In this document: positions 1 to 54,721 of the stretch, one piece after another
Layout of the letters: the number at the start of each line of letters is the position of its first letter
Numbering within the stretch: the stretch's first letter is position 1
Source of the DNA: an uncultured Gammaproteobacteria bacterium
GTDB lineage: Bacteria; Patescibacteriota; Patescibacteriia; JAHIZJ01
Assembly: GCA_964371245.1 (NCBI GenBank)
Contig: CAYJKP010000002.1
Span: 46,239 to 100,959, forward strand
DNA length: 54,721 bases
Direction of reading: 5' to 3'
Notes under the pieces: model-generated
What the model was told of the DNA's origin: nothing
Seen by the model: only the letters and a program-made list of their open reading frames with translations
Database searches by the model: none
Program-made: the position numbers and the translations under genes

Positions 1-244
1 CCGGAATACATTGCAAGGCCGCGCAGGCTAAATGTTCGTCAGAACCGGCGGCACACGAACCGTCTGAACACTGGTTGCCCCCGGCACCCGCCACCACGAC
101 GCAGTCCGTGCCGCTGCATTCCGTGTGGGTATCGCCACTCCCGGTACAATCGGGATCGCCGCTACATTCATCCGGCGCGGCACCGCTGACCGGAATACAT
201 TGCAAGGCCGCGCAGGCTAAATGTTCGTCAGAACCGGCGGCACA
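1..244. repeat. 55-bp exact direct repeat (1-55 and 190-244; period 189 bp = 63 codons) encoding Cys-rich units
   Basis: ccggaatacattgcaaggccgcgcaggctaaatgttcgtcagaaccggcggcaca occurs twice; the minus strand encodes CAAGSDEHLACAALQCIP. Confidence 0.9.
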
Positions 245-2278
245 GGGCTTATCAAACGACACAGCATTACTGTTTTTTCCACCGACGCGCACTCTGACCG
301 GATAGGGAGCCGCTCGATCTGGCACCTGCGCATCGGTCACCGTCGCCTTTACCTCGGTGGCATTCCACGAGGTGGTTGTCACCGTATTCGTGCCAAAAAG
401 TAAATCACCCGTCGTGCCAAAGCCGTCGCCGGTCAGCGTTACGTCCGTACCGTCACCACCGCAAGTCGGAGTAATATCACACACACCGGGCCCCGTATTA
501 GTGCTAATTTCAAACGGGCTCAGGTTTGAACGACGGTTATCACTTCTGACCACTTGAACAAGCAACAGATCACCGACGGCAAATCCGACCGGCACTTTCA
601 CAATAATCTGAGTGTCAGTCCACCAGGTATCGCAGGTTGGCTGGTCGCCAGGAAAACTATTGCCACCTATTTTCCTAAACAAAACCTGGCCCGGAGCAGC
701 GCCAAAATCCGTCCCCATCAGCGTGACAAAGCGCCCATCCGCACCATCATCCGGGCTCATGGTCCGAATATGCGGCGACTGGACGTCAAAATCCTTTTCA
801 TTGCTTTCCTGCGGCCCGACAAGTACTTTTACGCCGCCGTCGATCGCGCCATTGCTGTTACCGCCACCGGCCGGGACCTGAACAACAATTTGCGTGTTAT
901 TCCAGCTCTGGATGCAGGCGTTCGTTGCATAAAAATTCGCGTCGAAACAGCGGTTGTCAACTTCGTCGTTATTATTGAAGACAACCATGTTCGCGATGTC
1001 CGTAAAATTATTGCCGTTTATGGTCACCGCCTGCTCATACAAGCCAAAGGCTGGATTGATATTCGTGATTTCGGGCTTGCAGTCAGCCTGGCTTCCGGTT
1101 GTAAAATCCCAAGAATAATCGTCGGCCGGAGTCCCGTCGATCGTACCATTCCCATTGCCGTCGATCGGATTGCCGCAGGCGTCCGCGATGCCGTCCGGGC
1201 CGCTCTTTAACGTAATCGTATAATTTGAATTGGCCGTCATCGGTCCGCTGGCTGTGAATGTCATGACCGTGTCGCTCATCGCGTCTACCCGCGTCGCCGT
1301 GAGATTGCCCGGACCGTTGATGGTAATATTTTCAGACTTAAAGGTAAATACGTCCATCGCTTCGCTGAATGCCACCACAAACGTCGGCGTCAGACAGACG
1401 TCGGTTGCTCCGTCAGCCGGCGACGTCTGGAGTATCTGGGGTGGCAATTCATCCATCGTCGTCCCCGTCTTGAATTGCCAGGTGTATTGCTGGTCAATCG
1501 AATCGCCGTCCTGGGCGACCACCGTCAGCGGAATATTCGCCACGAAATCCGTATTCGGCTCTAGATCGTTATCCGGCTGAAACTTCATCCAGATATCATT
1601 CGGGGTATAAGTGATCGTACCGGCCACATTGCCGCCGGCTACCTTATCGAGCGTGATATTGCCGTTATTTTCCACCACTGCCTCACTGAATTTCACCTGG
1701 ACCGAACGGCAGAGACTGACCTCATCTTCATTGTCATACGGTGAACGCGAGGTGACGGTGATATATGACGGGTTGCCACCAGGACCAACGCAGTCGCTGT
1801 TATCAACGCAGTTGCCGCTGCCCCCATTCATCATCACGCACTGATTTCCGACACACTGAAGCGCCTGTCCGCCTGGTGGCCCGCCGCTGCCGCCCTCAGT
1901 CACGCCCTGGATGACAAACCAAACGATCGCCCAGGCGAGCAATAAAATGACGATGCCGATGATCGCGGCCATGATAACTTTCTTCGCCCGCTCGACTCGA
2001 TCAGCGTTGCCGGCCGCGGTCAACCATAAAATGCCGCCGTAGATAATCATAATCACCGCGATCAAAGCCAGAAAGCCGAGCGCCCACTGGATGATTGTGA
2101 CAATCTGCTGGTCAAGCGGAATCGTCGAATACCCCATCTGCTGGGCAAACTGGTTGCTAATCGAGAGGGCCAGGGCGTTCGACGGCGCAAGTATCTCATA
2201 ACCGAGAATCAAAAAACCCCCCACGAGAATTACTGCCGTGAAGACGCCTTGGAAGAAATTTTTTTGTGTCTGTTTCAT
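1..2278 (-). CDS. Large surface protein (3' end outside the window): VirB2/TrbC-like pilin domain, 2 Big_5-like Ig domains, 3 IPT/TIG-like domains and Cys-rich repeats
   Basis: Absent from the ORF track because there is no stop in the window. Translated by hand from ATG at 2278: MKQTQKNFF...IIQWALGFLALIAVIMIIYGGILWLTAAGNADRVERAKKVIMAAIIGIVILLLAWAIV (pilin motif); SRSPYDNEDEV and QTSPADGATDV (Big_5 starts); ITNINP, IRTMSP and CDITP with W(N/T)DTQI-like motifs (IPT). The frame stays open to position 1. Confidence 0.85.
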   Translation of the reverse strand, partial: MKQTQKNFFQGVFTAVILVGGFLILGYEILAPSNALALSISNQFAQQMGYSTIPLDQQIVTIIQWALGFLALIAVIMIIYGGILWLTAAGNADRVERAKKVIMAAIIGIVILLLAWAIVWFVIQGVTEGGSGGPPGGQALQCVGNQCVMMNGGSGNCVDNSDCVGPGGNPSYITVTSRSPYDNEDEVSLCRSVQVKFSEAVVENNGNITLDKVAGGNVAGTITYTPNDIWMKFQPDNDLEPNTDFVANIPLTVVAQDGDSIDQQYTWQFKTGTTMDELPPQILQTSPADGATDVCLTPTFVVAFSEAMDVFTFKSENITINGPGNLTATRVDAMSDTVMTFTASGPMTANSNYTITLKSGPDGIADACGNPIDGNGNGTIDGTPADDYSWDFTTGSQADCKPEITNINPAFGLYEQAVTINGNNFTDIANMVVFNNNDEVDNRCFDANFYATNACIQSWNNTQIVVQVPAGGGNSNGAIDGGVKVLVGPQESNEKDFDVQSPHIRTMSPDDGADGRFVTLMGTDFGAAPGQVLFRKIGGNSFPGDQPTCDTWWTDTQIIVKVPVGFAVGDLLLVQVVRSDNRRSNLSPFEISTNTGPGVCDITPTCGGDGTDVTLTGDGFGTTGDLLFGTNTVTTTSWNATEVKATVTDAQVPDRAAPYPVRVRVGGKNSNAVSFDKPCAAGSDEHLACAALQCIPVSGAAPDECSGDPDCTGSGDTHTECSGTDCVVVAGAGGNQCSDGSCAAGSDEHLACAALQCIP

Positions 2279-2288
2279 GAAATGATTG

Positions 2289-2762
2289 TTAGGCTTTTGG
2301 CTTGGCCAGTTGCTCTTTGACCACCTGGCTGACGACGTTGCCTGGGCCGCGCGGACCGACGCGCTTCATCGTCTCACCCATGACGCGGCCGAAATTGAGC
2401 CCGGCCGGATCCGCGCTCTCGTCGATGACCGACTGAACGATCTGACGAATTTCCTCAGTCGACAGCTCAGCCGGTAAAAACGTCTTCAAAATCTCGAGCT
2501 CCTGCTGTTCGCGCTCAGCCAGTTCATTTCGACCGCCGGCTTTATAGGCCGTGATCGACTCCTCGCGTTTGCGCGTTTCCGTTTTGATGACTTTCATCAC
2601 CGCTTCATCGGTCAGGGGTTCGCGTTTGTTGGCGATTTCATAATTTTTCAAGGCAGACAAAAGCATGCGTAACGTCGATATTTCTACCTCGTTCCGCTGC
2701 TTTTGCGCATCCTTTAGTTTTTTTTCGATGTCTTTCGCGATCGCCACGCGCTGGTCGCTCAA
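2289..2762 (-). CDS. yqeY: GatB/YqeY domain protein
   Basis: LRMLLSALKNYEI...KREESITAYKAGGRNELAEREQQELEILKTFLPAELS...FGRVMG; conserved position after rpsU. Confidence 0.93.
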   Translation of the reverse strand: MSDQRVAIAKDIEKKLKDAQKQRNEVEISTLRMLLSALKNYEIANKREPLTDEAVMKVIKTETRKREESITAYKAGGRNELAEREQQELEILKTFLPAELSTEEIRQIVQSVIDESADPAGLNFGRVMGETMKRVGPRGPGNVVSQVVKEQLAKPKA

Positions 2763-3025
2763 TTCTTTTTAAACCCTCGATACGGGCGCCGGCCATCCTT
2801 ATCCAGCCATTCATCAAGTTTACCAATCTTCTTCAAATATTCGCGATGATCGTGAAGTTCTTTCCGACGGATCGCTTCTTCGCGTACTTGGCGCTTGTTT
2901 TTGTCTCGTTCGTAAAATCGTCGACGTTTTGCCCGAATGAGTAGTCCGCTTTGTTGTACCTTCCGCGTAAACCGTCGAATAAGACTTTCGCCAGATTCAC
3001 CTTCCTTGCGACGGACTTCTACCAC
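2759..3025 (-). CDS. rpsU: 30S ribosomal protein S21 (bS21)
   Basis: VEVRRKEGESGESLIRRFTRKVQQSG...RRFYE; GTG start preceded by GGGGAGGTGA Shine-Dalgarno. Confidence 0.92.
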   Translation of the reverse strand: MVEVRRKEGESGESLIRRFTRKVQQSGLLIRAKRRRFYERDKNKRQVREEAIRRKELHDHREYLKKIGKLDEWLDKDGRRPYRGFKKN

Positions 3026-3092
3026 AAATAGTCACCTCCCCTTTTGGGAATCTTACCTAAAGGTAGTTAGATAATTGAAAAATATCGTTTTT

Positions 3093-3121
3093 AATATACC
3101 ACGGATTTTTAGATTGGTCAA
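3093..3121 (-). promoter_or_regulatory. Sigma70-type promoter for rpsU-yqeY
   Basis: TTGACC-17 nt-TATATT with TGn extension (TGGTATATT). Confidence 0.65.
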
Positions 3122-3126
3122 ATTGA

Positions 3127-3477
3127 TCAAACTGCCTTTATTTTTCGGCCTGAAAGCACGTGGATGTGGACATGTGGGACAATTTGACCGGCTGACTCGC
3201 CGTTATTGATAACAATTTTAAAACCGTCAAGCACCAGCGTTTCAGCTACCTTTTGCACGCCCTGCATGAGCCGAGAAAAAATCTCCGACTCAGCCGGGGT
3301 GATACCCATAATCGTTCCGAAGTGCTTTTTCGGAACACACAGGACATGGGTCTCTGCCTTGGGATAGATATCGCGGAACGCCAATATCCAGTCGTCTTCG
3401 TAAACAATGTCCGCCGGCAGGTTTTTGGCGACGATTTTACAGAAAAGGCAGTCAGGATTTGTCTGGGGTTGGCTCAT
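3127..3477 (-). CDS. Histidine triad (HIT) nucleotide-binding protein
   Basis: DCLFCKIV...AFRDIYPKAETHVLCVPKKH...GQIVPHVHIHVLSG (HxHxH triad). Confidence 0.95.
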   Translation of the reverse strand: MSQPQTNPDCLFCKIVAKNLPADIVYEDDWILAFRDIYPKAETHVLCVPKKHFGTIMGITPAESEIFSRLMQGVQKVAETLVLDGFKIVINNGESAGQIVPHVHIHVLSGRKIKAV

Positions 3478-4882
3478 CAGTGGTGGTATGGGAGATAATG
3501 ATACCGTTGTTGTGCGAGGCTTTCATAAGACGACGTTTCAATTCCGGAACGATTTTTTCGAAATTGATCACTTCTTGCGTACCGCTTTCCATGTCACGCA
3601 TCAGGATTGTGCCGTCGATGATCTCCTTTTGTCCGAGAATCAGGGCAATCTTGATGTTCAAGCGATTGGCAATTTCCAGCTGCGGCTTGATGCCGTCTTT
3701 TGAAAAACTTTCACCGGCGACGACGCCTTCTCGGCGCAGCATCTCAAAGAGTTTCAGGGCTTTCCGCCGCGAGAGATCGCCGAGCTGGGCGACAAACACG
3801 TCCGGCGGTTCCTGGCCTTTGACGAATACCTGCCGCTCTTTTAACAAGTTGATGACGCGTTCCATGCCGACAGCAAAACCAACCGCCGGGGTCGGCCGGC
3901 CACCGAGCAATTCAGCCAGGCCATCATACCGGCCGCCGCCGCCGAGCGCGTTTTGTCCCCCGCTGGCTTCTTCGCTCGGCCAGATTTCAAACGTGGTCCG
4001 CGAATAGTAATCCAAGCCGCGGATGATGCGCGAATTTAAGGTGTATGGTAGTTCCAGCGCGTCCAGATATTCCAATACCTGCGTGAAGTGTTTATGATCC
4101 TCTTCGTCGAGAAAATCGATAATCTGAGGGGCATCGAGCGAGAGTTCGACGCACGTTGGGTTTTTACAATCCAGGACGCGCAGCGGGTTCTTGACCAGGC
4201 GTTTTTTACAATCGTCGCAGAGCTGATTCCGCCGTGGTTTTAAATATTCCGTCAGTTCCCGTTTATACCGATTGCGACTGGCGAGATTGCCGAGACTGTT
4301 GACCTGCAAACTGACGTCGAGGCCGAGCGTCTTGAAAAAGTTATAGGCAACCAACATGATTTGGGCGTCAATGACCGCCTGACCGTCGCCCAGGGCTTCA
4401 AAACCGAACTGATGGAACTCCCGATACCGGCCGGCCTGGGGACGCTCGCGTCGAAACATTGAGCCATAGTAAAAAAGCTTCACTGGCTGGGGCCATGAAA
4501 TCATACCATGCTCAAGATAGGCTCGAACGATCGGCGCCGTGTTTTCAGGACGCAGGACGAGTTGATCGCCGCCCTGATCGGTGAAGGTGTACATTTCTTT
4601 TTCCACGATATCCGTGGCTTCGCCGATTGACCGGACAAACAGGCCCTGCTCCTCGAGAATCGGTGTTTCAATATATTGGTAGCCATAGATCTGGCCGAGC
4701 GCAAAGACGGTTTTCCGAACATGCTCCCAATACACCATTTCGGTCGGCAAAATATCCTTCATCCCACGAATGAGATGGGGCTGTTCATACTTGGCCTTGC
4801 CGTTCGTTTTCTTCGGAATCGGCTCGCCTGTTTCTTTCGCCTCTTTCGGCTCTTTTGATTCTTTCGCGTCTTTCAATGGCAT
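3452..4882 (-). CDS. hisS: Histidine--tRNA ligase (start placed at ATG 4882)
   Basis: RGMKDILP, LVLRPENTAPIVR, FRRERPQAGRYREFHQFGFE, RGLDYYSRTTFE, GGGGRYDGL, GFAVGMERV. Confidence 0.97.
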   Translation of the reverse strand: MPLKDAKESKEPKEAKETGEPIPKKTNGKAKYEQPHLIRGMKDILPTEMVYWEHVRKTVFALGQIYGYQYIETPILEEQGLFVRSIGEATDIVEKEMYTFTDQGGDQLVLRPENTAPIVRAYLEHGMISWPQPVKLFYYGSMFRRERPQAGRYREFHQFGFEALGDGQAVIDAQIMLVAYNFFKTLGLDVSLQVNSLGNLASRNRYKRELTEYLKPRRNQLCDDCKKRLVKNPLRVLDCKNPTCVELSLDAPQIIDFLDEEDHKHFTQVLEYLDALELPYTLNSRIIRGLDYYSRTTFEIWPSEEASGGQNALGGGGRYDGLAELLGGRPTPAVGFAVGMERVINLLKERQVFVKGQEPPDVFVAQLGDLSRRKALKLFEMLRREGVVAGESFSKDGIKPQLEIANRLNIKIALILGQKEIIDGTILMRDMESGTQEVINFEKIVPELKRRLMKASHNNGIIISHTTTDEPTPDKS

Positions 4883-4891
4883 GGCGTGCAA

Positions 4892-5548
4892 TTATATTGT
4901 CGGATGACAGTTTTTCGAATAATTGGGCTGGTGGAATACAGTCCAGCTGTTAAACGGCCAGGCCCGAATCCAGGTCCGCCCGACGATGTATTTCTTCGCA
5001 ATCGGTCCAATGCGGCGGGAATCGAGGCTTTCCGGTCGATTGTCGCCGAGGACATAATATTCGTCCGACCCTAAGGTAACAGTTTCAGTACCGCTGGTAT
5101 TGAGATCGCCGAGATAGTCACATTCCTGGAGTACTTCGCCAAGCGGCGCTTGGCTATTTTTTATCGTGATAAGGCCATTCCGTATCTGGACTGTTTCTCC
5201 GGGCAGACCGATTACCCGTTTGATAAAAAACTGGGAAAGGTTTTGCGGGTATCGGAAAACAATGATGTCGCCCCGTTCCGGCTTTGAAAAGCGATAGCTG
5301 ATTTCGTCGATGACGAGATACTGATTGTCATAGAAGGTCGGCTCCATCGAGGCGCCTTTTACGTAGAATGGCTGGATGAGAAAATACCGGACCGGGATGA
5401 TAATTGCCAGCGAAATAACAATAACCTTGATGATTTCGATCATGAAGCCGCCGGCCGATTTTACGAAGCCAGTGCCTTTTGGATCGTCGGTTTCCTTTGG
5501 CAGCTCAACACCAGGACGTGGTTTGTTGATCTTTTCGAGAAATGTCAT
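4892..5548 (-). CDS. lepB: Signal peptidase I
   Basis: One TM helix, then GASMEPT (catalytic Ser), RGDIIVF, IKRVIGLPGE (catalytic Lys) and GDNRPESLDSR. Confidence 0.95.
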   Translation of the reverse strand: MTFLEKINKPRPGVELPKETDDPKGTGFVKSAGGFMIEIIKVIVISLAIIIPVRYFLIQPFYVKGASMEPTFYDNQYLVIDEISYRFSKPERGDIIVFRYPQNLSQFFIKRVIGLPGETVQIRNGLITIKNSQAPLGEVLQECDYLGDLNTSGTETVTLGSDEYYVLGDNRPESLDSRRIGPIAKKYIVGRTWIRAWPFNSWTVFHQPNYSKNCHPTI

Positions 5549-5598
5549 GTCTATTTTTTAATAATTTATTATGAGATTGAATGTATAATCGTATATTT

Positions 5599-5733
5599 GC
5601 GCAACCCACAGACCGTGATGATTCTTAAACTGGGGCCCCCGGCACATTCCGATGTGCTGGGGAAAGGGGCGCGCGGTCTAAGGGTGGAGCGAGAGACGGA
5701 ATCGGCTCGCGCACAACCCGCAGACCGTGATGA
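5599..5733. repeat. 23-bp imperfect direct repeat (5599-5621, 5711-5733) enclosing GC-rich hairpins; candidate structured RNA
   Basis: gcgcaacccacagaccgtgatga vs gcacaacccgcagaccgtgatga; the inner segment gcggtctaagggtg is complementary to both copies. Confidence 0.7.
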
Positions 5734-5737
5734 CCCG

Positions 5738-5814
5738 TGGTGGTCGCACCTGGGCTCGAACCAGGGACCTTACGGATGTGAACCGTACGCTCTAACCAAC
5801 TGAGCTATGCGACC
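5738..5814 (-). tRNA. tRNA-Val (anticodon CAC), CCA encoded
   Basis: GGTCGCATAGCTCAGTTGGTTAGAGCGTACGGTTCACATCCGTAAGGTCCCTGGTTCGAGCCCAGGTGCGACCACCA: 7-bp acceptor stem, D-loop, TACGG/CCGTA anticodon stem, GTTCGA T-loop. Confidence 0.97.
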
Positions 5815-5895
5815 GTGCTTCGAAACCACAAGTAAAAAAACACTATTGATACGTAATATATTTCTTTTCTGCTAATATTCGCAAAAAGTGAATCT

Positions 5896-5924
5896 ATTAT
5901 ACCATAAGAAAATTAAAAAAGCAA
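5896..5924 (-). promoter_or_regulatory. Sigma70-type promoter for tRNA-Val
   Basis: TTGCTT-17 nt-TATAAT with TGn extension. Confidence 0.65.
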
Positions 5925-5944
5925 ACATTCTATTGCTTCCCTTT

Positions 5945-8900
5945 TTACGATATTGTAATCGTTAGCGTGCCAGAATAATCACCAATTCGCCGGAGATTTA
6001 GGTTGCCGATGGATAACACCGGTTCGATGTAATATTTGCCCATGCCATAGCTCGGGTTTCCGGGGCAGCCGGTTGTGCACGCGTCCGCATCAACAACCGT
6101 AATGCTCGAATCAGGATCCAATGTGTTACTCGAGGCGGCGCAGACGCCGGCGCTCGGACATGAGCCGAGTTCGGCGCCATAGCGGGCGGTTACCGTGTCA
6201 TTTGGATCGAAGGTAACGTCGCCCGCTCGGATGAGATCATGATTGTACCAGCCGGTGGCGGTATAGGTCGATGCGCCGATTTGCAACCCGTAGACCAAAT
6301 AATATTGATTCCTATTTATCTGTAATGGTGTATGAGGCAGATAGGCGTACGTGCCCGTTCCGATATAAATAGCATTATGCCAAGCCGAACCGTCATATTC
6401 CGTATAATAAAGGTATGTACCTAAGTCTACGTCAGTGACGTTATAAAAAACCCACAAGCTCGTGCCATCGGTCGTAATCGATGGATTCGACGCGGTGGAA
6501 CCCACTACTGAACCATCGTAGATAGTTTCTTCGCCTCCCCACGATCCGTTGTACTTCCGGAGGCGGATCTTACCGATATCAGCGATTCCTACGGTTTCCA
6601 CGTATGTTAAATATATGTTACCGCCGCTGTCGCCGATCGCAGAGTATCCATTGCCGGGATCAGCGGTATCGATCTGCGCAGCGCCGTTCCAGGAACCCGT
6701 ATACGTGTCATAGGTAAGCTTAGTTGCTGAATTGCGATAGAAGAGCATGACTTTATCGTTTGCGTACAATACAAGCGAAGGATCGTCGTTCGTCATCGCC
6801 CAGCTCCAAGAGGAAGCCCAGCTTCCCCCGCTCGGTTTACGATAGACCGCGATGCCGTTGCTCGCAGATGCGCCCTTGACTGCTACCATGAGGTCGCCGT
6901 CAGATTCCGCCACGATCGAACATTCCGTATAGACTATTCCGCCACCAGGGGCCACGACTGTTTCTTCGCCCCCGATCGACCATTGCGTGCCGGATTTTGT
7001 CAGGAGACGGTAATTTATGCCATCCCCTCTTTCGTAGCAGAGATGGATATTCTCGCTCGCGTCCATATAGGTCGCCGGGATACTGCTTGACTCTCCGGCG
7101 CCCAGCGGTGATCCGGTAATGGCTTCGGACCAGGTAGCCGTCTTGTCAGAGCTTTTTTTAAACCTCACCGACGTGCCGTCATTGTAGGCAACGACAATGA
7201 TGCCGTCGACAGTCGCCGCGATATTTCTCGTCTGAACGGTCGGTAAACCGTTTGTGCTTTGCGAATAAAACGAGCCGGTCGTAAGGGAGCGCAGATGCTC
7301 GAGCGTCGCGACCGCCGACCAGCCCACGCCCGTACCGCGATCGTCCCAAACCTCGATTTCCTGGCTATTCGACTGAAGCAGGGATGCAGTGGAATCGCCG
7401 GCCGTGCCCAGCGTATAGTCCGTAAACGCGACGCTGGCTGGGCCGTTGTCGCTCAATGAAAAAGTGGCCGTTGTGGTCAGATTCGGATACGAAAAGCCGC
7501 CGGTGGGATTGATCGCCACCGCCAGTGAATTAACCGTGTCATAGGCGCGAAAATAATAAGTTGTGCTCGCGCTAACATTATTGCCCCAGATTGTAAACTC
7601 AAACTCAGTTATTTTATCGGCCGTGAAATCGAAGGTTGATGACGTGCTTCCCGATTCATTATATGTGCCGCTGGTATCGGTATCGCTTAAGACTCGGCTG
7701 TCGATCGTGCCATCATCAGTCGCATTATCGCCATCGTAATAGCACCAAATAGAAAAAGAACACAGACCGACTTCAACCACATTGGTTGCCGTGGCGAACG
7801 TTGAGCTTGTTGAATATTGCAGCTTGAAACGGATGTTATCCTCTCCAGCACCGCCGAGTTCGGCAATTGATAGGCGCAGTTTAATCGGCTCTTTTTTCCC
7901 GATTTTGTCGGGAGGGACGGCGTTTTCTGCCGCGTATGGTACGACCGGCGTGGCCACATCCTCGTCACCATACATCCGCCAGTTCTGCGAATAGGGCGAA
8001 AATATATTACTCACGTTGAAGCGGAAGTCGATATCGTAATAATCATAGTACGTCCAGTTCGCATCAGACGTGCACGTCGTAGTGCAGTACCCGCCCCGCG
8101 AGGCCGTGGCGTTATAATTAAGATTATAATAGTCGCCGCCAGCCGCAATATACGAATAATTTGCCGCTGTCTGGTAATAACATGACGTTGTGGCGGAAGT
8201 CGTGAGCTGGACGCGATATGTTTGGCCCGTCTTCAGATCCACGGTGCTTGAAAGCGCCACGTCATACCACGTGAGAGTTGTGGTTACGGCCGCGGCAGTA
8301 ACGACTGTTCCGGTGGCGAGCTGCGTATCACTGCTATCACGAATATCATATGTCAGGTCAGCGGTTGGGATGCTGCCGCAGGCGCCTGCTTTTTGGATGT
8401 AGAAACCGACCGTGTCGGTCTTCTTTGACGGGCCGTAGACCGTAATCTTTTCAGCCCGGGAATAGTTGACGTAAATAGCCCAATTGGTGTAGGTAGTGTT
8501 TGAATTTCCTTCATCAGTGGCTCCATCAATAAAATAGATAGGTTGGTATCCTTGATTGGACCAAGAAGTACCATTGTACCATTCTGTGTTCGACGCCACA
8601 TCACTGACGTTCCGGTACGGGGTCATGAGGTTGTTCGGCGTTTCCCGCCGGATGCCGATATAATTGGACCCCCCGATAGTGCCAGAAACATACTGGACGA
8701 CGATGTGGTACACCGTACCGGCCGTGAGCGACGGCTGGGCATTTCGCGCAAACGAAAATACGTTCCACCCTGTTGCAGTCGGGGCATTATCGACATACGA
8801 ACTCGCGACGCTGCCGGAAAGCCAGGTTCCAGAAGGGTCGCCGCTAGAATCAGACTGCAAGCCAAACCGATACGTCGGCGATGACACTACGGCGTGCAGA

Positions 8901-10384
8901 TAGAGTCGGATGGCGGTTACTTTCTGAGTGGACAAAGCCGTGAAGCTGATTGCGGACCGGAGCGTGGATCCGGTCATGCTACCCATACTCGAGGCGGTAG
9001 AGGTGATGAATTGATTCCCCCAATATTCACTCCAGTCGACCTCGAGATACGGATCAGAGCTGACGCCCGTATATTCGCTCATGCGACCGTTGGCCCACGA
9101 ATAGCGGTCTGCACCGTTCGGCGTCCAGGCATATCGGAGCTCGAAGTCGGTATCGCCGTTTATTGAGACGTTCGTCGGCGAGGCGATGGCATATGCCTTC
9201 CAGCCAGTAGATCCCGCCCAGTCCAGTGTCCCGTCATACGATCCGACCGCGTCCCAGTCAGTCGAGTCAAGCGATGCACCGATGTCATCGGCGCCCATAT
9301 AATAATCAATATCCCAGGTGGACGGAGCATATTTCCAATAGGTATAGGAATTGGCGTAGATATTTAGGGTCGCGCTGGTGATGGTAATTGAGTCATCCAG
9401 TGCCGACGTATCAAAACTGAGATACATGCGATCATCATCATATGTAGCTCCTGCACAACCAGAATAATGATCCTCGCCGACCAAAGCTACTGTGCTGGTG
9501 GCGTAAATATCATATATCGTACCCGATGTACAATCAGTACTATGAATGTATCCGTCGACCGCCGCCGTGGAATAGAAATAGATGCTGGGGTCAAGCGCCG
9601 CCTCTCCCGTCCCGAAACCCGTAATCATAATATCGTTGTCTCGCCGGTCGATTGTAAAGCCGCTCGATACGAGATCGTCAAAGCTGACCTGGATGCTGTC
9701 ATCGAGAATCAGGTTAAGCGCGGTAAGTTTTCCGTTGTCCCGCGGTTCGACGAACCGGCTCGACAAGTCAGTGACAAGCGTATAGCCCGATTCGCTGATC
9801 GAACCGTCGTTTTGGAAATAACTGGTCCATTTTGTAAAACGATTTTGACTGTCGAATTCGACGCGATAGTCAAGCTTCTTGGCCTGTCTTTTTGACAGCT
9901 CGTCGATATATTTCCGCTTTCCTTTTTGGACGACATACGGCCGGAACGCGAAGGTTTTTCCAGCCACGGAGAAGCGCAGCTGATTTTGGCTGAATAGTTC
10001 AGTGGCGGCCTCAGAAAATGTCTGCCAGGCTCCGTCGACCTGCCGAAAACGAGGGGTCCGCGAACAGCGCATTTTGCTTTCCGTTCCGGACCGAACAATA
10101 TCGCACGTTTCATTGACGATCTCGCCCGACTCCTGGTCGAGTGGCGAAACAAATTCTTCAGCCCGTTTTGCCACTTCCGAAACAGGATTGATTTCTCGGT
10201 CTTTTACGACTGAGCGCTGTTCGCCCGCCGGGAAAAAGCCGCCCCAAAAATCAGATTCACCGGCGATCGAATACAGACTGGCGGCTGAAACTAGACCGCT
10301 GTCCGACAAAAAAAGGAGGGTGAAAAAGACAACCGCGAATTTTTTTACTAAATTGCGTGCTTTTTTTCGCCGCATGAAAAACAT
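5945..10384 (-). CDS. 1479-aa secreted multidomain adhesin with a C-terminal WxL-like domain interrupted by a BNR/Asp-box beta-propeller
   Basis: N-terminal signal peptide; DNRLRE-like segment (YLSFDTSALDDSITITSATLNIY); two jelly-roll-like repeats (SLTAGTVYHIVVQY, DLKTGQTYRVQL); VWDDRGTGVGWSA and terminal GDYSGTLTITIS match the small WxL paralogs; Asp-box-like KSSDKTATW. Confidence 0.8.
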   Translation of the reverse strand: MFFMRRKKARNLVKKFAVVFFTLLFLSDSGLVSAASLYSIAGESDFWGGFFPAGEQRSVVKDREINPVSEVAKRAEEFVSPLDQESGEIVNETCDIVRSGTESKMRCSRTPRFRQVDGAWQTFSEAATELFSQNQLRFSVAGKTFAFRPYVVQKGKRKYIDELSKRQAKKLDYRVEFDSQNRFTKWTSYFQNDGSISESGYTLVTDLSSRFVEPRDNGKLTALNLILDDSIQVSFDDLVSSGFTIDRRDNDIMITGFGTGEAALDPSIYFYSTAAVDGYIHSTDCTSGTIYDIYATSTVALVGEDHYSGCAGATYDDDRMYLSFDTSALDDSITITSATLNIYANSYTYWKYAPSTWDIDYYMGADDIGASLDSTDWDAVGSYDGTLDWAGSTGWKAYAIASPTNVSINGDTDFELRYAWTPNGADRYSWANGRMSEYTGVSSDPYLEVDWSEYWGNQFITSTASSMGSMTGSTLRSAISFTALSTQKVTAIRLYLHAVVSSPTYRFGLQSDSSGDPSGTWLSGSVASSYVDNAPTATGWNVFSFARNAQPSLTAGTVYHIVVQYVSGTIGGSNYIGIRRETPNNLMTPYRNVSDVASNTEWYNGTSWSNQGYQPIYFIDGATDEGNSNTTYTNWAIYVNYSRAEKITVYGPSKKTDTVGFYIQKAGACGSIPTADLTYDIRDSSDTQLATGTVVTAAAVTTTLTWYDVALSSTVDLKTGQTYRVQLTTSATTSCYYQTAANYSYIAAGGDYYNLNYNATASRGGYCTTTCTSDANWTYYDYYDIDFRFNVSNIFSPYSQNWRMYGDEDVATPVVPYAAENAVPPDKIGKKEPIKLRLSIAELGGAGEDNIRFKLQYSTSSTFATATNVVEVGLCSFSIWCYYDGDNATDDGTIDSRVLSDTDTSGTYNESGSTSSTFDFTADKITEFEFTIWGNNVSASTTYYFRAYDTVNSLAVAINPTGGFSYPNLTTTATFSLSDNGPASVAFTDYTLGTAGDSTASLLQSNSQEIEVWDDRGTGVGWSAVATLEHLRSLTTGSFYSQSTNGLPTVQTRNIAATVDGIIVVAYNDGTSVRFKKSSDKTATWSEAITGSPLGAGESSSIPATYMDASENIHLCYERGDGINYRLLTKSGTQWSIGGEETVVAPGGGIVYTECSIVAESDGDLMVAVKGASASNGIAVYRKPSGGSWASSWSWAMTNDDPSLVLYANDKVMLFYRNSATKLTYDTYTGSWNGAAQIDTADPGNGYSAIGDSGGNIYLTYVETVGIADIGKIRLRKYNGSWGGEETIYDGSVVGSTASNPSITTDGTSLWVFYNVTDVDLGTYLYYTEYDGSAWHNAIYIGTGTYAYLPHTPLQINRNQYYLVYGLQIGASTYTATGWYNHDLIRAGDVTFDPNDTVTARYGAELGSCPSAGVCAASSNTLDPDSSITVVDADACTTGCPGNPSYGMGKYYIEPVLSIGNLNLRRIGDYSGTLTITIS

Positions 10385-10469
10385 ATTAGACCGCCAATAA
10401 ATCAGAATAATAACCGTTGGACGGAAAAGTGAAAGCGCCGGATCATTTCCCCTCCCGTCGCATCGCTGT

Positions 10470-12158
10470 TTATTTACTCTCCGGCGTTAATCGATAAAAG
10501 ACAAAATCGTCGATCATGACCCCTTCCTGGTCAGAACGATTTTCCAAGATGCTCGTGATTTTATAGGTCGCGCCCTGCTCGTCCGTTTCATAGCCGTAAT
10601 AATAGTTCGGGTGTTTTGGATCAAGCGGCACCATCTCGAGATACCCCTTATCCTTCAGCTCAACTTGAAACACATTATTTTCATCGGTCGTTTTACTCCG
10701 ACCGGCGACAATCGGATAGTGGCCTTCCTTTGCCTTGTAGGCTTCAAGCGCCGCCTGGATGGTGTGCAAATCGGCTTTGCGCTGGTTGTCAACTTTTATC
10801 TGCTCGCCGAGGACAACCCGCAAGCGAGCGTCTTCCTCCTGCTGCTGCACGTTCATCTGTTCTACTCGTTGCCGGACCTTCTCTTCCTTCCACCAGTGCC
10901 GATAATAGATCGCGCCGCCGATTGCGACGAGGATGATGGCGAGAATAATGACGTTGCGTTTGCTTCGGAAAAACGATTTGAAGAATGACAGCCAGAGATT
11001 CTCTCTTGGAATCATTATTTGCTGGCCGGGCTCGAGTTTGTATGGCGGTTTCAGTTTGTTGACTCGGGCGAGATATTTCCAATTTGCCTGATATTGGGAG
11101 GCAATGCTGTCAATCGTATCCCCCGCGACCACCGTATGAACACGCATCTTCGACTGTTCCTTGACGACTATCAGCTGAAAGAGCAGCCGGAAAATCACAG
11201 CCAGCGCGATCATCAAGCCGATGAGAATCAACAGCCGGTATGGGATGATCCAGACGTCAATCGTTTTTGTTAGCGGCCCGCCGCCTTCATAGGACACGTC
11301 AACGGTTGTTCGAAATTTGCCGATAAACGGCGGGTCGTTCCAATTCACTGGGATGGTTATGTCTTTGCCTGGCATGACCATGCCGAAACTCATCCGATCA
11401 TAGGTCTTGATTGTCCGGCCAAATATGTTTTTTATCCGGATCTGGCCAAACGGCTCAACCCGGACATTGCCGCCATTATGGAGAACGAGTGAATATTGAA
11501 CCGCTGGTTTAAAACCGAGGTATTCAAGCACCCGATCCCACCAGATTATTTCCTTTTGGAACGTCAACCGGCTGTAAAATTTGTAGTTAATTTGGGTAAA
11601 GTCGAGATTTTTGTGAATTTCGCCGGGCACCGTGACATACATGCGCACGCCGACTCGGGTGACAATGCCGATACCGACGCCCTGACCATGCGGCGTCTGC
11701 TCCTTCACCTCCTGCATGACGATTGCCCCGAAATGCTCACCCACGTCAATATTGTCTTTCGGTACCGTCACGGTAAACGGTACTTCTATCTCTTTGTGCG
11801 CCGGCACCACGACCGAGCTTTGGCTCATTTTTACCCAACTGCCGACGTCCTGTTTCGGGGCGTTGTTTTCGAGAGGAGCAAAAGCGCCGTCAGACGTCGT
11901 TTCCGCGTCCACCGCATTGAGCAGGAATGTCAGTGTTTCGTCACTATTATTTGAAATCAAAGCGGCATCTTCCTTCGTCTCGCCGGGGTTGATCGTATAA
12001 ATAAACCAGGAATCAGAATACTTAACGCTCGGATCCGGGTGCGCCGGCATGATACCGCGATCACCAACCGCGAGGGCTGAAACATTAGACGCATGGCCAA
12101 ATAAAAATAGCAGGCCACAGGCGAAGAAGAAAAGTTGAAGGAAGATCTTTTTAGTCAT
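10470..12158 (-). CDS. DUF916/DUF3324-type (WxL-interacting) membrane protein fused to LysM and a C-terminal T2SS-G/pseudopilin-like domain
   Basis: WFIYTINPGETKED...NAVDAETTSDGAF...DVGSWV...EVPFTVTVP...GEHFGAI...RVGVRMYVTVPG (DUF916 pattern); LHNGGNVRVEPFGQIRIKNIFG (DUF3324); TM; HTVVAGDTIDSIA...LARVNKL...LEPGQQIMIP (LysM); TM; DNQRKADLHTIQAALEAY...YP...PLDP. Confidence 0.8.
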   Translation of the reverse strand: MTKKIFLQLFFFACGLLFLFGHASNVSALAVGDRGIMPAHPDPSVKYSDSWFIYTINPGETKEDAALISNNSDETLTFLLNAVDAETTSDGAFAPLENNAPKQDVGSWVKMSQSSVVVPAHKEIEVPFTVTVPKDNIDVGEHFGAIVMQEVKEQTPHGQGVGIGIVTRVGVRMYVTVPGEIHKNLDFTQINYKFYSRLTFQKEIIWWDRVLEYLGFKPAVQYSLVLHNGGNVRVEPFGQIRIKNIFGRTIKTYDRMSFGMVMPGKDITIPVNWNDPPFIGKFRTTVDVSYEGGGPLTKTIDVWIIPYRLLILIGLMIALAVIFRLLFQLIVVKEQSKMRVHTVVAGDTIDSIASQYQANWKYLARVNKLKPPYKLEPGQQIMIPRENLWLSFFKSFFRSKRNVIILAIILVAIGGAIYYRHWWKEEKVRQRVEQMNVQQQEEDARLRVVLGEQIKVDNQRKADLHTIQAALEAYKAKEGHYPIVAGRSKTTDENNVFQVELKDKGYLEMVPLDPKHPNYYYGYETDEQGATYKITSILENRSDQEGVMIDDFVFYRLTPESK

Positions 12159-12888
12159 GTTTTTTCGCTAAGCATAATATTGAAACACCAAACGGAAAGT
12201 TAAAATACTTGAGAATGTACGCCTCGAGCCGGAGCAACAGGACAAAAAACCCATTCAACCAGCCCGGCAACAACACGTAGGAGGTTTTTGGCTGTCCATC
12301 AGACCAGAGACTCGTAATTAACCGGTAGAAAACGATCGGGAGGAATAGGAAGGAAATGCAATAGCTGCGTTTAATCGTCTCAAAGCCGGCGGCGTTCAGT
12401 TTCCGATGCATATCCGATAACACGTAGCGTCGATAGTGGTGCAGCGCTTCGTCATGCCGCGACCAAAGAAACTGGTACGCAGGCGACAACAGAAAGAAAA
12501 TTCCGCCGGGTTTCAACACGCGATAGACGTTTTCAATGGCTTTTTCGTCGTTCTTGAGGTGTTCCAAGATATCAAAAGCCGTCACGGCATCGTAGGAATT
12601 CTCAGGAATTGTGAGGTTCTCGACATCGCCCTGACGAACCTCGGTAATTCCCCGCCGCTGGCAGAATTTCAGGGCCTCGGGTGAACAATCTATCCCCTCT
12701 ACTTTACCAAACTTTCGCAATATTTCAAAATTAATGCCTGTTCCGCAGCCGAGGTCTAATATTTCAACATCTGAATCGGTTTTTGTCAAATACTTTTTCA
12801 ATAATACCTCAATAATCTTCCGCCGGCCTTGATGCCACCAGTAATGTGTCTCTAAATCATACATTTTTTGATATTCCCCGATTTTCAT
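12151..12888 (-). CDS. Class I SAM-dependent methyltransferase (type often found in glycan loci)
   Basis: ILDLGCGTG motif I; YDAVTAFDILEHL; RVLKPGG; LWSRHDEALHHYRRY. Confidence 0.9.
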   Translation of the reverse strand: MKIGEYQKMYDLETHYWWHQGRRKIIEVLLKKYLTKTDSDVEILDLGCGTGINFEILRKFGKVEGIDCSPEALKFCQRRGITEVRQGDVENLTIPENSYDAVTAFDILEHLKNDEKAIENVYRVLKPGGIFFLLSPAYQFLWSRHDEALHHYRRYVLSDMHRKLNAAGFETIKRSYCISFLFLPIVFYRLITSLWSDGQPKTSYVLLPGWLNGFFVLLLRLEAYILKYFNFPFGVSILCLAKKHD

Positions 12889-14414
12889 TGTCGGGCCGTT
12901 TTTCGAATGATTATTGTGGCCATGGTATCGACATAGACCTCGTGCCAGGCTGGGTCGTGCCGAAGTAATTCAGCCAAGCGGTGATCGTGACGCAAAATTA
13001 CCCAATTCACCTGATATGAATCCAGAAGACTGCGCCAATTTTCATCGAGTCGGGTGATGGCCTGCCAGTCTTGATACACATTTTTTCCGTCCTGGCGCCA
13101 AATGGCCATGCGGCCGTCGATAAAGACCTTCTTGTCAGGCAGGTTCCAGAGCAGATATCCACCCCAATCATATTCATTATACATCGCTCCAGCCGGAAGA
13201 TGGCTTTTCAAATATTGAACTGCGTCGTATGGATACGTATTGGCCAGCGCTTTTGGCGACGCACTGGCCTGCCAATAGGTCGATACTTGAGACCAGGCGG
13301 CCAGTCCGAGTGCGGCCACACCAATACTTATGACAATGATATTTTTCGTCATCCGCTCAATGGCCTCTGACGGCCAAGCTTGAACCAGTAATATCCAAAG
13401 CGGGGTGACCACTACCATAAACAGTGGCAGATATCGCCAACCAGTCAGCGCCAAAAAGAAAAAGACAACCGCGATAAATGTAAGGGTGTAATCAATCTTC
13501 TTCCACCCCCGTATCATGAGCAATACTAATAGTGCTCCAAAGAGCAATAATTCCAGGCCTGGAATATGCTGGAGACTGACCGACTGCCATTCATTAATCG
13601 TATTGCGGACATCAGCCGAGCCAACAGTCTGGATAAACGTATTATAGATCTCATGGTATAGCCGAAGACCGTAGGGGTTAACGAGCGTGATGAAGGCGCT
13701 GCCAGTTCCGACCGCGGCTAATTGGATTAAGCGGCTTAGCCGGAGCGTCCGAACGCTTGGCGTGCGTTTTGCGACGAGCTCCCCGATCGACTGATACCAG
13801 CGCTTGAGCACAGGTCGACTCAGTTCAGCCACAATAACCAAACCGATGATAAAAAGGCCGAGTATAAAACCGCCGTGGAGATTTGCCCACAGAAGAAAGA
13901 CGAGCGGGAGAAAATAGAGTGCTCGGCCTTTTTCGTTGGTAATAAATCGGTACAGAATAAACACAACGAGACTCAGTCCCAGTAAAGTGATCACTTGCGG
14001 CCGGACACCGAGCAACGGACCGCTCACGACCGCACCGAGTAACACGGCTAATGCTTGCAGACGCGCATCAGCCGAAATAATCTTCGCGGCCAAGCCAAAA
14101 GCAACCAGAGCGAGTAGGGAAAATATCACGGCGGCAATGATCCAGCCGGCCGGCCAACCGAGCGTCGCCAATCCATACAGACCGACGTCGGTCAGCCATT
14201 CATGCGCGATGACAGGATATTCGGGAAAAGTGTGCGAGAATTGATCGGTCGTTGGTACCTGTTTCTGCTCCCAGATATATTGTCCGGTCCGAATGTGCCA
14301 CCCAAGATCTGGATCAAGCAGCGGATGAAAGGTAAGGAAAAATGAAATACTAAGCAGCAGGCCAATGAATATTTTCTTCCGCCACGTTTTTTTATTTTGT
14401 TCGTTTCTTATCAT
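12885..14414 (-). CDS. Polytopic membrane protein, probable GT-C fold glycosyltransferase (paralog 2)
   Basis: About 11-13 hydrophobic segments; DPDLGWHIRTG, HEWL, WANLHGGF, NPYG; soluble C-terminal domain with YNEYDWGGYLLW...FIDGR. Confidence 0.7.
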   Translation of the reverse strand: MIRNEQNKKTWRKKIFIGLLLSISFFLTFHPLLDPDLGWHIRTGQYIWEQKQVPTTDQFSHTFPEYPVIAHEWLTDVGLYGLATLGWPAGWIIAAVIFSLLALVAFGLAAKIISADARLQALAVLLGAVVSGPLLGVRPQVITLLGLSLVVFILYRFITNEKGRALYFLPLVFLLWANLHGGFILGLFIIGLVIVAELSRPVLKRWYQSIGELVAKRTPSVRTLRLSRLIQLAAVGTGSAFITLVNPYGLRLYHEIYNTFIQTVGSADVRNTINEWQSVSLQHIPGLELLLFGALLVLLMIRGWKKIDYTLTFIAVVFFFLALTGWRYLPLFMVVVTPLWILLVQAWPSEAIERMTKNIIVISIGVAALGLAAWSQVSTYWQASASPKALANTYPYDAVQYLKSHLPAGAMYNEYDWGGYLLWNLPDKKVFIDGRMAIWRQDGKNVYQDWQAITRLDENWRSLLDSYQVNWVILRHDHRLAELLRHDPAWHEVYVDTMATIIIRKTARQ

Positions 14415-14498
14415 TGATCTAAGTGTAGCAAATTACCGTTGCCGTATCAAAAAACGGGCCGAGCCCGATCCGGCGAGTGTTTTGTATAAACATCGTAA

Positions 14499-16034
14499 TT
14501 ATTCTTGCGAGCCTCGGCGCACCAAAATCGAATACGCCGCATCTTCATAAACGGTTTCCCAATTACCGGTATCTTTCATTGCCTTCGTGACCGCGAGATT
14601 CTTTCGAACCAGTGCATAACTGACGTTATATTTGTCCAGGGCTTCTTCCCAACCCGCATCGAGATGACCGAGCTTCATCCAATCAAGGTAGACGTTTTTT
14701 CCATTCAGTTCCCAGATAGCCATCCGGCCGTCGATAAAAACCTTTCGTTCGGGATAGTTCCAAACGAGATAACCGCCGTAGTTATACTCATTTAACATTT
14801 CACCCTTCAGGGGACGGGCTTTGAGATATTGAACTGCCGCGTAGGGATAGCCGCCCTTGTCCGCCGCCTTGGCCGGATCAATGCCGAACTCCAAGAGCCC
14901 GGTGATCTGCTGCCGGCCAATGATAATGGCGGCAAAAACGAGTATCAAAAGGAAAAAATTTCGCTTGACGATCCGAGCGAGCGTATCACCCGTCAAGTGT
15001 TGTGCAATCATCACCCAAAAGGGCGTGATCGAGATCATCAGGAGCGGCAGGTTCCGCCAACTCGACATTCCAAGATAGAAGAAGACGGCGGTGATGCATA
15101 AATGGGTGAAATTTATCTTTTTCCAGGCGAAGAGAAGCAACAGCCCAAAAAGAATCAGGTAGATATTAAACTGCATGCTGAGCTGCTGCGATAAACTCAC
15201 CGGCGTCCATTCGCCGATGGTCTGCCGAACGAGCGCCGATCCGGTCGTGTTTATGAAGGTGTTGTAGACTTCATAATAGATTCTCAAGCCGTATGGGTTT
15301 ATGAGCGTGGCCGCGCCACTCACCAACCCGACGCCGGCGAGAGTAAACAAGCTCCGGCGGGACAACACGCTCAGCTCAATGGTTTTCTTTCGCCAGCGCT
15401 GGTAGATCTTCGCATACGTCTTCTTAAATATGGCGCGCAGCAATTCCACCAGCCAGAAAACAGCCAGCGCAAATAAGCCTAAAGAAAAACCGCCATGGAA
15501 ATTTACCCAGACGGCGAATAGCAGGGGAAGAAAATAAATGGCCCGGCTCCGTTCATTCACCCGAAATCGATAGACGATATAAAACACCAAGGCCAAACCG
15601 AGCATGCTGATCATTTGCGGCCGGACGCCAAGGATCGGCAGGCTGACGAGCAGCGCGAGCAGCGCCGCCAAAATCTGGTATTCCCGCCGCGCCGGGAAAC
15701 TCCGGCCGGCAATATAAAAAGCTGAGCCAGCGATCAACGAAAAAACGACTGACATGGCAATCGGACCGGCGGTCGTTCCCAGACTGTTCAAACCATAGAG
15801 GGTGAGATCCGACAACCACTCGTGAGCGATCCAGGGATATTCCGGAAAGGTGTGAGAAAATGGATCAGTGCTGGCCAGCGCCTTGTGTTCCCAGATATAC
15901 TGGCCGGAACGTAGGTGCCAGCCTAAATCCGGGTCCAGCGGAACCCGCATACCAAGAAAAATCATGATCAGAATAACTGAACCAAAAAAGACGGTTTTCG
16001 GGGTAATGATTTTCCTGAGCCAAGCCGTACTCAT
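14499..16034 (-). CDS. Polytopic membrane protein, probable GT-C fold glycosyltransferase (paralog 1)
   Basis: Same motifs as 12885-14414 (DPDLGWHLRSG, HEWL, WVNFHGGF, NPYG, NEYNYGGYLVW, FIDGR). Confidence 0.7.
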   Translation of the reverse strand: MSTAWLRKIITPKTVFFGSVILIMIFLGMRVPLDPDLGWHLRSGQYIWEHKALASTDPFSHTFPEYPWIAHEWLSDLTLYGLNSLGTTAGPIAMSVVFSLIAGSAFYIAGRSFPARREYQILAALLALLVSLPILGVRPQMISMLGLALVFYIVYRFRVNERSRAIYFLPLLFAVWVNFHGGFSLGLFALAVFWLVELLRAIFKKTYAKIYQRWRKKTIELSVLSRRSLFTLAGVGLVSGAATLINPYGLRIYYEVYNTFINTTGSALVRQTIGEWTPVSLSQQLSMQFNIYLILFGLLLLFAWKKINFTHLCITAVFFYLGMSSWRNLPLLMISITPFWVMIAQHLTGDTLARIVKRNFFLLILVFAAIIIGRQQITGLLEFGIDPAKAADKGGYPYAAVQYLKARPLKGEMLNEYNYGGYLVWNYPERKVFIDGRMAIWELNGKNVYLDWMKLGHLDAGWEEALDKYNVSYALVRKNLAVTKAMKDTGNWETVYEDAAYSILVRRGSQE

Positions 16035-16060
16035 ATCAATCAGTATACCAAAATATTCCT

Positions 16061-16096
16061 AAAACGAAAACCGCCCCAATAATCTCGGGGACGGCG
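16061..16096 (-). terminator. Intrinsic terminator after the small WxL genes
   Basis: CCG-T-CCCC GAGATTATT GGGG-CGG followed by TTTTCGTTTT. Confidence 0.55.
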
Positions 16097-16117
16097 TTAA
16101 ACGCGTTGTCGCTCGGT

Positions 16118-16696
16118 TTAGGTAACGGTCAGCGTCAACGTGGCCGAATAGTTGCCGGCTGCATAGGACGGCTGTTGCGTGAAGTTAAGGAGTGTGTTGT
16201 CGATCCGATAGGCACCCAAGCCGTTGCTGGCCGTGGCCACCATCAGATTGCGCGTCGCGTTCAGATATTGATCGTCGGTGCCGGCCGACACACCCGTCGA
16301 GCTAGCTCCGTTTAAATTTGCGATGTCGCCGGGTGACCAGCGCAGGGCGTTGCTTAAGGTAATCTGCCGATTGGCATCATTTACATCGACGTAATTCTCA
16401 ATCGATCCGGTCGTGGCTGACCAGCCAGCGCCGGTACCGCGATAATCGGTCACCAGGACATTATTCATGTTGATCGCCGCGTTCTGTAACAAACCAGCCG
16501 CGATATTGCCGAATGAGATATTCGTGTTCTGAGCCGCGATGTCTAAGGAGCCGGCGGTGATGTTTTGGTAGAGCTCGGAATTCGCCGTGTTGGCCGCCCG
16601 CGATACTTCCAATGAACCAAAAACCATGATCAGCGTAAAAGCAATAATCAACGTACTGAAGATTTTCTGGGTTAGGGCTTGTGTTTTGTTTACCAT
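16118..16696 (-). CDS. Small secreted WxL-type protein, copy A
   Basis: Signal peptide ending VSRA; VTDYRGTGAGWSAT (WxL D-x-R-G-T-x-x-G-W motif); C-terminal GNYSATLTLTVT. Confidence 0.8.
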   Translation of the reverse strand: MVNKTQALTQKIFSTLIIAFTLIMVFGSLEVSRAANTANSELYQNITAGSLDIAAQNTNISFGNIAAGLLQNAAINMNNVLVTDYRGTGAGWSATTGSIENYVDVNDANRQITLSNALRWSPGDIANLNGASSTGVSAGTDDQYLNATRNLMVATASNGLGAYRIDNTLLNFTQQPSYAAGNYSATLTLTVT

Positions 16697-16716
16697 GGAA
16701 GTATGGAAAGTATTTG

Positions 16717-17295
16717 TTAGCTGACGGTCAACGTCAATGTGGCTGTGTAGTTACCGGCTTGGTAGGACGGCTGTTGAGTGAAATTAAGAACGGTGTTGCT
16801 AATACGATAGGCGCCCAAGCCGTTGCTGGCCGTGGCCACCATCAGATTCCGGGTGGTATTGAGGTAGACATCGTCGGTGCCGGCGGTCACGCCAGTTATG
16901 ATTGAACCGTTTACGTTTCCGACATCGCCCGGCGACCACTTGAGAGCATTATTTAAAGTTATCTGTTTATTCGAATCGGTGACATCCACGTAATTCTCGA
17001 TCGATCCGGTCGTGGCTGACCAGCCAGCACCAGTCCCGCGGTAATCAGTCACCAGGACATTGTTCATGTTGATCGCCGAGTTTTGAGAATAACCAGCGGC
17101 GATATTGCCGAATGAGATATTCGTGTTCTGAGCGGCGATGTCTAAGGAGCCGGCGGTGATGTTTTGGTAGAGCTCGGAATTGGCCGTGTTAGCCGCCCGC
17201 GATACTTCCAATGAACCAAAAACCATGATCAGCGTAAAAGCAATAATCAACGTACTGAAGATTTTCTGGGTTAGGGCTTGTGTTTTGTTTACCAT
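16717..17295 (-). CDS. Small secreted WxL-type protein, copy B
   Basis: As copy A; N-terminus identical to A and C-terminus identical to C. Confidence 0.8.
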   Translation of the reverse strand: MVNKTQALTQKIFSTLIIAFTLIMVFGSLEVSRAANTANSELYQNITAGSLDIAAQNTNISFGNIAAGYSQNSAINMNNVLVTDYRGTGAGWSATTGSIENYVDVTDSNKQITLNNALKWSPGDVGNVNGSIITGVTAGTDDVYLNTTRNLMVATASNGLGAYRISNTVLNFTQQPSYQAGNYTATLTLTVS

Positions 17296-17315
17296 GGAAG
17301 TATGGAAAGTATTTG

Positions 17316-17891
17316 TTAGCTGACGGTCAACGTCAATGTGGCTGTGTAGTTACCGGCTTGGTAGGACGGCTGTTGAGTGAAATTAAGAACGGTGTTGCTA
17401 ATACGATAGGCGCCCAAGCCGTTGCTGGCCGTGGCCACCATCAGATTCCGGGTGGTATTGAGGTAGACATCGTCGGTGCCGGCGGTCACGCCAGTTATGA
17501 TTGAACCGTTTAAATTCGTGATGTCACCCGGTGACCAGCGCAGTGCGTTACTCAAGGTAATCTGTTTATTCGAATCGGTGACATCGACGTAATTCTCGAT
17601 CGATCCGGTCGTGGCTGACCAGCCAGCGCCGGTACCGCGGTAATCGGTCACCAGGACATTGTTCATGTTGATCACGGAGTCCTGAGAATAACCGGCAGCC
17701 AAATCGCCAAACGATATATTCGTGTTCTGGGCCGCGATGTCTAATGAGCCGGCGGTGATGTTTTGGTAGAGCTCGGAATTCGCCGTGTTGGCCGCTCGGG
17801 ACACTTCAAACGATCCATAGACCATCAATACGGTGAAAACAAGAATAATTACCGCAAATACTTCTTCTATTAAAAGCTTTTGTCGAGTCAT
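17316..17891 (-). CDS. Small secreted WxL-type protein, copy C
   Basis: As copy A, with a distinct signal peptide; ends GNYTATLTLTVS. Confidence 0.8.
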   Translation of the reverse strand: MTRQKLLIEEVFAVIILVFTVLMVYGSFEVSRAANTANSELYQNITAGSLDIAAQNTNISFGDLAAGYSQDSVINMNNVLVTDYRGTGAGWSATTGSIENYVDVTDSNKQITLSNALRWSPGDITNLNGSIITGVTAGTDDVYLNTTRNLMVATASNGLGAYRISNTVLNFTQQPSYQAGNYTATLTLTVS

Positions 17892-18054
17892 TTTACTTTT
17901 TGTTTTTTATTTTTTTACCCAAGAAAAAACACTCTTCCCAAAAGCAGAGCGTTTTCAGAACCGAATGTATCTTTGTTATCTTTGTGTTTGCCCTACTTTT
18001 GTTTTTTTTGGATTTTGGGCGTTTTTCTCTGTAAAAAAGAACCTTACATACTTA

Positions 18055-18083
18055 AGTATATCGCATTTTTTCCAATTTGTCAA
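18055..18083 (-). promoter_or_regulatory. Near-consensus sigma70 promoter driving the small WxL genes
   Basis: TTGACA-17 nt-TATACT; about 155-nt leader before ATG 17891. Confidence 0.8.
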
Positions 18084-18102
18084 GTTTATTCTCTAATCCC
18101 GG

Positions 18103-19908
18103 CTATAAAGGCTGACGGTTGACGAAACGGCGCATTCGTTTCCAAAAAATGGCTAGCGACAGCAACAAGGCTACCGAAACAAGCGAAATGTTTCGTCCAG
18201 CTGCTCGAATCGGTGTTAATCCAAATTTTACCTCAATTTTATGACTACCAGTTGGAATTATTATTTGCATCACGCCTACGTCGCTTGTCACCAGTGGCTC
18301 TCTCACCTGGCCATTGATTGCAACCTGCCAGCCCGGAAACCACAACGTATTTATTTGAAGGATGGATTCATTCTTTGCATCAATAGTGGCCGTATAGCGA
18401 GCTGCCTCAATCACGGGCGAATTGATTGATGCGTCACCGCTGACAATTTCGAGTTTCTCCGGAAATTTTATCGATGCGTCTGCCTGCATCAAAACGGCCT
18501 TCTTATAATCCGCAAGCGCTTGCGACATGAGCTCATGAAGCCGATCAACGGAAACGGCTTTTGAAAAGATGCTTGGTATCTCTGAAAAGAAATAAACTTG
18601 CGTGTTCAGTTGATCCGTCTCGAGGATGTTTCGGATTTCTGTTTCCCGCTCGCGGAACGGACGATAGTCTGCATCCGGCAACGGCGGCAGGGTGTATTCC
18701 GGCAAGGCGTAGGAAGAATTCAGGACCAGCGTTGCTCCGACCAGAATGATCGAAAGTACAGCGGGAGCAGAAAACCGGCGAATACTTTTTCGATAGACAA
18801 CCAGGACACCGCTCAGTATGCTCACCGAGAGACTAACCAAAGCCAGCCAGCGCCACGGAAACTGAAAGTCACGCAATACGCCAATGTGATCCCAGATGAA
18901 TTTCGAGCCGCGGCCGGTCATAAATACCGCCAGTGAAAAAACTGCCAGCCACCACCAGATGGTCGCCCCATAGGTCCGGCGCGTTTCTGGTTTTTCAAGC
19001 AGCGTATATATTGCTGTGATAACGACAATCAAGCCAGTTACGCCAATTAGAAAAATATATTCTTCCCAGTTCCCGATGATTAATTGTTTCAGGTTTAAAA
19101 AATATTTTGCATAGTCGCTGAAGAATGGGTACCAGAGGTTGAAGTTCGCTTGGCGCATCTCCACGATTGCAGGCAGCCAAAAAAACGCGCCGAGTCCTCC
19201 ACCAAAAAGTATAGCGAGTAGTGCGGTGAATATTTTTCGCCAGCGACGCCACGCCAGAATGGCGGCATAGACAACGGCGATCGGCAAAAACATCACTGCT
19301 AAGGCGTTGTTCGTGAGTAACAACGCGCCGGTCAATAAAGCAATCGCGAGAAAATATTTTCTGGCCGGAGCCGCTAGATATCGTGTCAGGGCGATTAAGA
19401 GAAATGGCCACAACCCCATGGCGAGAAGTTCGGCGTACGAGCCCCGAAGGTAGAGACTACCGAGGTGGTACGGCGACCAAATATAGAGCGTGGCGGAGGC
19501 CAGCCCGGCCCAAGAGTTTTTCCAGATTTGCCGGCTCCAAAAAAACATCGAAATATAGGCCAGAATAACGCTCACGACAATAACGGCCTTCACCGAGTTC
19601 AAAAGGTTGAATCCAATAAGATGGAACGCTTCAGCGAGATAATAAAAACCTGGCTGGATAAAATTGAAAATCGGCGCGCCGTAGCCGATCCAAACGTCGG
19701 GCGCCCAGCGCGGCTGGATGTTTCCCTGCCGAATGCCGAGATCGAACTCATACAGCCAGTTCATGTAGAGATTCCGGTCGTGATTTGACGGAAAACCGGC
19801 TTGCATGATCGCCGCCAAACATAAATACACGACAAGACCGCTGATACAAACAAACAGGGCAACTTTGTAATATTTCTTTATCCAGCTGAGATTATTTCTT
19901 TTCTCCAT
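18103..19908 (-). CDS. PTPS_related / YfhO-like membrane protein (probable GT-C glycosyltransferase), paralog 2; start placed at ATG 19908 (or 19914)
   Basis: GFPSNHD, PRWAPDVWIGYGAPIFNF, YLRGSYAELLA, LGAFFWLP, FQFPWRWL, and a C-terminal NTLWFPGWQVAING...GSHKIEVKF. Confidence 0.78.
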   Translation of the reverse strand: MEKRNNLSWIKKYYKVALFVCISGLVVYLCLAAIMQAGFPSNHDRNLYMNWLYEFDLGIRQGNIQPRWAPDVWIGYGAPIFNFIQPGFYYLAEAFHLIGFNLLNSVKAVIVVSVILAYISMFFWSRQIWKNSWAGLASATLYIWSPYHLGSLYLRGSYAELLAMGLWPFLLIALTRYLAAPARKYFLAIALLTGALLLTNNALAVMFLPIAVVYAAILAWRRWRKIFTALLAILFGGGLGAFFWLPAIVEMRQANFNLWYPFFSDYAKYFLNLKQLIIGNWEEYIFLIGVTGLIVVITAIYTLLEKPETRRTYGATIWWWLAVFSLAVFMTGRGSKFIWDHIGVLRDFQFPWRWLALVSLSVSILSGVLVVYRKSIRRFSAPAVLSIILVGATLVLNSSYALPEYTLPPLPDADYRPFRERETEIRNILETDQLNTQVYFFSEIPSIFSKAVSVDRLHELMSQALADYKKAVLMQADASIKFPEKLEIVSGDASINSPVIEAARYTATIDAKNESILQINTLWFPGWQVAINGQVREPLVTSDVGVMQIIIPTGSHKIEVKFGLTPIRAAGRNISLVSVALLLSLAIFWKRMRRFVNRQPL

Positions 19909-19927
19909 ATACATTCCCAGAAAGTGC

Positions 19928-21706
19928 TCACACTTTTTTCTTCGGCCACCGCCAAACACATATCAAACCGAGTCCAATGAGGGTGACGAATGAAACCAAA
20001 TCGGCTACCGCTCGAATTGTCGTATTGTGATAGTTTAGAACCAGTGTGTGCTGGCCCGGCGGAACCATAAATTCCATCAGACCGTAGCTTGAATTCATAA
20101 TGATTGTCACCGGCTGATTGTTCAGCTGCGCCGTCCAACCGGGGAAATAAAATGTGTTGATCCGAACGCGCGCTTCAGTTTGTGCTGTGATCGCGTACTC
20201 TTGCCGAGTCGTGCGTAGATTGACGGGGATGACGGTAGCGTTTCCCCGAATAACCTCCGTCTTGGGAAAATCAACGGCCTGCCCAGCAAGAATGCGGTCG
20301 CGCGTTTGATAAATATTTTTTTCAACCAACCCCTCAAGCGCGTCGAGATTATTGTAACGCGGAAAGATAGCTGTTTTTATTCCGAACGTGTTGTATTGCT
20401 CTAAAGTAAGAAATTGGTCGACGAGTGCCTGCTTCGGTTGGTAATGCCAATCGGCTTTTTTAGGAAAATATCCGTCCGGCGGACCAAGCCAGTCAGTCGA
20501 CCCGAGAATCAATAGAATAATGAGCGCCCCGCTGATTGGCAAAAACGAATACGTCCAGCGCGGACGGATCTTGCCAGCCAACCAGGAAAATAATTTCTGC
20601 AATTCTGGCCAAATGATCAGACCGGCCAGGAAAGCAACGCTCAAATCAAATAGCCCTAAAAACCTCCAAGGGAACTGAACGTATTTCAACAGCGGTACGG
20701 CTTCCCAAACAGGACGCGAATACACGGTTGTGGCGACGAGTGCGCCAATTGCGAGTAAAAGAAAATAGATGGCTGGGCGCGAAGTTTTCTGGGTGCGCCA
20801 ACTTTTTACTATCAAAACGGCGCCAACAAGACAGATAAGGCTGGCCACAAAGCTTACCTGAAGAAACACGACGCCGTTTGACCAGTAGTTCGAAAATAAT
20901 ATTTCCTTCAGTGAACTGAAATTATTATGAAAATCGTACGGTCCAGAGGTAAGATTGTCGAGATTTAAATACTGTCGCTCAAAAAATGCCGGTACCCAAA
21001 AAAAAGTACTGAGCAAAAAGCCAGTGGCCACGGCAGCCGCCTGAACCAAATAGGTCCGGATGTTCCGTTTCGAGAACAGAAGGATGAATAGAAGAATCGG
21101 CGGCAGGAATATCAGCATCGAAATATTATGCGATAAAACCAGGGCGGCAATGGCTCCGGCCAGGAGAAGAAAATTGCGCCGCGACTGAACGCGTCCGAGT
21201 CGCGAGGCGGCATAGAGGCATAACGGCGCAATACTCATCGCCAGATATTCGGAAAAAGCGCCCCGGTCGTACACCAGGCCGATGTGGTACGGCGCGAGCG
21301 TGAAAACGGCAGCTGAGAAGACTGCGCCCAGCCGACCAAAATATCGACGGGTAAATAGGTACATAAACCAGCCGCCAGCGAGAGTCGCCAAAATCAGCGT
21401 CAGCTTAACCGAGGCAATGATGCTGAACCCGATGAGATGCCACAGCTCGGCGAGATAAAAAAACAACGGCTGGGTAAAATTGAAGAGCGGGCTGCCGTAG
21501 CCGATCCAGACGTCAGGCGACCAGCGAGGCAAAAAATGTCCCTCGCGTATCCCGGCGTCAAATTCGCTTTGCCAGATCGGATATAATTCGAGATCGTGAT
21601 TTCTCGGATAACCGCTTTTGAGTAACGAAAAAACGGCGGCGAAGATCACCAGGCCGACCAACGCCACAATGAAGATAGTTTTCGATGAGGGCGGTCGCAC
21701 GAACAT
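19928..21706 (-). CDS. PTPS_related / YfhO-like membrane protein (probable GT-C glycosyltransferase), paralog 1
   Basis: GYPRNHD, PRWSPDVWIGYGSPLFNF, YDRGAFSEYLA, SHNIS, FFWVPA, VQFPWRFL, NTFYFPGW...GQHTLVLNY. Confidence 0.78.
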   Translation of the reverse strand: MFVRPPSSKTIFIVALVGLVIFAAVFSLLKSGYPRNHDLELYPIWQSEFDAGIREGHFLPRWSPDVWIGYGSPLFNFTQPLFFYLAELWHLIGFSIIASVKLTLILATLAGGWFMYLFTRRYFGRLGAVFSAAVFTLAPYHIGLVYDRGAFSEYLAMSIAPLCLYAASRLGRVQSRRNFLLLAGAIAALVLSHNISMLIFLPPILLFILLFSKRNIRTYLVQAAAVATGFLLSTFFWVPAFFERQYLNLDNLTSGPYDFHNNFSSLKEILFSNYWSNGVVFLQVSFVASLICLVGAVLIVKSWRTQKTSRPAIYFLLLAIGALVATTVYSRPVWEAVPLLKYVQFPWRFLGLFDLSVAFLAGLIIWPELQKLFSWLAGKIRPRWTYSFLPISGALIILLILGSTDWLGPPDGYFPKKADWHYQPKQALVDQFLTLEQYNTFGIKTAIFPRYNNLDALEGLVEKNIYQTRDRILAGQAVDFPKTEVIRGNATVIPVNLRTTRQEYAITAQTEARVRINTFYFPGWTAQLNNQPVTIIMNSSYGLMEFMVPPGQHTLVLNYHNTTIRAVADLVSFVTLIGLGLICVWRWPKKKV

Positions 21707-21828
21707 ACTGTCTTAATGGTAACAACGCCTTTATTCTATCGGATAACCACCCAATCAGCAACTAGCCGGTATGGTCAATATTTGGTACACTGACAGGGTC
21801 GAGAATAATCTTTATACCCGCGGCTCAT

Positions 21829-22779
21829 ATGAAAAAAGCGAAAATCATCATCATTGTTATCAATCTCGCGATCATTGGCTTTCTGATCTGGTTTTTATGG
21901 GGTTTGGATTATAAAAAAATCGGCGATCTGCTCGCCCAATCGAATAAAATTTATCTTATTATCGGGCTACTTTTCTTCGCCCTGAGTTTGCTGTTTAAAA
22001 TCACCCGCTTCGGCGCGGTGACTCGATACTACGGTTATAAATTCTCATTCACACAAACGTCGTTCATCCAGATGGTCGGCATCGCCATCGCCATGATGAC
22101 GCCGGGCCGGCTCGGCGAGGCGACGAAAATATACCTACTGAAACAGCGCCAGGTGCCCGTGCTCACCGGAACCGCCTTGACGATCTTCGAGCGCGTGTTC
22201 GATTTTCTCTTTCTCAGCCTGGCGGGCCTCTTTTTCGTCCTCCAATTTATGAAGGGCTCAAAACTCACCTGGGGTTTTATCGCCCTCCTGGTCGTGATGA
22301 TTGGCTTATTGATCGTTCTGCGCAACCTTCACTGGCTGACCCGTTTCGTGCCGGCGCGGTTTCGTAACATATTTGTGAACTTCACGAGCGTCAAGGCGGG
22401 CGGCCAGAAAGCCCAACTCATTCCCCTCACACTGTTCACCATTCTCACCTGGTCGACCCAAGCCGTGCTCTCCTGGTCGGTGCTGGCCTCGCTCGATGTT
22501 CATGTTTCTCCCTTGGCCGTCTTAGGCGTTGAAGCAATTGGGACGCTCGCCGCCATTCTCTCCTTTCTGCCGCTTGGCATTGGCGCGATGGATCTCTCAA
22601 TGCTTTTCCTCTACTCGCTCTTGGGCGTGGGCAATGAGCCCGCCACCATCGCGGTCTTTATCTCGCGCACGGTCGGTTTTCTCGCTCCGCTCCTGATCGC
22701 TCTGATTATGACGAACGTCGCCGGTACCTCGTTTAAGGAGATTCGGGCGGGTCTCTCACAGCAAAAACCGAGCGCCTAA
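21829..22779 (+). CDS. Lysylphosphatidylglycerol synthase TM-like (UPF0104) flippase-like membrane protein
   Basis: About 8 TM segments; TPGRLGEATK, IFERVFD and PLGIGAMD motifs. Confidence 0.85.
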   Translation: MKKAKIIIIVINLAIIGFLIWFLWGLDYKKIGDLLAQSNKIYLIIGLLFFALSLLFKITRFGAVTRYYGYKFSFTQTSFIQMVGIAIAMMTPGRLGEATKIYLLKQRQVPVLTGTALTIFERVFDFLFLSLAGLFFVLQFMKGSKLTWGFIALLVVMIGLLIVLRNLHWLTRFVPARFRNIFVNFTSVKAGGQKAQLIPLTLFTILTWSTQAVLSWSVLASLDVHVSPLAVLGVEAIGTLAAILSFLPLGIGAMDLSMLFLYSLLGVGNEPATIAVFISRTVGFLAPLLIALIMTNVAGTSFKEIRAGLSQQKPSA

Positions 22780-22786
22780 CGATCTT

Positions 22787-22815
22787 TTGACGAATATCAA
22801 GAAGTGTTTTATAAT
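22787..22815 (+). promoter_or_regulatory. Sigma70 promoter for the lcp-der-pth operon
   Basis: TTGACG-17 nt-TATAAT, with ATG 8 nt downstream at 22824. Confidence 0.8.
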
Positions 22816-22823
22816 TCTTGAGC

Positions 22824-24380
22824 ATGACTCCCTTACCGTCTGACAAAGTAGACCTCAAGCCTTCGCCTGAGAACAAACCGGTGGTTGAGCTAAAAAAGCC
22901 TTCTGACCAGAAAAAGAAACGCTGGCCGATTTTTATATTAAAGATAGGCTTGTATCTTCTCGTCTTTCTGCTGATTCTTGGCTTCACCTTTTCGTATAAA
23001 GTCATTCTCTCGGGCGAGGGCATTTTTAGCCGGCAAAACGTCGGTTTTTTCGATCAAATCAAGCGTTTGGTAACCAGCGGCGATAAACAGATAAAGGGTG
23101 AGGAGAATGACCGGGTAAACATCCTGCTCGTCGGGATGGGCGGGGCTGGCCACGATGGCGCCTATCTCGCCGATACGATCATTGTCGCCAGTTTGAAACC
23201 GTCGACGAAAGAAGTCGCCCTGCTATCAATCCCGCGCGATCTCGTGGTGGATATCCCGAAATACGGCTATCGCAAGGTCAATAATGCCAACGCCTTTGGC
23301 TATCTCCAGACGCCTGAACAAGGCGGCGAATGGCTGCTCCAGGATGTCCTGGAAACAACCCTCGGCCAACCGATCCAGTACTATGCGTCCGTTGATTTTG
23401 ACGGTTTCCGAAAAATCGTCGATCTGGTCGGCGGCCTCGACATTACTGTCGAAAACGCGTTTACCGATTATGAATATCCCGACTACAGTCACGGATATCA
23501 AACCATTTCATTCAAAGTAGGCTCGCAAACCATGAACGGCGAGAAAGCCTTGCAATATGTCCGTTCGCGCCATGGCAATAACGGCGAGGGCTCGGATTTC
23601 GCACGCTCGCGCCGGCAACAAAACGTCCTCTCCGCCTTGAAGAAAGAAATGCTCTCTCTGGGAACCTTAACAAATCCCAAAAAAATAATGGATATTTCGG
23701 ATGCGCTCGGCACCCACCTGAAAACCGACATGGAACCGTGGGAAATTCTCCGGTTGGCGAACTTGGTGGGCGATCTCGATACGTCAAAAATCATGACGCG
23801 GGTGCTCGATACGACGGCGGGCGGACTCCTCAAAACCACTACCGGTATTGATGGCGCCTACTTGCTTGAACCCCGGATCGGTACCGGCAAGTATTCTGAA
23901 ATACAAGACCTTTTTGAGAACATCTTCCAATACAGCGAGCTCGTGAAAGAAGGGGCAAATATTGAGATTCAAAACGGCACAACCATTGCCGGACTCGGGG
24001 ATACGATCGCCCGGCAACTGCAAAGTCTTAATTTCAATGTGACGAAAGTAACGAATGCCCAGGACCGCACCTATACCGAAACCCAAATCTACGATTTGAC
24101 GCTTGGCCAAAAACCGGAAACGCTGAAACAGTTAAAAAGCGTCATCGGCGGAACGGTCAATTCCTCGGCGCCGCCGTTCTTAACGAATAATAGCAACGGC
24201 TCGTTCGAACAAGATCTCACCAACAGCTCGCTTGAAAACTCGCTCAGCAATATGAGCAACACCCCGGAGCCAAAATCGGACAACATCGATATCCTCGTCA
24301 TCCTTGGCACGGATGCGAAAAAACCCGACACGCCCAAGAAATCCACCACCAACACGAACGCTAATACCAATCGTTATTAA
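22824..24380 (+). CDS. LCP (LytR-CpsA-Psr) family protein with LytR_C domain
   Basis: One TM helix; VNILLVG...LADTII...LLSIPRDL...KVNNANA...ALQYVRSRH...SDFARSRRQQ; IEIQNGTTIAGLG (LytR_C). Confidence 0.93.
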   Translation: MTPLPSDKVDLKPSPENKPVVELKKPSDQKKKRWPIFILKIGLYLLVFLLILGFTFSYKVILSGEGIFSRQNVGFFDQIKRLVTSGDKQIKGEENDRVNILLVGMGGAGHDGAYLADTIIVASLKPSTKEVALLSIPRDLVVDIPKYGYRKVNNANAFGYLQTPEQGGEWLLQDVLETTLGQPIQYYASVDFDGFRKIVDLVGGLDITVENAFTDYEYPDYSHGYQTISFKVGSQTMNGEKALQYVRSRHGNNGEGSDFARSRRQQNVLSALKKEMLSLGTLTNPKKIMDISDALGTHLKTDMEPWEILRLANLVGDLDTSKIMTRVLDTTAGGLLKTTTGIDGAYLLEPRIGTGKYSEIQDLFENIFQYSELVKEGANIEIQNGTTIAGLGDTIARQLQSLNFNVTKVTNAQDRTYTETQIYDLTLGQKPETLKQLKSVIGGTVNSSAPPFLTNNSNGSFEQDLTNSSLENSLSNMSNTPEPKSDNIDILVILGTDAKKPDTPKKSTTNTNANTNRY

Positions 24381-24388
24381 TCCCGGCC

Positions 24389-25750
24389 ATGCCTGATTTG
24401 AAAACTGCCGTGATTATCGGTCGGACCAATGTCGGCAAGTCCACGCTCTACAACCGACTGGCTGAGGCCGCAAAGGCGATGACCTCAAATATTCCCGGCA
24501 CGACGCGCGATCGAAATGAAACCTTTGTTCAATGGCGTGGCGGCCAATTCCGTTTGGTTGACACGGGCGGTCTTGATATCGATCCGAAGAACGTGATTGA
24601 GCAAGAGATCTTGAAACAGATCCGACTCGCTACTAAAACGGCCGACCTGCTGGTTTTTGTGGTGGACGGGCAAAGCGGCCTCTTGCCCCAAGATCGCGAA
24701 GCCAGCCGATTTATCCAAGCGCTGAAACAGCCAACGCTCGTCGCGGTCAATAAACTCGACAACTTAAATCACCGCGAAAGCGCCGCCTCAGAATTTACCC
24801 GACTCGGGTGGCCAGACATCATTCCCCTCTCGGCAAAAAACGGCAGTGGCACCGGCGATCTCTTGGACGCCATGTACCAGAAGCTTTTTCCGAACAGCGA
24901 GGCGGTCGAGCAAGCGCCAAAACCGGACCTACGGATTGCCGTCATCGGCCGGCCGAACGCCGGAAAGTCATCACTCGTCAACGCGTTGGTCGGCGAAGAA
25001 CGCTCGATTGTCACGCCCATCCCCTACACCACCCGGGAGTCACATGACACCTACATACACTTTCGAAACCAGCTCATTTGTATAATTGATACTGCCGGGC
25101 TCAGAAAACACAGCAAAATCCGGGAAGCCTATCGAAAAACAAAAACCCTGGAAAAACAAAGCGAATCGAAGACGCTGGAGACCCTCCGTCGATGCGATGT
25201 CGCTCTGCTGGTGATTGATATCTCGGAACCACTCACTCACCAGGATAAGCACCTCATCCAATGGATCGTCACGGCTAAAAAGGGTTTAATTATCCTGGCG
25301 AATAAGAGCGACCTCGCGCCCAAAGACCAGACCGCCGATAGCCCGACCATCGAACAGGTTGTGGCTGATGCCATTCCCTTCCTTGATTGGGCGCCGATTG
25401 TGGCTGTTTCGGCAAAAACGCGGGCCGGCGTTCATAAAATATTTCCGCTGGCGATCGACGTGGCGGCGAACCGAAAACGCTGGCTTGATTCGAAAGAGCT
25501 GAAAGAAGCGTTCATCGTCCTGCTCCGCCAGAAGCATCCGCCGCTGGTGACGGCCAAACGGAACATCCACGCGACACTCACCATCACGCAATCCGCGACG
25601 ACACCACCGTCATTTACCGTCGGCGCGAACATCCCAGGTAATCTACCTGATTTCTACCTCAAATACCTCGAGAAAAAATTGCGCGAACGTTTTCATCTTA
25701 CCGGTACCCCGCTGGTTTTCCATTTTAAAAAATTCGTTGGCCGCTCATGA
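24389..25750 (+). CDS. der: Ribosome biogenesis GTPase Der (EngA)
   Basis: Two GTPase domains (GRTNVGKST/DTGG/NKLD and GRPNAGKSS/DTAG/NKSD) plus a KH-like tail. Confidence 0.95.
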   Translation: MPDLKTAVIIGRTNVGKSTLYNRLAEAAKAMTSNIPGTTRDRNETFVQWRGGQFRLVDTGGLDIDPKNVIEQEILKQIRLATKTADLLVFVVDGQSGLLPQDREASRFIQALKQPTLVAVNKLDNLNHRESAASEFTRLGWPDIIPLSAKNGSGTGDLLDAMYQKLFPNSEAVEQAPKPDLRIAVIGRPNAGKSSLVNALVGEERSIVTPIPYTTRESHDTYIHFRNQLICIIDTAGLRKHSKIREAYRKTKTLEKQSESKTLETLRRCDVALLVIDISEPLTHQDKHLIQWIVTAKKGLIILANKSDLAPKDQTADSPTIEQVVADAIPFLDWAPIVAVSAKTRAGVHKIFPLAIDVAANRKRWLDSKELKEAFIVLLRQKHPPLVTAKRNIHATLTITQSATTPPSFTVGANIPGNLPDFYLKYLEKKLRERFHLTGTPLVFHFKKFVGRS

Positions 25751-26331
25751 AATGCGTAATCGGGCTCGGTAATCCGGGCAAAAAATACAGCGCCACCCGC
25801 CATAACATCGGCTTTATGGTACTCGATGCCTTGGCTAAAAAAGCTGACGTACCGTACAAAGCCAACAAAAAACTGCGTTCCGAAATAGCCAAAGGTACCC
25901 TCGCCGGACAGGCGGTAATTTTTGCTAAACCGTTAACCTATATGAATCTGTCGGGTCAGGCCGTGGCCGCGGTTCTTCATTATTACAAACTTGAACCAAA
26001 AGATCTGCTCTTGGTCTACGATGACGTTGATATTGACTTTGGTAGAATACGGCTAAAGCCGTACGGCACATCCGCCGGTCATAACGGTGTCGCTTCGGTC
26101 ATTGAACAGCTCGATACGACGAAATTTTCCCGCTGCCGCGTCGGCATTAAGCTTGGGATCGATGAGAAAGATCTGGCGCGGTATCATAAACGATCGATGG
26201 CCCGGTTTGTTTTAGATACGTTCTCGGCTGAACAGAAAAAATTATTACGTGACATCATCGCTGAGTCGGCTGAAGCTATTGAGCTGGCCCTGGGCAAGGG
26301 GCTGGCCGAGGCGATGAACAAGTTTAATTAA
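25747..26331 (+). CDS. pth: Peptidyl-tRNA hydrolase
   Basis: IGLGNPGKKYSATRHNIGF, KPLTYMNLSG, YDDVD, GHNGVAS. Confidence 0.97.
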   Translation: MKCVIGLGNPGKKYSATRHNIGFMVLDALAKKADVPYKANKKLRSEIAKGTLAGQAVIFAKPLTYMNLSGQAVAAVLHYYKLEPKDLLLVYDDVDIDFGRIRLKPYGTSAGHNGVASVIEQLDTTKFSRCRVGIKLGIDEKDLARYHKRSMARFVLDTFSAEQKKLLRDIIAESAEAIELALGKGLAEAMNKFN

Positions 26332-26420
26332 TTCGTAGTGCATATGAGTATTAGTGGTTCCCACTGTAGGTGGGTTCTTTTATTTCCATGAGTCATTAAT
26401 TTTCAGTTTTCTTTCTGGCC

Positions 26421-26542
26421 AAAAAAAGAGAGTGGCTGAAACCACTCCCGGTGTGCAACGGACAGGTAAACTGGCCGCCCAGAGCAAGCTCTGATCCCCG
26501 CCCAGCCGCCTCCAAGAACCACGCGGCCAGTCTACCTTGTTA
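26421..26542 (-). ncRNA. Candidate stand-alone structured small RNA (about 120 nt)
   Basis: Promoter TTGCCA-16-TATCAT with TGn (26549-26576); stem GGTAGACTGGCCGC/GCGGCCAGTTTACC with a G-U pair on this strand; CUUG-capped hairpin; terminator GGGAGTGG-TTTCAG-CCACTCTC-T7. Confidence 0.55.
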
Positions 26543-26614
26543 GAACGTATGATAGCAAATAGGTTTTTCTTGGCAATGGCTAATAAAAAAACTGCTGAAA
26601 TAGCAGCCATTTTT

Positions 26615-26736
26615 TGACCGTCTCATTACTACCAACAAGCGCAAGATCGGTCCGAAAAATCGGATAATCTATGCCTTGTGGCTACTGTCGCGATAATCGC
26701 AATGTTCGCCGCATGCTGGTAGTAATGAAAAGGCCA
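26615..26736. repeat. Structured direct repeat, copy 1 (122 bp)
   Basis: Matches 27882-28013 except 2 substitutions and a 10-nt deletion; about 27-nt imperfect terminal inverted repeats; minus-strand terminator at 26585-26607. Confidence 0.92.
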
Positions 26737-26796
26737 CCCCAGGTATACTCCTGTCGTGGCCGCGCAGATGTGTGCAGTACGGATGAATGTCGAGCC

Positions 26797-27738
26797 CTAG
26801 GCGAGCTGCCTCAGCAACTGCTGAAACATCGACACGTCGCCGCTGGTGATCGTAACGAACATCGTGCCGCTCGCCCCTGGCCAGCTGCCGGCGGTCACCC
26901 GAATCTCGCTGATCCCTTCAAAGTTCGGAACCGCAATACAGTTGACGGTGATGGCGGCGCCTGCCGGAAGCTTGTAGCGTTCCAGCAACGGCCGGAGGTG
27001 ATCAGCAACCGCCTGGCCGAATTCCGACTCGCGGACCATCGCCTCGCGTATCTGGGTGATCACGACGCCAATCGCTTCTTCGTCCGTGACAGCCCAACAG
27101 CCGCCTTCCCTTGCTTTCGTGTCCAGCAGATGCTTGTATCGGACGAGCTCACTGTCATCCAGTGGCGGCTGGTCGTCCGGCGACCCGACAAACGCCCGCG
27201 CCTGCTTCTCCCCCTCCGGCAGGTAGCACGACGGCTGGGCGCTCAGCCGTTGAGCCAGCGAAACGACTTCCGGCCTGTTCCGCAGATACCGTTCAACGCC
27301 CGCCGGACTGTGGTCTCCCTGAAGGGCGCTGAGCAGTTCCCGGCAGAGCGTGGAAACGAGGTAGCAGCCGAAGGCATGGACGGACGCCTGGCGGTTCTTG
27401 AGCAGGGCATAAAGGCTCTGCAAGAGATAGACCAAGGCGATATCCACGCGTCCAGGCTGGCTGAACTTCTCTGCCAGCGCCGTGGCGCGGTCGCAAAGGA
27501 ACACCGGCAAGGCTCGCGGCTCAAAACCGTCCAGCCGCCTGAAATCCGCATTCGGACAGGCCCGCGCCAGGGTCAGCTCGAGCGCGACCGTGAGATCGCC
27601 CAAGGTCAGTTCGGGGAAGCTGAAGTCGTCACCCAGTGCCTCCTGGATTCCTTCCAGGGGATGGCCGAATTGCCTTTCCGTCAATCGCGCCAAACCCCTG
27701 AGATTGACTGGCTGGGTCGATGGAAGTATCCCGCTCAT
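26797..27738 (-). CDS. Hypothetical protein (313 aa, GC-rich ORFan)
   Basis: Long ORF with AGAGGAGGAGG Shine-Dalgarno and its own promoter TTGACA-16-TATTCT with TGn (27805-27832); no recognisable domain. Confidence 0.8.
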   Translation of the reverse strand: MSGILPSTQPVNLRGLARLTERQFGHPLEGIQEALGDDFSFPELTLGDLTVALELTLARACPNADFRRLDGFEPRALPVFLCDRATALAEKFSQPGRVDIALVYLLQSLYALLKNRQASVHAFGCYLVSTLCRELLSALQGDHSPAGVERYLRNRPEVVSLAQRLSAQPSCYLPEGEKQARAFVGSPDDQPPLDDSELVRYKHLLDTKAREGGCWAVTDEEAIGVVITQIREAMVRESEFGQAVADHLRPLLERYKLPAGAAITVNCIAVPNFEGISEIRVTAGSWPGASGTMFVTITSGDVSMFQQLLRQLA

Positions 27739-27881
27739 ACCGTCCTCCTCCTCTTGTCTGTGAAACGGAACCCCTGATGTGCCATGACCACCGTACGATG
27801 TATCAGAATATCATTATACGATTCATTGTCAAGTGATCACGGTTCTGATAATAAAAAAACGCCGCCTCAGCGACTGACCGG

Positions 27882-28013
27882 TGACCGTCTCGTTACTACC
27901 AACAAGCGCAAGATCGGTCCGAAAAATCGGATAATCTATGCCTTGTGGCTACTGTCGCGAATAGGAGGGGTAATCGCAATGTTCGCCGCTTGCTGGTAGT
28001 AATGAAAAGGCCA
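27882..28013. repeat. Structured direct repeat, copy 2 (132 bp)
   Basis: Carries the extra ataggagggg (27961-27970); minus-strand promoter TTGACA-16-TAAGAT with TGn (28043-28070); terminator at 27851-27875. Confidence 0.92.
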
Positions 28014-28077
28014 TTTCCCGCGAAATATTCAACAGATAGACCATCTTAGCACAGAACGAAGACTTGTCAAGCCGGTC

Positions 28078-28106
28078 TTGATGACATTGTGATAATGTGC
28101 TAAAAT
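28078..28106 (+). promoter_or_regulatory. Sigma70-type promoter for mfd, back-to-back with the minus-strand promoter
   Basis: TTGATG-17-TAAAAT with TGn extension; ATG 10 nt downstream. Confidence 0.6.
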
Positions 28107-28116
28107 TATAGTAGAA

Positions 28117-31100
28117 ATGAATATTCCGCACCCCCTGAGACGCGATGCCCAGGGTATTTGCCATATTTCTGGCGTGCCATCGCTCTCAGCCAAGACATTT
28201 CTCCTGACCAACCGAGATACCCCGTTTCAGATGAACGAGCGGGTTTTGTGGTTGACGCAGACCGCGGCTGAGGCCGAACAAGTCGCTTATTTTTTGAAGA
28301 TTTGGCAGGAAAAAACGAAGCGCGCTCAGCCGGTTTTACTGTTCCATGATCACCAGCTCTCAGCCTGCCTCTGGTGGTTTTTAACAGCCCAACCTGGCTG
28401 GCTTATCATCCCGGTCGAGGCGTTTCTTGGCACGGTCCCGACGCCCGACGACTATGCCAAAAAAATACGACACCTCAGCGTGACGGAACAGCTCTCGCCG
28501 GCCAAACTTTCATACGAGCTGGTTGTCCGAGGCTATGAGTTCAACACCACTGCTGACGCGATCGGCACGTTTGCCCGCCGCGGCAATATCGTGGATATTT
28601 TTCCACCCAATTCAGCGCACCCGTTTCGGTGCGAATTTGGACCAGCTGCCATTGATCAGCTTACCCGTTTTGACAGCGTCACCGGCCGCAATCTAGAAAA
28701 GTTGGCTGAGCTTGAACTCTTACCCGCCCGTCTTGAACTCGCGGACGCACAAGGCTCTCTTTTTGACTATCTCGCGCCCGCGGCCAAGACGCCTTTTCGT
28801 GTCGTCTATTCAGACCCTGACGAATTGGAAAAAGCCAGTCCTGACTGGTCAAAAATTGGGCAGTGGGTTGCCCAATCTCCGCAATACGTTTTTCATGCGC
28901 TTCCAACCGGCCAGGCTGAGAATACGTTCGATTTCAAACCCACCCCGCTTTTCCACGGACGGCTGACGGAATTTCTCGCGGCACTCTCGGATTGGCAGCG
29001 AAATAAGTATTCTATTTATATTCCGGCAACTCTGAAAGACGGGCTTGAGCGTCTCTGGCAAAAGGAAAAACCGGACGCCACGCCGCTTTCGCTGACCGAG
29101 CTTGATCTCGATCCGACGATTCGTCCGGAGTCGGGTTTCGTTTCCCGCGAGCGCCGGAGCGTCCTGCTGACGGAATTTGAGCTGTTTGGCGCGGCGCGCA
29201 GGGAAACAGATTCATCCGCCCGTCCGAAAAAAATCAGCCGGAAAACACGCCGCGAGATTATTAGTTTCATTGCCGAGCTCGAGCCGGGCGATTATGTTGT
29301 CCACCTCGACCATGGCGTCGGCCGGTTCCGCGGCATGACTACGCACGTCGTCGACGGCATCGCGAGAGAATATCTCGAACTGGAATACGCCGAACGAGAC
29401 AAACTCTCCGTGCCCGTTGAATTGGCGTATAAAATCGATAAATACGTCGGCTCGGAGCGCCCGGCTGTCCACCGCTTGTCAAACACCACCTGGCGTCAGG
29501 TCACGCAAAAAATCAAAGAAGAGGCGAAACAAATCGCCGACGAATTGATCAAGCTCTATGCGAATCGACGGCTTGCGGTCGTCGAACCGTGCGAGCCGGC
29601 CACGCCGGCCGAAATCGAGCTGGCAAAATCATTCCCCTATCAGGAAACTGCCGACCAGGCCAAAGCCATCCACGATGTCGTCAGCGATCTTGAAAAAACA
29701 GAGCCGATGGACCGTTTGATCTGCGGCGATGTCGGCTTCGGCAAAACCGAAATCGCGATCCGCGCCGCCCTGAAAATGGCAATGAACAAAAAACAAGTCG
29801 CCATCTTGGCACCGACTACCATCTTGGTCCAGCAGCACTACGATACCTTCCATAGCCGGCTATCTCGCTTTCCGGTGAAAATCGAGGCGCTCAGCCGATT
29901 TAAGACGACGGCGCAGCAAAAAGAAGCGGTGGCAAAATTAAAAACCGGCGAGGTTGACATCATCATCGGCACGCACCGGCTGCTCTCGGCCGATGTCCAT
30001 TTCAAAAATCTCGGTTTGATTATCATCGACGAAGAACAGCGCTTTGGCGTCAAGCACAAGGAAAAACTGAAAGCCCTACGGGTCGACAGCCACGTCCTAA
30101 CCCTCACCGCCACGCCAATCCCGCGCACGTTGAATCTCGGCCTCTCAACCCTCCGTGACATGAGCGTCATCCGAACCGCGCCCGAAGGCCGCCAGCCGAT
30201 CGAAACAATTATCCGTCCGCACGCCGATGAGATTATTAAAGAAGCGGTCGATTTCGAGCTGCAGCGCGGCGGGCAGGTTTATTTCCTTTACAATAAAGTT
30301 GAAACGATCAACCTCAAAGCGAACCAGCTCCAGCGCCTGATTCCGAATGCGACCATCGGCGTGGTTCACGGCCAGCTCCCCGACGCCCAGCTCGCCCAAA
30401 CGATGTCCGATTTCGATAACCAAAAACTGAACATCCTCGTCTCAACGACGATCATCGAAAACGGTCTCGACCTGCCAAATGTGAATACCTTGATCGTCGA
30501 GGACGCGACCCGGTTTGGCCTGGCTCAGCTCTACCAGTTGCGCGGCCGGATCGGCCGCGGCCACCGCCAGGCGTTCGCCTATTTTCTCTATCCCCAGAAA
30601 AAGCTGACCGGCGTCGCGAAAAAACGGCTTCAGGCGATTCTCGACGCCAAGGAGCTCGGCTCCGGTTTCCAGTTGGCGCTGCGCGATTTGGAAATCCGCG
30701 GCGTCGGCAATCTCCTCGGCCGGGAGCAGCATGGCCGGGTCAATGCGATCGGGCTGAGCTTGTATTCGCGCCTCCTGAGTCAGGCGGTTGAAGAGCTCCG
30801 TTCCGGCAAGCCAGCCAAAGAGTTGCGCGATATTTCTATTGACCTGCCATTGCCGATCACCATCCCGCCTGATTATATTGAACAAGAAAACCGCCGGCTT
30901 CAGGTCTATCGCGACCTGTCCGACAGCGTCGACGCGGATGAGCTCGACGAGCGGTTTGTTAAACTGACGCAATCATACGGCCCGCCGCCGCCGAATGTCG
31001 AAAACCTTCGCCGTTTATTGGCGCTCAAACTCGCCTGCCAAGACACCGACGTCGCCACGATTGATACGATTGATTTAGCGCTGGAGCAAGGTGTGACAAA

Positions 31101-31281
31101 ACGCCGGCTGATCATTGAATTTAAAAATCTCTATACCCCCGACCAGATCAAGAATTTACTGGCCAAAAATCCCGATTGGGTGCTCGGTGAAAACCAGATC
31201 CGGATTGATTTTGACAAACTCGGCCAGGACTGGCTCGCCGAAATCGAACGAGTTATTCGGTGTTTCGTTAATAATGTTTGA
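28117..31281 (+). CDS. mfd: Transcription-repair coupling factor
   Basis: GTFARRGNIVDIFP, GDYVVHLDHGVGRF (CarD-like RID), CGDVGFGKTE, IIDEEQRFG, GLAQLYQLRGRIGR, DLEIRGVGNLLG. Confidence 0.97.
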   Translation: MNIPHPLRRDAQGICHISGVPSLSAKTFLLTNRDTPFQMNERVLWLTQTAAEAEQVAYFLKIWQEKTKRAQPVLLFHDHQLSACLWWFLTAQPGWLIIPVEAFLGTVPTPDDYAKKIRHLSVTEQLSPAKLSYELVVRGYEFNTTADAIGTFARRGNIVDIFPPNSAHPFRCEFGPAAIDQLTRFDSVTGRNLEKLAELELLPARLELADAQGSLFDYLAPAAKTPFRVVYSDPDELEKASPDWSKIGQWVAQSPQYVFHALPTGQAENTFDFKPTPLFHGRLTEFLAALSDWQRNKYSIYIPATLKDGLERLWQKEKPDATPLSLTELDLDPTIRPESGFVSRERRSVLLTEFELFGAARRETDSSARPKKISRKTRREIISFIAELEPGDYVVHLDHGVGRFRGMTTHVVDGIAREYLELEYAERDKLSVPVELAYKIDKYVGSERPAVHRLSNTTWRQVTQKIKEEAKQIADELIKLYANRRLAVVEPCEPATPAEIELAKSFPYQETADQAKAIHDVVSDLEKTEPMDRLICGDVGFGKTEIAIRAALKMAMNKKQVAILAPTTILVQQHYDTFHSRLSRFPVKIEALSRFKTTAQQKEAVAKLKTGEVDIIIGTHRLLSADVHFKNLGLIIIDEEQRFGVKHKEKLKALRVDSHVLTLTATPIPRTLNLGLSTLRDMSVIRTAPEGRQPIETIIRPHADEIIKEAVDFELQRGGQVYFLYNKVETINLKANQLQRLIPNATIGVVHGQLPDAQLAQTMSDFDNQKLNILVSTTIIENGLDLPNVNTLIVEDATRFGLAQLYQLRGRIGRGHRQAFAYFLYPQKKLTGVAKKRLQAILDAKELGSGFQLALRDLEIRGVGNLLGREQHGRVNAIGLSLYSRLLSQAVEELRSGKPAKELRDISIDLPLPITIPPDYIEQENRRLQVYRDLSDSVDADELDERFVKLTQSYGPPPPNVENLRRLLALKLACQDTDVATIDTIDLALEQGVTKRRLIIEFKNLYTPDQIKNLLAKNPDWVLGENQIRIDFDKLGQDWLAEIERVIRCFVNNV

Positions 31282-31293
31282 TTCAATATAAAT

Positions 31294-31365
31294 GTATCTC
31301 TCGACTTCGCTCGAGAAATATTTCTCGACCAACCCAGCACCTTGATGCGGGGCGTGGAGAGATAC
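31294..31365. repeat. Palindromic REP/MITE-like element, copy 1 (72 bp)
   Basis: GTATCTCTCGACTTCGCTCGAGAAATATTTCTCGACC...GGAGAGATAC; terminal inverted repeat GTATCTCTC/GAGAGATAC. Confidence 0.85.
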
Positions 31366-31437
31366 CTTTTTTAAAGAAAAAACGCCCCACGCCTTCGCGC
31401 AGGGCAAGCAGAGTTTGTGCGCGCAGCCCCCTTCGGG

Positions 31438-31998
31438 CTACGGTTTCTTGATACAGGCGAAGCAGGCGTTCTCGACCCAGATGTTGTCCTCCAGACAGGT
31501 GTTGACGGAACGTTCCGTTGAGCTGCCCCGGAGAAAGACGATCTGGTTCGGCGCGTCCTGCCGCTCGACCTCCTTGTTCGATTCTCGATCCTTGTAGAGC
31601 GATCTCTGCACCCAGACGGTGCCGAGGCAAGCGATGTGGTAGTGGCGCTGAACCTCCGGATAAGCGGCGCCGAAAGCCAGCAGCTGGGGCAGCGTGACGG
31701 GAAGGAGCCCATCCTTGTCCAGCCGCTTTTTCAGTTCAGCGGTCTTCATCGGCCGGCTGTACTGCTTCAGGACGATCTCGAACGTCCCCGCGGTCAGCGT
31801 CGGCTTGAAGTTCTCGCTGGAAACGTCGGGATTCACCTGATCGTAGGCGCCGGCCGCGATCAACTTCTCGACTGTAGCCGATTCGGCCAGCGTCACCGGA
31901 TAGGTCCGCTGGAAGTAGATCGGCTGAGCCTGCGCGGCGATCGCGCTTACGAAGAACAGGGCCAGCAGCAGAGACGGCCAACACCAGAATCGTCTCAT
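31438..31998 (-). CDS. Secreted hypothetical protein with a CPR-type domain of unknown function; start placed at ATG 31998
   Basis: AGGAGGAGG SD; signal peptide ending AIAAQA; AGAYDQVN, LPVTLPQLLAFGAAYPEVQR; promoter TTGACT-16-TACACT (32063-32090); terminator at about 31374-31410. Confidence 0.78.
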   Translation of the reverse strand: MRRFWCWPSLLLALFFVSAIAAQAQPIYFQRTYPVTLAESATVEKLIAAGAYDQVNPDVSSENFKPTLTAGTFEIVLKQYSRPMKTAELKKRLDKDGLLPVTLPQLLAFGAAYPEVQRHYHIACLGTVWVQRSLYKDRESNKEVERQDAPNQIVFLRGSSTERSVNTCLEDNIWVENACFACIKKP

Positions 31999-32384
31999 CA
32001 GAACCTCCTCCTTGGACACGGCGTGATTGGCACCTGCCAAATTACCCCGCAGCCATAGGCCGAGTGTACTGAAACTACACAAAAAGTCAAGGTCTACCCT
32101 CTTGTTGTCTTTCTTTTGTTGAGATAATGAGCGTTTTTATTTCTTCGTTGCTCATAAGAAATCTTTCGAGTCCGTTTTCAGCTCTCCTTCAGACAAATAA
32201 TTTATTATGTGTTTAGTAGAGAAAAATGTCGATCATATCTGTGCGTAAAAATATGACGACATCATGCAACATGACAAATTTGCCTGAGATGCCATCAAAA
32301 TAACAATTGACCCGGTGCTGAGGTCGCACCCCCGCCTCCAACCGGGAAGAATACTAACAATTAAGACTGGCAAGGAGACTGAAT

Positions 32385-32435
32385 ATGGTCAATAAAGCGA
32401 GCCTAAGCACCTTCATTCTTCTTCTGTCAGGTTAG
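32385..32435 (+). CDS. Possible 16-aa peptide MVNKASLSTFILLLSG
   Basis: AAGGAG 8 nt upstream of the ATG; followed by a strong terminator. Confidence 0.35.
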   Translation: MVNKASLSTFILLLSG

Positions 32436-32474
32436 AGTTCTCAAGGCATTCCAGCCTAACAATTAATGCGAACG

Positions 32475-32512
32475 AAAAGGACCCCGTTTCCACTTCACGG
32501 GGTCCTTTTTTT
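32475..32512. terminator. Bidirectional intrinsic terminator
   Basis: AAAAGGACCCCGT-TTCCACTTC-ACGGGGTCCTTTTTTT. Confidence 0.85.
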
Positions 32513-32535
32513 ATCGATTGCGGCAAATATCTCGC

Positions 32536-32652
32536 TTAGACCTTTTTCTTGGCCGCCTTTGAAAGGAGATAAATAAAGCCGCCGAGCAGTAACAGAAACG
32601 CCCCAGTGCCGATTGGCGAGCCCCAGCCGAGAACGGAATAGATGTCGCTCAT
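32536..32652 (-). CDS. 38-aa single-pass membrane protein (below the ORF-track cutoff)
   Basis: MSDIYSVLGWGSPIGTGAFLLLLGGFIYLLSKAAKKKV: GWGSPIG motif, hydrophobic core and basic tail; co-oriented with its neighbours. Confidence 0.7.
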   Translation of the reverse strand: MSDIYSVLGWGSPIGTGAFLLLLGGFIYLLSKAAKKKV

Positions 32653-32687
32653 AGTATTAGAGTAAATTATTGTTGAGGTTACCTGGC

Positions 32688-33005
32688 TCAAAGATAATAG
32701 ATCAGGACGCCGATCAGCGTTGTTGTCCCATTGGCAATAAATGAGTAAACCGCCGCTCTTTTCGCGCTGATCCGGAATAGCTGCATCAGCAGAACCGCTT
32801 CTATGAGGCAGACCGCGATTTCAACAACCGCGAGATTGTGAACGAGGTTCCGATAACTATATGTTGCCAGCGGCTGCGTGAAACAATTTATGAGCAGGCC
32901 ATAGAGCGCAATCTCCCGCCAGCGCCGTGGCCGCATCAAGAGGACCAGAATGATTGTTTCAATAACAACGGTAAGGCCTAACGAAAAGTATACTGAATCG
33001 GTCAT
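32688..33005 (-). CDS. Hypothetical membrane protein (105 aa)
   Basis: Three to four hydrophobic segments; 5 bp downstream of 33011-33685. Confidence 0.75.
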   Translation of the reverse strand: MTDSVYFSLGLTVVIETIILVLLMRPRRWREIALYGLLINCFTQPLATYSYRNLVHNLAVVEIAVCLIEAVLLMQLFRISAKRAAVYSFIANGTTTLIGVLIYYL

Positions 33006-33010
33006 CCGTC

Positions 33011-33685
33011 CTATTTCTTCCTCAGCAGGAGGATGAGCGCAATCAAAACTCCTCCGCCGGCCGGGATGAGAATATAGTAGATCGTGTTGTTGTCTTGTTT
33101 TTCAGGCTCGGTGGTGCTTAATTTGCCAGCGTTGCCTCCATTGTTGGTATTGGCCGGAACGATCGTATTTGTGTTCGCGTTTGTAATGACGCCGGTTGGA
33201 TCGATGATCTCGGATCGAGTAGTACCGTCGGCATTCGTAAGCACAGTCTGCGTTTTTTCGAGCGTAACTGTACTGCCGGCCAGATTAGTGATCGCATAGA
33301 TCGCTTTGACGCTGGCCAGCGGGTTGCTTTCATGAACGGTCTGGCTCTCCATCGGTATCGAAATATTCGAGGATATGAGACCGGTTTGAGTAGCAATGTA
33401 ATTCGCCGGATTCGCGGTAAACGCAGTCAGGTCGAACGATGTGTTTTTTATCGCCATAATCCTGACGGTGGCAAATTTGTAAAAACTGGCGCATTCACCC
33501 GCGGCGATTACCCTCGGTTCGCCGGACAAGCTCGGTACGCCAATAAACGTATATTCGCTGTACCGGTTGGTACCCGAGAGTTCAAAACAAAAACCGACAT
33601 ATTTTTGCCCAGGCTCGATGACGTCGGCCGAAGCCATAAGGGGCAGGACAATGAGCGCGAGAATAATAATGAATTTTTTTAGCAT
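33011..33685 (-). CDS. Secreted, C-terminally membrane-anchored protein (224 aa)
   Basis: Signal peptide ending ASA-DVIEPG; T/N-rich linker; C-terminal TM helix and RKK. Confidence 0.8.
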   Translation of the reverse strand: MLKKFIIILALIVLPLMASADVIEPGQKYVGFCFELSGTNRYSEYTFIGVPSLSGEPRVIAAGECASFYKFATVRIMAIKNTSFDLTAFTANPANYIATQTGLISSNISIPMESQTVHESNPLASVKAIYAITNLAGSTVTLEKTQTVLTNADGTTRSEIIDPTGVITNANTNTIVPANTNNGGNAGKLSTTEPEKQDNNTIYYILIPAGGGVLIALILLLRKK

Positions 33686-33736
33686 TTTTTTCTCCTAATA
33701 ATAAAACGTTGGCTATTATGATTTTCAACCTGACGG

Positions 33737-33937
33737 TTACAGGCCCAAACCCGTGAAGTTGAACGTTTTTAAATACGTCGGGATGAGAAACATCAGGATG
33801 ATCAGCGGAATGATAAAAAGAAGGACACTGCCAATGACCGACCAGAGGATATATTTCCGTGTTTTTTCAGTTGATTTAATAATTTCGGCCAGCAAACGGT
33901 CGTGTTCCTCAAGTTTTTTTTGAATGTCTGGGTCCAT
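33737..33937 (-). CDS. Small CPR-type membrane protein (66 aa)
   Basis: MDPDIQKKLEEHDRLLAEIIKSTEKTRKYILW followed by a TM helix. Confidence 0.75.
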   Translation of the reverse strand: MDPDIQKKLEEHDRLLAEIIKSTEKTRKYILWSVIGSVLLFIIPLIILMFLIPTYLKTFNFTGLGL

Positions 33938-34036
33938 AATATTTTTTCTGAGGCGTCAATTCTCGTCCTAACTAAAGGATAGTACTTATCGGAGCGCTTG
34001 TGAAGCGGGAACGATCCGGTGCCCGCCCCGAGTACA

Positions 34037-34453
34037 TTAACCGCCGTGCAAATGATACGACTCCCCGATCCAGCCGATCAGTTCGCGATTGATTTCTTCC
34101 TTTTCTTTAATGTCAAAATAATACAGATAGCGGTTAGCCGACATCCGCAACTTCTTAAAATGACGCCGGCTTTTGATCGGATGGTCGACCCGGAAGTCAA
34201 GCCGGATGCCGTCCTTCATGGCCCAGACCCCGCCAAAGGTATAGCTGCTGACAAAATGGATACAGCAGGGTAAAGACTCAACTTTGACCGGACCAATGCT
34301 GGCTATGATCCGTTTCTTTAAATGCTGAAAAAGTTCTTTCGCGAACGGTTTGTTTTCGAAATGCTTGGCCAGCGGGTAGACGACGCAGGAATGCTGCTGG
34401 TTCTTTTTGGCAAACTCGCGTTTGCATTTGGGGCATTGCCAGACTTGAGCCAT
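34037..34453 (-). CDS. DUF5655-like protein with an N-terminal zinc ribbon
   Basis: WQCPKCKREF...QQHSC; C-terminal EINRELIGWIGESY. Confidence 0.7.
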   Translation of the reverse strand: MAQVWQCPKCKREFAKKNQQHSCVVYPLAKHFENKPFAKELFQHLKKRIIASIGPVKVESLPCCIHFVSSYTFGGVWAMKDGIRLDFRVDHPIKSRRHFKKLRMSANRYLYYFDIKEKEEINRELIGWIGESYHLHGG

Positions 34454-34513
34454 ACCGGCATTGATATGTTATTAACGAAACGACCGAGCCATTAGTATCT
34501 GTCCTCTTCAGTA

Positions 34514-34939
34514 TTATCGAGGTAGATCTATTGCCCAGGCTTTCGCTCTCTCCAATTCACCATCCTTTAATGGTCCTTCCTTGCCTAACACTAAAAACCG
34601 CATTTTTCCAACCACCGCGCAGCCAGCCTGTTTAAGCTTCTTCGCGATCTGCCCGGCGCCATCGCCCGCGTACCATCGTTTCATCCCAGTATCAAAGGCA
34701 GCGGTTTTCAGACCCGGCACCTTGGCTGACGCGATAACATCAAAAACTTTGTTAAACCCCGGCGCGTATTTCCAGGCGATGGTCGGCGAACCGATGAACG
34801 CGAATTCAACACCACTGAGCATTTCTGCGGTGAATTCGTCGGCGGTCACCAGCCTGGTGTCAGCCCCGCAGCCAGTTGCGATAGCTTCAGCGATTTTTTT
34901 CGTATTGCCATAGGTGGAGGTGTAGACAACGAGGATCAT
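34514..34939 (-). CDS. Flavodoxin-like protein
   Basis: VYTSTYGNTKKIAEAIA, IGSPT, AAFDT, GPLKDGELERAKAWA. Confidence 0.9.
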   Translation of the reverse strand: MILVVYTSTYGNTKKIAEAIATGCGADTRLVTADEFTAEMLSGVEFAFIGSPTIAWKYAPGFNKVFDVIASAKVPGLKTAAFDTGMKRWYAGDGAGQIAKKLKQAGCAVVGKMRFLVLGKEGPLKDGELERAKAWAIDLPR

Positions 34940-34966
34940 CTTTTTTATATTGTTAATTCTTATTTG

Positions 34967-35365
34967 TTACTTGTTATTTGCTTTTTTCTTCAGCGGCGTC
35001 CAGTAGTAGTCGCGCCAGCCCTGCGCCACGCCCTTGGCTTTTGCCGCCGGTACGCCGGTCTGGGTGAATAGCAATTTCGTGCCGCCACCCTTGGCCGGCA
35101 ATAATTTGAGCGTGATCGTGGAAAAGACGCCCTCTGGCCAGTCGTCGCCGCGCCAGGTTTGGACGATTTTTTTATCTTTAACCAGTTCCATATTGACCCC
35201 AGTCGCCCAGCCGCCGAACGCGAAAAACAAGCCTTTTACCTTCCGGCTTATTTCAGCCTCGTCGCCGGTCAACGCAGCATGTTTCTTGCTGTCCAGCCAG
35301 ATTTCGTACAATTCGTGCGGTGACTGCGGGAACATCCCGCCTTGTTTGATCGTTATGGTTTTCAT
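34967..35365 (-). CDS. SRPBCC / Aha1 (AHSA1)-like domain protein
   Basis: SPHELYEIWLDSKKH, ELVKDKKIVQTWRGDDWP, TKLLFTQTGVP, GWRDYYW. Confidence 0.88.
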   Translation of the reverse strand: MKTITIKQGGMFPQSPHELYEIWLDSKKHAALTGDEAEISRKVKGLFFAFGGWATGVNMELVKDKKIVQTWRGDDWPEGVFSTITLKLLPAKGGGTKLLFTQTGVPAAKAKGVAQGWRDYYWTPLKKKANNK

Positions 35366-35470
35366 ATACCCGTGTTTAAATAGATAATGATTTATTTACT
35401 ATCTAAGTATACCACCCTTACCTGGATAAAAAAACACTTGATAAACATATATATATTTCTCTACGTTAAG

Positions 35471-35558
35471 GTATCTCTCGACTTCGCTCGAGAAATATTT
35501 CTTAAGATAATATTTCTCGACCAACCCCGCACCTGGATGCGGGGGCATGGAGAGATAC
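35471..35558. repeat. Palindromic REP/MITE-like element, copy 2 (88 bp)
   Basis: Same element as 31294-31365, with an internal insertion taagataatatttct. Confidence 0.85.
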
Positions 35559-35559
35559 A

Positions 35560-36141
35560 TTATACCAGCCGTATCGCGCGGTGTCTCAACGATCTCCGTA
35601 ATTCCCGGTACAGCGGCATGGTTTCAGCCACGAGCCGCCAGAATTTCGGCGAATGGTTGAACTCGCGCAAATGGCAGAGCTCATGGACAATCACGTAATC
35701 CGCCACTTCCGGCGATATAAATAGAAGTTTGTAATTGAAATTCAAATTCCCCTTTCTCGAACAGCTGCCCCAGCGGGTTTTCTGGTTCTTTATATTGATC
35801 GCCCGATATGACACGCCGTAGTGTGGCTGGAAATGCGCCACCCGATCCTGGACAAATACAAAAGCTCGGTTTCGGTGCTCGGCAAAGTGTTTTGGTTTAT
35901 CCGGAATAAATACCGCCGGCTTGAAACGGTGGAAGTATTCGATCTTTTTGAGAATCCACGCGGCCTTTTGCCGGATGAAATGTTTGGCCTTATGTTCCGG
36001 CAAGCCGTGCGGTAATGTTACGGCAACAGCCCCCTCGCATGACACGGACAAACGCATCCGCCGAGCGCGCCGGCTGACCCGAAGGGTATAGCGGATGTTT
36101 TTCTGATTTAGCTGGATATCTCGTTCCATCGTTAAATTCAT
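35560..36141 (-). CDS. M48/SprT-like (YgjP-type) zinc metallohydrolase
   Basis: KTRWGSCS...LNFN...DYVIVHELCHL...NHSPKFW; TGGTATAAT 6 nt upstream of the ATG. Confidence 0.92.
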   Translation of the reverse strand: MNLTMERDIQLNQKNIRYTLRVSRRARRMRLSVSCEGAVAVTLPHGLPEHKAKHFIRQKAAWILKKIEYFHRFKPAVFIPDKPKHFAEHRNRAFVFVQDRVAHFQPHYGVSYRAINIKNQKTRWGSCSRKGNLNFNYKLLFISPEVADYVIVHELCHLREFNHSPKFWRLVAETMPLYRELRRSLRHRAIRLV

Positions 36142-36285
36142 TTGTCAATTATACCACCGCTAACCATATATAAAAAACGGCTCAGGCGCTCGATCAGAGC
36201 GCCTGGGTTTTATATGCTTATACAATATACATACTTTTTCGAGTCTGTATTTTCTTATGAATATTTTCTATCAATGTTTATGTTG

Positions 36286-36723
36286 TCATATTATCTTTCG
36301 TGGAAAGTCATATTTACCGACTTTTAATGAAAGTTCTCCGTCGGAACCCTTTACTGTGTACATTTTTCTTTTTATTCGGGCAACGCTTATCCATTCCACC
36401 GGTTCGCGATGCTCATCTAATATTTGGCATATTTCATTATAATTTAGAACCACAATACCATCATCATCGCAAACTAACAACAAGTAAACTGAGCCAACCT
36501 CTTGTTTTAATTTTATGATTTCCTCTTGATGTCTAATTCTAAATGTAAAACGCCACGGTGAAAGACGTTTGGTTGAATATTTAATATATATTCCAATTCT
36601 CTCATCTAATATATACGAAGCGTTGTCTGGTGATGGATATGGTTTTATGCAATACTGCTTCTGACTATCATGTAGCAGCTTGGAAAATACAACTCCATGA
36701 TAAAACTCAAATTCATTAATCAT
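36286..36723 (-). CDS. Hypothetical protein (145 aa), possible PD-(D/E)xK-like nuclease
   Basis: YILDERIGIYIKYS-type core; overlaps the stop of the Z1 gene by 8 bp; AT-rich. Confidence 0.6.
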   Translation of the reverse strand: MINEFEFYHGVVFSKLLHDSQKQYCIKPYPSPDNASYILDERIGIYIKYSTKRLSPWRFTFRIRHQEEIIKLKQEVGSVYLLLVCDDDGIVVLNYNEICQILDEHREPVEWISVARIKRKMYTVKGSDGELSLKVGKYDFPRKII

Positions 36724-45623: not shown

Positions 45624-46001
45624 TTATTGCACGACGATTGTGCCGGTCATAGTCGGATGGATGCTGCAGCTGTACGCGTACGTGCCGGGCGTCGAAAAGG
45701 TAAACGTGTAGGCCTGACCCGGAGCGAGGTCGCCGGAATTAAAGGCGCTCGCCGTGACCGTGTGCGTGACCGAATCGTTATTAATCCAGGTGACCGCCGT
45801 GCCAGCCGTAACCGTCAGGGTCGCAGGCGAAAAGGCGAAGTTATTGATCGTCACGCTATTGCCCGTCGCTGCGTTGGAGTTCGAAGTACCAGTATTCGTG
45901 GTGTTTGTATTCGTTGTTGATTTGGACGAATTGCCGCACGCAGCGCCGATGGTAACAACAACCGCGGCCAGCAAAATGGCGATGATAAGCGTTTTCTTCA
46001 T
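45624..46001 (-). CDS. Cupredoxin (plastocyanin-like) lipoprotein; start placed at ATG 46001
   Basis: Lipobox IGAAC; FAFSPATLTV, WINNDSVTHTV, YSCSIHPTMTG (His/Cys/His/Met copper ligands). Confidence 0.9.
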   Translation of the reverse strand: MKKTLIIAILLAAVVVTIGAACGNSSKSTTNTNTTNTGTSNSNAATGNSVTINNFAFSPATLTVTAGTAVTWINNDSVTHTVTASAFNSGDLAPGQAYTFTFSTPGTYAYSCSIHPTMTGTIVVQ

Positions 46002-46081
46002 AGCGGGGCATTTACGGATTAGTCTGCTAAGACTAACATAGGACAAAGCAAAAAACAAATGCCCTTCGATCGTAGATGATA

Positions 46082-46753
46082 TTATTTTGAACCGCTGTAT
46101 TCGTCGATCTTCTTTCCGACTGATTCGATGGATGGATCAATTTTTTCCGATGGCAGCGCGGCGGCCAATTGTTTCATAATAACCCGTGTCCTGACAAGCG
46201 ACCCTTTTGTCGGAATATTTGCGACTGTCATTTGATCGGCTGGTAATAGGTACGTTCGGATACCATTGGCGGTATCTACATCGATCCAGCCATGCAAGAG
46301 ATGAGATTTCTTCATTTTCTCTCTTACCTCCTCACCGGTATATGAGGGAAATGTCTTGCCGGTTAGCAACCGCACGAGCAGGCCGGCTAGCATTGAAGCC
46401 GGTCCATGAAAACGAAAATAGTCTTCCTGATGCGGTACTGAGGCATAGTAGACTTGCCGTATTGCCGACAGAGGAATAACGATGTCATGATACACGTTGT
46501 GAAAGATGAAATCAGTTTTGGTAACGATCGTCTGTTTACGAAATCGAGTCATAATTATCAAGGTCAGAACCGTAAACGTCGCTACGCCGGTAAAAATAAA
46601 AAAGTGCTTCGTTGATCCCGTATTGAGATACTTAACAATGCTTGCCAAATACCAAACAATTGCCGCAAAAGCAAGCGTCCCTATTATACCCGAGATGTTT
46701 AATTTATTTCGGATTCTATTATTTCTCAACCCGCCAGGGTTTTCCTTCGCCAT
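46082..46753 (-). CDS. Hypothetical membrane protein (223 aa)
   Basis: Two N-terminal TM helices, then a PH-like soluble region; AT-richer than its neighbours. Confidence 0.65.
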   Translation of the reverse strand: MAKENPGGLRNNRIRNKLNISGIIGTLAFAAIVWYLASIVKYLNTGSTKHFFIFTGVATFTVLTLIIMTRFRKQTIVTKTDFIFHNVYHDIVIPLSAIRQVYYASVPHQEDYFRFHGPASMLAGLLVRLLTGKTFPSYTGEEVREKMKKSHLLHGWIDVDTANGIRTYLLPADQMTVANIPTKGSLVRTRVIMKQLAAALPSEKIDPSIESVGKKIDEYSGSK

Positions 46754-46761
46754 ACCGTTTG

Positions 46762-47406
46762 TTAATTCTTCACTTCCACTCCACCGAAAAGCGCCGTGCC
46801 GGAAATCTTCAGCGTTTTCGTTGCGCCGCTGTCCGGCTGGGTTTTATTCGAGGCGCCGCCAAAAAGCGGCAGGACGTCGGTTTTCACATTGACCGATTTC
46901 GGGACAAAGACGTCGATCCCACCGAAGGCGGCAAAGACGCTGATTGTCGCATTGTCTTGAATGTTGGCGTTACGGAGATCAAGTTTCATGCCGCCAAAGG
47001 CAACGGACAGGTCTGTGCCGGTAAAATCGCCGGAGACGTTTTTATCAACGCCGCTGAAGGCCGCAAATGCGTTCTTTGTTTCGCTGCCGGCCACGGCATT
47101 GTCACGATTCGAACGACCGACAATGACACGGATGCCGATCAAAACGAGCAAACCGGGAAAGAAGTAGTCGCCCCAGTTGCCGGGCAGGATGTCGAGGTTG
47201 CTGAACAGGAAAGCCAGGCCGATCAGCATGATCAGGACCGGTCCGAACCAATTGCGCGGATTTGACCGAAACGAGATCAAACCGATGCCGACGATAAACG
47301 ATGGCCAGACAATTTCCATGATCCGGTCGCTGTTTGCCGCGCCGGTGGCATTGAGGAAAAGGCTCACGCCCAATACCACAATAAGTAAACCAATGAGATA
47401 ACGCAT
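46762..47406 (-). CDS. LiaF-related membrane protein (DUF5668 + DUF2154-like)
   Basis: Four TM helices (WPSFIVGIG); AFGGMKLDLRNA, FAAFGGIDVFVP, LKISGTALFGGVEVKN. Confidence 0.85.
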   Translation of the reverse strand: MRYLIGLLIVVLGVSLFLNATGAANSDRIMEIVWPSFIVGIGLISFRSNPRNWFGPVLIMLIGLAFLFSNLDILPGNWGDYFFPGLLVLIGIRVIVGRSNRDNAVAGSETKNAFAAFSGVDKNVSGDFTGTDLSVAFGGMKLDLRNANIQDNATISVFAAFGGIDVFVPKSVNVKTDVLPLFGGASNKTQPDSGATKTLKISGTALFGGVEVKN

Positions 47407-47555
47407 AAAAATACGCTAAATTATTAGACGCCTATAGTGTAGGTTGTTTTCAGCTAAAAATCAACTTCATAATGTACGGTTGCCATGAAACCTTGGGCAT
47501 GATATCCTAAAACAAAAGGCGCAGGGAAACCCTGGGTTTTTTCTATTTACCCGGA

Positions 47556-47726
47556 TCACCTGCGCACCTGGCTGGGAGACAGTCGGAGGGAAAGCCCCCA
47601 CGGAAGAAGGAACGTGAGCCCGCCGAAAACGAGCCCAATGGGCAGGAGCAGCAGCGACAGGACGCCGCCGAGAATGAGGAAAAGTCCACTGATGCAATAC
47701 ACCGCGTATTTGGTAGTTTGCCGCAT
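47556..47726 (-). CDS. 56-aa hydrophobic small protein (below the ORF-track cutoff)
   Basis: AGGAGGAGGTG SD; MRQTTKYAVYCISGLFLILGGVLSLLLLPIGLVFGGLTFLLPWGLSLRLSPSQVRR. Confidence 0.75.
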   Translation of the reverse strand: MRQTTKYAVYCISGLFLILGGVLSLLLLPIGLVFGGLTFLLPWGLSLRLSPSQVRR

Positions 47727-47805
47727 CGCACCTCCTCCTGAGTCGGTTCGCCATGAATAGCCTAACTCTAGCGAAGAACAATCCAGGCGTCAAATATCAT
47801 AATCT

Positions 47806-48681
47806 ATGGAAAACCGAACGATCAAAACCATCCAGCCAACTGACGTCAATTATCCACCGCTGCTGAAGGAAATTTACCATCCGCCAGCTACCTTATATTA
47901 TATAGGAAGCCTCGCAAACGCCGGGCAGTACGTTTTATCGGTGGTCGGCACCCGCAAACCATCGAACTATGGCCTCCGGGTAACTGACGATCTGGTAACA
48001 GCGACCGCCCGGCGCGGCGTCATTATTGTCTCCGGCTTGGCATATGGCATTGATGCCCGAGCGCACGCGGCCGCGCTCTCGGTTGGCGGAAAAACCTGGG
48101 CGGTCATGGCGAGTGGCCTTGACCGGGTCTACCCGGCTGCGCACCGAGCCTTAGCCGAAAAAATCGTGGCTACCGGCGGGGCCTTGATCTCCGACTACCC
48201 ACCCGGAACCGAACCGTTGAAACAGCACTTCCCCGCCCGAAACCGTATCATTGCCGGGCTCTCGCTTGGCACGCTGATTGTCGAGGCGCCGGACAAATCG
48301 GGTGCCTTGATCACTGCCAACTTTGCCCTTGATTACAACCGCGAGGTTCTGGCCGTGCCCGGTGAGGCCTATACGCCGAGCGCGGTCGGCACCAATCGGC
48401 TGATCAAACAGGGGGCAAAAGTGGTGACCGAGGCTGCTGATATCCTCGAGATATTCGGCCTCGCTGAGACGGCAAATCTTCCGAAAAACGGTCGCTACCA
48501 GCCTGCCAACGAAGCAGAGCGCAGCATACTCGATCTCTTGCGCGCCGGCCCCCAGACAGTTGACCAAATTTGCGAGAAGTGTAAACTGGGGATTAGTACT
48601 ATGAATTCCACGCTCTCGTTTCTGGAAATGTCAGGCGCTATTATTCAGCTCGAGCCGCAAACCTACGCGCTCAATCTCTAA
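47806..48681 (+). CDS. dprA: DNA-processing protein DprA
   Basis: YPPLLKEI..PP..LY, VVGTRKPS.YG, VSGLAYGIDA.AH, FPARNRIIAGLS, SGALITA, and a C-terminal winged helix. Confidence 0.97.
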   Translation: MENRTIKTIQPTDVNYPPLLKEIYHPPATLYYIGSLANAGQYVLSVVGTRKPSNYGLRVTDDLVTATARRGVIIVSGLAYGIDARAHAAALSVGGKTWAVMASGLDRVYPAAHRALAEKIVATGGALISDYPPGTEPLKQHFPARNRIIAGLSLGTLIVEAPDKSGALITANFALDYNREVLAVPGEAYTPSAVGTNRLIKQGAKVVTEAADILEIFGLAETANLPKNGRYQPANEAERSILDLLRAGPQTVDQICEKCKLGISTMNSTLSFLEMSGAIIQLEPQTYALNL

Positions 48682-48688
48682 TAAAACC

Positions 48689-50923
48689 ATGCCGAAACAA
48701 CTCGTTATCGTCGAGTCACCGACGAAAGCCAAAACCATCTCCCGGTTCCTCGGGAGGAATTTTATTATCAAATCATCAAACGGCCACGTCCGCGATCTGC
48801 CGAAAAGCAAAATGGGCGTGGATATTGAGCATGATTTCGCGCCGCAATATATCATCCCGACGCGCAGCCGGAAAAATGTCACCGCCTTGAAAAAAGAGGC
48901 TAAAGCGGCTGATTCCATACTCTTCGCGACAGACGAAGACCGCGAAGGCGAGGCTATTTCCTGGCATTTGGCGCAATTACTGGAAGTACCTGATGATAAG
49001 GTGAAGCGGATTACCTTTGAAGAAATTACCGAAGGTGCTATCAAAAAGGCGGTGGCGAACCCGCGCCGCATCGATACAAATTTGGTGAACGCCCAGCAAA
49101 CCCGGCGGATTCTCGACCGGCTGCTCGGGTATGAACTCTCCCCCTTCCTCTGGAAAAAAGTCGCCAAAGGCTTATCCGCCGGTCGCGTTCAGTCGGTCGC
49201 ACTCCGCCTCATCGTTGAACGGGAACAGGCGATTTTAGCGTTTACGCCAAAGGAGTATTGGAACATTGAAGCCGAGTTTGAGAAACAGGATCACGCTGAA
49301 CCGAAGATAACCGCCCGGCTCTACGAACATAAAGGCAAGCGCCTTGATAAAATGGCGGTCCACGAACAGAGCGAGGCGGAACAGATTGTGAAGGATTTGA
49401 AATTGGCCAGCTATGCCGTTCGCAATTTGGAACAAAAAGAAACCAAACGCTGGCCCTTGCCGCCGTTTACCACCTCGACGCTTCAGCAGGAAGCGAACCG
49501 GCGATTTGGCTTTTCGGCCCGGCAAACCATGTACATGGCCCAACAACTCTATGAAGGGATTGTGTTGGGCAAAGAGGGCTCAGTCGGTTTGATTACTTAT
49601 ATGCGGACTGATTCCGTAAATTTGTCGGAAGAATTCTTGATGAAAGCGCGCAGCTATATCGTTGAAGCGTACGGCAATCAGTACGTGACGCCCGAACCGC
49701 GCCGGTATACGACAAAACAACGCCTCGCTCAAGAAGCGCACGAGGCTATTCGTCCGACCGAAGCGTCTCGCCCGCCCGAGGCAGTCAAAGAATACCTGGA
49801 CACGGCTACCTATAAAATTTACTCACTGATCTGGTCGCGCGCCGTTGCCTCGCAAATGCCGGAGGCGCGCCTCGACCAAACCACCATTGATATCAAAAGC
49901 TCGTCTGATTACGTCTTTCGGGCCACCGGCAGTGTCGTGCGCTTCGATGGCTACCTTAAAGTCTACGTCACAAACCAAAAGGATGTCGTACTCCCAAGCG
50001 TTAAAACAGACGAACCGGTAAACATCCTCAATCTCAAACACGAGCAGAAGTTTACCGAACCGCCCGCCCGGTATTCCGAGGCCGGCCTCGTCAAAGCGCT
50101 TGAAGAACACGGGATCGGCCGGCCGTCAACCTATGCCCCGACCATCGCCACCATTATCGAACGGAAATACGTTGAGAAAGACAAGCGCCGGCTGAAACCG
50201 ACTGAAATCGGCATGCTCGTCACCGACCTACTGGTGAATCATTTTCCCCAGATCGTTGATTACCAATTCACCGCCCAAATGGAAGAAGGCCTTGATGAAA
50301 TCGCCGCCGGCAAGAAAGAGTGGGTGCCGCTCCTCAAAGACTTTTACTATCCGTTTAAAGAAAACCTGACGAAAAAAGAGCAGGAAATATCAAAGAAAGA
50401 TCTGACTGAAACAACCACGGACGAGGTCTGTGAAAAATGCAGCAAACCGATGATTATAAAGATCGGCCGCTTCGGAAAATTTCTGGCCTGCACCGGCTTT
50501 CCAGACTGTAAAAATACGAAAGCTTTGAACGGCGACGGCACCGGACCGGACAAAAGCGAAATTGTCGACGAAAAATGCCCCGAATGCGGCAAGCCCTTGC
50601 AGCGCAAGGTCGGACGGTTCGGCCCGTTCCTCGGCTGCACCGGCTATCCTGAATGCAAATTCATAAAAAACATCGACAAATCGACGGGCGTCACGTGTCC
50701 CCAATGCAACGTCGGCCAAATCGTTGAGAAGCGCAGTTTCCGCGGCCGGGTATTTTATGCCTGCAACGAATACCCGAAATGCCGCTTCGCCCTCTGGTCA
50801 AAACCGACCGGCGAGAAATGCCCGCAGTGCGGCAGCCTGCTCGTCTACGCGAAGAAACAAATCACCTGCGCCAGCAAGGAATGCAAATATTCTAAACCGA
50901 TCGATGAGATACCGGCTGGATAA
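48689..50923 (+). CDS. topA: DNA topoisomerase I with C-terminal zinc ribbons
   Basis: IVESPTKAKTI, ATDEDREGE, SAGRVQS, ITYMRTDS (catalytic Tyr), GIGRPSTYA, and several C4 zinc ribbons. Confidence 0.98.
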   Translation: MPKQLVIVESPTKAKTISRFLGRNFIIKSSNGHVRDLPKSKMGVDIEHDFAPQYIIPTRSRKNVTALKKEAKAADSILFATDEDREGEAISWHLAQLLEVPDDKVKRITFEEITEGAIKKAVANPRRIDTNLVNAQQTRRILDRLLGYELSPFLWKKVAKGLSAGRVQSVALRLIVEREQAILAFTPKEYWNIEAEFEKQDHAEPKITARLYEHKGKRLDKMAVHEQSEAEQIVKDLKLASYAVRNLEQKETKRWPLPPFTTSTLQQEANRRFGFSARQTMYMAQQLYEGIVLGKEGSVGLITYMRTDSVNLSEEFLMKARSYIVEAYGNQYVTPEPRRYTTKQRLAQEAHEAIRPTEASRPPEAVKEYLDTATYKIYSLIWSRAVASQMPEARLDQTTIDIKSSSDYVFRATGSVVRFDGYLKVYVTNQKDVVLPSVKTDEPVNILNLKHEQKFTEPPARYSEAGLVKALEEHGIGRPSTYAPTIATIIERKYVEKDKRRLKPTEIGMLVTDLLVNHFPQIVDYQFTAQMEEGLDEIAAGKKEWVPLLKDFYYPFKENLTKKEQEISKKDLTETTTDEVCEKCSKPMIIKIGRFGKFLACTGFPDCKNTKALNGDGTGPDKSEIVDEKCPECGKPLQRKVGRFGPFLGCTGYPECKFIKNIDKSTGVTCPQCNVGQIVEKRSFRGRVFYACNEYPKCRFALWSKPTGEKCPQCGSLLVYAKKQITCASKECKYSKPIDEIPAG

Positions 50924-50959
50924 TAACTATTCTGACAGAAAATCGTTTATACATAAAAC

Positions 50960-50989
50960 CGTAGGCGAGGATGATCATCCTCGCCTACG
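50960..50989. repeat. Perfect 30-bp palindrome, GTAG-type REP-like element
   Basis: CGTAGGCGAGGATGA|TCATCCTCGCCTACG. Confidence 0.85.
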
Positions 50990-51032
50990 TTGCATATTTG
51001 TCTAAGAACATCTAACTCGCTATACTGATTTT

Positions 51033-52469
51033 ATGGCAACCGTCACGTTTCAAGATTTGAAGGCAAAAGCCAAAGAGATGCATCTCAAGCTCGACCTGAC
51101 GCTGCTCCGGCTGGCTTTTGATTACGCCGAGCAGGCGCACCGGAACCAAGCGCGGAAGTCGGGCGAGCCCTACATCGTCCATCCGGCGAAAACCGCCCTG
51201 ACGCTGATGGAATACAAGCTCGACCAGGCGACAATCCTGGCCGGCCTGCTTCATGATGTACCGGAGGATACCGATGAATCGATTCACGAAATCAAACGGA
51301 ATTTCGGCGACGAGGTTGCCTTTCTCGTTGAAGGGGTAACCAAACTCGGGATTATCAAATACCGCGGCCTGGAACGCTATATTGAAAATCTCCGCAAGAT
51401 GTTTATTGCCATGGCGGCTGATATCCGCGTCATGCTCGTCAAGTTCGCCGATCGGCTCCACAACCTGGAAACACTCGACGCCCTGCCGCCCGAGAAACGG
51501 CGCCGGATTGCCCTGGAAACGCTCGAAATATACGCGCCGATCGCGAACCGACTCGGCATCGGCGAACTGAAAGGGCAACTCGAGGATCACGCCTTCCGCT
51601 ATGTCTATCCGAAAGAATACACTCGGGTAAAAGAGCAATTTACCTCCGTCTACCAAAAACGGTACGACTACGCTGAGAAAATCAAAAAGATTGTTCGGAA
51701 AGAATTGGTGGCCGAGGGAATCATCCCAATCGACATCCACGGCCGGACAAAACATTTGTATAGTTTATATAAGAAACTGCTCCGACATGATAACGATATT
51801 ACCCAGATTCACGATTTGATTGCCCTCCGGATCATCGTCCGCGACGTCAAGGATTGTTATGCCGCGCTCGGCGTCATCCATAAGCTCTGGAAACCGCTCA
51901 AGGGTCGCATCAAGGACTATATCGCCTCCCCTAAACCGAATGGCTATCAGTCGCTCCACACCACGGTCTTCTGCGAGGGCGGCCAGGTGGTTGAGTTTCA
52001 AGTGCGGGACAAACAAATGCATGATTTGGCCGAATATGGTATTGCCGCCCACTGGCACTATACCGAAGAAGGTAAGCGTTCGACCATTCCTCCAAAAAAG
52101 CTTGAGTGGATCAATCAGCTGCTCGACTGGCAAAAAAAACTCCACAATCACCGCCAATATCTCGAAACATTGAAAATTGATACCTTTCAAACCCGTATTT
52201 TCGTTTTCACACCCAAGGGCGATGTCATCGACTTGCCGGAAGACTCGACGCCGGTTGATTTCGCCTATGCGATCCACAGCGATCTGGGCGACCGCTGCGC
52301 CGGCGCAAAGATAAACGATCACATTGCCCGCCTCGATACCCCCCTGCGCAACGGCGACGTGTGTGAAATCATTACCGATAAAAAACGAAAAAAGCCAAAC
52401 CGCGACTGGCTGGACTTTGTGAAAACAAGTGCGGCCCGGTCCCATATCCGAAACGCCATCAAACGCTAA
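51033..52469 (+). CDS. rel: RelA/SpoT homolog (HD hydrolase + synthetase + TGS; no ACT domain)
   Basis: HRNQARKSGEPYIVHP, LLHDVPED, KFADRLHN, RIKDYIASPKPNGYQSLHT, FTPKGD...PVDFAYAIHS. Confidence 0.95.
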   Translation: MATVTFQDLKAKAKEMHLKLDLTLLRLAFDYAEQAHRNQARKSGEPYIVHPAKTALTLMEYKLDQATILAGLLHDVPEDTDESIHEIKRNFGDEVAFLVEGVTKLGIIKYRGLERYIENLRKMFIAMAADIRVMLVKFADRLHNLETLDALPPEKRRRIALETLEIYAPIANRLGIGELKGQLEDHAFRYVYPKEYTRVKEQFTSVYQKRYDYAEKIKKIVRKELVAEGIIPIDIHGRTKHLYSLYKKLLRHDNDITQIHDLIALRIIVRDVKDCYAALGVIHKLWKPLKGRIKDYIASPKPNGYQSLHTTVFCEGGQVVEFQVRDKQMHDLAEYGIAAHWHYTEEGKRSTIPPKKLEWINQLLDWQKKLHNHRQYLETLKIDTFQTRIFVFTPKGDVIDLPEDSTPVDFAYAIHSDLGDRCAGAKINDHIARLDTPLRNGDVCEIITDKKRKKPNRDWLDFVKTSAARSHIRNAIKR

Positions 52470-52477
52470 GATAAACA

Positions 52478-52507
52478 CAAACCGCCCCCGAGGGGGCGGT
52501 TGTTTTT
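52478..52507. terminator. Intrinsic terminator between convergent genes
   Basis: AACCGCCCCC-GA-GGGGGCGGTT followed by GTTTTT. Confidence 0.8.
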
Positions 52508-52528
52508 CTATTATCGTGCGTACACGTA

Positions 52529-54721
52529 CTAGAGAGTCACATCTAATTCCTTTAGCTTATCAATCACTGTCTGATTGTTCGGGTTGTTCTGGTAAACGCG
52601 GAGGAAGAGTGCTTTGGCGGTTTCCTTGTCGCCGTCAGCCAAGACAAGTTCGGCCAACTGATAGGCCGCATTGGCGTGATCGGGAACAAGATTCAGCACC
52701 GCTACGAATTCCTGTTTGGCTTTGTCCTTTTGGTCCGTCGCAACGTACATTCGTCCCAGTTCATAGAGCACGTCGGTATTGGTCGGATATTTCGCAGCCA
52801 GTGTTTCAACTTGGGTAATCGCATCTTCACGCTGGCCCATCAGTTCGCTCATCAGCGCTTTTTTCAGTAAGGCGATGACATAGTCGTTTTTCAGTGTGCC
52901 CGCCTTTTCGTAATAACTGGCAGCACGGGTATAGTATTCCGTCGTCTGGGTTTGCGCTTGCTGTTTTTGTTCGTCGGTCACATCAGTGGCCTGAGCGAGA
53001 GCATTCTCGATCGCCTGCCCAGCCGCCACCGCATCGTCGCCCGCGCCCACATAATTCAAGGGGTTATTCGGGTCGAGCTCAATCAGTTTATCATAATGTT
53101 CGAGCAGTTGACTGCTGACATTCGGGTCAAAAACACGGAGCGCGGCGCTGAAATTTACGAAGTCCTGATAATTGAGGGCGTCTTTAGAATTAATGTCAAG
53201 TCCGCTTTTCGCCGCTGCCGTGGCCAGAGTAATAAGCTGCCGCGCCTTGTCAATATCGGCTTGCGTCGTCGGAGAAATACTGCCGGCCTCCTGAACGTAG
53301 GTTTGTCCGAGGGCGTAATAATAGGACGGCTCGCGGCCGTTGAGATCGATTGCTCGGCTGAAATTCTTCTCGGCTTTTCCGTAATCTCGACTGATCAAGG
53401 CCCGGCTGCCATCGGCATAGCGGAAATCACCGAGCCAGATTGTTACCGCACCATAGAGAAAGGCTAAGCCCAAAACCACCAACAGAGAGAACGCGATCGA
53501 GCTGAAGAAACCTGAAGCGGGCGATGGTTTCGTCTCAAGAACTTGGGTTTCGTCCTTAGTGAATAGACTGACCCCGAGCGCCAAGAAAAGCCAGAGCAGG
53601 AAAACAAGAACAAACGAGAAGGGGTAGAAAAAGCTGACCACAAAAAGTCCCAGCCAGGAAAGAATGACCCCCAGGGCAACAAACCAGGTGGTATGATCGC
53701 CACGCTCTTTGACGAGCAGCCGGATAGTCCGCCAACCGTGGCGTACGAACAACCAGAGCCAAACAAGCGTGACAATAATTCCGGTCGTAATGAGTATTTG
53801 CAGAAATTCGCTGGCACCCTTGAGAAAATTGAGATTCCAAACATTCGTGTTATTGAACGATAATGGCCGATGCGCCGAAAACGCCCAGGAAAACATTTCC
53901 GGTCCAGTGCCAAAGAGCGGCGCTTGCCGAAGTGTGGACTGAGCGATCGTCCAGGTCGTGCCTTGGCCGAGGACTACATCATCGGGGATCTGAATGTTCG
54001 TGACCGCGCTGACATTCACAAAGGTAAGTATTGCTGCCACGATCAGTAGAATCGTCGGCAAAATCGCCCAACGTGATTCGATATCGCGCGAACGGAGCGT
54101 TAAAAAAAGCAGGAAAACGAAGAGTAGGCCGATCAGAACATACCAGACCATGTTGATATCAACCAAGACGAGAACGACGTATTCAAGTAGTCCAGCGATA
54201 ATCAGGAACAGCCGCCAGCCTGGTTTCTTTGAAACAACCAGCAGGCTCAAACTGGCTGTCAGGATCACCGCCAAATAGATGCCCAGGACGACTGAGGAAT
54301 TGAAGACGGGATTAAAGGTGATCGCCTTCGTCGCTTCAGAGCCGAAAATATACACCTGCAACATCTGAAGAAAACTGATTAAGGCGACGAAGCCGCCGGC
54401 GACCAGCGTTGTCTTGAGGATTTTCAGAATGTCCTTGACAGACCGAAAATTATTGACCACGAGAAAATAGAACAAGATCAAGAACAGCACCACCACAACG
54501 CTGTGATGATAATAATTTGCCGTACCGACCACGCTGGTATACCAGTCCTTTGAAAAAAGCGTTACTAAAATATACAGAAGGCCAAAAATCACCACCGGTA
54601 TATCCAAGGCGGTCCGGCGGAATCGGAAACCTTTTCGAAAAACAATCTTGCCGAGCCAGGCCAGGACACCGATCAGCGTCAGCAGGCTGAACAAGAGCGT
54701 TTTATTAAGATCAAAAACGGT
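52529..54721 (-). CDS. O-antigen-ligase-like polytopic membrane protein with C-terminal TPRs (5' end outside the window)
   Basis: Frame is open to the window edge (TVFDLNKTLLFS...); many TM helices; PLFGTGPEMF...FLQILITTGII (Wzy_C-like); TPR helices. Confidence 0.82.
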   Translation of the reverse strand, partial: TVFDLNKTLLFSLLTLIGVLAWLGKIVFRKGFRFRRTALDIPVVIFGLLYILVTLFSKDWYTSVVGTANYYHHSVVVVLFLILFYFLVVNNFRSVKDILKILKTTLVAGGFVALISFLQMLQVYIFGSEATKAITFNPVFNSSVVLGIYLAVILTASLSLLVVSKKPGWRLFLIIAGLLEYVVLVLVDINMVWYVLIGLLFVFLLFLTLRSRDIESRWAILPTILLIVAAILTFVNVSAVTNIQIPDDVVLGQGTTWTIAQSTLRQAPLFGTGPEMFSWAFSAHRPLSFNNTNVWNLNFLKGASEFLQILITTGIIVTLVWLWLFVRHGWRTIRLLVKERGDHTTWFVALGVILSWLGLFVVSFFYPFSFVLVFLLWLFLALGVSLFTKDETQVLETKPSPASGFFSSIAFSLLVVLGLAFLYGAVTIWLGDFRYADGSRALISRDYGKAEKNFSRAIDLNGREPSYYYALGQTYVQEAGSISPTTQADIDKARQLITLATAAAKSGLDINSKDALNYQDFVNFSAALRVFDPNVSSQLLEHYDKLIELDPNNPLNYVGAGDDAVAAGQAIENALAQATDVTDEQKQQAQTQTTEYYTRAASYYEKAGTLKNDYVIALLKKALMSELMGQREDAITQVETLAAKYPTNTDVLYELGRMYVATDQKDKAKQEFVAVLNLVPDHANAAYQLAELVLADGDKETAKALFLRVYQNNPNNQTVIDKLKELDVTL

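Follow-up and report, generated by a model that had tools for sequence, protein, structure and literature searches.

WxL proteins are characterised by two sequence motifs, a proximal GWxL and a distal YxxxLTWxL consensus near the C-terminus. In a recent reinterpretation they are the subunits of a Gram-positive pilus that is assembled by a chaperone and whose adhesins are said to combine a "variable N-terminal payload" with an "invariant C-terminal WxL module" (10.64898/2026.10.17.759780). The tip adhesins of Elr-type pili comprise ElrA and 3,939 catalogued WxL-locus adhesins. Cryo-EM and genetics of Elr point to donor-strand polymers, and the system is reported only in Bacillota; the donor-strand fibre and the role of the WxL module as an "assembly domain" are known from this one October 2026 Enterococcus preprint only (bioRxiv 10.64898/2026.10.17.759780). 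WxL gene clusters are recognised by small and large WxL genes lying within 10 kb of a gene for a DUF916-type membrane protein (PMC10599100; 10.64898/2026.10.17.759780). Gram-negative RTX adhesins, such as those of A. hydrophila and V. cholerae (FrhA), contain "split domains" (PMC12077191, PMC10865825). A literature search combining WxL and Patescibacteria returned nothing relevant, and no WxL systems are described for these bacteria in the searchable literature.

The window analysed here is a 54,721-nucleotide stretch from the genome of an ultra-small bacterium of the Patescibacteria. According to the ORF list and translation, positions 5945..10384 on the minus strand encode P0001, a large secreted protein of 1479 aa plus stop codon. 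Its signal peptide is followed by a payload of about 925 aa without annotation, a beta-sandwich stalk module at approximately aa 800-960, and a split WxL-like domain at the C-terminal end. No Pfam or NCBIfam match was found for the whole protein, and the N-terminal 915 aa likewise gave no usable match. The adjoining gene immediately upstream (10470..12158, minus strand) encodes a DUF916 (WxLIP_PGBD)-type membrane protein with matches to PF06030 (E 7.4e-12) and LysM (E 9.8e-12), which is a candidate chaperone or partner. Another 5.7 kb further on, three tandem genes at 16118-16696, 16717-17295, and 17316-17891, also on the minus strand, encode small WxL-like proteins of 192, 192, and 191 aa. 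The mature form of these proteins consists of the domain alone with a conserved N-terminal extension. With three small WxL genes, one DUF916-type gene, and one large WxL gene within the distance given above, the locus is a WxL gene cluster, and P0001 is its large adhesin-type member. This places in Patescibacteria a WxL-type locus that is conserved and encodes a candidate glycan-binding head.

Like the Elr tip adhesins of Enterococcus faecalis, P0001 is a large secreted protein that combines a variable payload with a WxL-type domain placed at its very C-terminus. It too is encoded beside small WxL and DUF916-type genes and lacks an N-terminal donor strand. In contrast to the Elr adhesins, P0001 carries a payload inside the WxL-type domain and not only upstream of it; nested, split, or propeller architectures do not appear in the Elr preprint (10.64898/2026.10.17.759780). 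The two systems also differ in their hosts, Patescibacteria here and only Bacillota in the preprint, in the degenerate WxL motifs of the present proteins, and in the partner protein, which here has an extra LysM domain, a second TM helix, and a T2SS-G-like tail.

The assignment to the WxL family was examined with profiles. The three small paralogs match the Pfam WxL family PF13731 at E 0.004-0.009 (16.5-17.5 bits), below the cutoff of 25, while all 20 members of the small family match it at E<=0.01, with 3.2e-7 as the best value. Several relatives have a precomputed PF13731 match or the NCBI name "WxL domain-containing protein". Three of the 17 uninterrupted relatives of the large protein's C-terminal domain also match PF13731 (E 6.2e-6). 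Neither a small WxL protein nor its family profile retrieved any match in sequence searches of the PDB. P0001 itself lacks the two Trp-x-Leu motifs: the proximal one reads G-W-S-A (W1022), and the distal one, D-Y-S-G-T-L-T-I-T-I-S, is without Trp. As the motif positions align while their letters are degenerate, the domain is referred to as WxL-like.

The C-terminal WxL-like beta-sandwich of P0001 is one domain encoded in two pieces. The N-terminal half (aa 961-1033; 7286..7504, minus strand) contains WDDRGTGVGWSA, the first WxL-type motif, and ends with the residues EHLRS. The C-terminal half (aa 1383-1479; 5948..6238, minus strand) runs from LIRAGDVTFDP through GMGKYYIEP to GDYSGTLTITIS. Between them, a nested insert of 349 aa (aa 1034-1382; 6239..7285, minus strand) is spliced into the connection after the strand bearing the first WxL-type motif. 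The motifs from which the initial annotation had deduced this layout are all present on the minus strand in the single ORF: DDRGTGVGW(SA) at aa 1014-1024 (7313-7345), KSSDKTATW at aa 1077-1085 (7130-7156), AGDVTFDP at aa 1387-1394, GMGKYYIEP at aa 1447-1455, and the terminal motif at aa 1468-1479, the C-terminus of P0001. The spacings it had estimated are close to those measured. In each of the three small paralogs, DYRGTGAGWSA and the terminal GNY(S/T)ATLTLTV(S/T) are 86 aa apart (estimated at about 90), the equivalent motifs of the large protein are separated by 443 aa (roughly 450), and the length of the insert, measured against the 17 uninterrupted relatives, compares with an estimate of about 350 aa.

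Evidence for one interrupted domain comes from a profile, A4, built from four natural uninterrupted relatives and searched across the 1.18-Mb genome. It matches the large ORF twice, with model positions 7-80 at window positions 7283-7510 (E 2.8e-14) and model positions 80-160 at 5951-6244 (E 3.8e-13), far above what chance would produce. Since the two matches lie 1038 nt apart in one ORF and break at profile position 80, there is a single breakpoint. In an alignment with 17 natural uninterrupted domains, both flanks are collinear, and a single gap of about 345 columns falls at the point where these relatives have 2-6 residues. The alignment to the small paralogs proposed in the initial annotation is collinear as well: the sequence obtained by joining the flanks in silico aligns along its entire length with the small paralog P0003, and A4 matches all three small paralogs with E-values between 3e-15 and 6e-14. 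In hhalign comparisons, the small-WxL family matches the uninterrupted large-protein domains with 98.6% (E 7.5e-16, 135 columns) and the joined flanks with 96.9% (E 1.9e-10).

Structure prediction depended on the depth of the alignment. A word-indexed homolog search with the C-terminal 530 aa retrieved only four orthologs, and the uninterrupted relatives were found by an exhaustive representative search. The first AlphaFold2 run used 19 sequences with only four uninterrupted relatives; the sandwich could not be judged from it, as the flanks reached a pLDDT of 33-68. A second model, based on a 39-sequence alignment, has a mean pLDDT of 80.5 and a pTM of 0.70, with the N flank at 84-91 and the C flank at 68-92. 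Values below 50 are confined to two connectors and the first 24 residues. The small WxL proteins were left out of this alignment, as MAFFT misplaced the central motif when they were included (0/38 correct). Together with the single breakpoint and the collinear alignment, a pLDDT of approximately 70-92 with relatives in the alignment bears out the claim that the flanks are two halves of one WxL-like domain. Homology and pLDDT suggest direct strand pairing or contact between the two flanks. The C-terminal half additionally contains two short Cys-bearing loops (6062..6166, minus strand) with C1409, C1415, C1436, and C1440. These loops are invariant across five orthologs and missing from the uninterrupted relatives, and their cysteines may form disulphides.

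The insert is a complete seven-bladed BNR/Asp-box-type beta-propeller. AlphaFold2 predicts blades 1-6 with a pLDDT of approximately 75-96 and the seventh blade with 45-66, and two low-confidence connectors are located at aa 1042-1050 and 1371-1382. Seven blade-end Trp residues are spaced 43-54 aa apart. The Asp-box of blade 1, SSDKTATW (aa 1078-1085; 7130..7153, minus strand), has the canonical form S-x-D-x-G-x-T-W in the orthologs P0008, P0009, and P0010, while the remaining six blades contain degenerate G-S-W forms. The insert hence combines the two features that define the BNR/Asp-box superfamily, a propeller fold and the Asp-box between blade strands 3 and 4. In Foldseek, the best matches of the insert model are the seven-bladed PLL/PHL lectins (probability 1.0, E 4e-12, TM 0.63-0.70), followed by 4irt, GH145, and sialidases. 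The initial annotation had described the insert as a sialidase-like or lectin propeller; the propeller stands, but it has seven blades and not the six of a sialidase. Neither of the two outcomes that would have spoken against that annotation, flanks that do not fold into one sandwich and an insert that is not a propeller, was observed.

The insert shares the seven blades and the Trp-containing repeat with the Photorhabdus PLL/PHL lectins (PDB 8q83, 6rg2, 5mxf), a family whose sugar sites lie between the blades. However, identity to them is only 15-19%, and by sequence the insert groups with BNR/Asp-box families; moreover, PLL/PHL are free-standing soluble lectins, whereas the propeller of P0001 is nested. 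The insert of P0001 has no Pfam match itself, while eight of its relatives match BNR_2, with a best E-value of 9.5e-20; the relative P0032 matches BNR_2 at E 2.8e-12. A PDB sequence search with the insert profile identified sialidases at E 1e-7 and, as a weak sequence link to the lectins, PLL2 at E 1.6e-5. The Asp-box is shared with the BNR_2 (PF13088)/GH33 sialidases and GH145 (4irt, 5mum, BT3686), from which the insert differs by having no conserved Arg triad or nucleophile pair and, in the case of the sialidases, by its number of blades.

GH33 sialidases are six-bladed and carry an Arg triad, a Tyr/Glu nucleophile pair, and an acid/base Asp on the top face. A catalytic glycosidase on the adhesin, be it a sialidase, a pseudaminidase, or a GH145-like enzyme, would agree with the sequence kinship to BNR_2 and sialidases and with the presence of 4irt, GH145, and sialidases among the structural neighbours. 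Two candidate catalytic residues are widely conserved, R1053 at the start of blade 1 (16/21 relatives) and D1108 (19/22). Yet these are the only candidates, and the GH33 catalytic set of Arg triad and Tyr/Glu pair is not conserved across 22 relatives. The Arg triad, whose presence had been left to be checked, is not evident, because only one Arg is widely conserved, and even R1053 is replaced by Gln in the ortholog P0010. Three further arginines, R1126, R1182, and R1276, are invariant, but they recur at the equivalent place of consecutive blade repeats, suggesting that their role is structural. As the best structural matches are seven-bladed lectins, an enzymatic function appears unlikely, and the nested propeller is more probably a carbohydrate-binding, lectin-like head than a sialidase.

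The propeller's adjacent N- and C-termini would allow it to hang from the loop on two flexible connectors and leave the sandwich undisturbed. By analogy with Enterococcus Elr, the WxL-like domain may be an acceptor module, complemented by a donor strand that a small WxL subunit provides. Having no free N-terminal donor strand, P0001 would then cap a short fibre at its distal end, and the propeller head would probably serve this likely episymbiotic cell for attachment to a surface or a partner cell. The most likely arrangement is a fibre-tip adhesin whose attachment domain displays a glycan-binding head. The explanation as a whole, a WxL-cluster adhesin whose WxL-like domain is split by a nested propeller that forms a lectin-like head at the fibre tip, is considered probable. 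Host attachment is a central open question in Patescibacteria biology, and the propeller with its connectors is a concrete, expressible candidate for glycan or host binding.

A different placement of the propeller follows from the older model of WxL proteins (summarised in PMC9772566, PMC10599100), in which the WxL-like domain would be a non-covalent anchor to the peptidoglycan and the propeller would be located at the wall surface instead of on a fibre. Pfam labels the family "surface cell wall-binding", and the DUF916-type partner protein matches both "WxL Interacting Protein, peptidoglycan binding domain" and LysM. This placement is judged improbable, as Elr cryo-EM and genetics indicate donor-strand polymers, three tandem small subunits fit a polymer, and the domain body of the small paralogs is preceded by a strongly conserved N-terminal extension, as expected of a donor strand. 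The residues N39, L42, and Q44 are invariant in this extension, a pattern compatible with a donor strand but not diagnostic of one.

The RTX split domains follow the same design principle as P0001: an Ig-like beta-sandwich of a fibrillar adhesin presents a ligand-binding domain from one of its loops, and equivalent sites hold different binding domains. P0001 shares the defining features of this design, a single breakpoint and halves that are collinear with uninterrupted homologs, and its architecture is rated as a variant on a known design, that of split domains in adhesins. The RTX extender domains are secreted by a type I system, whereas the host fold in P0001 is a WxL-type terminal domain. 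Moreover, the RTX split domain is a stalk element, while in P0001 the split module is the one that would connect the protein to the fibre or wall. The resemblance is one of design only, not of common ancestry.

Throughout the lineage the split layout is fixed, and purifying selection acts on it. P0001 has four orthologs with 47-92% identity in other Patescibacteria MAGs, and among seven genomes of the order, all five that carry the locus (four genera) show the same two-hit split. Gene order, including the DUF916 gene, is kept in the genome of a 49%-identical ortholog. The N flank has a dN/dS of 0.049 and the C flank one of 0.070, compared with 0.137 for the insert. A reading of the flanks as decayed remnants, or of the gene as a chimera produced by misassembly or a frameshift and thus without a functional split domain, could draw on the missing direct Pfam match and the low-confidence flanks of the shallow first model, but is highly improbable given an open frame without internal stops, the recurrence of the architecture in five independent genomes and four further database orthologs, flanks that are the most constrained part of the gene, and their confident prediction from the deeper alignment. 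An assembly chimera or pseudogene was rejected. Other adhesins carry members of the insert's BNR propeller family as N-terminal payload. This kinship, and the conservation of the propeller with its host gene in four genera, led to the rejection of an intein or mobile insertion as well.

P0001 shows that the "invariant" WxL module can itself bear a payload in one specific loop, and this loop has been used repeatedly in evolution with unrelated domains. At least three unrelated insert types were found: the BNR propeller, a GFGDSNN-repeat propeller, and a small domain of 85-180 aa. Such repeated use of one loop marks a surface site that tolerates insertions and probably lies away from the donor-strand groove; it is of use for fibre-tip modelling and for engineered display on WxL fibres. 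More tentatively, the loop after the first WxL-motif strand could be a natural "socket" in Patescibacteria, one that receives interchangeable binding domains not only in WxL-type fibre adhesins but even in small subunits. In that case, the product of the locus would be an attachment fibre assembled by donor strands outside Bacillota, with which these episymbionts hold on to host-cell glycans. The inserts of L018, L023, and P0038 have no usable Pfam or NCBIfam match. The insert of P0038 is a 310-aa GFGDSNN-repeat propeller at the equivalent loop, and those of L031, L018, L019, and L023 from other Patescibacteria, located at this point too, measure approximately 85, 95, 95, and 180 aa, respectively.

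The large protein P0001 (1479 aa with a signal peptide, encoded at 5945..10384 on the minus strand) very probably ends in a WxL-like sandwich that lies in two pieces, with a seven-bladed propeller hung from one loop. The initial annotation had proposed a domain split by an insert of about 350 aa, and all motifs it quoted are present on the minus strand. P0001 carries DDRGTGVGW (aa 1014-1022), KSSDKTATW (aa 1077-1085), AGDVTFDP (aa 1387-1394), GMGKYYIEP (aa 1447-1455) and GDYSGTLTIT (aa 1468-1477); each of the three tandem small paralogs (191-192 aa; 16118-17891, minus strand) has DYRGTGAGW and, at its end, GNY(S/T)ATLTLT. The decisive evidence for the split came from an exhaustive search of representatives, queried with the 530 C-terminal residues of P0001, which returned orthologs, relatives matching the middle of the query only, and other relatives whose C-termini match both query ends and almost nothing between. 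In the relative P0041, query positions 1-79 align with residues 525-600 and positions 493-529 with residues 653-689; in P0049, positions 7-79 align with residues 239-308 and positions 449-529 with residues 325-401. In MAFFT alignments, four and later 17 natural uninterrupted domains are collinear with both flanks, with a single gap of ~345 columns. At the breakpoint these domains hold 2-6 residues versus 349 in P0001 (aa 1034-1382), close to the size first estimated.

In the 1.18-Mb genome that contains the window, a profile built from four uninterrupted domains matches the P0001 ORF twice, at model positions 7-80 (E 2.8e-14) and 80-160 (E 3.8e-13), and as the two matches meet at position 80 and lie 1038 nt apart, they define one clean breakpoint. 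The three small paralogs are also matched (E 3e-15 to 6e-14), and no further match was found in this genome. In profile-to-profile comparison, the small family matches both the uninterrupted large-protein domain (98.6%, E 7.5e-16, 135 columns) and the joined P0001 flanks (96.9%). Breakpoint, collinear alignment and profile matches together identify the flanks as two halves of the domain that composes the small proteins, and the proposed split is thereby upheld. Pfam WxL matches the small paralogs weakly, under the cutoff (E 0.004-0.009), and the classical W-x-L letters are degenerate in the window proteins; all 20 members of the small-paralog family match Pfam WxL (best 3.2e-7), and public records already name several of their relatives WxL. 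All homologs found come from Patescibacteria MAGs.

The fold of the insert was predicted twice with AlphaFold2. A first model (19 sequences) already contained the propeller (pLDDT 70-89), with poor flanks. The second (39 natural sequences; mean pLDDT 80.5, pTM 0.70) reaches about 75-96 in blades 1-6, 84-91 in the N flank and 68-92 in the C flank, with values below 50 solely in the first 24 residues and the connectors aa 1042-1050 and 1371-1382. Foldseek matches in the PDB reach a probability of 1.0, with the seven-bladed Photorhabdus lectins PLL/PHL at the top (E 4e-12, TM 0.63-0.70), in agreement with the propeller initially suspected. DSSP assigns six clear four-stranded blades and a weaker, uncertain seventh; seven blade-end Trp residues (1085, 1135, 1189, 1232, 1282, 1335 and 1379) are spaced 43-54 aa apart. 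By sequence, the insert groups with BNR/Asp-box propellers: its relative P0032 matches BNR_2 at 2.8e-12, eight relatives match BNR_2 (best 9.5e-20), and the alignment profile finds sialidases in the PDB at about 1e-7. The Asp-box-like motif noted earlier reads SSDKTATW in blade 1 and is canonical (S-x-D-x-G-x-T-W) in three orthologs.

According to an October 2026 preprint (Sleutel et al., bioRxiv 10.64898/2026.10.17.759780), DUF916/DUF3324 proteins are the membrane chaperones of the WxL fibre, and its cap is a large protein that ends in a WxL domain and lacks a donor strand. Directly upstream of the P0001 gene lies a gene for a 562-aa protein with DUF916 (WxLIP_PGBD, E 7.4e-12) and LysM (10470-12158, minus strand). 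The WxL-like domain occupies the extreme C-terminus of P0001, with other domains ahead of it, and the small paralogs have a conserved N-terminal extension with invariant N39, L42 and Q44. Since this layout and these extensions match the cap logic, P0001 is read, by analogy, as a distal adhesin. The propeller hangs from one loop by two connectors of low confidence. Its side-by-side termini presumably permit insertion into a turn of 2-6 residues, and it would provide the attachment module with an extra, probably glycan-binding head. This functional assignment has about an even chance of being correct. The older view of the WxL-like domain as a non-covalent wall anchor is a live rival. A further rival assigns the propeller a catalytic role. 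After the lectins, Foldseek lists the putative neuraminidase 4irt, GH145 enzymes and sialidases; the sialidase Arg triad, sought by conservation across 22 relatives, was not found, R1053 (16/21) and D1108 (19/22) being the sole polar candidates. R1053 is replaced by Gln in the ortholog P0010, and the remaining invariant Arg residues recur at an equivalent repeat position from blade to blade.

Orthologs, recurrence of the split, synteny and dN/dS rule out that P0001 is an artefact of assembly or a relic in decay. The architecture is common to four database orthologs (47-92% identity). The locus is present in five of seven species-level genomes of the order (4/6 genera), all five with the two-match split, 0.9-1.04 kb apart in an ORF of roughly 1500 aa. 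A genome with a 49%-identical ortholog keeps the order of GT-C-like genes, small WxL genes, methyltransferase, DUF916+LysM, split adhesin, signal peptidase and HisRS. Calculated with the 92%-identical ortholog, dN/dS amounts to 0.049 for the N flank, 0.137 for the insert, 0.070 for the C flank and 0.082 for the N-terminal payload; all parts are under purifying selection, strongest on the flanks.

The large-protein type of WxL-like domain occurs, mostly uninterrupted, in 28 of about 400 sampled phylum genomes (20/320 genera). Its loop between the G-W-x-x-T/S-A strand and the ...I...-W-(I/T)-(S/T) strand is a recurrent site for unrelated inserts. At this point, loci L018 (genome G075) and L019 (G255, which also holds L034) carry about 95 aa, L023 (G323) about 180 aa, and the 310-aa small protein L031 (G055) about 85 aa. 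These inserts of about 85-180 aa have no Pfam match, and their ends follow a similar pattern, G(H)..G(D/N).W.(F/I), with the His missing in L031; they may thus form one small-domain family. P0038 (1801 aa) holds ~310 aa of GFGDSNN-type propeller repeats at the same point and a second such propeller upstream, whereas in its close relative P0031 (Candidatus Kerfeldbacteria) the domain is uninterrupted. The N-terminal region of both proteins (residues about 216-584) contains a module related to the window's BNR propeller (E 5e-17), so the same module family is used either upstream of the WxL-like domain or nested in it.

The nearest family to P0001 is the WxL tip adhesin class. In the preprint on the Enterococcus faecalis Elr pilus (10.64898/2026.10.17.759780), 3,939 of these are catalogued as 'N-terminal payload plus C-terminal WxL', with no mention of a nested or propeller architecture, and a screen of RefSeq reference proteomes places the chaperone-pilin system in Bacillota only; P0001, in contrast, has a nested propeller and a Patescibacteria host. 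In design, P0001 comes closest to RTX adhesins, in which ligand-binding domains project from a 'split domain' (PMC12077191, PMC10865825). The principle is known, and what is new in P0001 is the host domain, the phylum and the recurrent insertion site.

The C-terminal half of the domain has two additional short loops, GSCPSAGVCA and ACTTGCP (aa 1407-1441; 6062-6166, minus strand). The four Cys residues in these loops are invariant in five orthologs and missing from uninterrupted relatives, and probably form two disulfides stiffening the half beside the insert. Immediately N-terminal to the WxL-like domain lies a beta-sandwich module (aa about 800-960; 7505-7985, minus strand) with the motifs NWRMYGDED ... 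IKLRLSIAE.GG ... WCYY.G ... TYYFRAYD and no Pfam match. It precedes the domain in every large relative with upstream sequence read (P0041, P0047, P0049, P0031, P0038, L015, L018, L019 and L023), and most other large-protein loci have its Y-(Y/W)-F closing motif shortly before the domain. The module looks like a dedicated stalk or adaptor of this adhesin family.

The locus as a whole is of complete WxL type (5945-17891), in a Patescibacteria genome. The DUF916 partner has two TM helices: LysM follows the first, and beyond the second lie a coiled coil and a T2SS-G/pseudopilin-like domain (PF08334, E 9.7e-5). If the N-terminus is exported, LysM would lie on the cytoplasmic side. DUF916 plus LysM is retained in two orthologs of this partner. 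At 12151-21706, as in locus L035, the WxL genes are interleaved with four GT-C/PTPS_related-like membrane proteins and a SAM methyltransferase, whose gene order is unchanged in the genome with the 49%-identical ortholog, which suggests glycosylation or modification tied to the WxL locus.

Follow-up and report, generated by a model that had tools for sequence, protein, structure and literature searches.

Our analysis of a 54,721-nt window of contig CAYJKP010000002.1 (GCA_964371245.1), from an ultra-small bacterium of the Patescibacteria/CPR, leads us to favor, with modest confidence, a surface-fiber operon that carries its own extracytoplasmic glycosylation machinery. Four GT-C enzymes and a methyltransferase lie inside a WxL cluster, which suggests that the fiber or its anchoring site is probably sugar-decorated. 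Predicted models, one per family, show the GT-C fold for the four polytopic proteins, two of which are PTPS_related and two of which belong to an unannotated family termed here 'DPDxGWH'. Both this family and a membrane-anchored SAM methyltransferase, orthologous between loci, recur as conserved components of the WxL/DUF916 cassettes of Patescibacteria. What we say of glycosylation beyond the fold and the linkage, we infer, and its most likely form is a Gtr-type pathway in which a lipid-linked, methylated sugar decorates the WxL fiber proteins.

The minus strand carries, in order, two PTPS_related GT-C genes, three small WxL genes, genes for two paralogous membrane proteins of ~510 aa, the SAM methyltransferase gene, a DUF916-LysM gene and the gene for a 1479-aa protein, while the plus-strand genes that flank the block encode a UPF0104 flippase-like protein and an LCP protein. 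Pfam and NCBIfam annotation of the window confirmed every gene position given in an earlier sequence-only reading (window positions are used throughout). PTPS_related paralog 1 (592 aa, P0004; 19928..21706, minus) matches PF10131 at E 1.2e-18 and PMT_2 at E 8.7e-7. Paralog 2 (18103..19959, minus), which phmmer relates to paralog 1 at E 7e-84, matches PF10131 at E 2.6e-7 (29.9 bits versus a cut-off of 26.4); its 618-aa ORF probably begins in truth at Met16 or Met18, near 19914/19908, and its orthologue in L003, the cassette of a close relative, has 586 aa. The two had been described as PTPS_related/YfhO-like, of which the first half holds, while YfhO (PF09586) matches some of their homologues and neither of the window's own proteins. 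A strong sigma-70-like promoter match (18055..18083, minus; TTGACA-17-TATACT, 11/12, by consensus only) lies 5' of the three genes for small WxL-like proteins A (17316..17891), B (16717..17295) and C (16118..16696), and a terminator-like hairpin (16090-16074, minus) follows the last of them. Next on this strand are the 'DPDxGWH' paralogs P0002 (511 aa; 14499..16034), followed by a terminator-like site (14467-14455), and P0001 (509 aa; 12885..14414), which are 46% identical. The P0001 gene overlaps the methyltransferase gene (12151..12888, minus) by 4 bp, ATGA, within CAATGAAA, and the latter overlaps the DUF916 gene (10470..12158, minus) by 8 bp, ATGACTAA; both overlaps were read from the sequence, as had been claimed before. 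Translational coupling of the three genes would keep enzyme and chaperone in step.

P0001 and P0002 have no sequence match in Pfam, NCBIfam or the PDB, and their family is very large, comprising 40,404 clusters at 50% identity (E<=1e-3). P0001 is predicted to have 11 TM helices and an outer C-terminal domain of ~110 aa, and its AF2 model (pLDDT 91.7, pTM 0.91) matches STT3, AglB and DPY19 best in Foldseek (E 3.5e-7 to 1e-5, TMq 0.50–0.61), followed by AftA, ArnT, ALG9 and Pmt4; the C-terminal domain separately matches that of AglB (3vu0_B, TMt 0.50). The model of P0004 (pLDDT 91.1, pTM 0.92) retrieves STT3, AglB, AftA, ArnT, ALG12, AftD, PglB, Emb and Pmt4. Thus the GT-C likeness suspected from sequence was borne out by Foldseek in both families, with GT-C enzymes the only matches to either model (one per family, pLDDT ~91). 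Because STT3 is also the top match of P0004, which is unrelated to the 'DPDxGWH' proteins, its top rank for the 'DPDxGWH' model is generic to GT-C queries.

The paralogs carry the motifs DPDLGWHIRTG with YDWGGY...FIDGR and DPDLGWHLRSG with YNYGGY...FIDGR, respectively, which the sequence-only reading had equated with those of STT3/AglB. This equivalence stands in part: the proteins have a DPD that resembles the first DXD, their long outer loop contains an IxEW and the WGGY...DGR pair is there, but the second DXD is absent from the family (GVRPQ takes its place), the Asp of 'YDWGGY' varies (N19/D9/G5 of 39 sequences) and PF02516 matches no family member in this genome or in 301 Patescibacteria genomes. 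We therefore rejected the assignment of these proteins to the STT3 family. PF02516 does weakly match other GT-C proteins in the same genomes.

Invariant in the family are W39, H40, D57, R138, Q140, W176, H180, N246, E275, W276, R327, Y415, G418, G419, D433, G434, R435 and D496, and the polar residues among them all map, by prediction, to outer loops or to the small C-terminal domain outside the membrane. This pattern bears on the proposal that the 'DPDxGWH' proteins are a transferase-dead membrane platform, an usher-like partner of the DUF916 chaperone in fiber assembly. Such a role would suit genes that strictly adjoin the chaperone gene and are translationally coupled to it, and it would agree with the missing second DXD metal site and the lack of a known usher for WxL pili. 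Against this, D34/D36, H40, D57, R138, Q140, H180, N246, E275, R327, D433 and R435 are invariant or nearly so, and since the polar residues are kept in members with and without WxL neighbors, including those of Nitrospira and Acidobacteria, the catalytic site itself appears to be conserved. A donor-synthesis operon (methyltransferase, GtrA and GT2) also travels with the cassette, and we regard a dead platform as very unlikely.

Co-occurrence with WxL genes, likewise anticipated from the sequence, proved tight for the closest relatives of P0001 and P0002. The family copies sampled from the 301 genomes number 82, 30 close and 52 more remote; 26/30 of the close copies lie <=5 kb from a DUF916 gene (a PF06030 match), and 24/30 lie directly upstream of it on the same strand at a spacing of 140–350 bp, versus 0/52 of the remoter copies near DUF916 and a chance expectation of ~3% per gene. 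The order WxL, GT-C, DUF916, large protein recurs in three GTDB families (f1, f33 and f59), and the adjacency spans at least 10 genera, with several genomes holding two to three independent cassettes. That the glycosylation and WxL genes are mere neighbors without functional connection could be argued from the plus-strand flank, where the flippase and LCP genes stand in an apparent housekeeping run with der and pth, and from the lineage-specific linkage of flippase, LCP and part of the PTPS_related genes. The breadth of the adjacency and the 4-bp and 8-bp overlaps speak against it; for the 'DPDxGWH' family and the methyltransferase it is already disfavored, and for the block as a whole we consider it the least probable reading. 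PTPS_related genes adjoin ~7/17 cassettes, a linkage that is in part lineage-specific.

The methyltransferase is a class I enzyme (Methyltransf_11, E 2e-24) with a C-terminal hydrophobic anchor (residues 176–195) that most orthologues retain. Its placement in the pathway had been suggested earlier and gained support, as orthologues (E 1e-46 to 1e-63) lie <=10 kb from 11/15 other cassettes, where they usually share an operon with GtrA and a GT2 that resembles PgfS, AglJ, ArnC and dolichyl-phosphate hexose transferases (DPM1/PgfS-like). Such operons adjoin cassettes L005/L016, L009, L011, L012, L014 and L020. Because the orthologous methyltransferase shares an operon with GtrA and GT2 elsewhere, the sugar donor is likely polyprenyl-phosphate-linked, and the arrangement fits a lipid-linked donor that receives its methyl group at the cytoplasmic face. 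The present locus has neither GT2 nor GtrA; the genome encodes an ArnC/PgfS-like GT2 (E 3e-52) and an AglJ-like GT2 (E 3e-35) outside the locus, and GtrA was not found anywhere in it. On the flank lie a stand-alone UPF0104/MprF-type flippase-like membrane protein (21829..22779, plus; PF03706, LPG_synthase_TM, E 1.3e-35; TIGR00374, 108.6 bits versus a cut-off of 43.2) and an LCP (LytR-CpsA-Psr) wall-polymer ligase (22818..24380, plus; PF03816, E 3.4e-41; LytR_C, E 9e-10), after which come der and pth. Both genes are present as the sequence-only reading had it, but their linkage to the cassette is confined to this locus and L003; 15 other cassettes lack them and use GtrA in their place. Of the glycan transfer and methylation pathway proposed there, the GT-C fold, the DUF916 linkage and the methyltransferase companion hold up, while the flippase and LCP link does not extend beyond close relatives.

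The candidate acceptors are encoded in the same operon. WxL proteins A, B and C (~192 aa each; B is a paralog of A and C at E 1e-105) score below the Pfam gathering threshold for WxL (E 0.006, 0.004 and 0.009, respectively), and a custom HMM ties A, the putative major fiber subunit, to small proteins from 30 loci, each encoded next to a DUF916 gene. The DUF916 (WxLIP) protein (WxLIP_PGBD E 7.4e-12, LysM E 9.8e-12, T2SSG E 9.7e-5) comprises a signal peptide, a TM helix, LysM, a second TM helix and a pseudopilin-like (T2SSG-like) C-terminal domain, with hydrophobic segments at 1–24, 299–335 and 399–422; its LysM follows immediately on the first TM helix and is therefore predicted to lie in the cytoplasm. 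The 1479-aa secreted protein (5945..10384, minus), a putative tip adhesin, has no Pfam match and a WxL-like C-terminus; the custom WxL HMM matches its near-identical orthologue (E 6e-8), and its place downstream of DUF916 is conserved in L001, L003, L005, L009, L010, L017 and L019. WxL protein A is 12% Asn with six N-x-S/T. In small WxL proteins, Asn content is 12.2% where the cassette is GT-C-linked and 5.3% where it lacks these GT-Cs, with 2.96 and 1.48 N-x-S/T per 100 aa, respectively (p=5e-4), and the LysM tail accompanies DUF916 in 21/22 cassettes with GT-C versus 2/20 without (p=1e-8); both contrasts are confounded by phylogeny, as the linked cassettes come from three families, and the unlinked set is not strictly GT-C-free, as L032 has a PMT_2 protein 4 kb off and L038 and L048 hold two polytopic proteins that lack annotation. 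Sequon positions are poorly conserved (best column 10/22).

The GT-Cs might instead act on a non-protein envelope acceptor (a teichoic-acid-like polymer, lipoglycan or peptidoglycan), creating or masking a wall site bound by the WxL fiber, the LysM tail or an LCP-attached polymer, in a pattern that would resemble lipoteichoic acid glycosylation by CsbB/GtcA/YfhO, or ArnT. PTPS_related is a clan relative of YfhO, with homologues that match PF09586, the block has an LCP ligase and a flippase on its flank, and the LysM tail goes with GT-C. Moreover, the remoter 'DPDxGWH' members (the 52 sampled copies, plus Nitrospira) have no WxL neighbors and stand in mixed housekeeping contexts; whatever the family modifies in general is thus not specific to WxL, and a general envelope acceptor is plausible. 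The tightest link, though, is to the chaperone gene, an unusual arrangement for an enzyme that modifies the wall in general; conservation of the cassette does not extend to LCP, and a cytoplasmic LysM, as predicted, would not read outer wall glycan. We judge a non-protein acceptor doubtful, albeit the strongest of the alternatives.

In the favored pathway, which would decorate fiber proteins, a DPM1/GtrB-like GT2, encoded elsewhere in this genome and in the methyltransferase-GtrA operon in other lineages, would load a monosaccharide onto polyprenyl phosphate at the inner membrane face. The methyltransferase, which needs cytoplasmic SAM, would methylate the lipid-linked sugar, and GtrA elsewhere, or here probably the adjacent UPF0104 protein, would flip it outward. 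The GT-C enzymes may then pass the sugar or sugars, perhaps in sequence, to an acceptor from the same operon, most likely the Asn-/Ser-/Thr-rich small WxL subunits, the large WxL-tailed protein or the DUF916 chaperone, modified while leaving Sec.

Three-component systems of the Gtr type include GtrA/GtrB/GtrX of Shigella phages, CsbB-GtcA-YfhO for teichoic acids, PgfS-PgfM1/M2 for O-glycosylation of surface adhesins in Streptococcus mutans, and ArnC-ArnE/F-ArnT. The likeness lies in the set of parts, with a GT2 that makes the polyprenyl-phosphate sugar, a flippase of small size and a GT-C that works outside the membrane: relatives have GtrA (PF04138) and PgfS/AglJ/ArnC-like GT2s next to their cassettes, and this genome has the ArnC/PgfS-like GT2. 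Here, however, one locus holds up to four GT-Cs from two to three families and a dedicated membrane-anchored methyltransferase, UPF0104 stands in for GtrA, the GT2 is unlinked, and the system sits within a WxL/DUF916 fiber operon. Fiber glycosylation has precedents in TfpW, a pilin-specific GT-C glycosyltransferase of Pseudomonas aeruginosa group IV type IV pili, and in the AglB-dependent N-glycosylation of archaeal pilins and archaellins. As there, a GT-C beside a fiber subunit gene would transfer a lipid-linked sugar onto the subunit outside the membrane; TfpW serves type IV pili and belongs to a different GT-C family, whereas the fiber here is a WxL donor-strand fiber. Archaeal donor-strand pili are N-glycosylated (PMC9245690).

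With STT3/AglB/PglB (PF02516), the best structural matches of P0001, the 'DPDxGWH' proteins share an N-terminal membrane module followed by an outer C-terminal domain (in P0001 matched separately to the globular one of AglB), a DXD-like DPD opening the first outer loop, an invariant Glu of IxEW in a long outer loop (cf. TIXE) and an aromatic-Gly motif with D-G-R ~12 residues on (cf. WWDYG...DGGK; motifs as defined in PMC8342417). Unlike STT3/AglB with 13 TM helices, P0001 has 11 predicted in ~500 aa, and its context points to a monophosphate-linked monosaccharide donor rather than a pyrophosphate-linked oligosaccharide. UPF0104 is a predicted glycosylation flippase that in archaea (arCOG00899) neighbors PMT/STT3-like enzymes (arCOG00563) and AglD-like GT2s (PMC5898192). 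An MprF-type flippase-like protein beside GT-C is common to both settings; the present one is bacterial (CPR), the adjacency is specific to this lineage and L003, and no GT2 is adjacent.

The WxL cassette of Enterococcus faecalis builds a donor-strand-exchange pilus (PMC10599100; bioRxiv 10.64898/2026.10.17.759780). WxL/Csc/Elr clusters of Bacillota comprise small WxL, large WxL, a DUF916-DUF3324 chaperone and an LPxTG anchor, and the present block similarly joins small WxL proteins, a DUF916 membrane protein and a large WxL-tailed protein in one co-directional cluster. In contrast, its chaperone bears a LysM tail, and we saw neither an LPxTG nor a sortase component in the block. Glycosyltransferases in Bacillota WxL clusters are not described in PMC10599100 or bioRxiv 10.64898/2026.10.17.759780, where a text search for 'glycos' gave 0 hits. 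The same preprint holds the WxL system to be restricted to Bacillota, whereas PF06030 matches here in 111/301 Patescibacteria genomes.

The block is a compact, co-directional gene cluster on the minus strand (5945-21706) that encodes two PTPS_related membrane proteins (19928-21706, paralog 1, and 18103-19959, paralog 2), three WxL-like proteins of ~192 aa (17316-17891, 16717-17295 and 16118-16696), two paralogous polytopic proteins of ~510 aa without a Pfam or NCBIfam match (14499-16034, paralog 1, and 12885-14414, paralog 2), a class I SAM methyltransferase (12151-12888), a DUF916/WxLIP protein with a LysM and a pseudopilin-like end (10470-12158), and a 1479-aa protein (5945-10384). The plus strand carries, divergently from the cluster, a stand-alone UPF0104/MprF-type flippase-like gene (21829-22779), then an LCP ligase (22818-24380) and, beyond it, der, pth and mfd. 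The genes, overlaps and motifs on which the sequence-only reading was built were confirmed in the sequence: the stop codon of unannotated paralog 2 and the methyltransferase start share an ATGA overlap, and the methyltransferase stop overlaps the DUF916 start in ATGACTAA. A consensus scan, which yields pattern matches only, placed a strong promoter-like site (18083-18055) ahead of the WxL genes and terminator-like hairpins 3' of the third WxL gene and 3' of unannotated paralog 1. The layout suggests that the block is made up of separate units, one of which joins the translationally coupled paralog 2, methyltransferase, DUF916 gene and large protein gene. The sequencing runs containing the stretch, in which we sought RNA evidence of operon structure, are DNA metagenomes only.

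The two 510-aa proteins retrieved nothing from Pfam, NCBIfam or the PDB, whether by single sequence, by a 39-sequence profile or by all 39 members singly. An AlphaFold2 model of paralog 2 built from 39 homologues (pLDDT 91.7, pTM 0.91) gave 18 PDB matches at E<=1e-3, every one a GT-C enzyme, led by STT3, AglB and DPY19 (E 3.5e-7 to 1e-5, TMq 0.50-0.61) and followed by AftA and ArnT and, at weaker E-values, ALG9, Pmt4 and AftB. Its C-terminal domain weakly resembles the isolated C-terminal domain of AglB-S2, a short AglB (3vu0_B, E 0.03, TMt 0.50). A model of PTPS_related paralog 1 (pLDDT 91.1) had 27 PDB matches at E<=1e-3, again all GT-C. Because both models match solved GT-C enzymes only, the Foldseek comparison bears out the GT-C fold proposed for the four membrane proteins, the remaining two being placed by homology (46% identity between the unannotated paralogs; E 7e-84 between the PTPS_related ones). 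We do not read the leading STT3 match as a special relationship, since the PTPS_related control likewise ranks STT3 first (TMq 0.41-0.48) and this best match is thus generic for GT-C queries. Both PTPS_related proteins exceed the PF10131 gathering score of 26.4 bits (67.4 bits for paralog 1, 29.9 for paralog 2); neither matches YfhO (PF09586) at E<=0.01, and some of their homologues carry a precomputed PF09586 match.

The family of the unannotated proteins is large: when 1.84 billion cluster representatives were searched with its profile, 40,404 fell within E<=1e-3 and 16,310 within E<=1e-30. Where a source is named, it is mostly a member of the Patescibacteria and in some cases of Nitrospira or Acidobacteria. 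The paralog 2 model has 11 TM helices and a C-terminal alpha/beta domain of ~110 aa. The predicted topology, based on helix order and the positive-inside rule, puts every invariant or near-invariant polar residue in an outer loop or the outer domain. The conserved set comprises D34-P-D36, W39-H40, D57, H71-E72-W73 and G136-x-R138-x-Q140 in the N-terminal part, W176-x-N178-x-H180, N246-P247, I273-x-E275-W276 and R327 in the middle, and Y415-x-W-G418-G419-Y and F431-I-D433-G434-R435 in the C-terminal part. Within the first loop, D34 is kept in 35/39 sequences (Glu in 3), P35 in 38/39 and D36 in 37/39, and in the model D34-D36 sits directly between TM1 (2-27) and a helix at 37-50, with a further loop helix at 73-84. 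The family thus shows the GT-C hallmark of a conserved acidic residue that opens the first extracytoplasmic loop and is followed by juxtamembrane helices.

To place the family in its genomic context we used a sample of 301 Patescibacteria genomes, of which 78 encode a member and 111 have a PF06030 (DUF916) match (67 of these above the Pfam cut-off). The 30 copies most similar to the window's proteins score >=470 bits, a cut that delimits close relatives rather than an independent class, because the query alignment included some of the high scorers. Of these 30, 26 lie within 5 kb of a DUF916 domain, and in 24 of those 26 the domain is directly downstream on the same strand, usually 140-350 bp away to the domain start. 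Chance would predict linkage for ~3% per gene, and none of the 52 remoter copies in the same sample is linked. Linked copies come from at least 10 genera in three GTDB families (f1, to which this genome belongs, f33 and f59), and several genomes have two or three cassettes. Co-occurrence with WxL loci is thus supported for this family in its close relatives. It is supported for the methyltransferase as well: of 15 other cassettes, 11 have an orthologue (E 1e-46 to 1e-63, as against <=1e-11 for this genome's methyltransferase paralogs) within 10 kb.

Across 28 loci, queried with the window's proteins, the recurrent order is a small WxL gene, often a TMEM260_N-like GT-C of 534 aa, the unannotated GT-C, one or two DUF916 genes and a large WxL-tailed protein. 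The TMEM260_N-like proteins form a third GT-C-like family (~534 aa, faint TMEM260_N, no NCBIfam match); in many cassettes its gene immediately precedes that of the unannotated GT-C (8400-10004 in L005, a locus from another genome; same place in L009, L010, L011, L012, L014, L017 and L019). This genome lacks it and has instead the tandem duplicate of the unannotated GT-C. In a locus from another CPR lineage (L004), the unannotated GT-C and DUF916 are directly preceded by a 720-aa GT2-DUF2079 fusion (6841-9003) and a methyltransferase, apparently another way of handling the donor or transfer step. Remote family members, including those of Nitrospira, showed no WxL cassette context and no consistent glycosylation neighbours other than a GT2 and a carbamoyltransferase in Nitrospira. 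There, a chromosomal member (L006, 8167-12425) has an 11-bp overlap with the carbamoyltransferase gene, followed by a convergent gene for a 291-aa GT2, and this hints that a carbamoylated sugar may be transferred in that Nitrospira lineage.

The relatives' cassettes also offer a view of the sugar donor. Beside several of them (L005/L016, L009, L011, L012, L014 and L020) the methyltransferase forms an operon with GtrA (PF04138) and a GT2 that resembles PgfS, AglJ, dolichyl-phosphate hexose transferases and ArnC, an arrangement with the architecture of the Gtr-type three-component system. The operon points to a polyprenyl-monophosphate monosaccharide as donor, and the lipid-linked donor proposed earlier gains indirect support from the context of GtrA and a DPM1/PgfS-like GT2. 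In the methyltransferase, which lacks a signal peptide, a hydrophobic C-terminal segment is conserved; the enzyme is for these reasons predicted to work at the cytoplasmic face, where in the simplest case it would act on the lipid-linked sugar. Whereas relatives encode GT2 and GtrA with the GT-C, this window contains neither, and phmmer found no GtrA in the whole genome. Three GT2s resembling polyprenyl-phosphate sugar synthases are encoded on another contig of the genome, C1 (one ArnC/PgfS-like, E 3e-52; one AglJ-like, E 3e-35; a third of 240 aa).

A plausible replacement flippase for the missing GtrA is the UPF0104 protein (PF03706, E 1.3e-35, residues 9-290; TIGR00374, 108.6 bits against a cut-off of 43.2). 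UPF0104 proteins have been predicted to flip lipid-linked sugars, and their archaeal genes neighbour PMT/STT3-like enzymes and AglD-like GT2s (Makarova and colleagues, PMC5898192). The LCP gene is equally clear by profile (PF03816, E 3.4e-41; LytR_C, E 9e-10). The cassette has these two genes beside it only in this genome and in one close relative (L003); we therefore reject them as core cassette parts and regard them as neighbours specific to this lineage that may have been recruited. About 7 of 17 cassettes have PTPS_related neighbours. The case for flippase, LCP and PTPS_related proteins as dedicated components is thus weaker.

The fibre side of the locus is a WxL/DUF916 (Csc/Elr-type) cluster, with a DUF916 membrane protein (45.8 bits against a cut-off of 27.3) adjoining small and large WxL proteins. 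The small proteins match Pfam WxL weakly (E 0.004-0.009, below cut-off), and a custom HMM groups them with small genes beside DUF916 in 30 loci; an orthologue of the large protein matches the same HMM (E 6e-8). The ORFs of the block include no evident LPxTG base protein or sortase. In E. faecalis, a small WxL protein polymerises into a pilus by donor-strand exchange, primed by a membrane-anchored DUF916/DUF3324 chaperone (preprint 10.64898/2026.10.17.759780). That October 2026 preprint does not mention glycosylation and describes the chaperone-pilin system as confined to Bacillota, in contrast to the PF06030 matches that we observe in 111 of 301 Patescibacteria genomes. Elsewhere in the window, the product of a gene at 2-2278 (minus strand, running off the window) is large and secreted, combines a T4SS_pilin-like N-terminal domain with Big_5 and three TIG/IPT domains, and may be another surface structure of this neighbourhood. 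On C1, a gene at 656458-657000 (minus strand) encodes 180 aa with an N-terminal TM helix and similarity to the DUF916 protein's pseudopilin-like C-terminal domain (phmmer E 2.8e-7); this gene is a few kb from a phosphoglycosyl-transferase (Bac_transf) and GT4 cluster (C1:646770-652146).

What receives the sugar was approached through gene order and composition. That the GT-C gene keeps its place just before the chaperone gene, and is here translationally coupled to it through the methyltransferase, suggests that the enzyme acts on a product of its own operon. Consistent with this, small WxL proteins contain 12.2% Asn in GT-C-linked cassettes and 5.3% in 12 cassettes without these GT-Cs, with 2.96 and 1.48 N-x-S/T per 100 residues, respectively (Mann-Whitney p=5e-4), a contrast that is phylogenetically confounded and drawn against a set not fully free of GT-Cs (a PMT_2 protein lies 4 kb off in L032, and L038 and L048 encode two unannotated polytopic proteins). 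N-x-S/T positions are partly conserved, the best column being shared by 10 of 22 sequences, and for this reason we reject the Asn enrichment as proof of N-glycosylation. At alignment column 348 ('NLNG'), Asn is present in 22/22 linked small WxL proteins and absent from the six unlinked ones displayed; Ser plus Thr is lower in linked (19.5%) than in unlinked (28%) cassettes (L003-L048). A glycosylated donor-strand fibre has a precedent in archaeal donor-strand pili, which are N-glycosylated, donor strand included (PMC9245690). Alignments of DUF916 proteins from L003-L048 further showed LysM in 21/22 linked and 2/20 unlinked cassettes (Fisher p=1e-8, likewise phylogenetically confounded). This LysM directly follows the first TM helix and is therefore predicted to be cytoplasmic, an odd place for a glycan-binding module. 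The main rival explanation, that a wall polymer is glycosylated and serves as the docking site, seems to us a distinctly weaker prospect and on the whole unlikely. The reading that we favour, with moderate confidence, is that a Gtr-type pathway transfers a methylated sugar to the WxL fibre proteins themselves.

Patescibacteria are ultra-small and mostly uncultured, and attachment to other cells is the presumed lifestyle of many; to our knowledge, little has been learned about how they construct and decorate the structures involved. In this locus, and in dozens of similar ones, a WxL/DUF916 fibre is linked with membrane glycosyltransferases and a methyltransferase. The finding offers a specific candidate, open to experiment, for a CPR surface fibre that is glycosylated, a putative case of methylation built into a lipid-linked sugar pathway, and a functional foothold for a GT-C family of ~40,000 sequence clusters without Pfam, NCBIfam or structural annotation. 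If the acceptor is the pilin, the family would contain a new class of pilin glycosyltransferase. Our literature search found no publication describing the GT-C-bearing WxL cassette arrangement.

The resemblance to STT3/AglB motifs that the sequence-only reading had judged by eye does not amount to membership of the STT3 family, as profile, second DXD, WWDYG Asp and TM count all fail. PF02516 had no match in this genome at E<=0.01, and in the 301 Patescibacteria genomes none of its matches coincides with a DPDxGWH family member, so membership by profile is rejected. Weak partial PF02516 matches (model ~100-245; 11 above cut-off) fall on other, putatively GT-C, proteins of 450-620 aa in 38 of the 301 genomes, including loci L051-L058. 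STT3-type oligosaccharyltransferases have 13 TM helices and two DXD motifs, in EL1 and EL2 (PMC8342417), whereas the family has 11 predicted TM helices and only the first, DXD-like DPD, with an invariant G-V-R-P-Q in the TM3-TM4 loop in place of the second. In the WWDYG region the family motif is Y415-[N19/D9/G5]-W-G418-G419-Y ... F431-I-D433-G434-R435, which has an aromatic-Gly core with D-G-R 12 residues on, giving an aromatic-Gly...DG[RK] pair, and does not conserve the WWDYG Asp. An IxE lies in the long outer loop (246-283), where I273 (34/39), E275 (39/39) and W276 (39/39) may correspond to the TIXE/SVSE motif with its catalytic Glu; the Thr is not conserved. Given these differences, we class the family as GT-C proteins with oligosaccharyltransferase-like architecture rather than as STT3. 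A bolder proposal, to which we assign a low probability, is that the DPDxGWH...WGGY...FIDGR proteins are unrecognised compact (~500 aa, 11 TM) OST/DPY19-like protein glycosyltransferases, with a Patescibacteria subfamily dedicated to donor-strand-exchange WxL pili that moves a methylated sugar from polyprenyl-phosphate to Asn-rich pilins, possibly at Asn; such a system, if real, would be the first case of protein glycosylation coupled to a donor-strand pilus in bacteria and the first defined in CPR organisms.

Follow-up and report, generated by a model that had tools for sequence, protein, structure and literature searches.

Small RNAs that act in trans through C-rich loops are familiar from monoderm bacteria, where such loops are a common solution for targeting Shine-Dalgarno (SD) sequences; RsaE/RoxS, LhrC1-5 and the UCCC-loop hairpins of RNAIII are examples. 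They are free-standing genes that start from a sigma-70 promoter and end in an intrinsic terminator, they expose an unpaired C-rich loop complementary to the SD, and they have no obvious Hfq-type partner. A second kind of system, the islands at tRNA, tmRNA and small-RNA genes, holds foreign DNA between direct repeats (attL/attR) that copy a structural RNA gene, with one copy functional beside its own promoter. RNA-based regulation in Patescibacteria (CPR bacteria) is, to our knowledge, nearly unexplored. The patescibacterial locus described here shares the features listed for both systems, its promoter and terminators being predicted ones. It lies in a window of 54,721 nt (the whole stretch of DNA analysed, to which all positions refer), in which two direct repeats bracket an ORF of 313 aa. 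Our reading is that the repeat next to mfd (copy 2) is probably the resident ortholog of a clade-conserved structured small RNA of ~160–190 nt, whose transcription is predicted, and that the extra copy and the ORFan are a lineage-specific insertion, neither an RNA-protein system nor a transposon. We put the probability of this explanation as a whole at about 0.72.

The repeats themselves agree closely with their description in the first-pass annotation. Copy 1 (26615–26736) has 122 nt and copy 2 (27882–28013) has 132 nt, and they differ by one 10-nt indel and two substitutions. A shared 24-mer is expected 0.00 times in the shuffled window, and these are the only two copies in the 54 kb. For both, the minus-strand fold (-57.8 and -57.5 kcal/mol, z about -8; copy 2, -57.5, z -8.0) is far better than the plus-strand fold (-45.6 and -51.2 kcal/mol) and consists of two hairpins on a 27-bp closing stem, with five G-U pairs. 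The strand preference, the stem and the G-U pairs had all been claimed earlier and hold up under structure prediction. Each copy has terminal inverted repeats (27-nt arms, 81% complementary), and the TG...CA ends that had been pointed out are present: TGGCCTT...GACGGTCA on the minus strand, TGACCGT...AAGGCCA on the plus strand. To the base, the ends of the direct repeat are the ends of the closing stem P1; promoter, leader and terminators are left outside the duplicated segment.

Copy 2, the orthologous three-way-junction domain (27882..28013, minus strand), consists of P1 and two hairpins, P2 and P3, joined by the linker AGUAGCCACAAG. Its P2 loop is UUACCCCUCCUAU, which reads AGGAGGGG on the plus strand at 27963–27970. 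A covariance model of the family scores it at 149 bits on the minus strand vs 38 bits on the plus strand. The element appears to be furnished as a gene of its own: a three-way junction with a 22–30-bp closing stem, an extended -10 sigma-70 promoter ahead of it and a terminator behind. The promoter is TTGACA-16-TAAGAT with a TG ahead of the -10 box (28043..28070, minus strand, read from 28070 to 28043; scan score 10/12). From the position of the -10 box the RNA would start near 28036, which places a probable 5' leader at 28014..28036 (minus strand); a short CNATC motif in the leader is kept among close relatives. Intrinsic terminator A (27854..27874, minus strand; called by the scan at 27874–27861) has a 5-bp GC hairpin followed by U7. 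Thus the promoter assigned earlier to copy 2 and the different predicted terminator assigned to each copy were both recovered. Copy 1 is followed by intrinsic terminator B (26583..26608, minus strand; called by the scan at 26608–26590), which is terminator-like on the plus strand too. Outside the repeat and adjoining it lies a second promoter-to-terminator RNA unit (26421..26576, minus strand; promoter from 26576 to 26549, terminator from 26449 to 26428), mentioned here as context, which is also kept in the sister MAG L001.

The evidence for a small-RNA family comes from relatives. Eleven other Patescibacteria genomes, whose Mfd proteins are 45–59% identical to that of the window, have exactly one copy each, directly upstream of mfd and divergent from it. 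The RNA lies 104–238 nt from the mfd ATG in these genomes, and copy 2 is similarly placed at 104 nt. Thirteen genomes are syntenic at this site, and mfd is the sole constant neighbor. Family copies score 71–151 bits on the minus strand and 20–42 bits on the plus strand, and every ortholog, folded as a single sequence, gives the three-way-junction architecture; their consensus forms a Y with a 13-nt loop. Base-paired cells make up 91.8% of the alignment, compared with 72.7% in shuffles and 31%–46% when the partners are slid, and 29 of the 45 base pairs show compensatory changes, values that none of 500 shuffles reached. Conservation goes beyond pairing in the junction nucleotides (AGUAGCCACAAG, CUUGCGCUUG) and inner P1, which are kept in sequence. 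A CTTGACA-N14-TGCTANNAT promoter layout precedes the element in 12/12 other genomes. Covariation and the conserved promoter bear out the earlier view of the elements as minus-strand structured RNA units with a predicted promoter and terminators.

The family does not appear among described RNAs. Rfam 15 gave no match for either copy (E <= 10) or for six orthologous loci (E <= 1), so that the match to a known family which would have told against the first-pass annotation did not appear; over the whole window it returned a tRNA only. A phage blastn with the RNA element found nothing, and two viral pattern scans gave no hits and two chance hits, the latter rejected as lying inside coding regions and having no covariance-model score. 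A metagenome pattern match (L002) was set aside as sharing nothing beyond the pattern itself. Another candidate, the contig L005, carries small unknown genes, many of which follow 15 nt identical to the 3' strand of P1; at 24–31 bits on both strands, L005 was judged unrelated, or the bearer of a short common motif at most. Two known RNAs were also considered. Bacterial signal recognition particle (SRP, 4.5S) RNA is similar in size and has a long closing helix, and an AGUAGCC in the RNA described here recalls the AGCAGCC of SRP helix 8; the window RNA, however, has two hairpins and lacks both the GNRA tetraloop and the conserved 5' AGG of the symmetric loop, and SRP RNA was rejected on structure and on the absence of an Rfam SRP hit even at E <= 10. 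6S RNA was rejected since the consensus is Y-shaped, not a rod with a central bubble, and since Rfam gave no hit.

The most conserved feature of the family is the P2 loop, in which ACCCCUCCU, a near copy of the anti-SD tail of 16S rRNA, is invariant in the alignment and falls into the loop in 14 of 15 single-sequence folds. In several orthologs the match to the anti-SD tail extends past CCUCC (ACCCCUCCUUA). The function predicted from this loop is most likely that of a trans-acting RNA pairing with SD sequences: the loop would pair with SD or G-rich sites and block access of the ribosome. Because most genes in the lineage are SD-less, the targets would be the strong-SD minority of mRNAs; in the window, a strong SD precedes only about five of 41 long ORFs. 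Predicted duplexes reach -20.1 kcal/mol at the mini-ORF of 40403–40431 and -14.7 kcal/mol at the ribosome-binding site of the ORFan. The best predicted partner in the 54 kb is the SD of this single mini-ORF, where the 8-mer match is within chance.

A junction and an inner P1 kept in sequence would fit a protein-binding RNA as well, and the rival that survives best builds on this: a protein-binding or ribosome-associated RNA that mimics the 16S 3' tail and titrates a factor recognizing that tail. The loops that match the tail past CCUCC are what such a mimic would show, the junction and inner P1 are conserved in sequence and not in pairing alone, and a closing stem of this length is unusual among small RNAs that pair through a seed. 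Against this, no partner protein gene is linked to the RNA, mfd alone being constant beside it, and C-rich loops in monoderm bacteria, as noted above, commonly target SDs. We consider titration possible but clearly less probable than SD pairing in trans.

The ORFan and its surroundings are best understood as an insertion downstream of the resident RNA. The insert is a 1.27-kb GC-rich segment directly downstream of that RNA, bringing an orphan gene with its own promoter-like site (TTGACA-16-TATTCT, 27805..27832, minus strand) and a strong SD, AGGAGGAGG (27744..27752, minus strand), found as the first-pass annotation had it, 5 nt ahead of the ORFan ATG. The ORFan (26797..27738, minus strand, 313 aa) has a GC content of 62%–65% vs about 50% in the flanks, and a GC3 of 0.76. 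The segment ends in copy 1, an extra junction domain (26615..26736, minus strand, 126 bits) that has no promoter of its own, and the 3' UTR of the orphan mRNA would therefore include the domain. Both the ORFan and the second copy are found in the lineage of the window and in L001 only; orthologs in the 11 other genomes are without insert. As to mechanism, incoming DNA with a near-identical domain would have recombined with the resident copy, Campbell-style, or a local duplication may have accompanied the insertion. This mechanism is proposed from the anatomy of the locus: neither an excised form nor an empty-site variant appeared in the public runs, and no recombinase is among the genes (der, pth, mfd, LytR and similar) that lie within about 10 kb.

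In the first-pass annotation, the anti-SD loop is confined to copy 2. The loop is real, sits in a hairpin and is invariant in the family; its restriction to copy 2 is private to one strain and does not reflect design. In the window strain, copy 1 is without the 10-nt core of the loop, and a U-U mismatch interrupts its P1. L001 has the 10-nt loop in both copies, and copy 1 keeps it in other populations (runs X6 and X8), which shows the 10-nt difference to be a deletion private to the window strain, one that removed the presumably functional loop of a redundant copy 1. The insert is 96% identical between the window and L001, against a divergence of 24%–47% at the synonymous sites of pth and mfd; because of this disparity we considered independent insertion in the two MAGs. 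We did not adopt it, the identity of the region being a mosaic in which other blocks reach 95%–99%.

The ORFan looks like unconstrained cargo. Its frame is open in L001, where the antisense ORF is broken, and its dN/dS of 0.71, with substitutions spread 14/11/14 across the three codon positions, compares with 0.05–0.08 for pth and mfd; there is no sign of purifying selection, and the substitutions look neutral. Family searches gave no match in Pfam, PADLOC, PHROG or NCBIfam, no homolog was found among 5.8 billion proteins, and tblastn vs plasmids and phages was empty. A search of 1.8 billion representatives returned only weak resemblances over 60–80 residues to the repeats of giant cadherin-repeat proteins, which were judged uninformative. 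The AF2 model has a pLDDT of 38 and no confident fold.

A more active part for the RNA is conceivable, in which the stem-closed domain also serves for attachment or recombination and the 1.27-kb unit (promoter, ORF, domain, terminator) is a captured mobile cassette. The repeat ending exactly at the base of P1, with promoter, leader and terminators unduplicated, speaks for this, as do the foreign composition of the cargo and the fact that the unit, read as a circle, is a complete expression cassette. Unrelated ORFans lie 3' of the RNA in four relatives (L014, L016, L009 and L011), and site-specific or structure-specific capture would account for such unrelated orphan genes in the slot behind it. 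We nevertheless regard this as unlikely, and somewhat less probable than titration: an integrase is absent within about 10 kb, in none of the 11 other genomes does the domain recur in full or in part, including behind the slot genes, integron attC core motifs are absent, and a viral, plasmid or phage carrier or an excision joint in public runs was not found. Still more speculative is the combination of both ideas, according to which the anti-SD-loop RNA would be a lineage-wide decoy that selectively silences SD-led, largely newly acquired mRNAs in bacteria whose own genes are mostly translated with no SD, and its domain would in addition be a landing pad for orphan-gene cassettes. If this were true, the window would preserve a fresh capture with both junction copies intact.

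The first-pass annotation had itself proposed a regulatory or antitoxin RNA paired with an unknown protein; the locus would then be a type I/III toxin-antitoxin-like module or a dedicated regulator, with the anti-SD RNA controlling the 313-aa protein. RNA and ORFan are adjacent, the ORFan SD is among the few strong ones of the window, and it can pair with the loop at the -14.7 kcal/mol given above. However, this pairing is no better than that with any other SD, the ORFan has no PADLOC match and evolves neutrally, and the protein has no homologs in either of the sequence collections searched. Eleven genomes have the RNA and none of them has the protein; the two are thus unlinked, and the linkage of RNA and toxin across genomes that is expected of toxin-antitoxin systems is not seen. 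This distribution largely refutes the module, and we give it little credence beside the resident small RNA and insertion.

Even less can be said for the other proposal of that annotation, a MITE-bounded composite, or for a transposon-derived pair of inverted repeats carrying a cargo gene. The 27-bp imperfect terminal inverted repeats and the TG...CA ends of each copy invite such a view. A 68-nt unitig common to both copies has 2.4–2.7 times the flank depth in four runs, which puts the copy number at about 2 and argues against a MITE. Further against it, the element occupies the same syntenic site in 13 genomes, has its own conserved promoter, and shows covariation that keeps RNA pairing, G-U pairs included; its TG...CA ends are absent from L004 and L012–L016. 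No target-site duplication is visible, as had been recognized from the start (the flanks CATTTTT/.../CCCCAGG and GACCGG/.../TTTCCCG share no bases). Finally, a functional plus strand, with an SD-bearing leader and a 6-codon peptide (MFAACW) regulating mfd, is the least credible reading: the element always precedes mfd, and the mini-ORF ATG-TTC-GCC-GCN-TGC-TGG-TAG, with its SD and one synonymous substitution (GCA/GCT), is present in the lineage of the window as claimed, but the peptide is not conserved among relatives (no ATG-led mini-ORF in L004, L007, L009, L010, L011 or L012–L016), the plus strand scores far lower than the minus strand in the covariance model and folds more poorly in 15 of 15 copies, and mfd has its predicted promoter downstream of the element.

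If the ORFan itself is of little interest, the RNA is a well-supported structured family, absent from Rfam 15, with a fixed address beside mfd. An exposed, invariant copy of the anti-SD in hosts whose genes are mostly SD-less leads to a testable hypothesis, the selective control of SD-led mRNAs. The window also shows an insertion whose duplicated junction is the RNA domain itself, which may illustrate how genes come to occupy the variable slot behind the RNA.

Compared with known mobile systems, the arrangement departs from each in a different way. MITEs and REPIN-type palindromes share with it the terminal inverted repeats, the small size and the lack of coding capacity, and are set apart by the low copy number (~2), the fixed syntenic site, the missing target-site duplication and the RNA-type covariation in the window. 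Integron cassettes with attC sites (120-nt VCR-type, CALIN) likewise have an ORF followed by a ~125-nt imperfect palindrome with the same element upstream, and the high similarity of the two copies recalls sedentary chromosomal integrons. The window element, in contrast, lacks the R''/R' core motifs RYYYAAC and GTTRRRY at its ends, and in 11 relatives it is a conserved gene, present once and driven by a promoter; its cassette has its own promoter, a single ORF is bracketed, and no IntI gene is nearby. Relative to the structural-RNA-gene islands, the repeat of the window takes in the full 132-nt domain rather than a 3' segment, one gene of 1.1 kb makes up the cargo, and instead of an integrase or its remnant there is a single ORF with no Pfam, PHROG or NCBIfam match.

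The C-rich-loop small RNAs with which we began have no sequence or Rfam relationship to the RNA of the window. It differs from them in having a single loop with a near full-length anti-SD copy, not several UCCC motifs, in its atypical 22–30-bp closing stem and sequence-conserved three-way junction, and in a host lineage that mostly does without SDs.

Two direct repeats were located in the window, copy 1 of 122 nt (26615–26736) and copy 2 of 132 nt (27882–28013), which differ by 2 substitutions and one 10-nt indel (0.00 occurrences of the repeat 24-mer are expected from window shuffles). Both fold on the minus strand into a closing stem of ~27 bp (P1) and two hairpins (P2 and P3), with energies of −57.8 and −57.5 kcal/mol (z ~−8) compared with only −45.6 and −51.2 kcal/mol on the plus strand. 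Three minus-strand transcription units were predicted by a consensus scan for promoters and terminators. The first runs from a promoter at 28070→28043 (TTGACA-16-TAAGAT) through copy 2 to a terminator at 27874–27861 (terminator A), the second from a promoter at 27832→27805 through the ORFan, a 313-aa ORF (27738→26797), and copy 1 to a terminator at 26608–26590 (terminator B), and the third spans 26576→26428. GC content is 62%–65% in the ORFan region versus ~50% in the flanks. These results bear out the first-pass annotation in its description of near-identical repeats distinguished by a 10-nt indel, of their minus-strand structure, of separate terminators and a TTGACA promoter proper to copy 2 (all predicted), of a strong Shine-Dalgarno (SD) sequence before the ORFan, and of the lack of a visible target-site duplication at the repeat flanks.

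The element has no match in Rfam 15, even at E ≤ 10. An exact-word search through reference genomes located it in a sister metagenome-assembled genome (MAG; Patescibacteria, JBAZLK010000008.1) with the gene order of the window (pth, repeat, ORF, repeat, mfd), and a degenerate metagenome scan with the stem sequence found one diverged copy immediately upstream of mfd at locus L004. Further loci were taken from the DNA surrounding Mfd homologs of 45%–59% identity. In 11 of 11 other genomes (L004, L007, L009, L010, L011, L012, L013, L014, L015, L016 and L019) the element occurs once, on the strand opposite mfd and 104–238 nt from its start, with no second or partial domain copy in any of them. A covariance model trained on nine sequences scores 71–151 bits on the minus strand versus at most 42 bits on the plus strand (92–125 bits for the homologous element of L016), and over the 54-kb window it matches nothing beyond copies 1 and 2. 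A promoter of the form CTTGACA-N14-TGCTANNAT lies upstream of every mfd-adjacent copy; copy 1 of the window and copy 1 of the sister MAG are without it.

Single-sequence folds give the same Y shape for every ortholog: P1 (22–30 bp, with 4–10 G-U pairs), the P2 hairpin with a loop bearing ACCCCUCCU, a conserved linker AGUAGCCACAAG, and the P3 hairpin. Compensatory changes are seen in 22 of 35 pairs (RNAalifold). A refined test on a 45-pair structure and 15 sequences found 91.8% paired cells, compared with 72.7% for column shuffles and 31%–46% for slid partners, and double changes in 29 of the 45 pairs; none of 500 shuffles matched any observed measure, in an alignment that was fitted to the covariance model and is biased towards structure. 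The single-sequence folds and a MAFFT-based alignment concur with the model-fitted structure. The anti-SD loop is invariant among the aligned copies; several orthologs have ACCCCUCCUUA here, which differs at a single position from the usual 3′ tail of 16S rRNA, CACCUCCUUA. At the level of sequence comparison, these data show the mfd-adjacent element to be a conserved, structured RNA with a predicted promoter and an exposed anti-SD copy.

Recognizable SD sequences are scarce in the window: none precedes the first start in 35 of the 41 long ORFs, many of the 41 have −10-like boxes (TATACT, TATAAT) a few bases 5′ of the ATG, and only about five, the ORFan among them, have a strong SD. This combination suggests widespread leaderless or SD-less initiation. 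The P2 loop would pair with SD-type sequences of the SD-led minority of mRNAs and limit their translation. Among predicted partners within the window, the most favourable (−20.1 kcal/mol) is an 11-codon mini-ORF, ATGATGGGGATGTATAATTCAGAATTCAAAAGGTAA, at 40403–40431 (−), upstream of ORF 40009–40356: the predicted duplex involves its SD and start, and the SD, AGGAGGGGUA, complements the loop perfectly over 10 nt. The predicted duplex with the ORFan ribosome-binding site reaches −14.7 kcal/mol, and one additional AGGAGGGG in 54 kb is compatible with chance. Conservation of the junction and inner P1 at the sequence level makes protein binding, or mimicry of the 16S tail, a serious competing role.

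It had also been proposed that the RNA is paired with the unknown protein, as in an RNA-protein or toxin-antitoxin module; we reject this, as 11 genomes have the small RNA but lack the protein. The second copy and the ORFan are limited to the window's organism and the sister MAG, and the closest insert-free genomes are distant, with Mfd 58%–59% identical to the window's. The ORFan frame has a composition typical of a coding gene (minus-strand GC1/2/3 = 0.66, 0.46, 0.76) and is intact in the sister MAG, where the longer antisense ORF is disrupted. The 39 substitutions between the two MAGs fall 14/11/14 by codon position, and the dN/dS of 0.71 is indistinguishable from neutral (binomial p 0.27–0.46); pth and mfd give 0.05–0.08. 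Family and homolog searches returned only the ORFan itself and weak similarities to cadherin repeats, which are probably meaningless, and the AF2 model (pLDDT 38) is unusable. Among relatives the pth-mfd interval holds tRNAs, other orphan ORFs or a second hairpin RNA; unrelated small ORFs directly follow the small-RNA terminator in L014 and L016, and nothing follows the small RNA in L012, L013 and L015. Because these contents vary or are absent, the small RNA is probably free-standing, and judged by gene order lineage-specific genes use the space behind it as a slot.

This interval holds other features. A predicted hairpin-rich RNA unit of ~120 nt directly follows copy 1 (26421–26576, minus strand; promoter TTGCCA-16-TATCAT, terminator 26449–26428) and is ~96% conserved in the sister MAG; a further minus-strand RNA unit, on the mfd side, likewise lies behind the small RNA in L004 and L009. 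The same two loci carry tRNA-like 5′ and 3′ halves more than 100 nt apart (L004 ~3392–3590, L009 ~3010–3200), which may be an intron-bearing tRNA and were called by neither ARAGORN nor Rfam.

The first-pass annotation placed the anti-SD loop in copy 2 only. This is true of the window's strain, but both copies in the sister MAG have the 10-nt AATAGGAGGG insert, as does copy 1 on contigs of X6 and X8 (landfill and groundwater sequencing runs); therefore the indel is a deletion unique to the window's strain. By this comparison, the deletion stripped a redundant, promoter-less copy 1 of the family's most conserved feature, and the difference between copies is not designed. The repeat ends match the outermost P1 pair to the base, and promoter, leader and terminators lie outside the duplicated segment. 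If circularized, the 1.27-kb unit would form a full cassette made up of promoter, SD, ORF, domain and terminator A, and a single crossover in the domain between such a circle and the resident gene would yield exactly the observed order. No recombinase genes lie within ~10 kb, and no carrier was found on the phages, plasmids and viral contigs searched.

We also reject the alternative that the repeats are MITEs bounding a composite element with a cargo gene. A 68-nt unitig common to both copies has 2.4–2.7 times the flank depth in four sediment runs containing the window, indicating about two copies and no dispersed repeat; the site is fixed beside mfd, a target-site duplication is absent, and the covariation pattern is that of an RNA. 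No empty-site or excised-form joints were seen in the runs examined, an apparent skip in X6 and X7 being an L011-type organism with a single copy.

Other repeats and mosaic sequence were observed. Between 24600 and 32650 the window and the sister MAG alternate between blocks of 95%–99% and 71%–85% identity, which suggests frequent homologous recombination between both populations. Direct repeats of ~60 nt (31291–31352 and 35468–35544; 94%–97% alike, 4.18 kb apart) begin right after mfd and enclose five small or medium genes, two with a strong SD; they form a further bracket broadly similar to that of the small-RNA repeats. Three tandem 599-bp units (16118–17615), 77%–81% alike, each hold a paralogous ORF of ~192 aa, and an exact 55-nt direct repeat (1–55 and 190–244, 189 nt apart) lies at the window start. 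On a metagenome contig of small unknown genes (Ga0233414_10002949, 290–3300 and 6320–6340), ...GTTGATGAATTGATGTGCTTGYTGGTAGTAAGTGRCCGAACGAACAA...SD-ATG precedes each of at least eight genes, located on both strands, at a fixed distance, with 15 bases identical to the P1 3′ strand; a phage or plasmid could be the origin of this motif, as a repeated promoter or 5′ element.

The plus-strand mini-ORF noted earlier is present in the window, but no ATG-led equivalent exists outside its lineage, and we reject a leader peptide. An integron attC (neither core motifs nor integrase) and SRP or 6S RNA (wrong shape, no Rfam signal) are dismissed. For the reading that we prefer, in which loop-SD pairing would limit translation, the model is provided by the C-rich-loop small RNAs of other monoderm bacteria.
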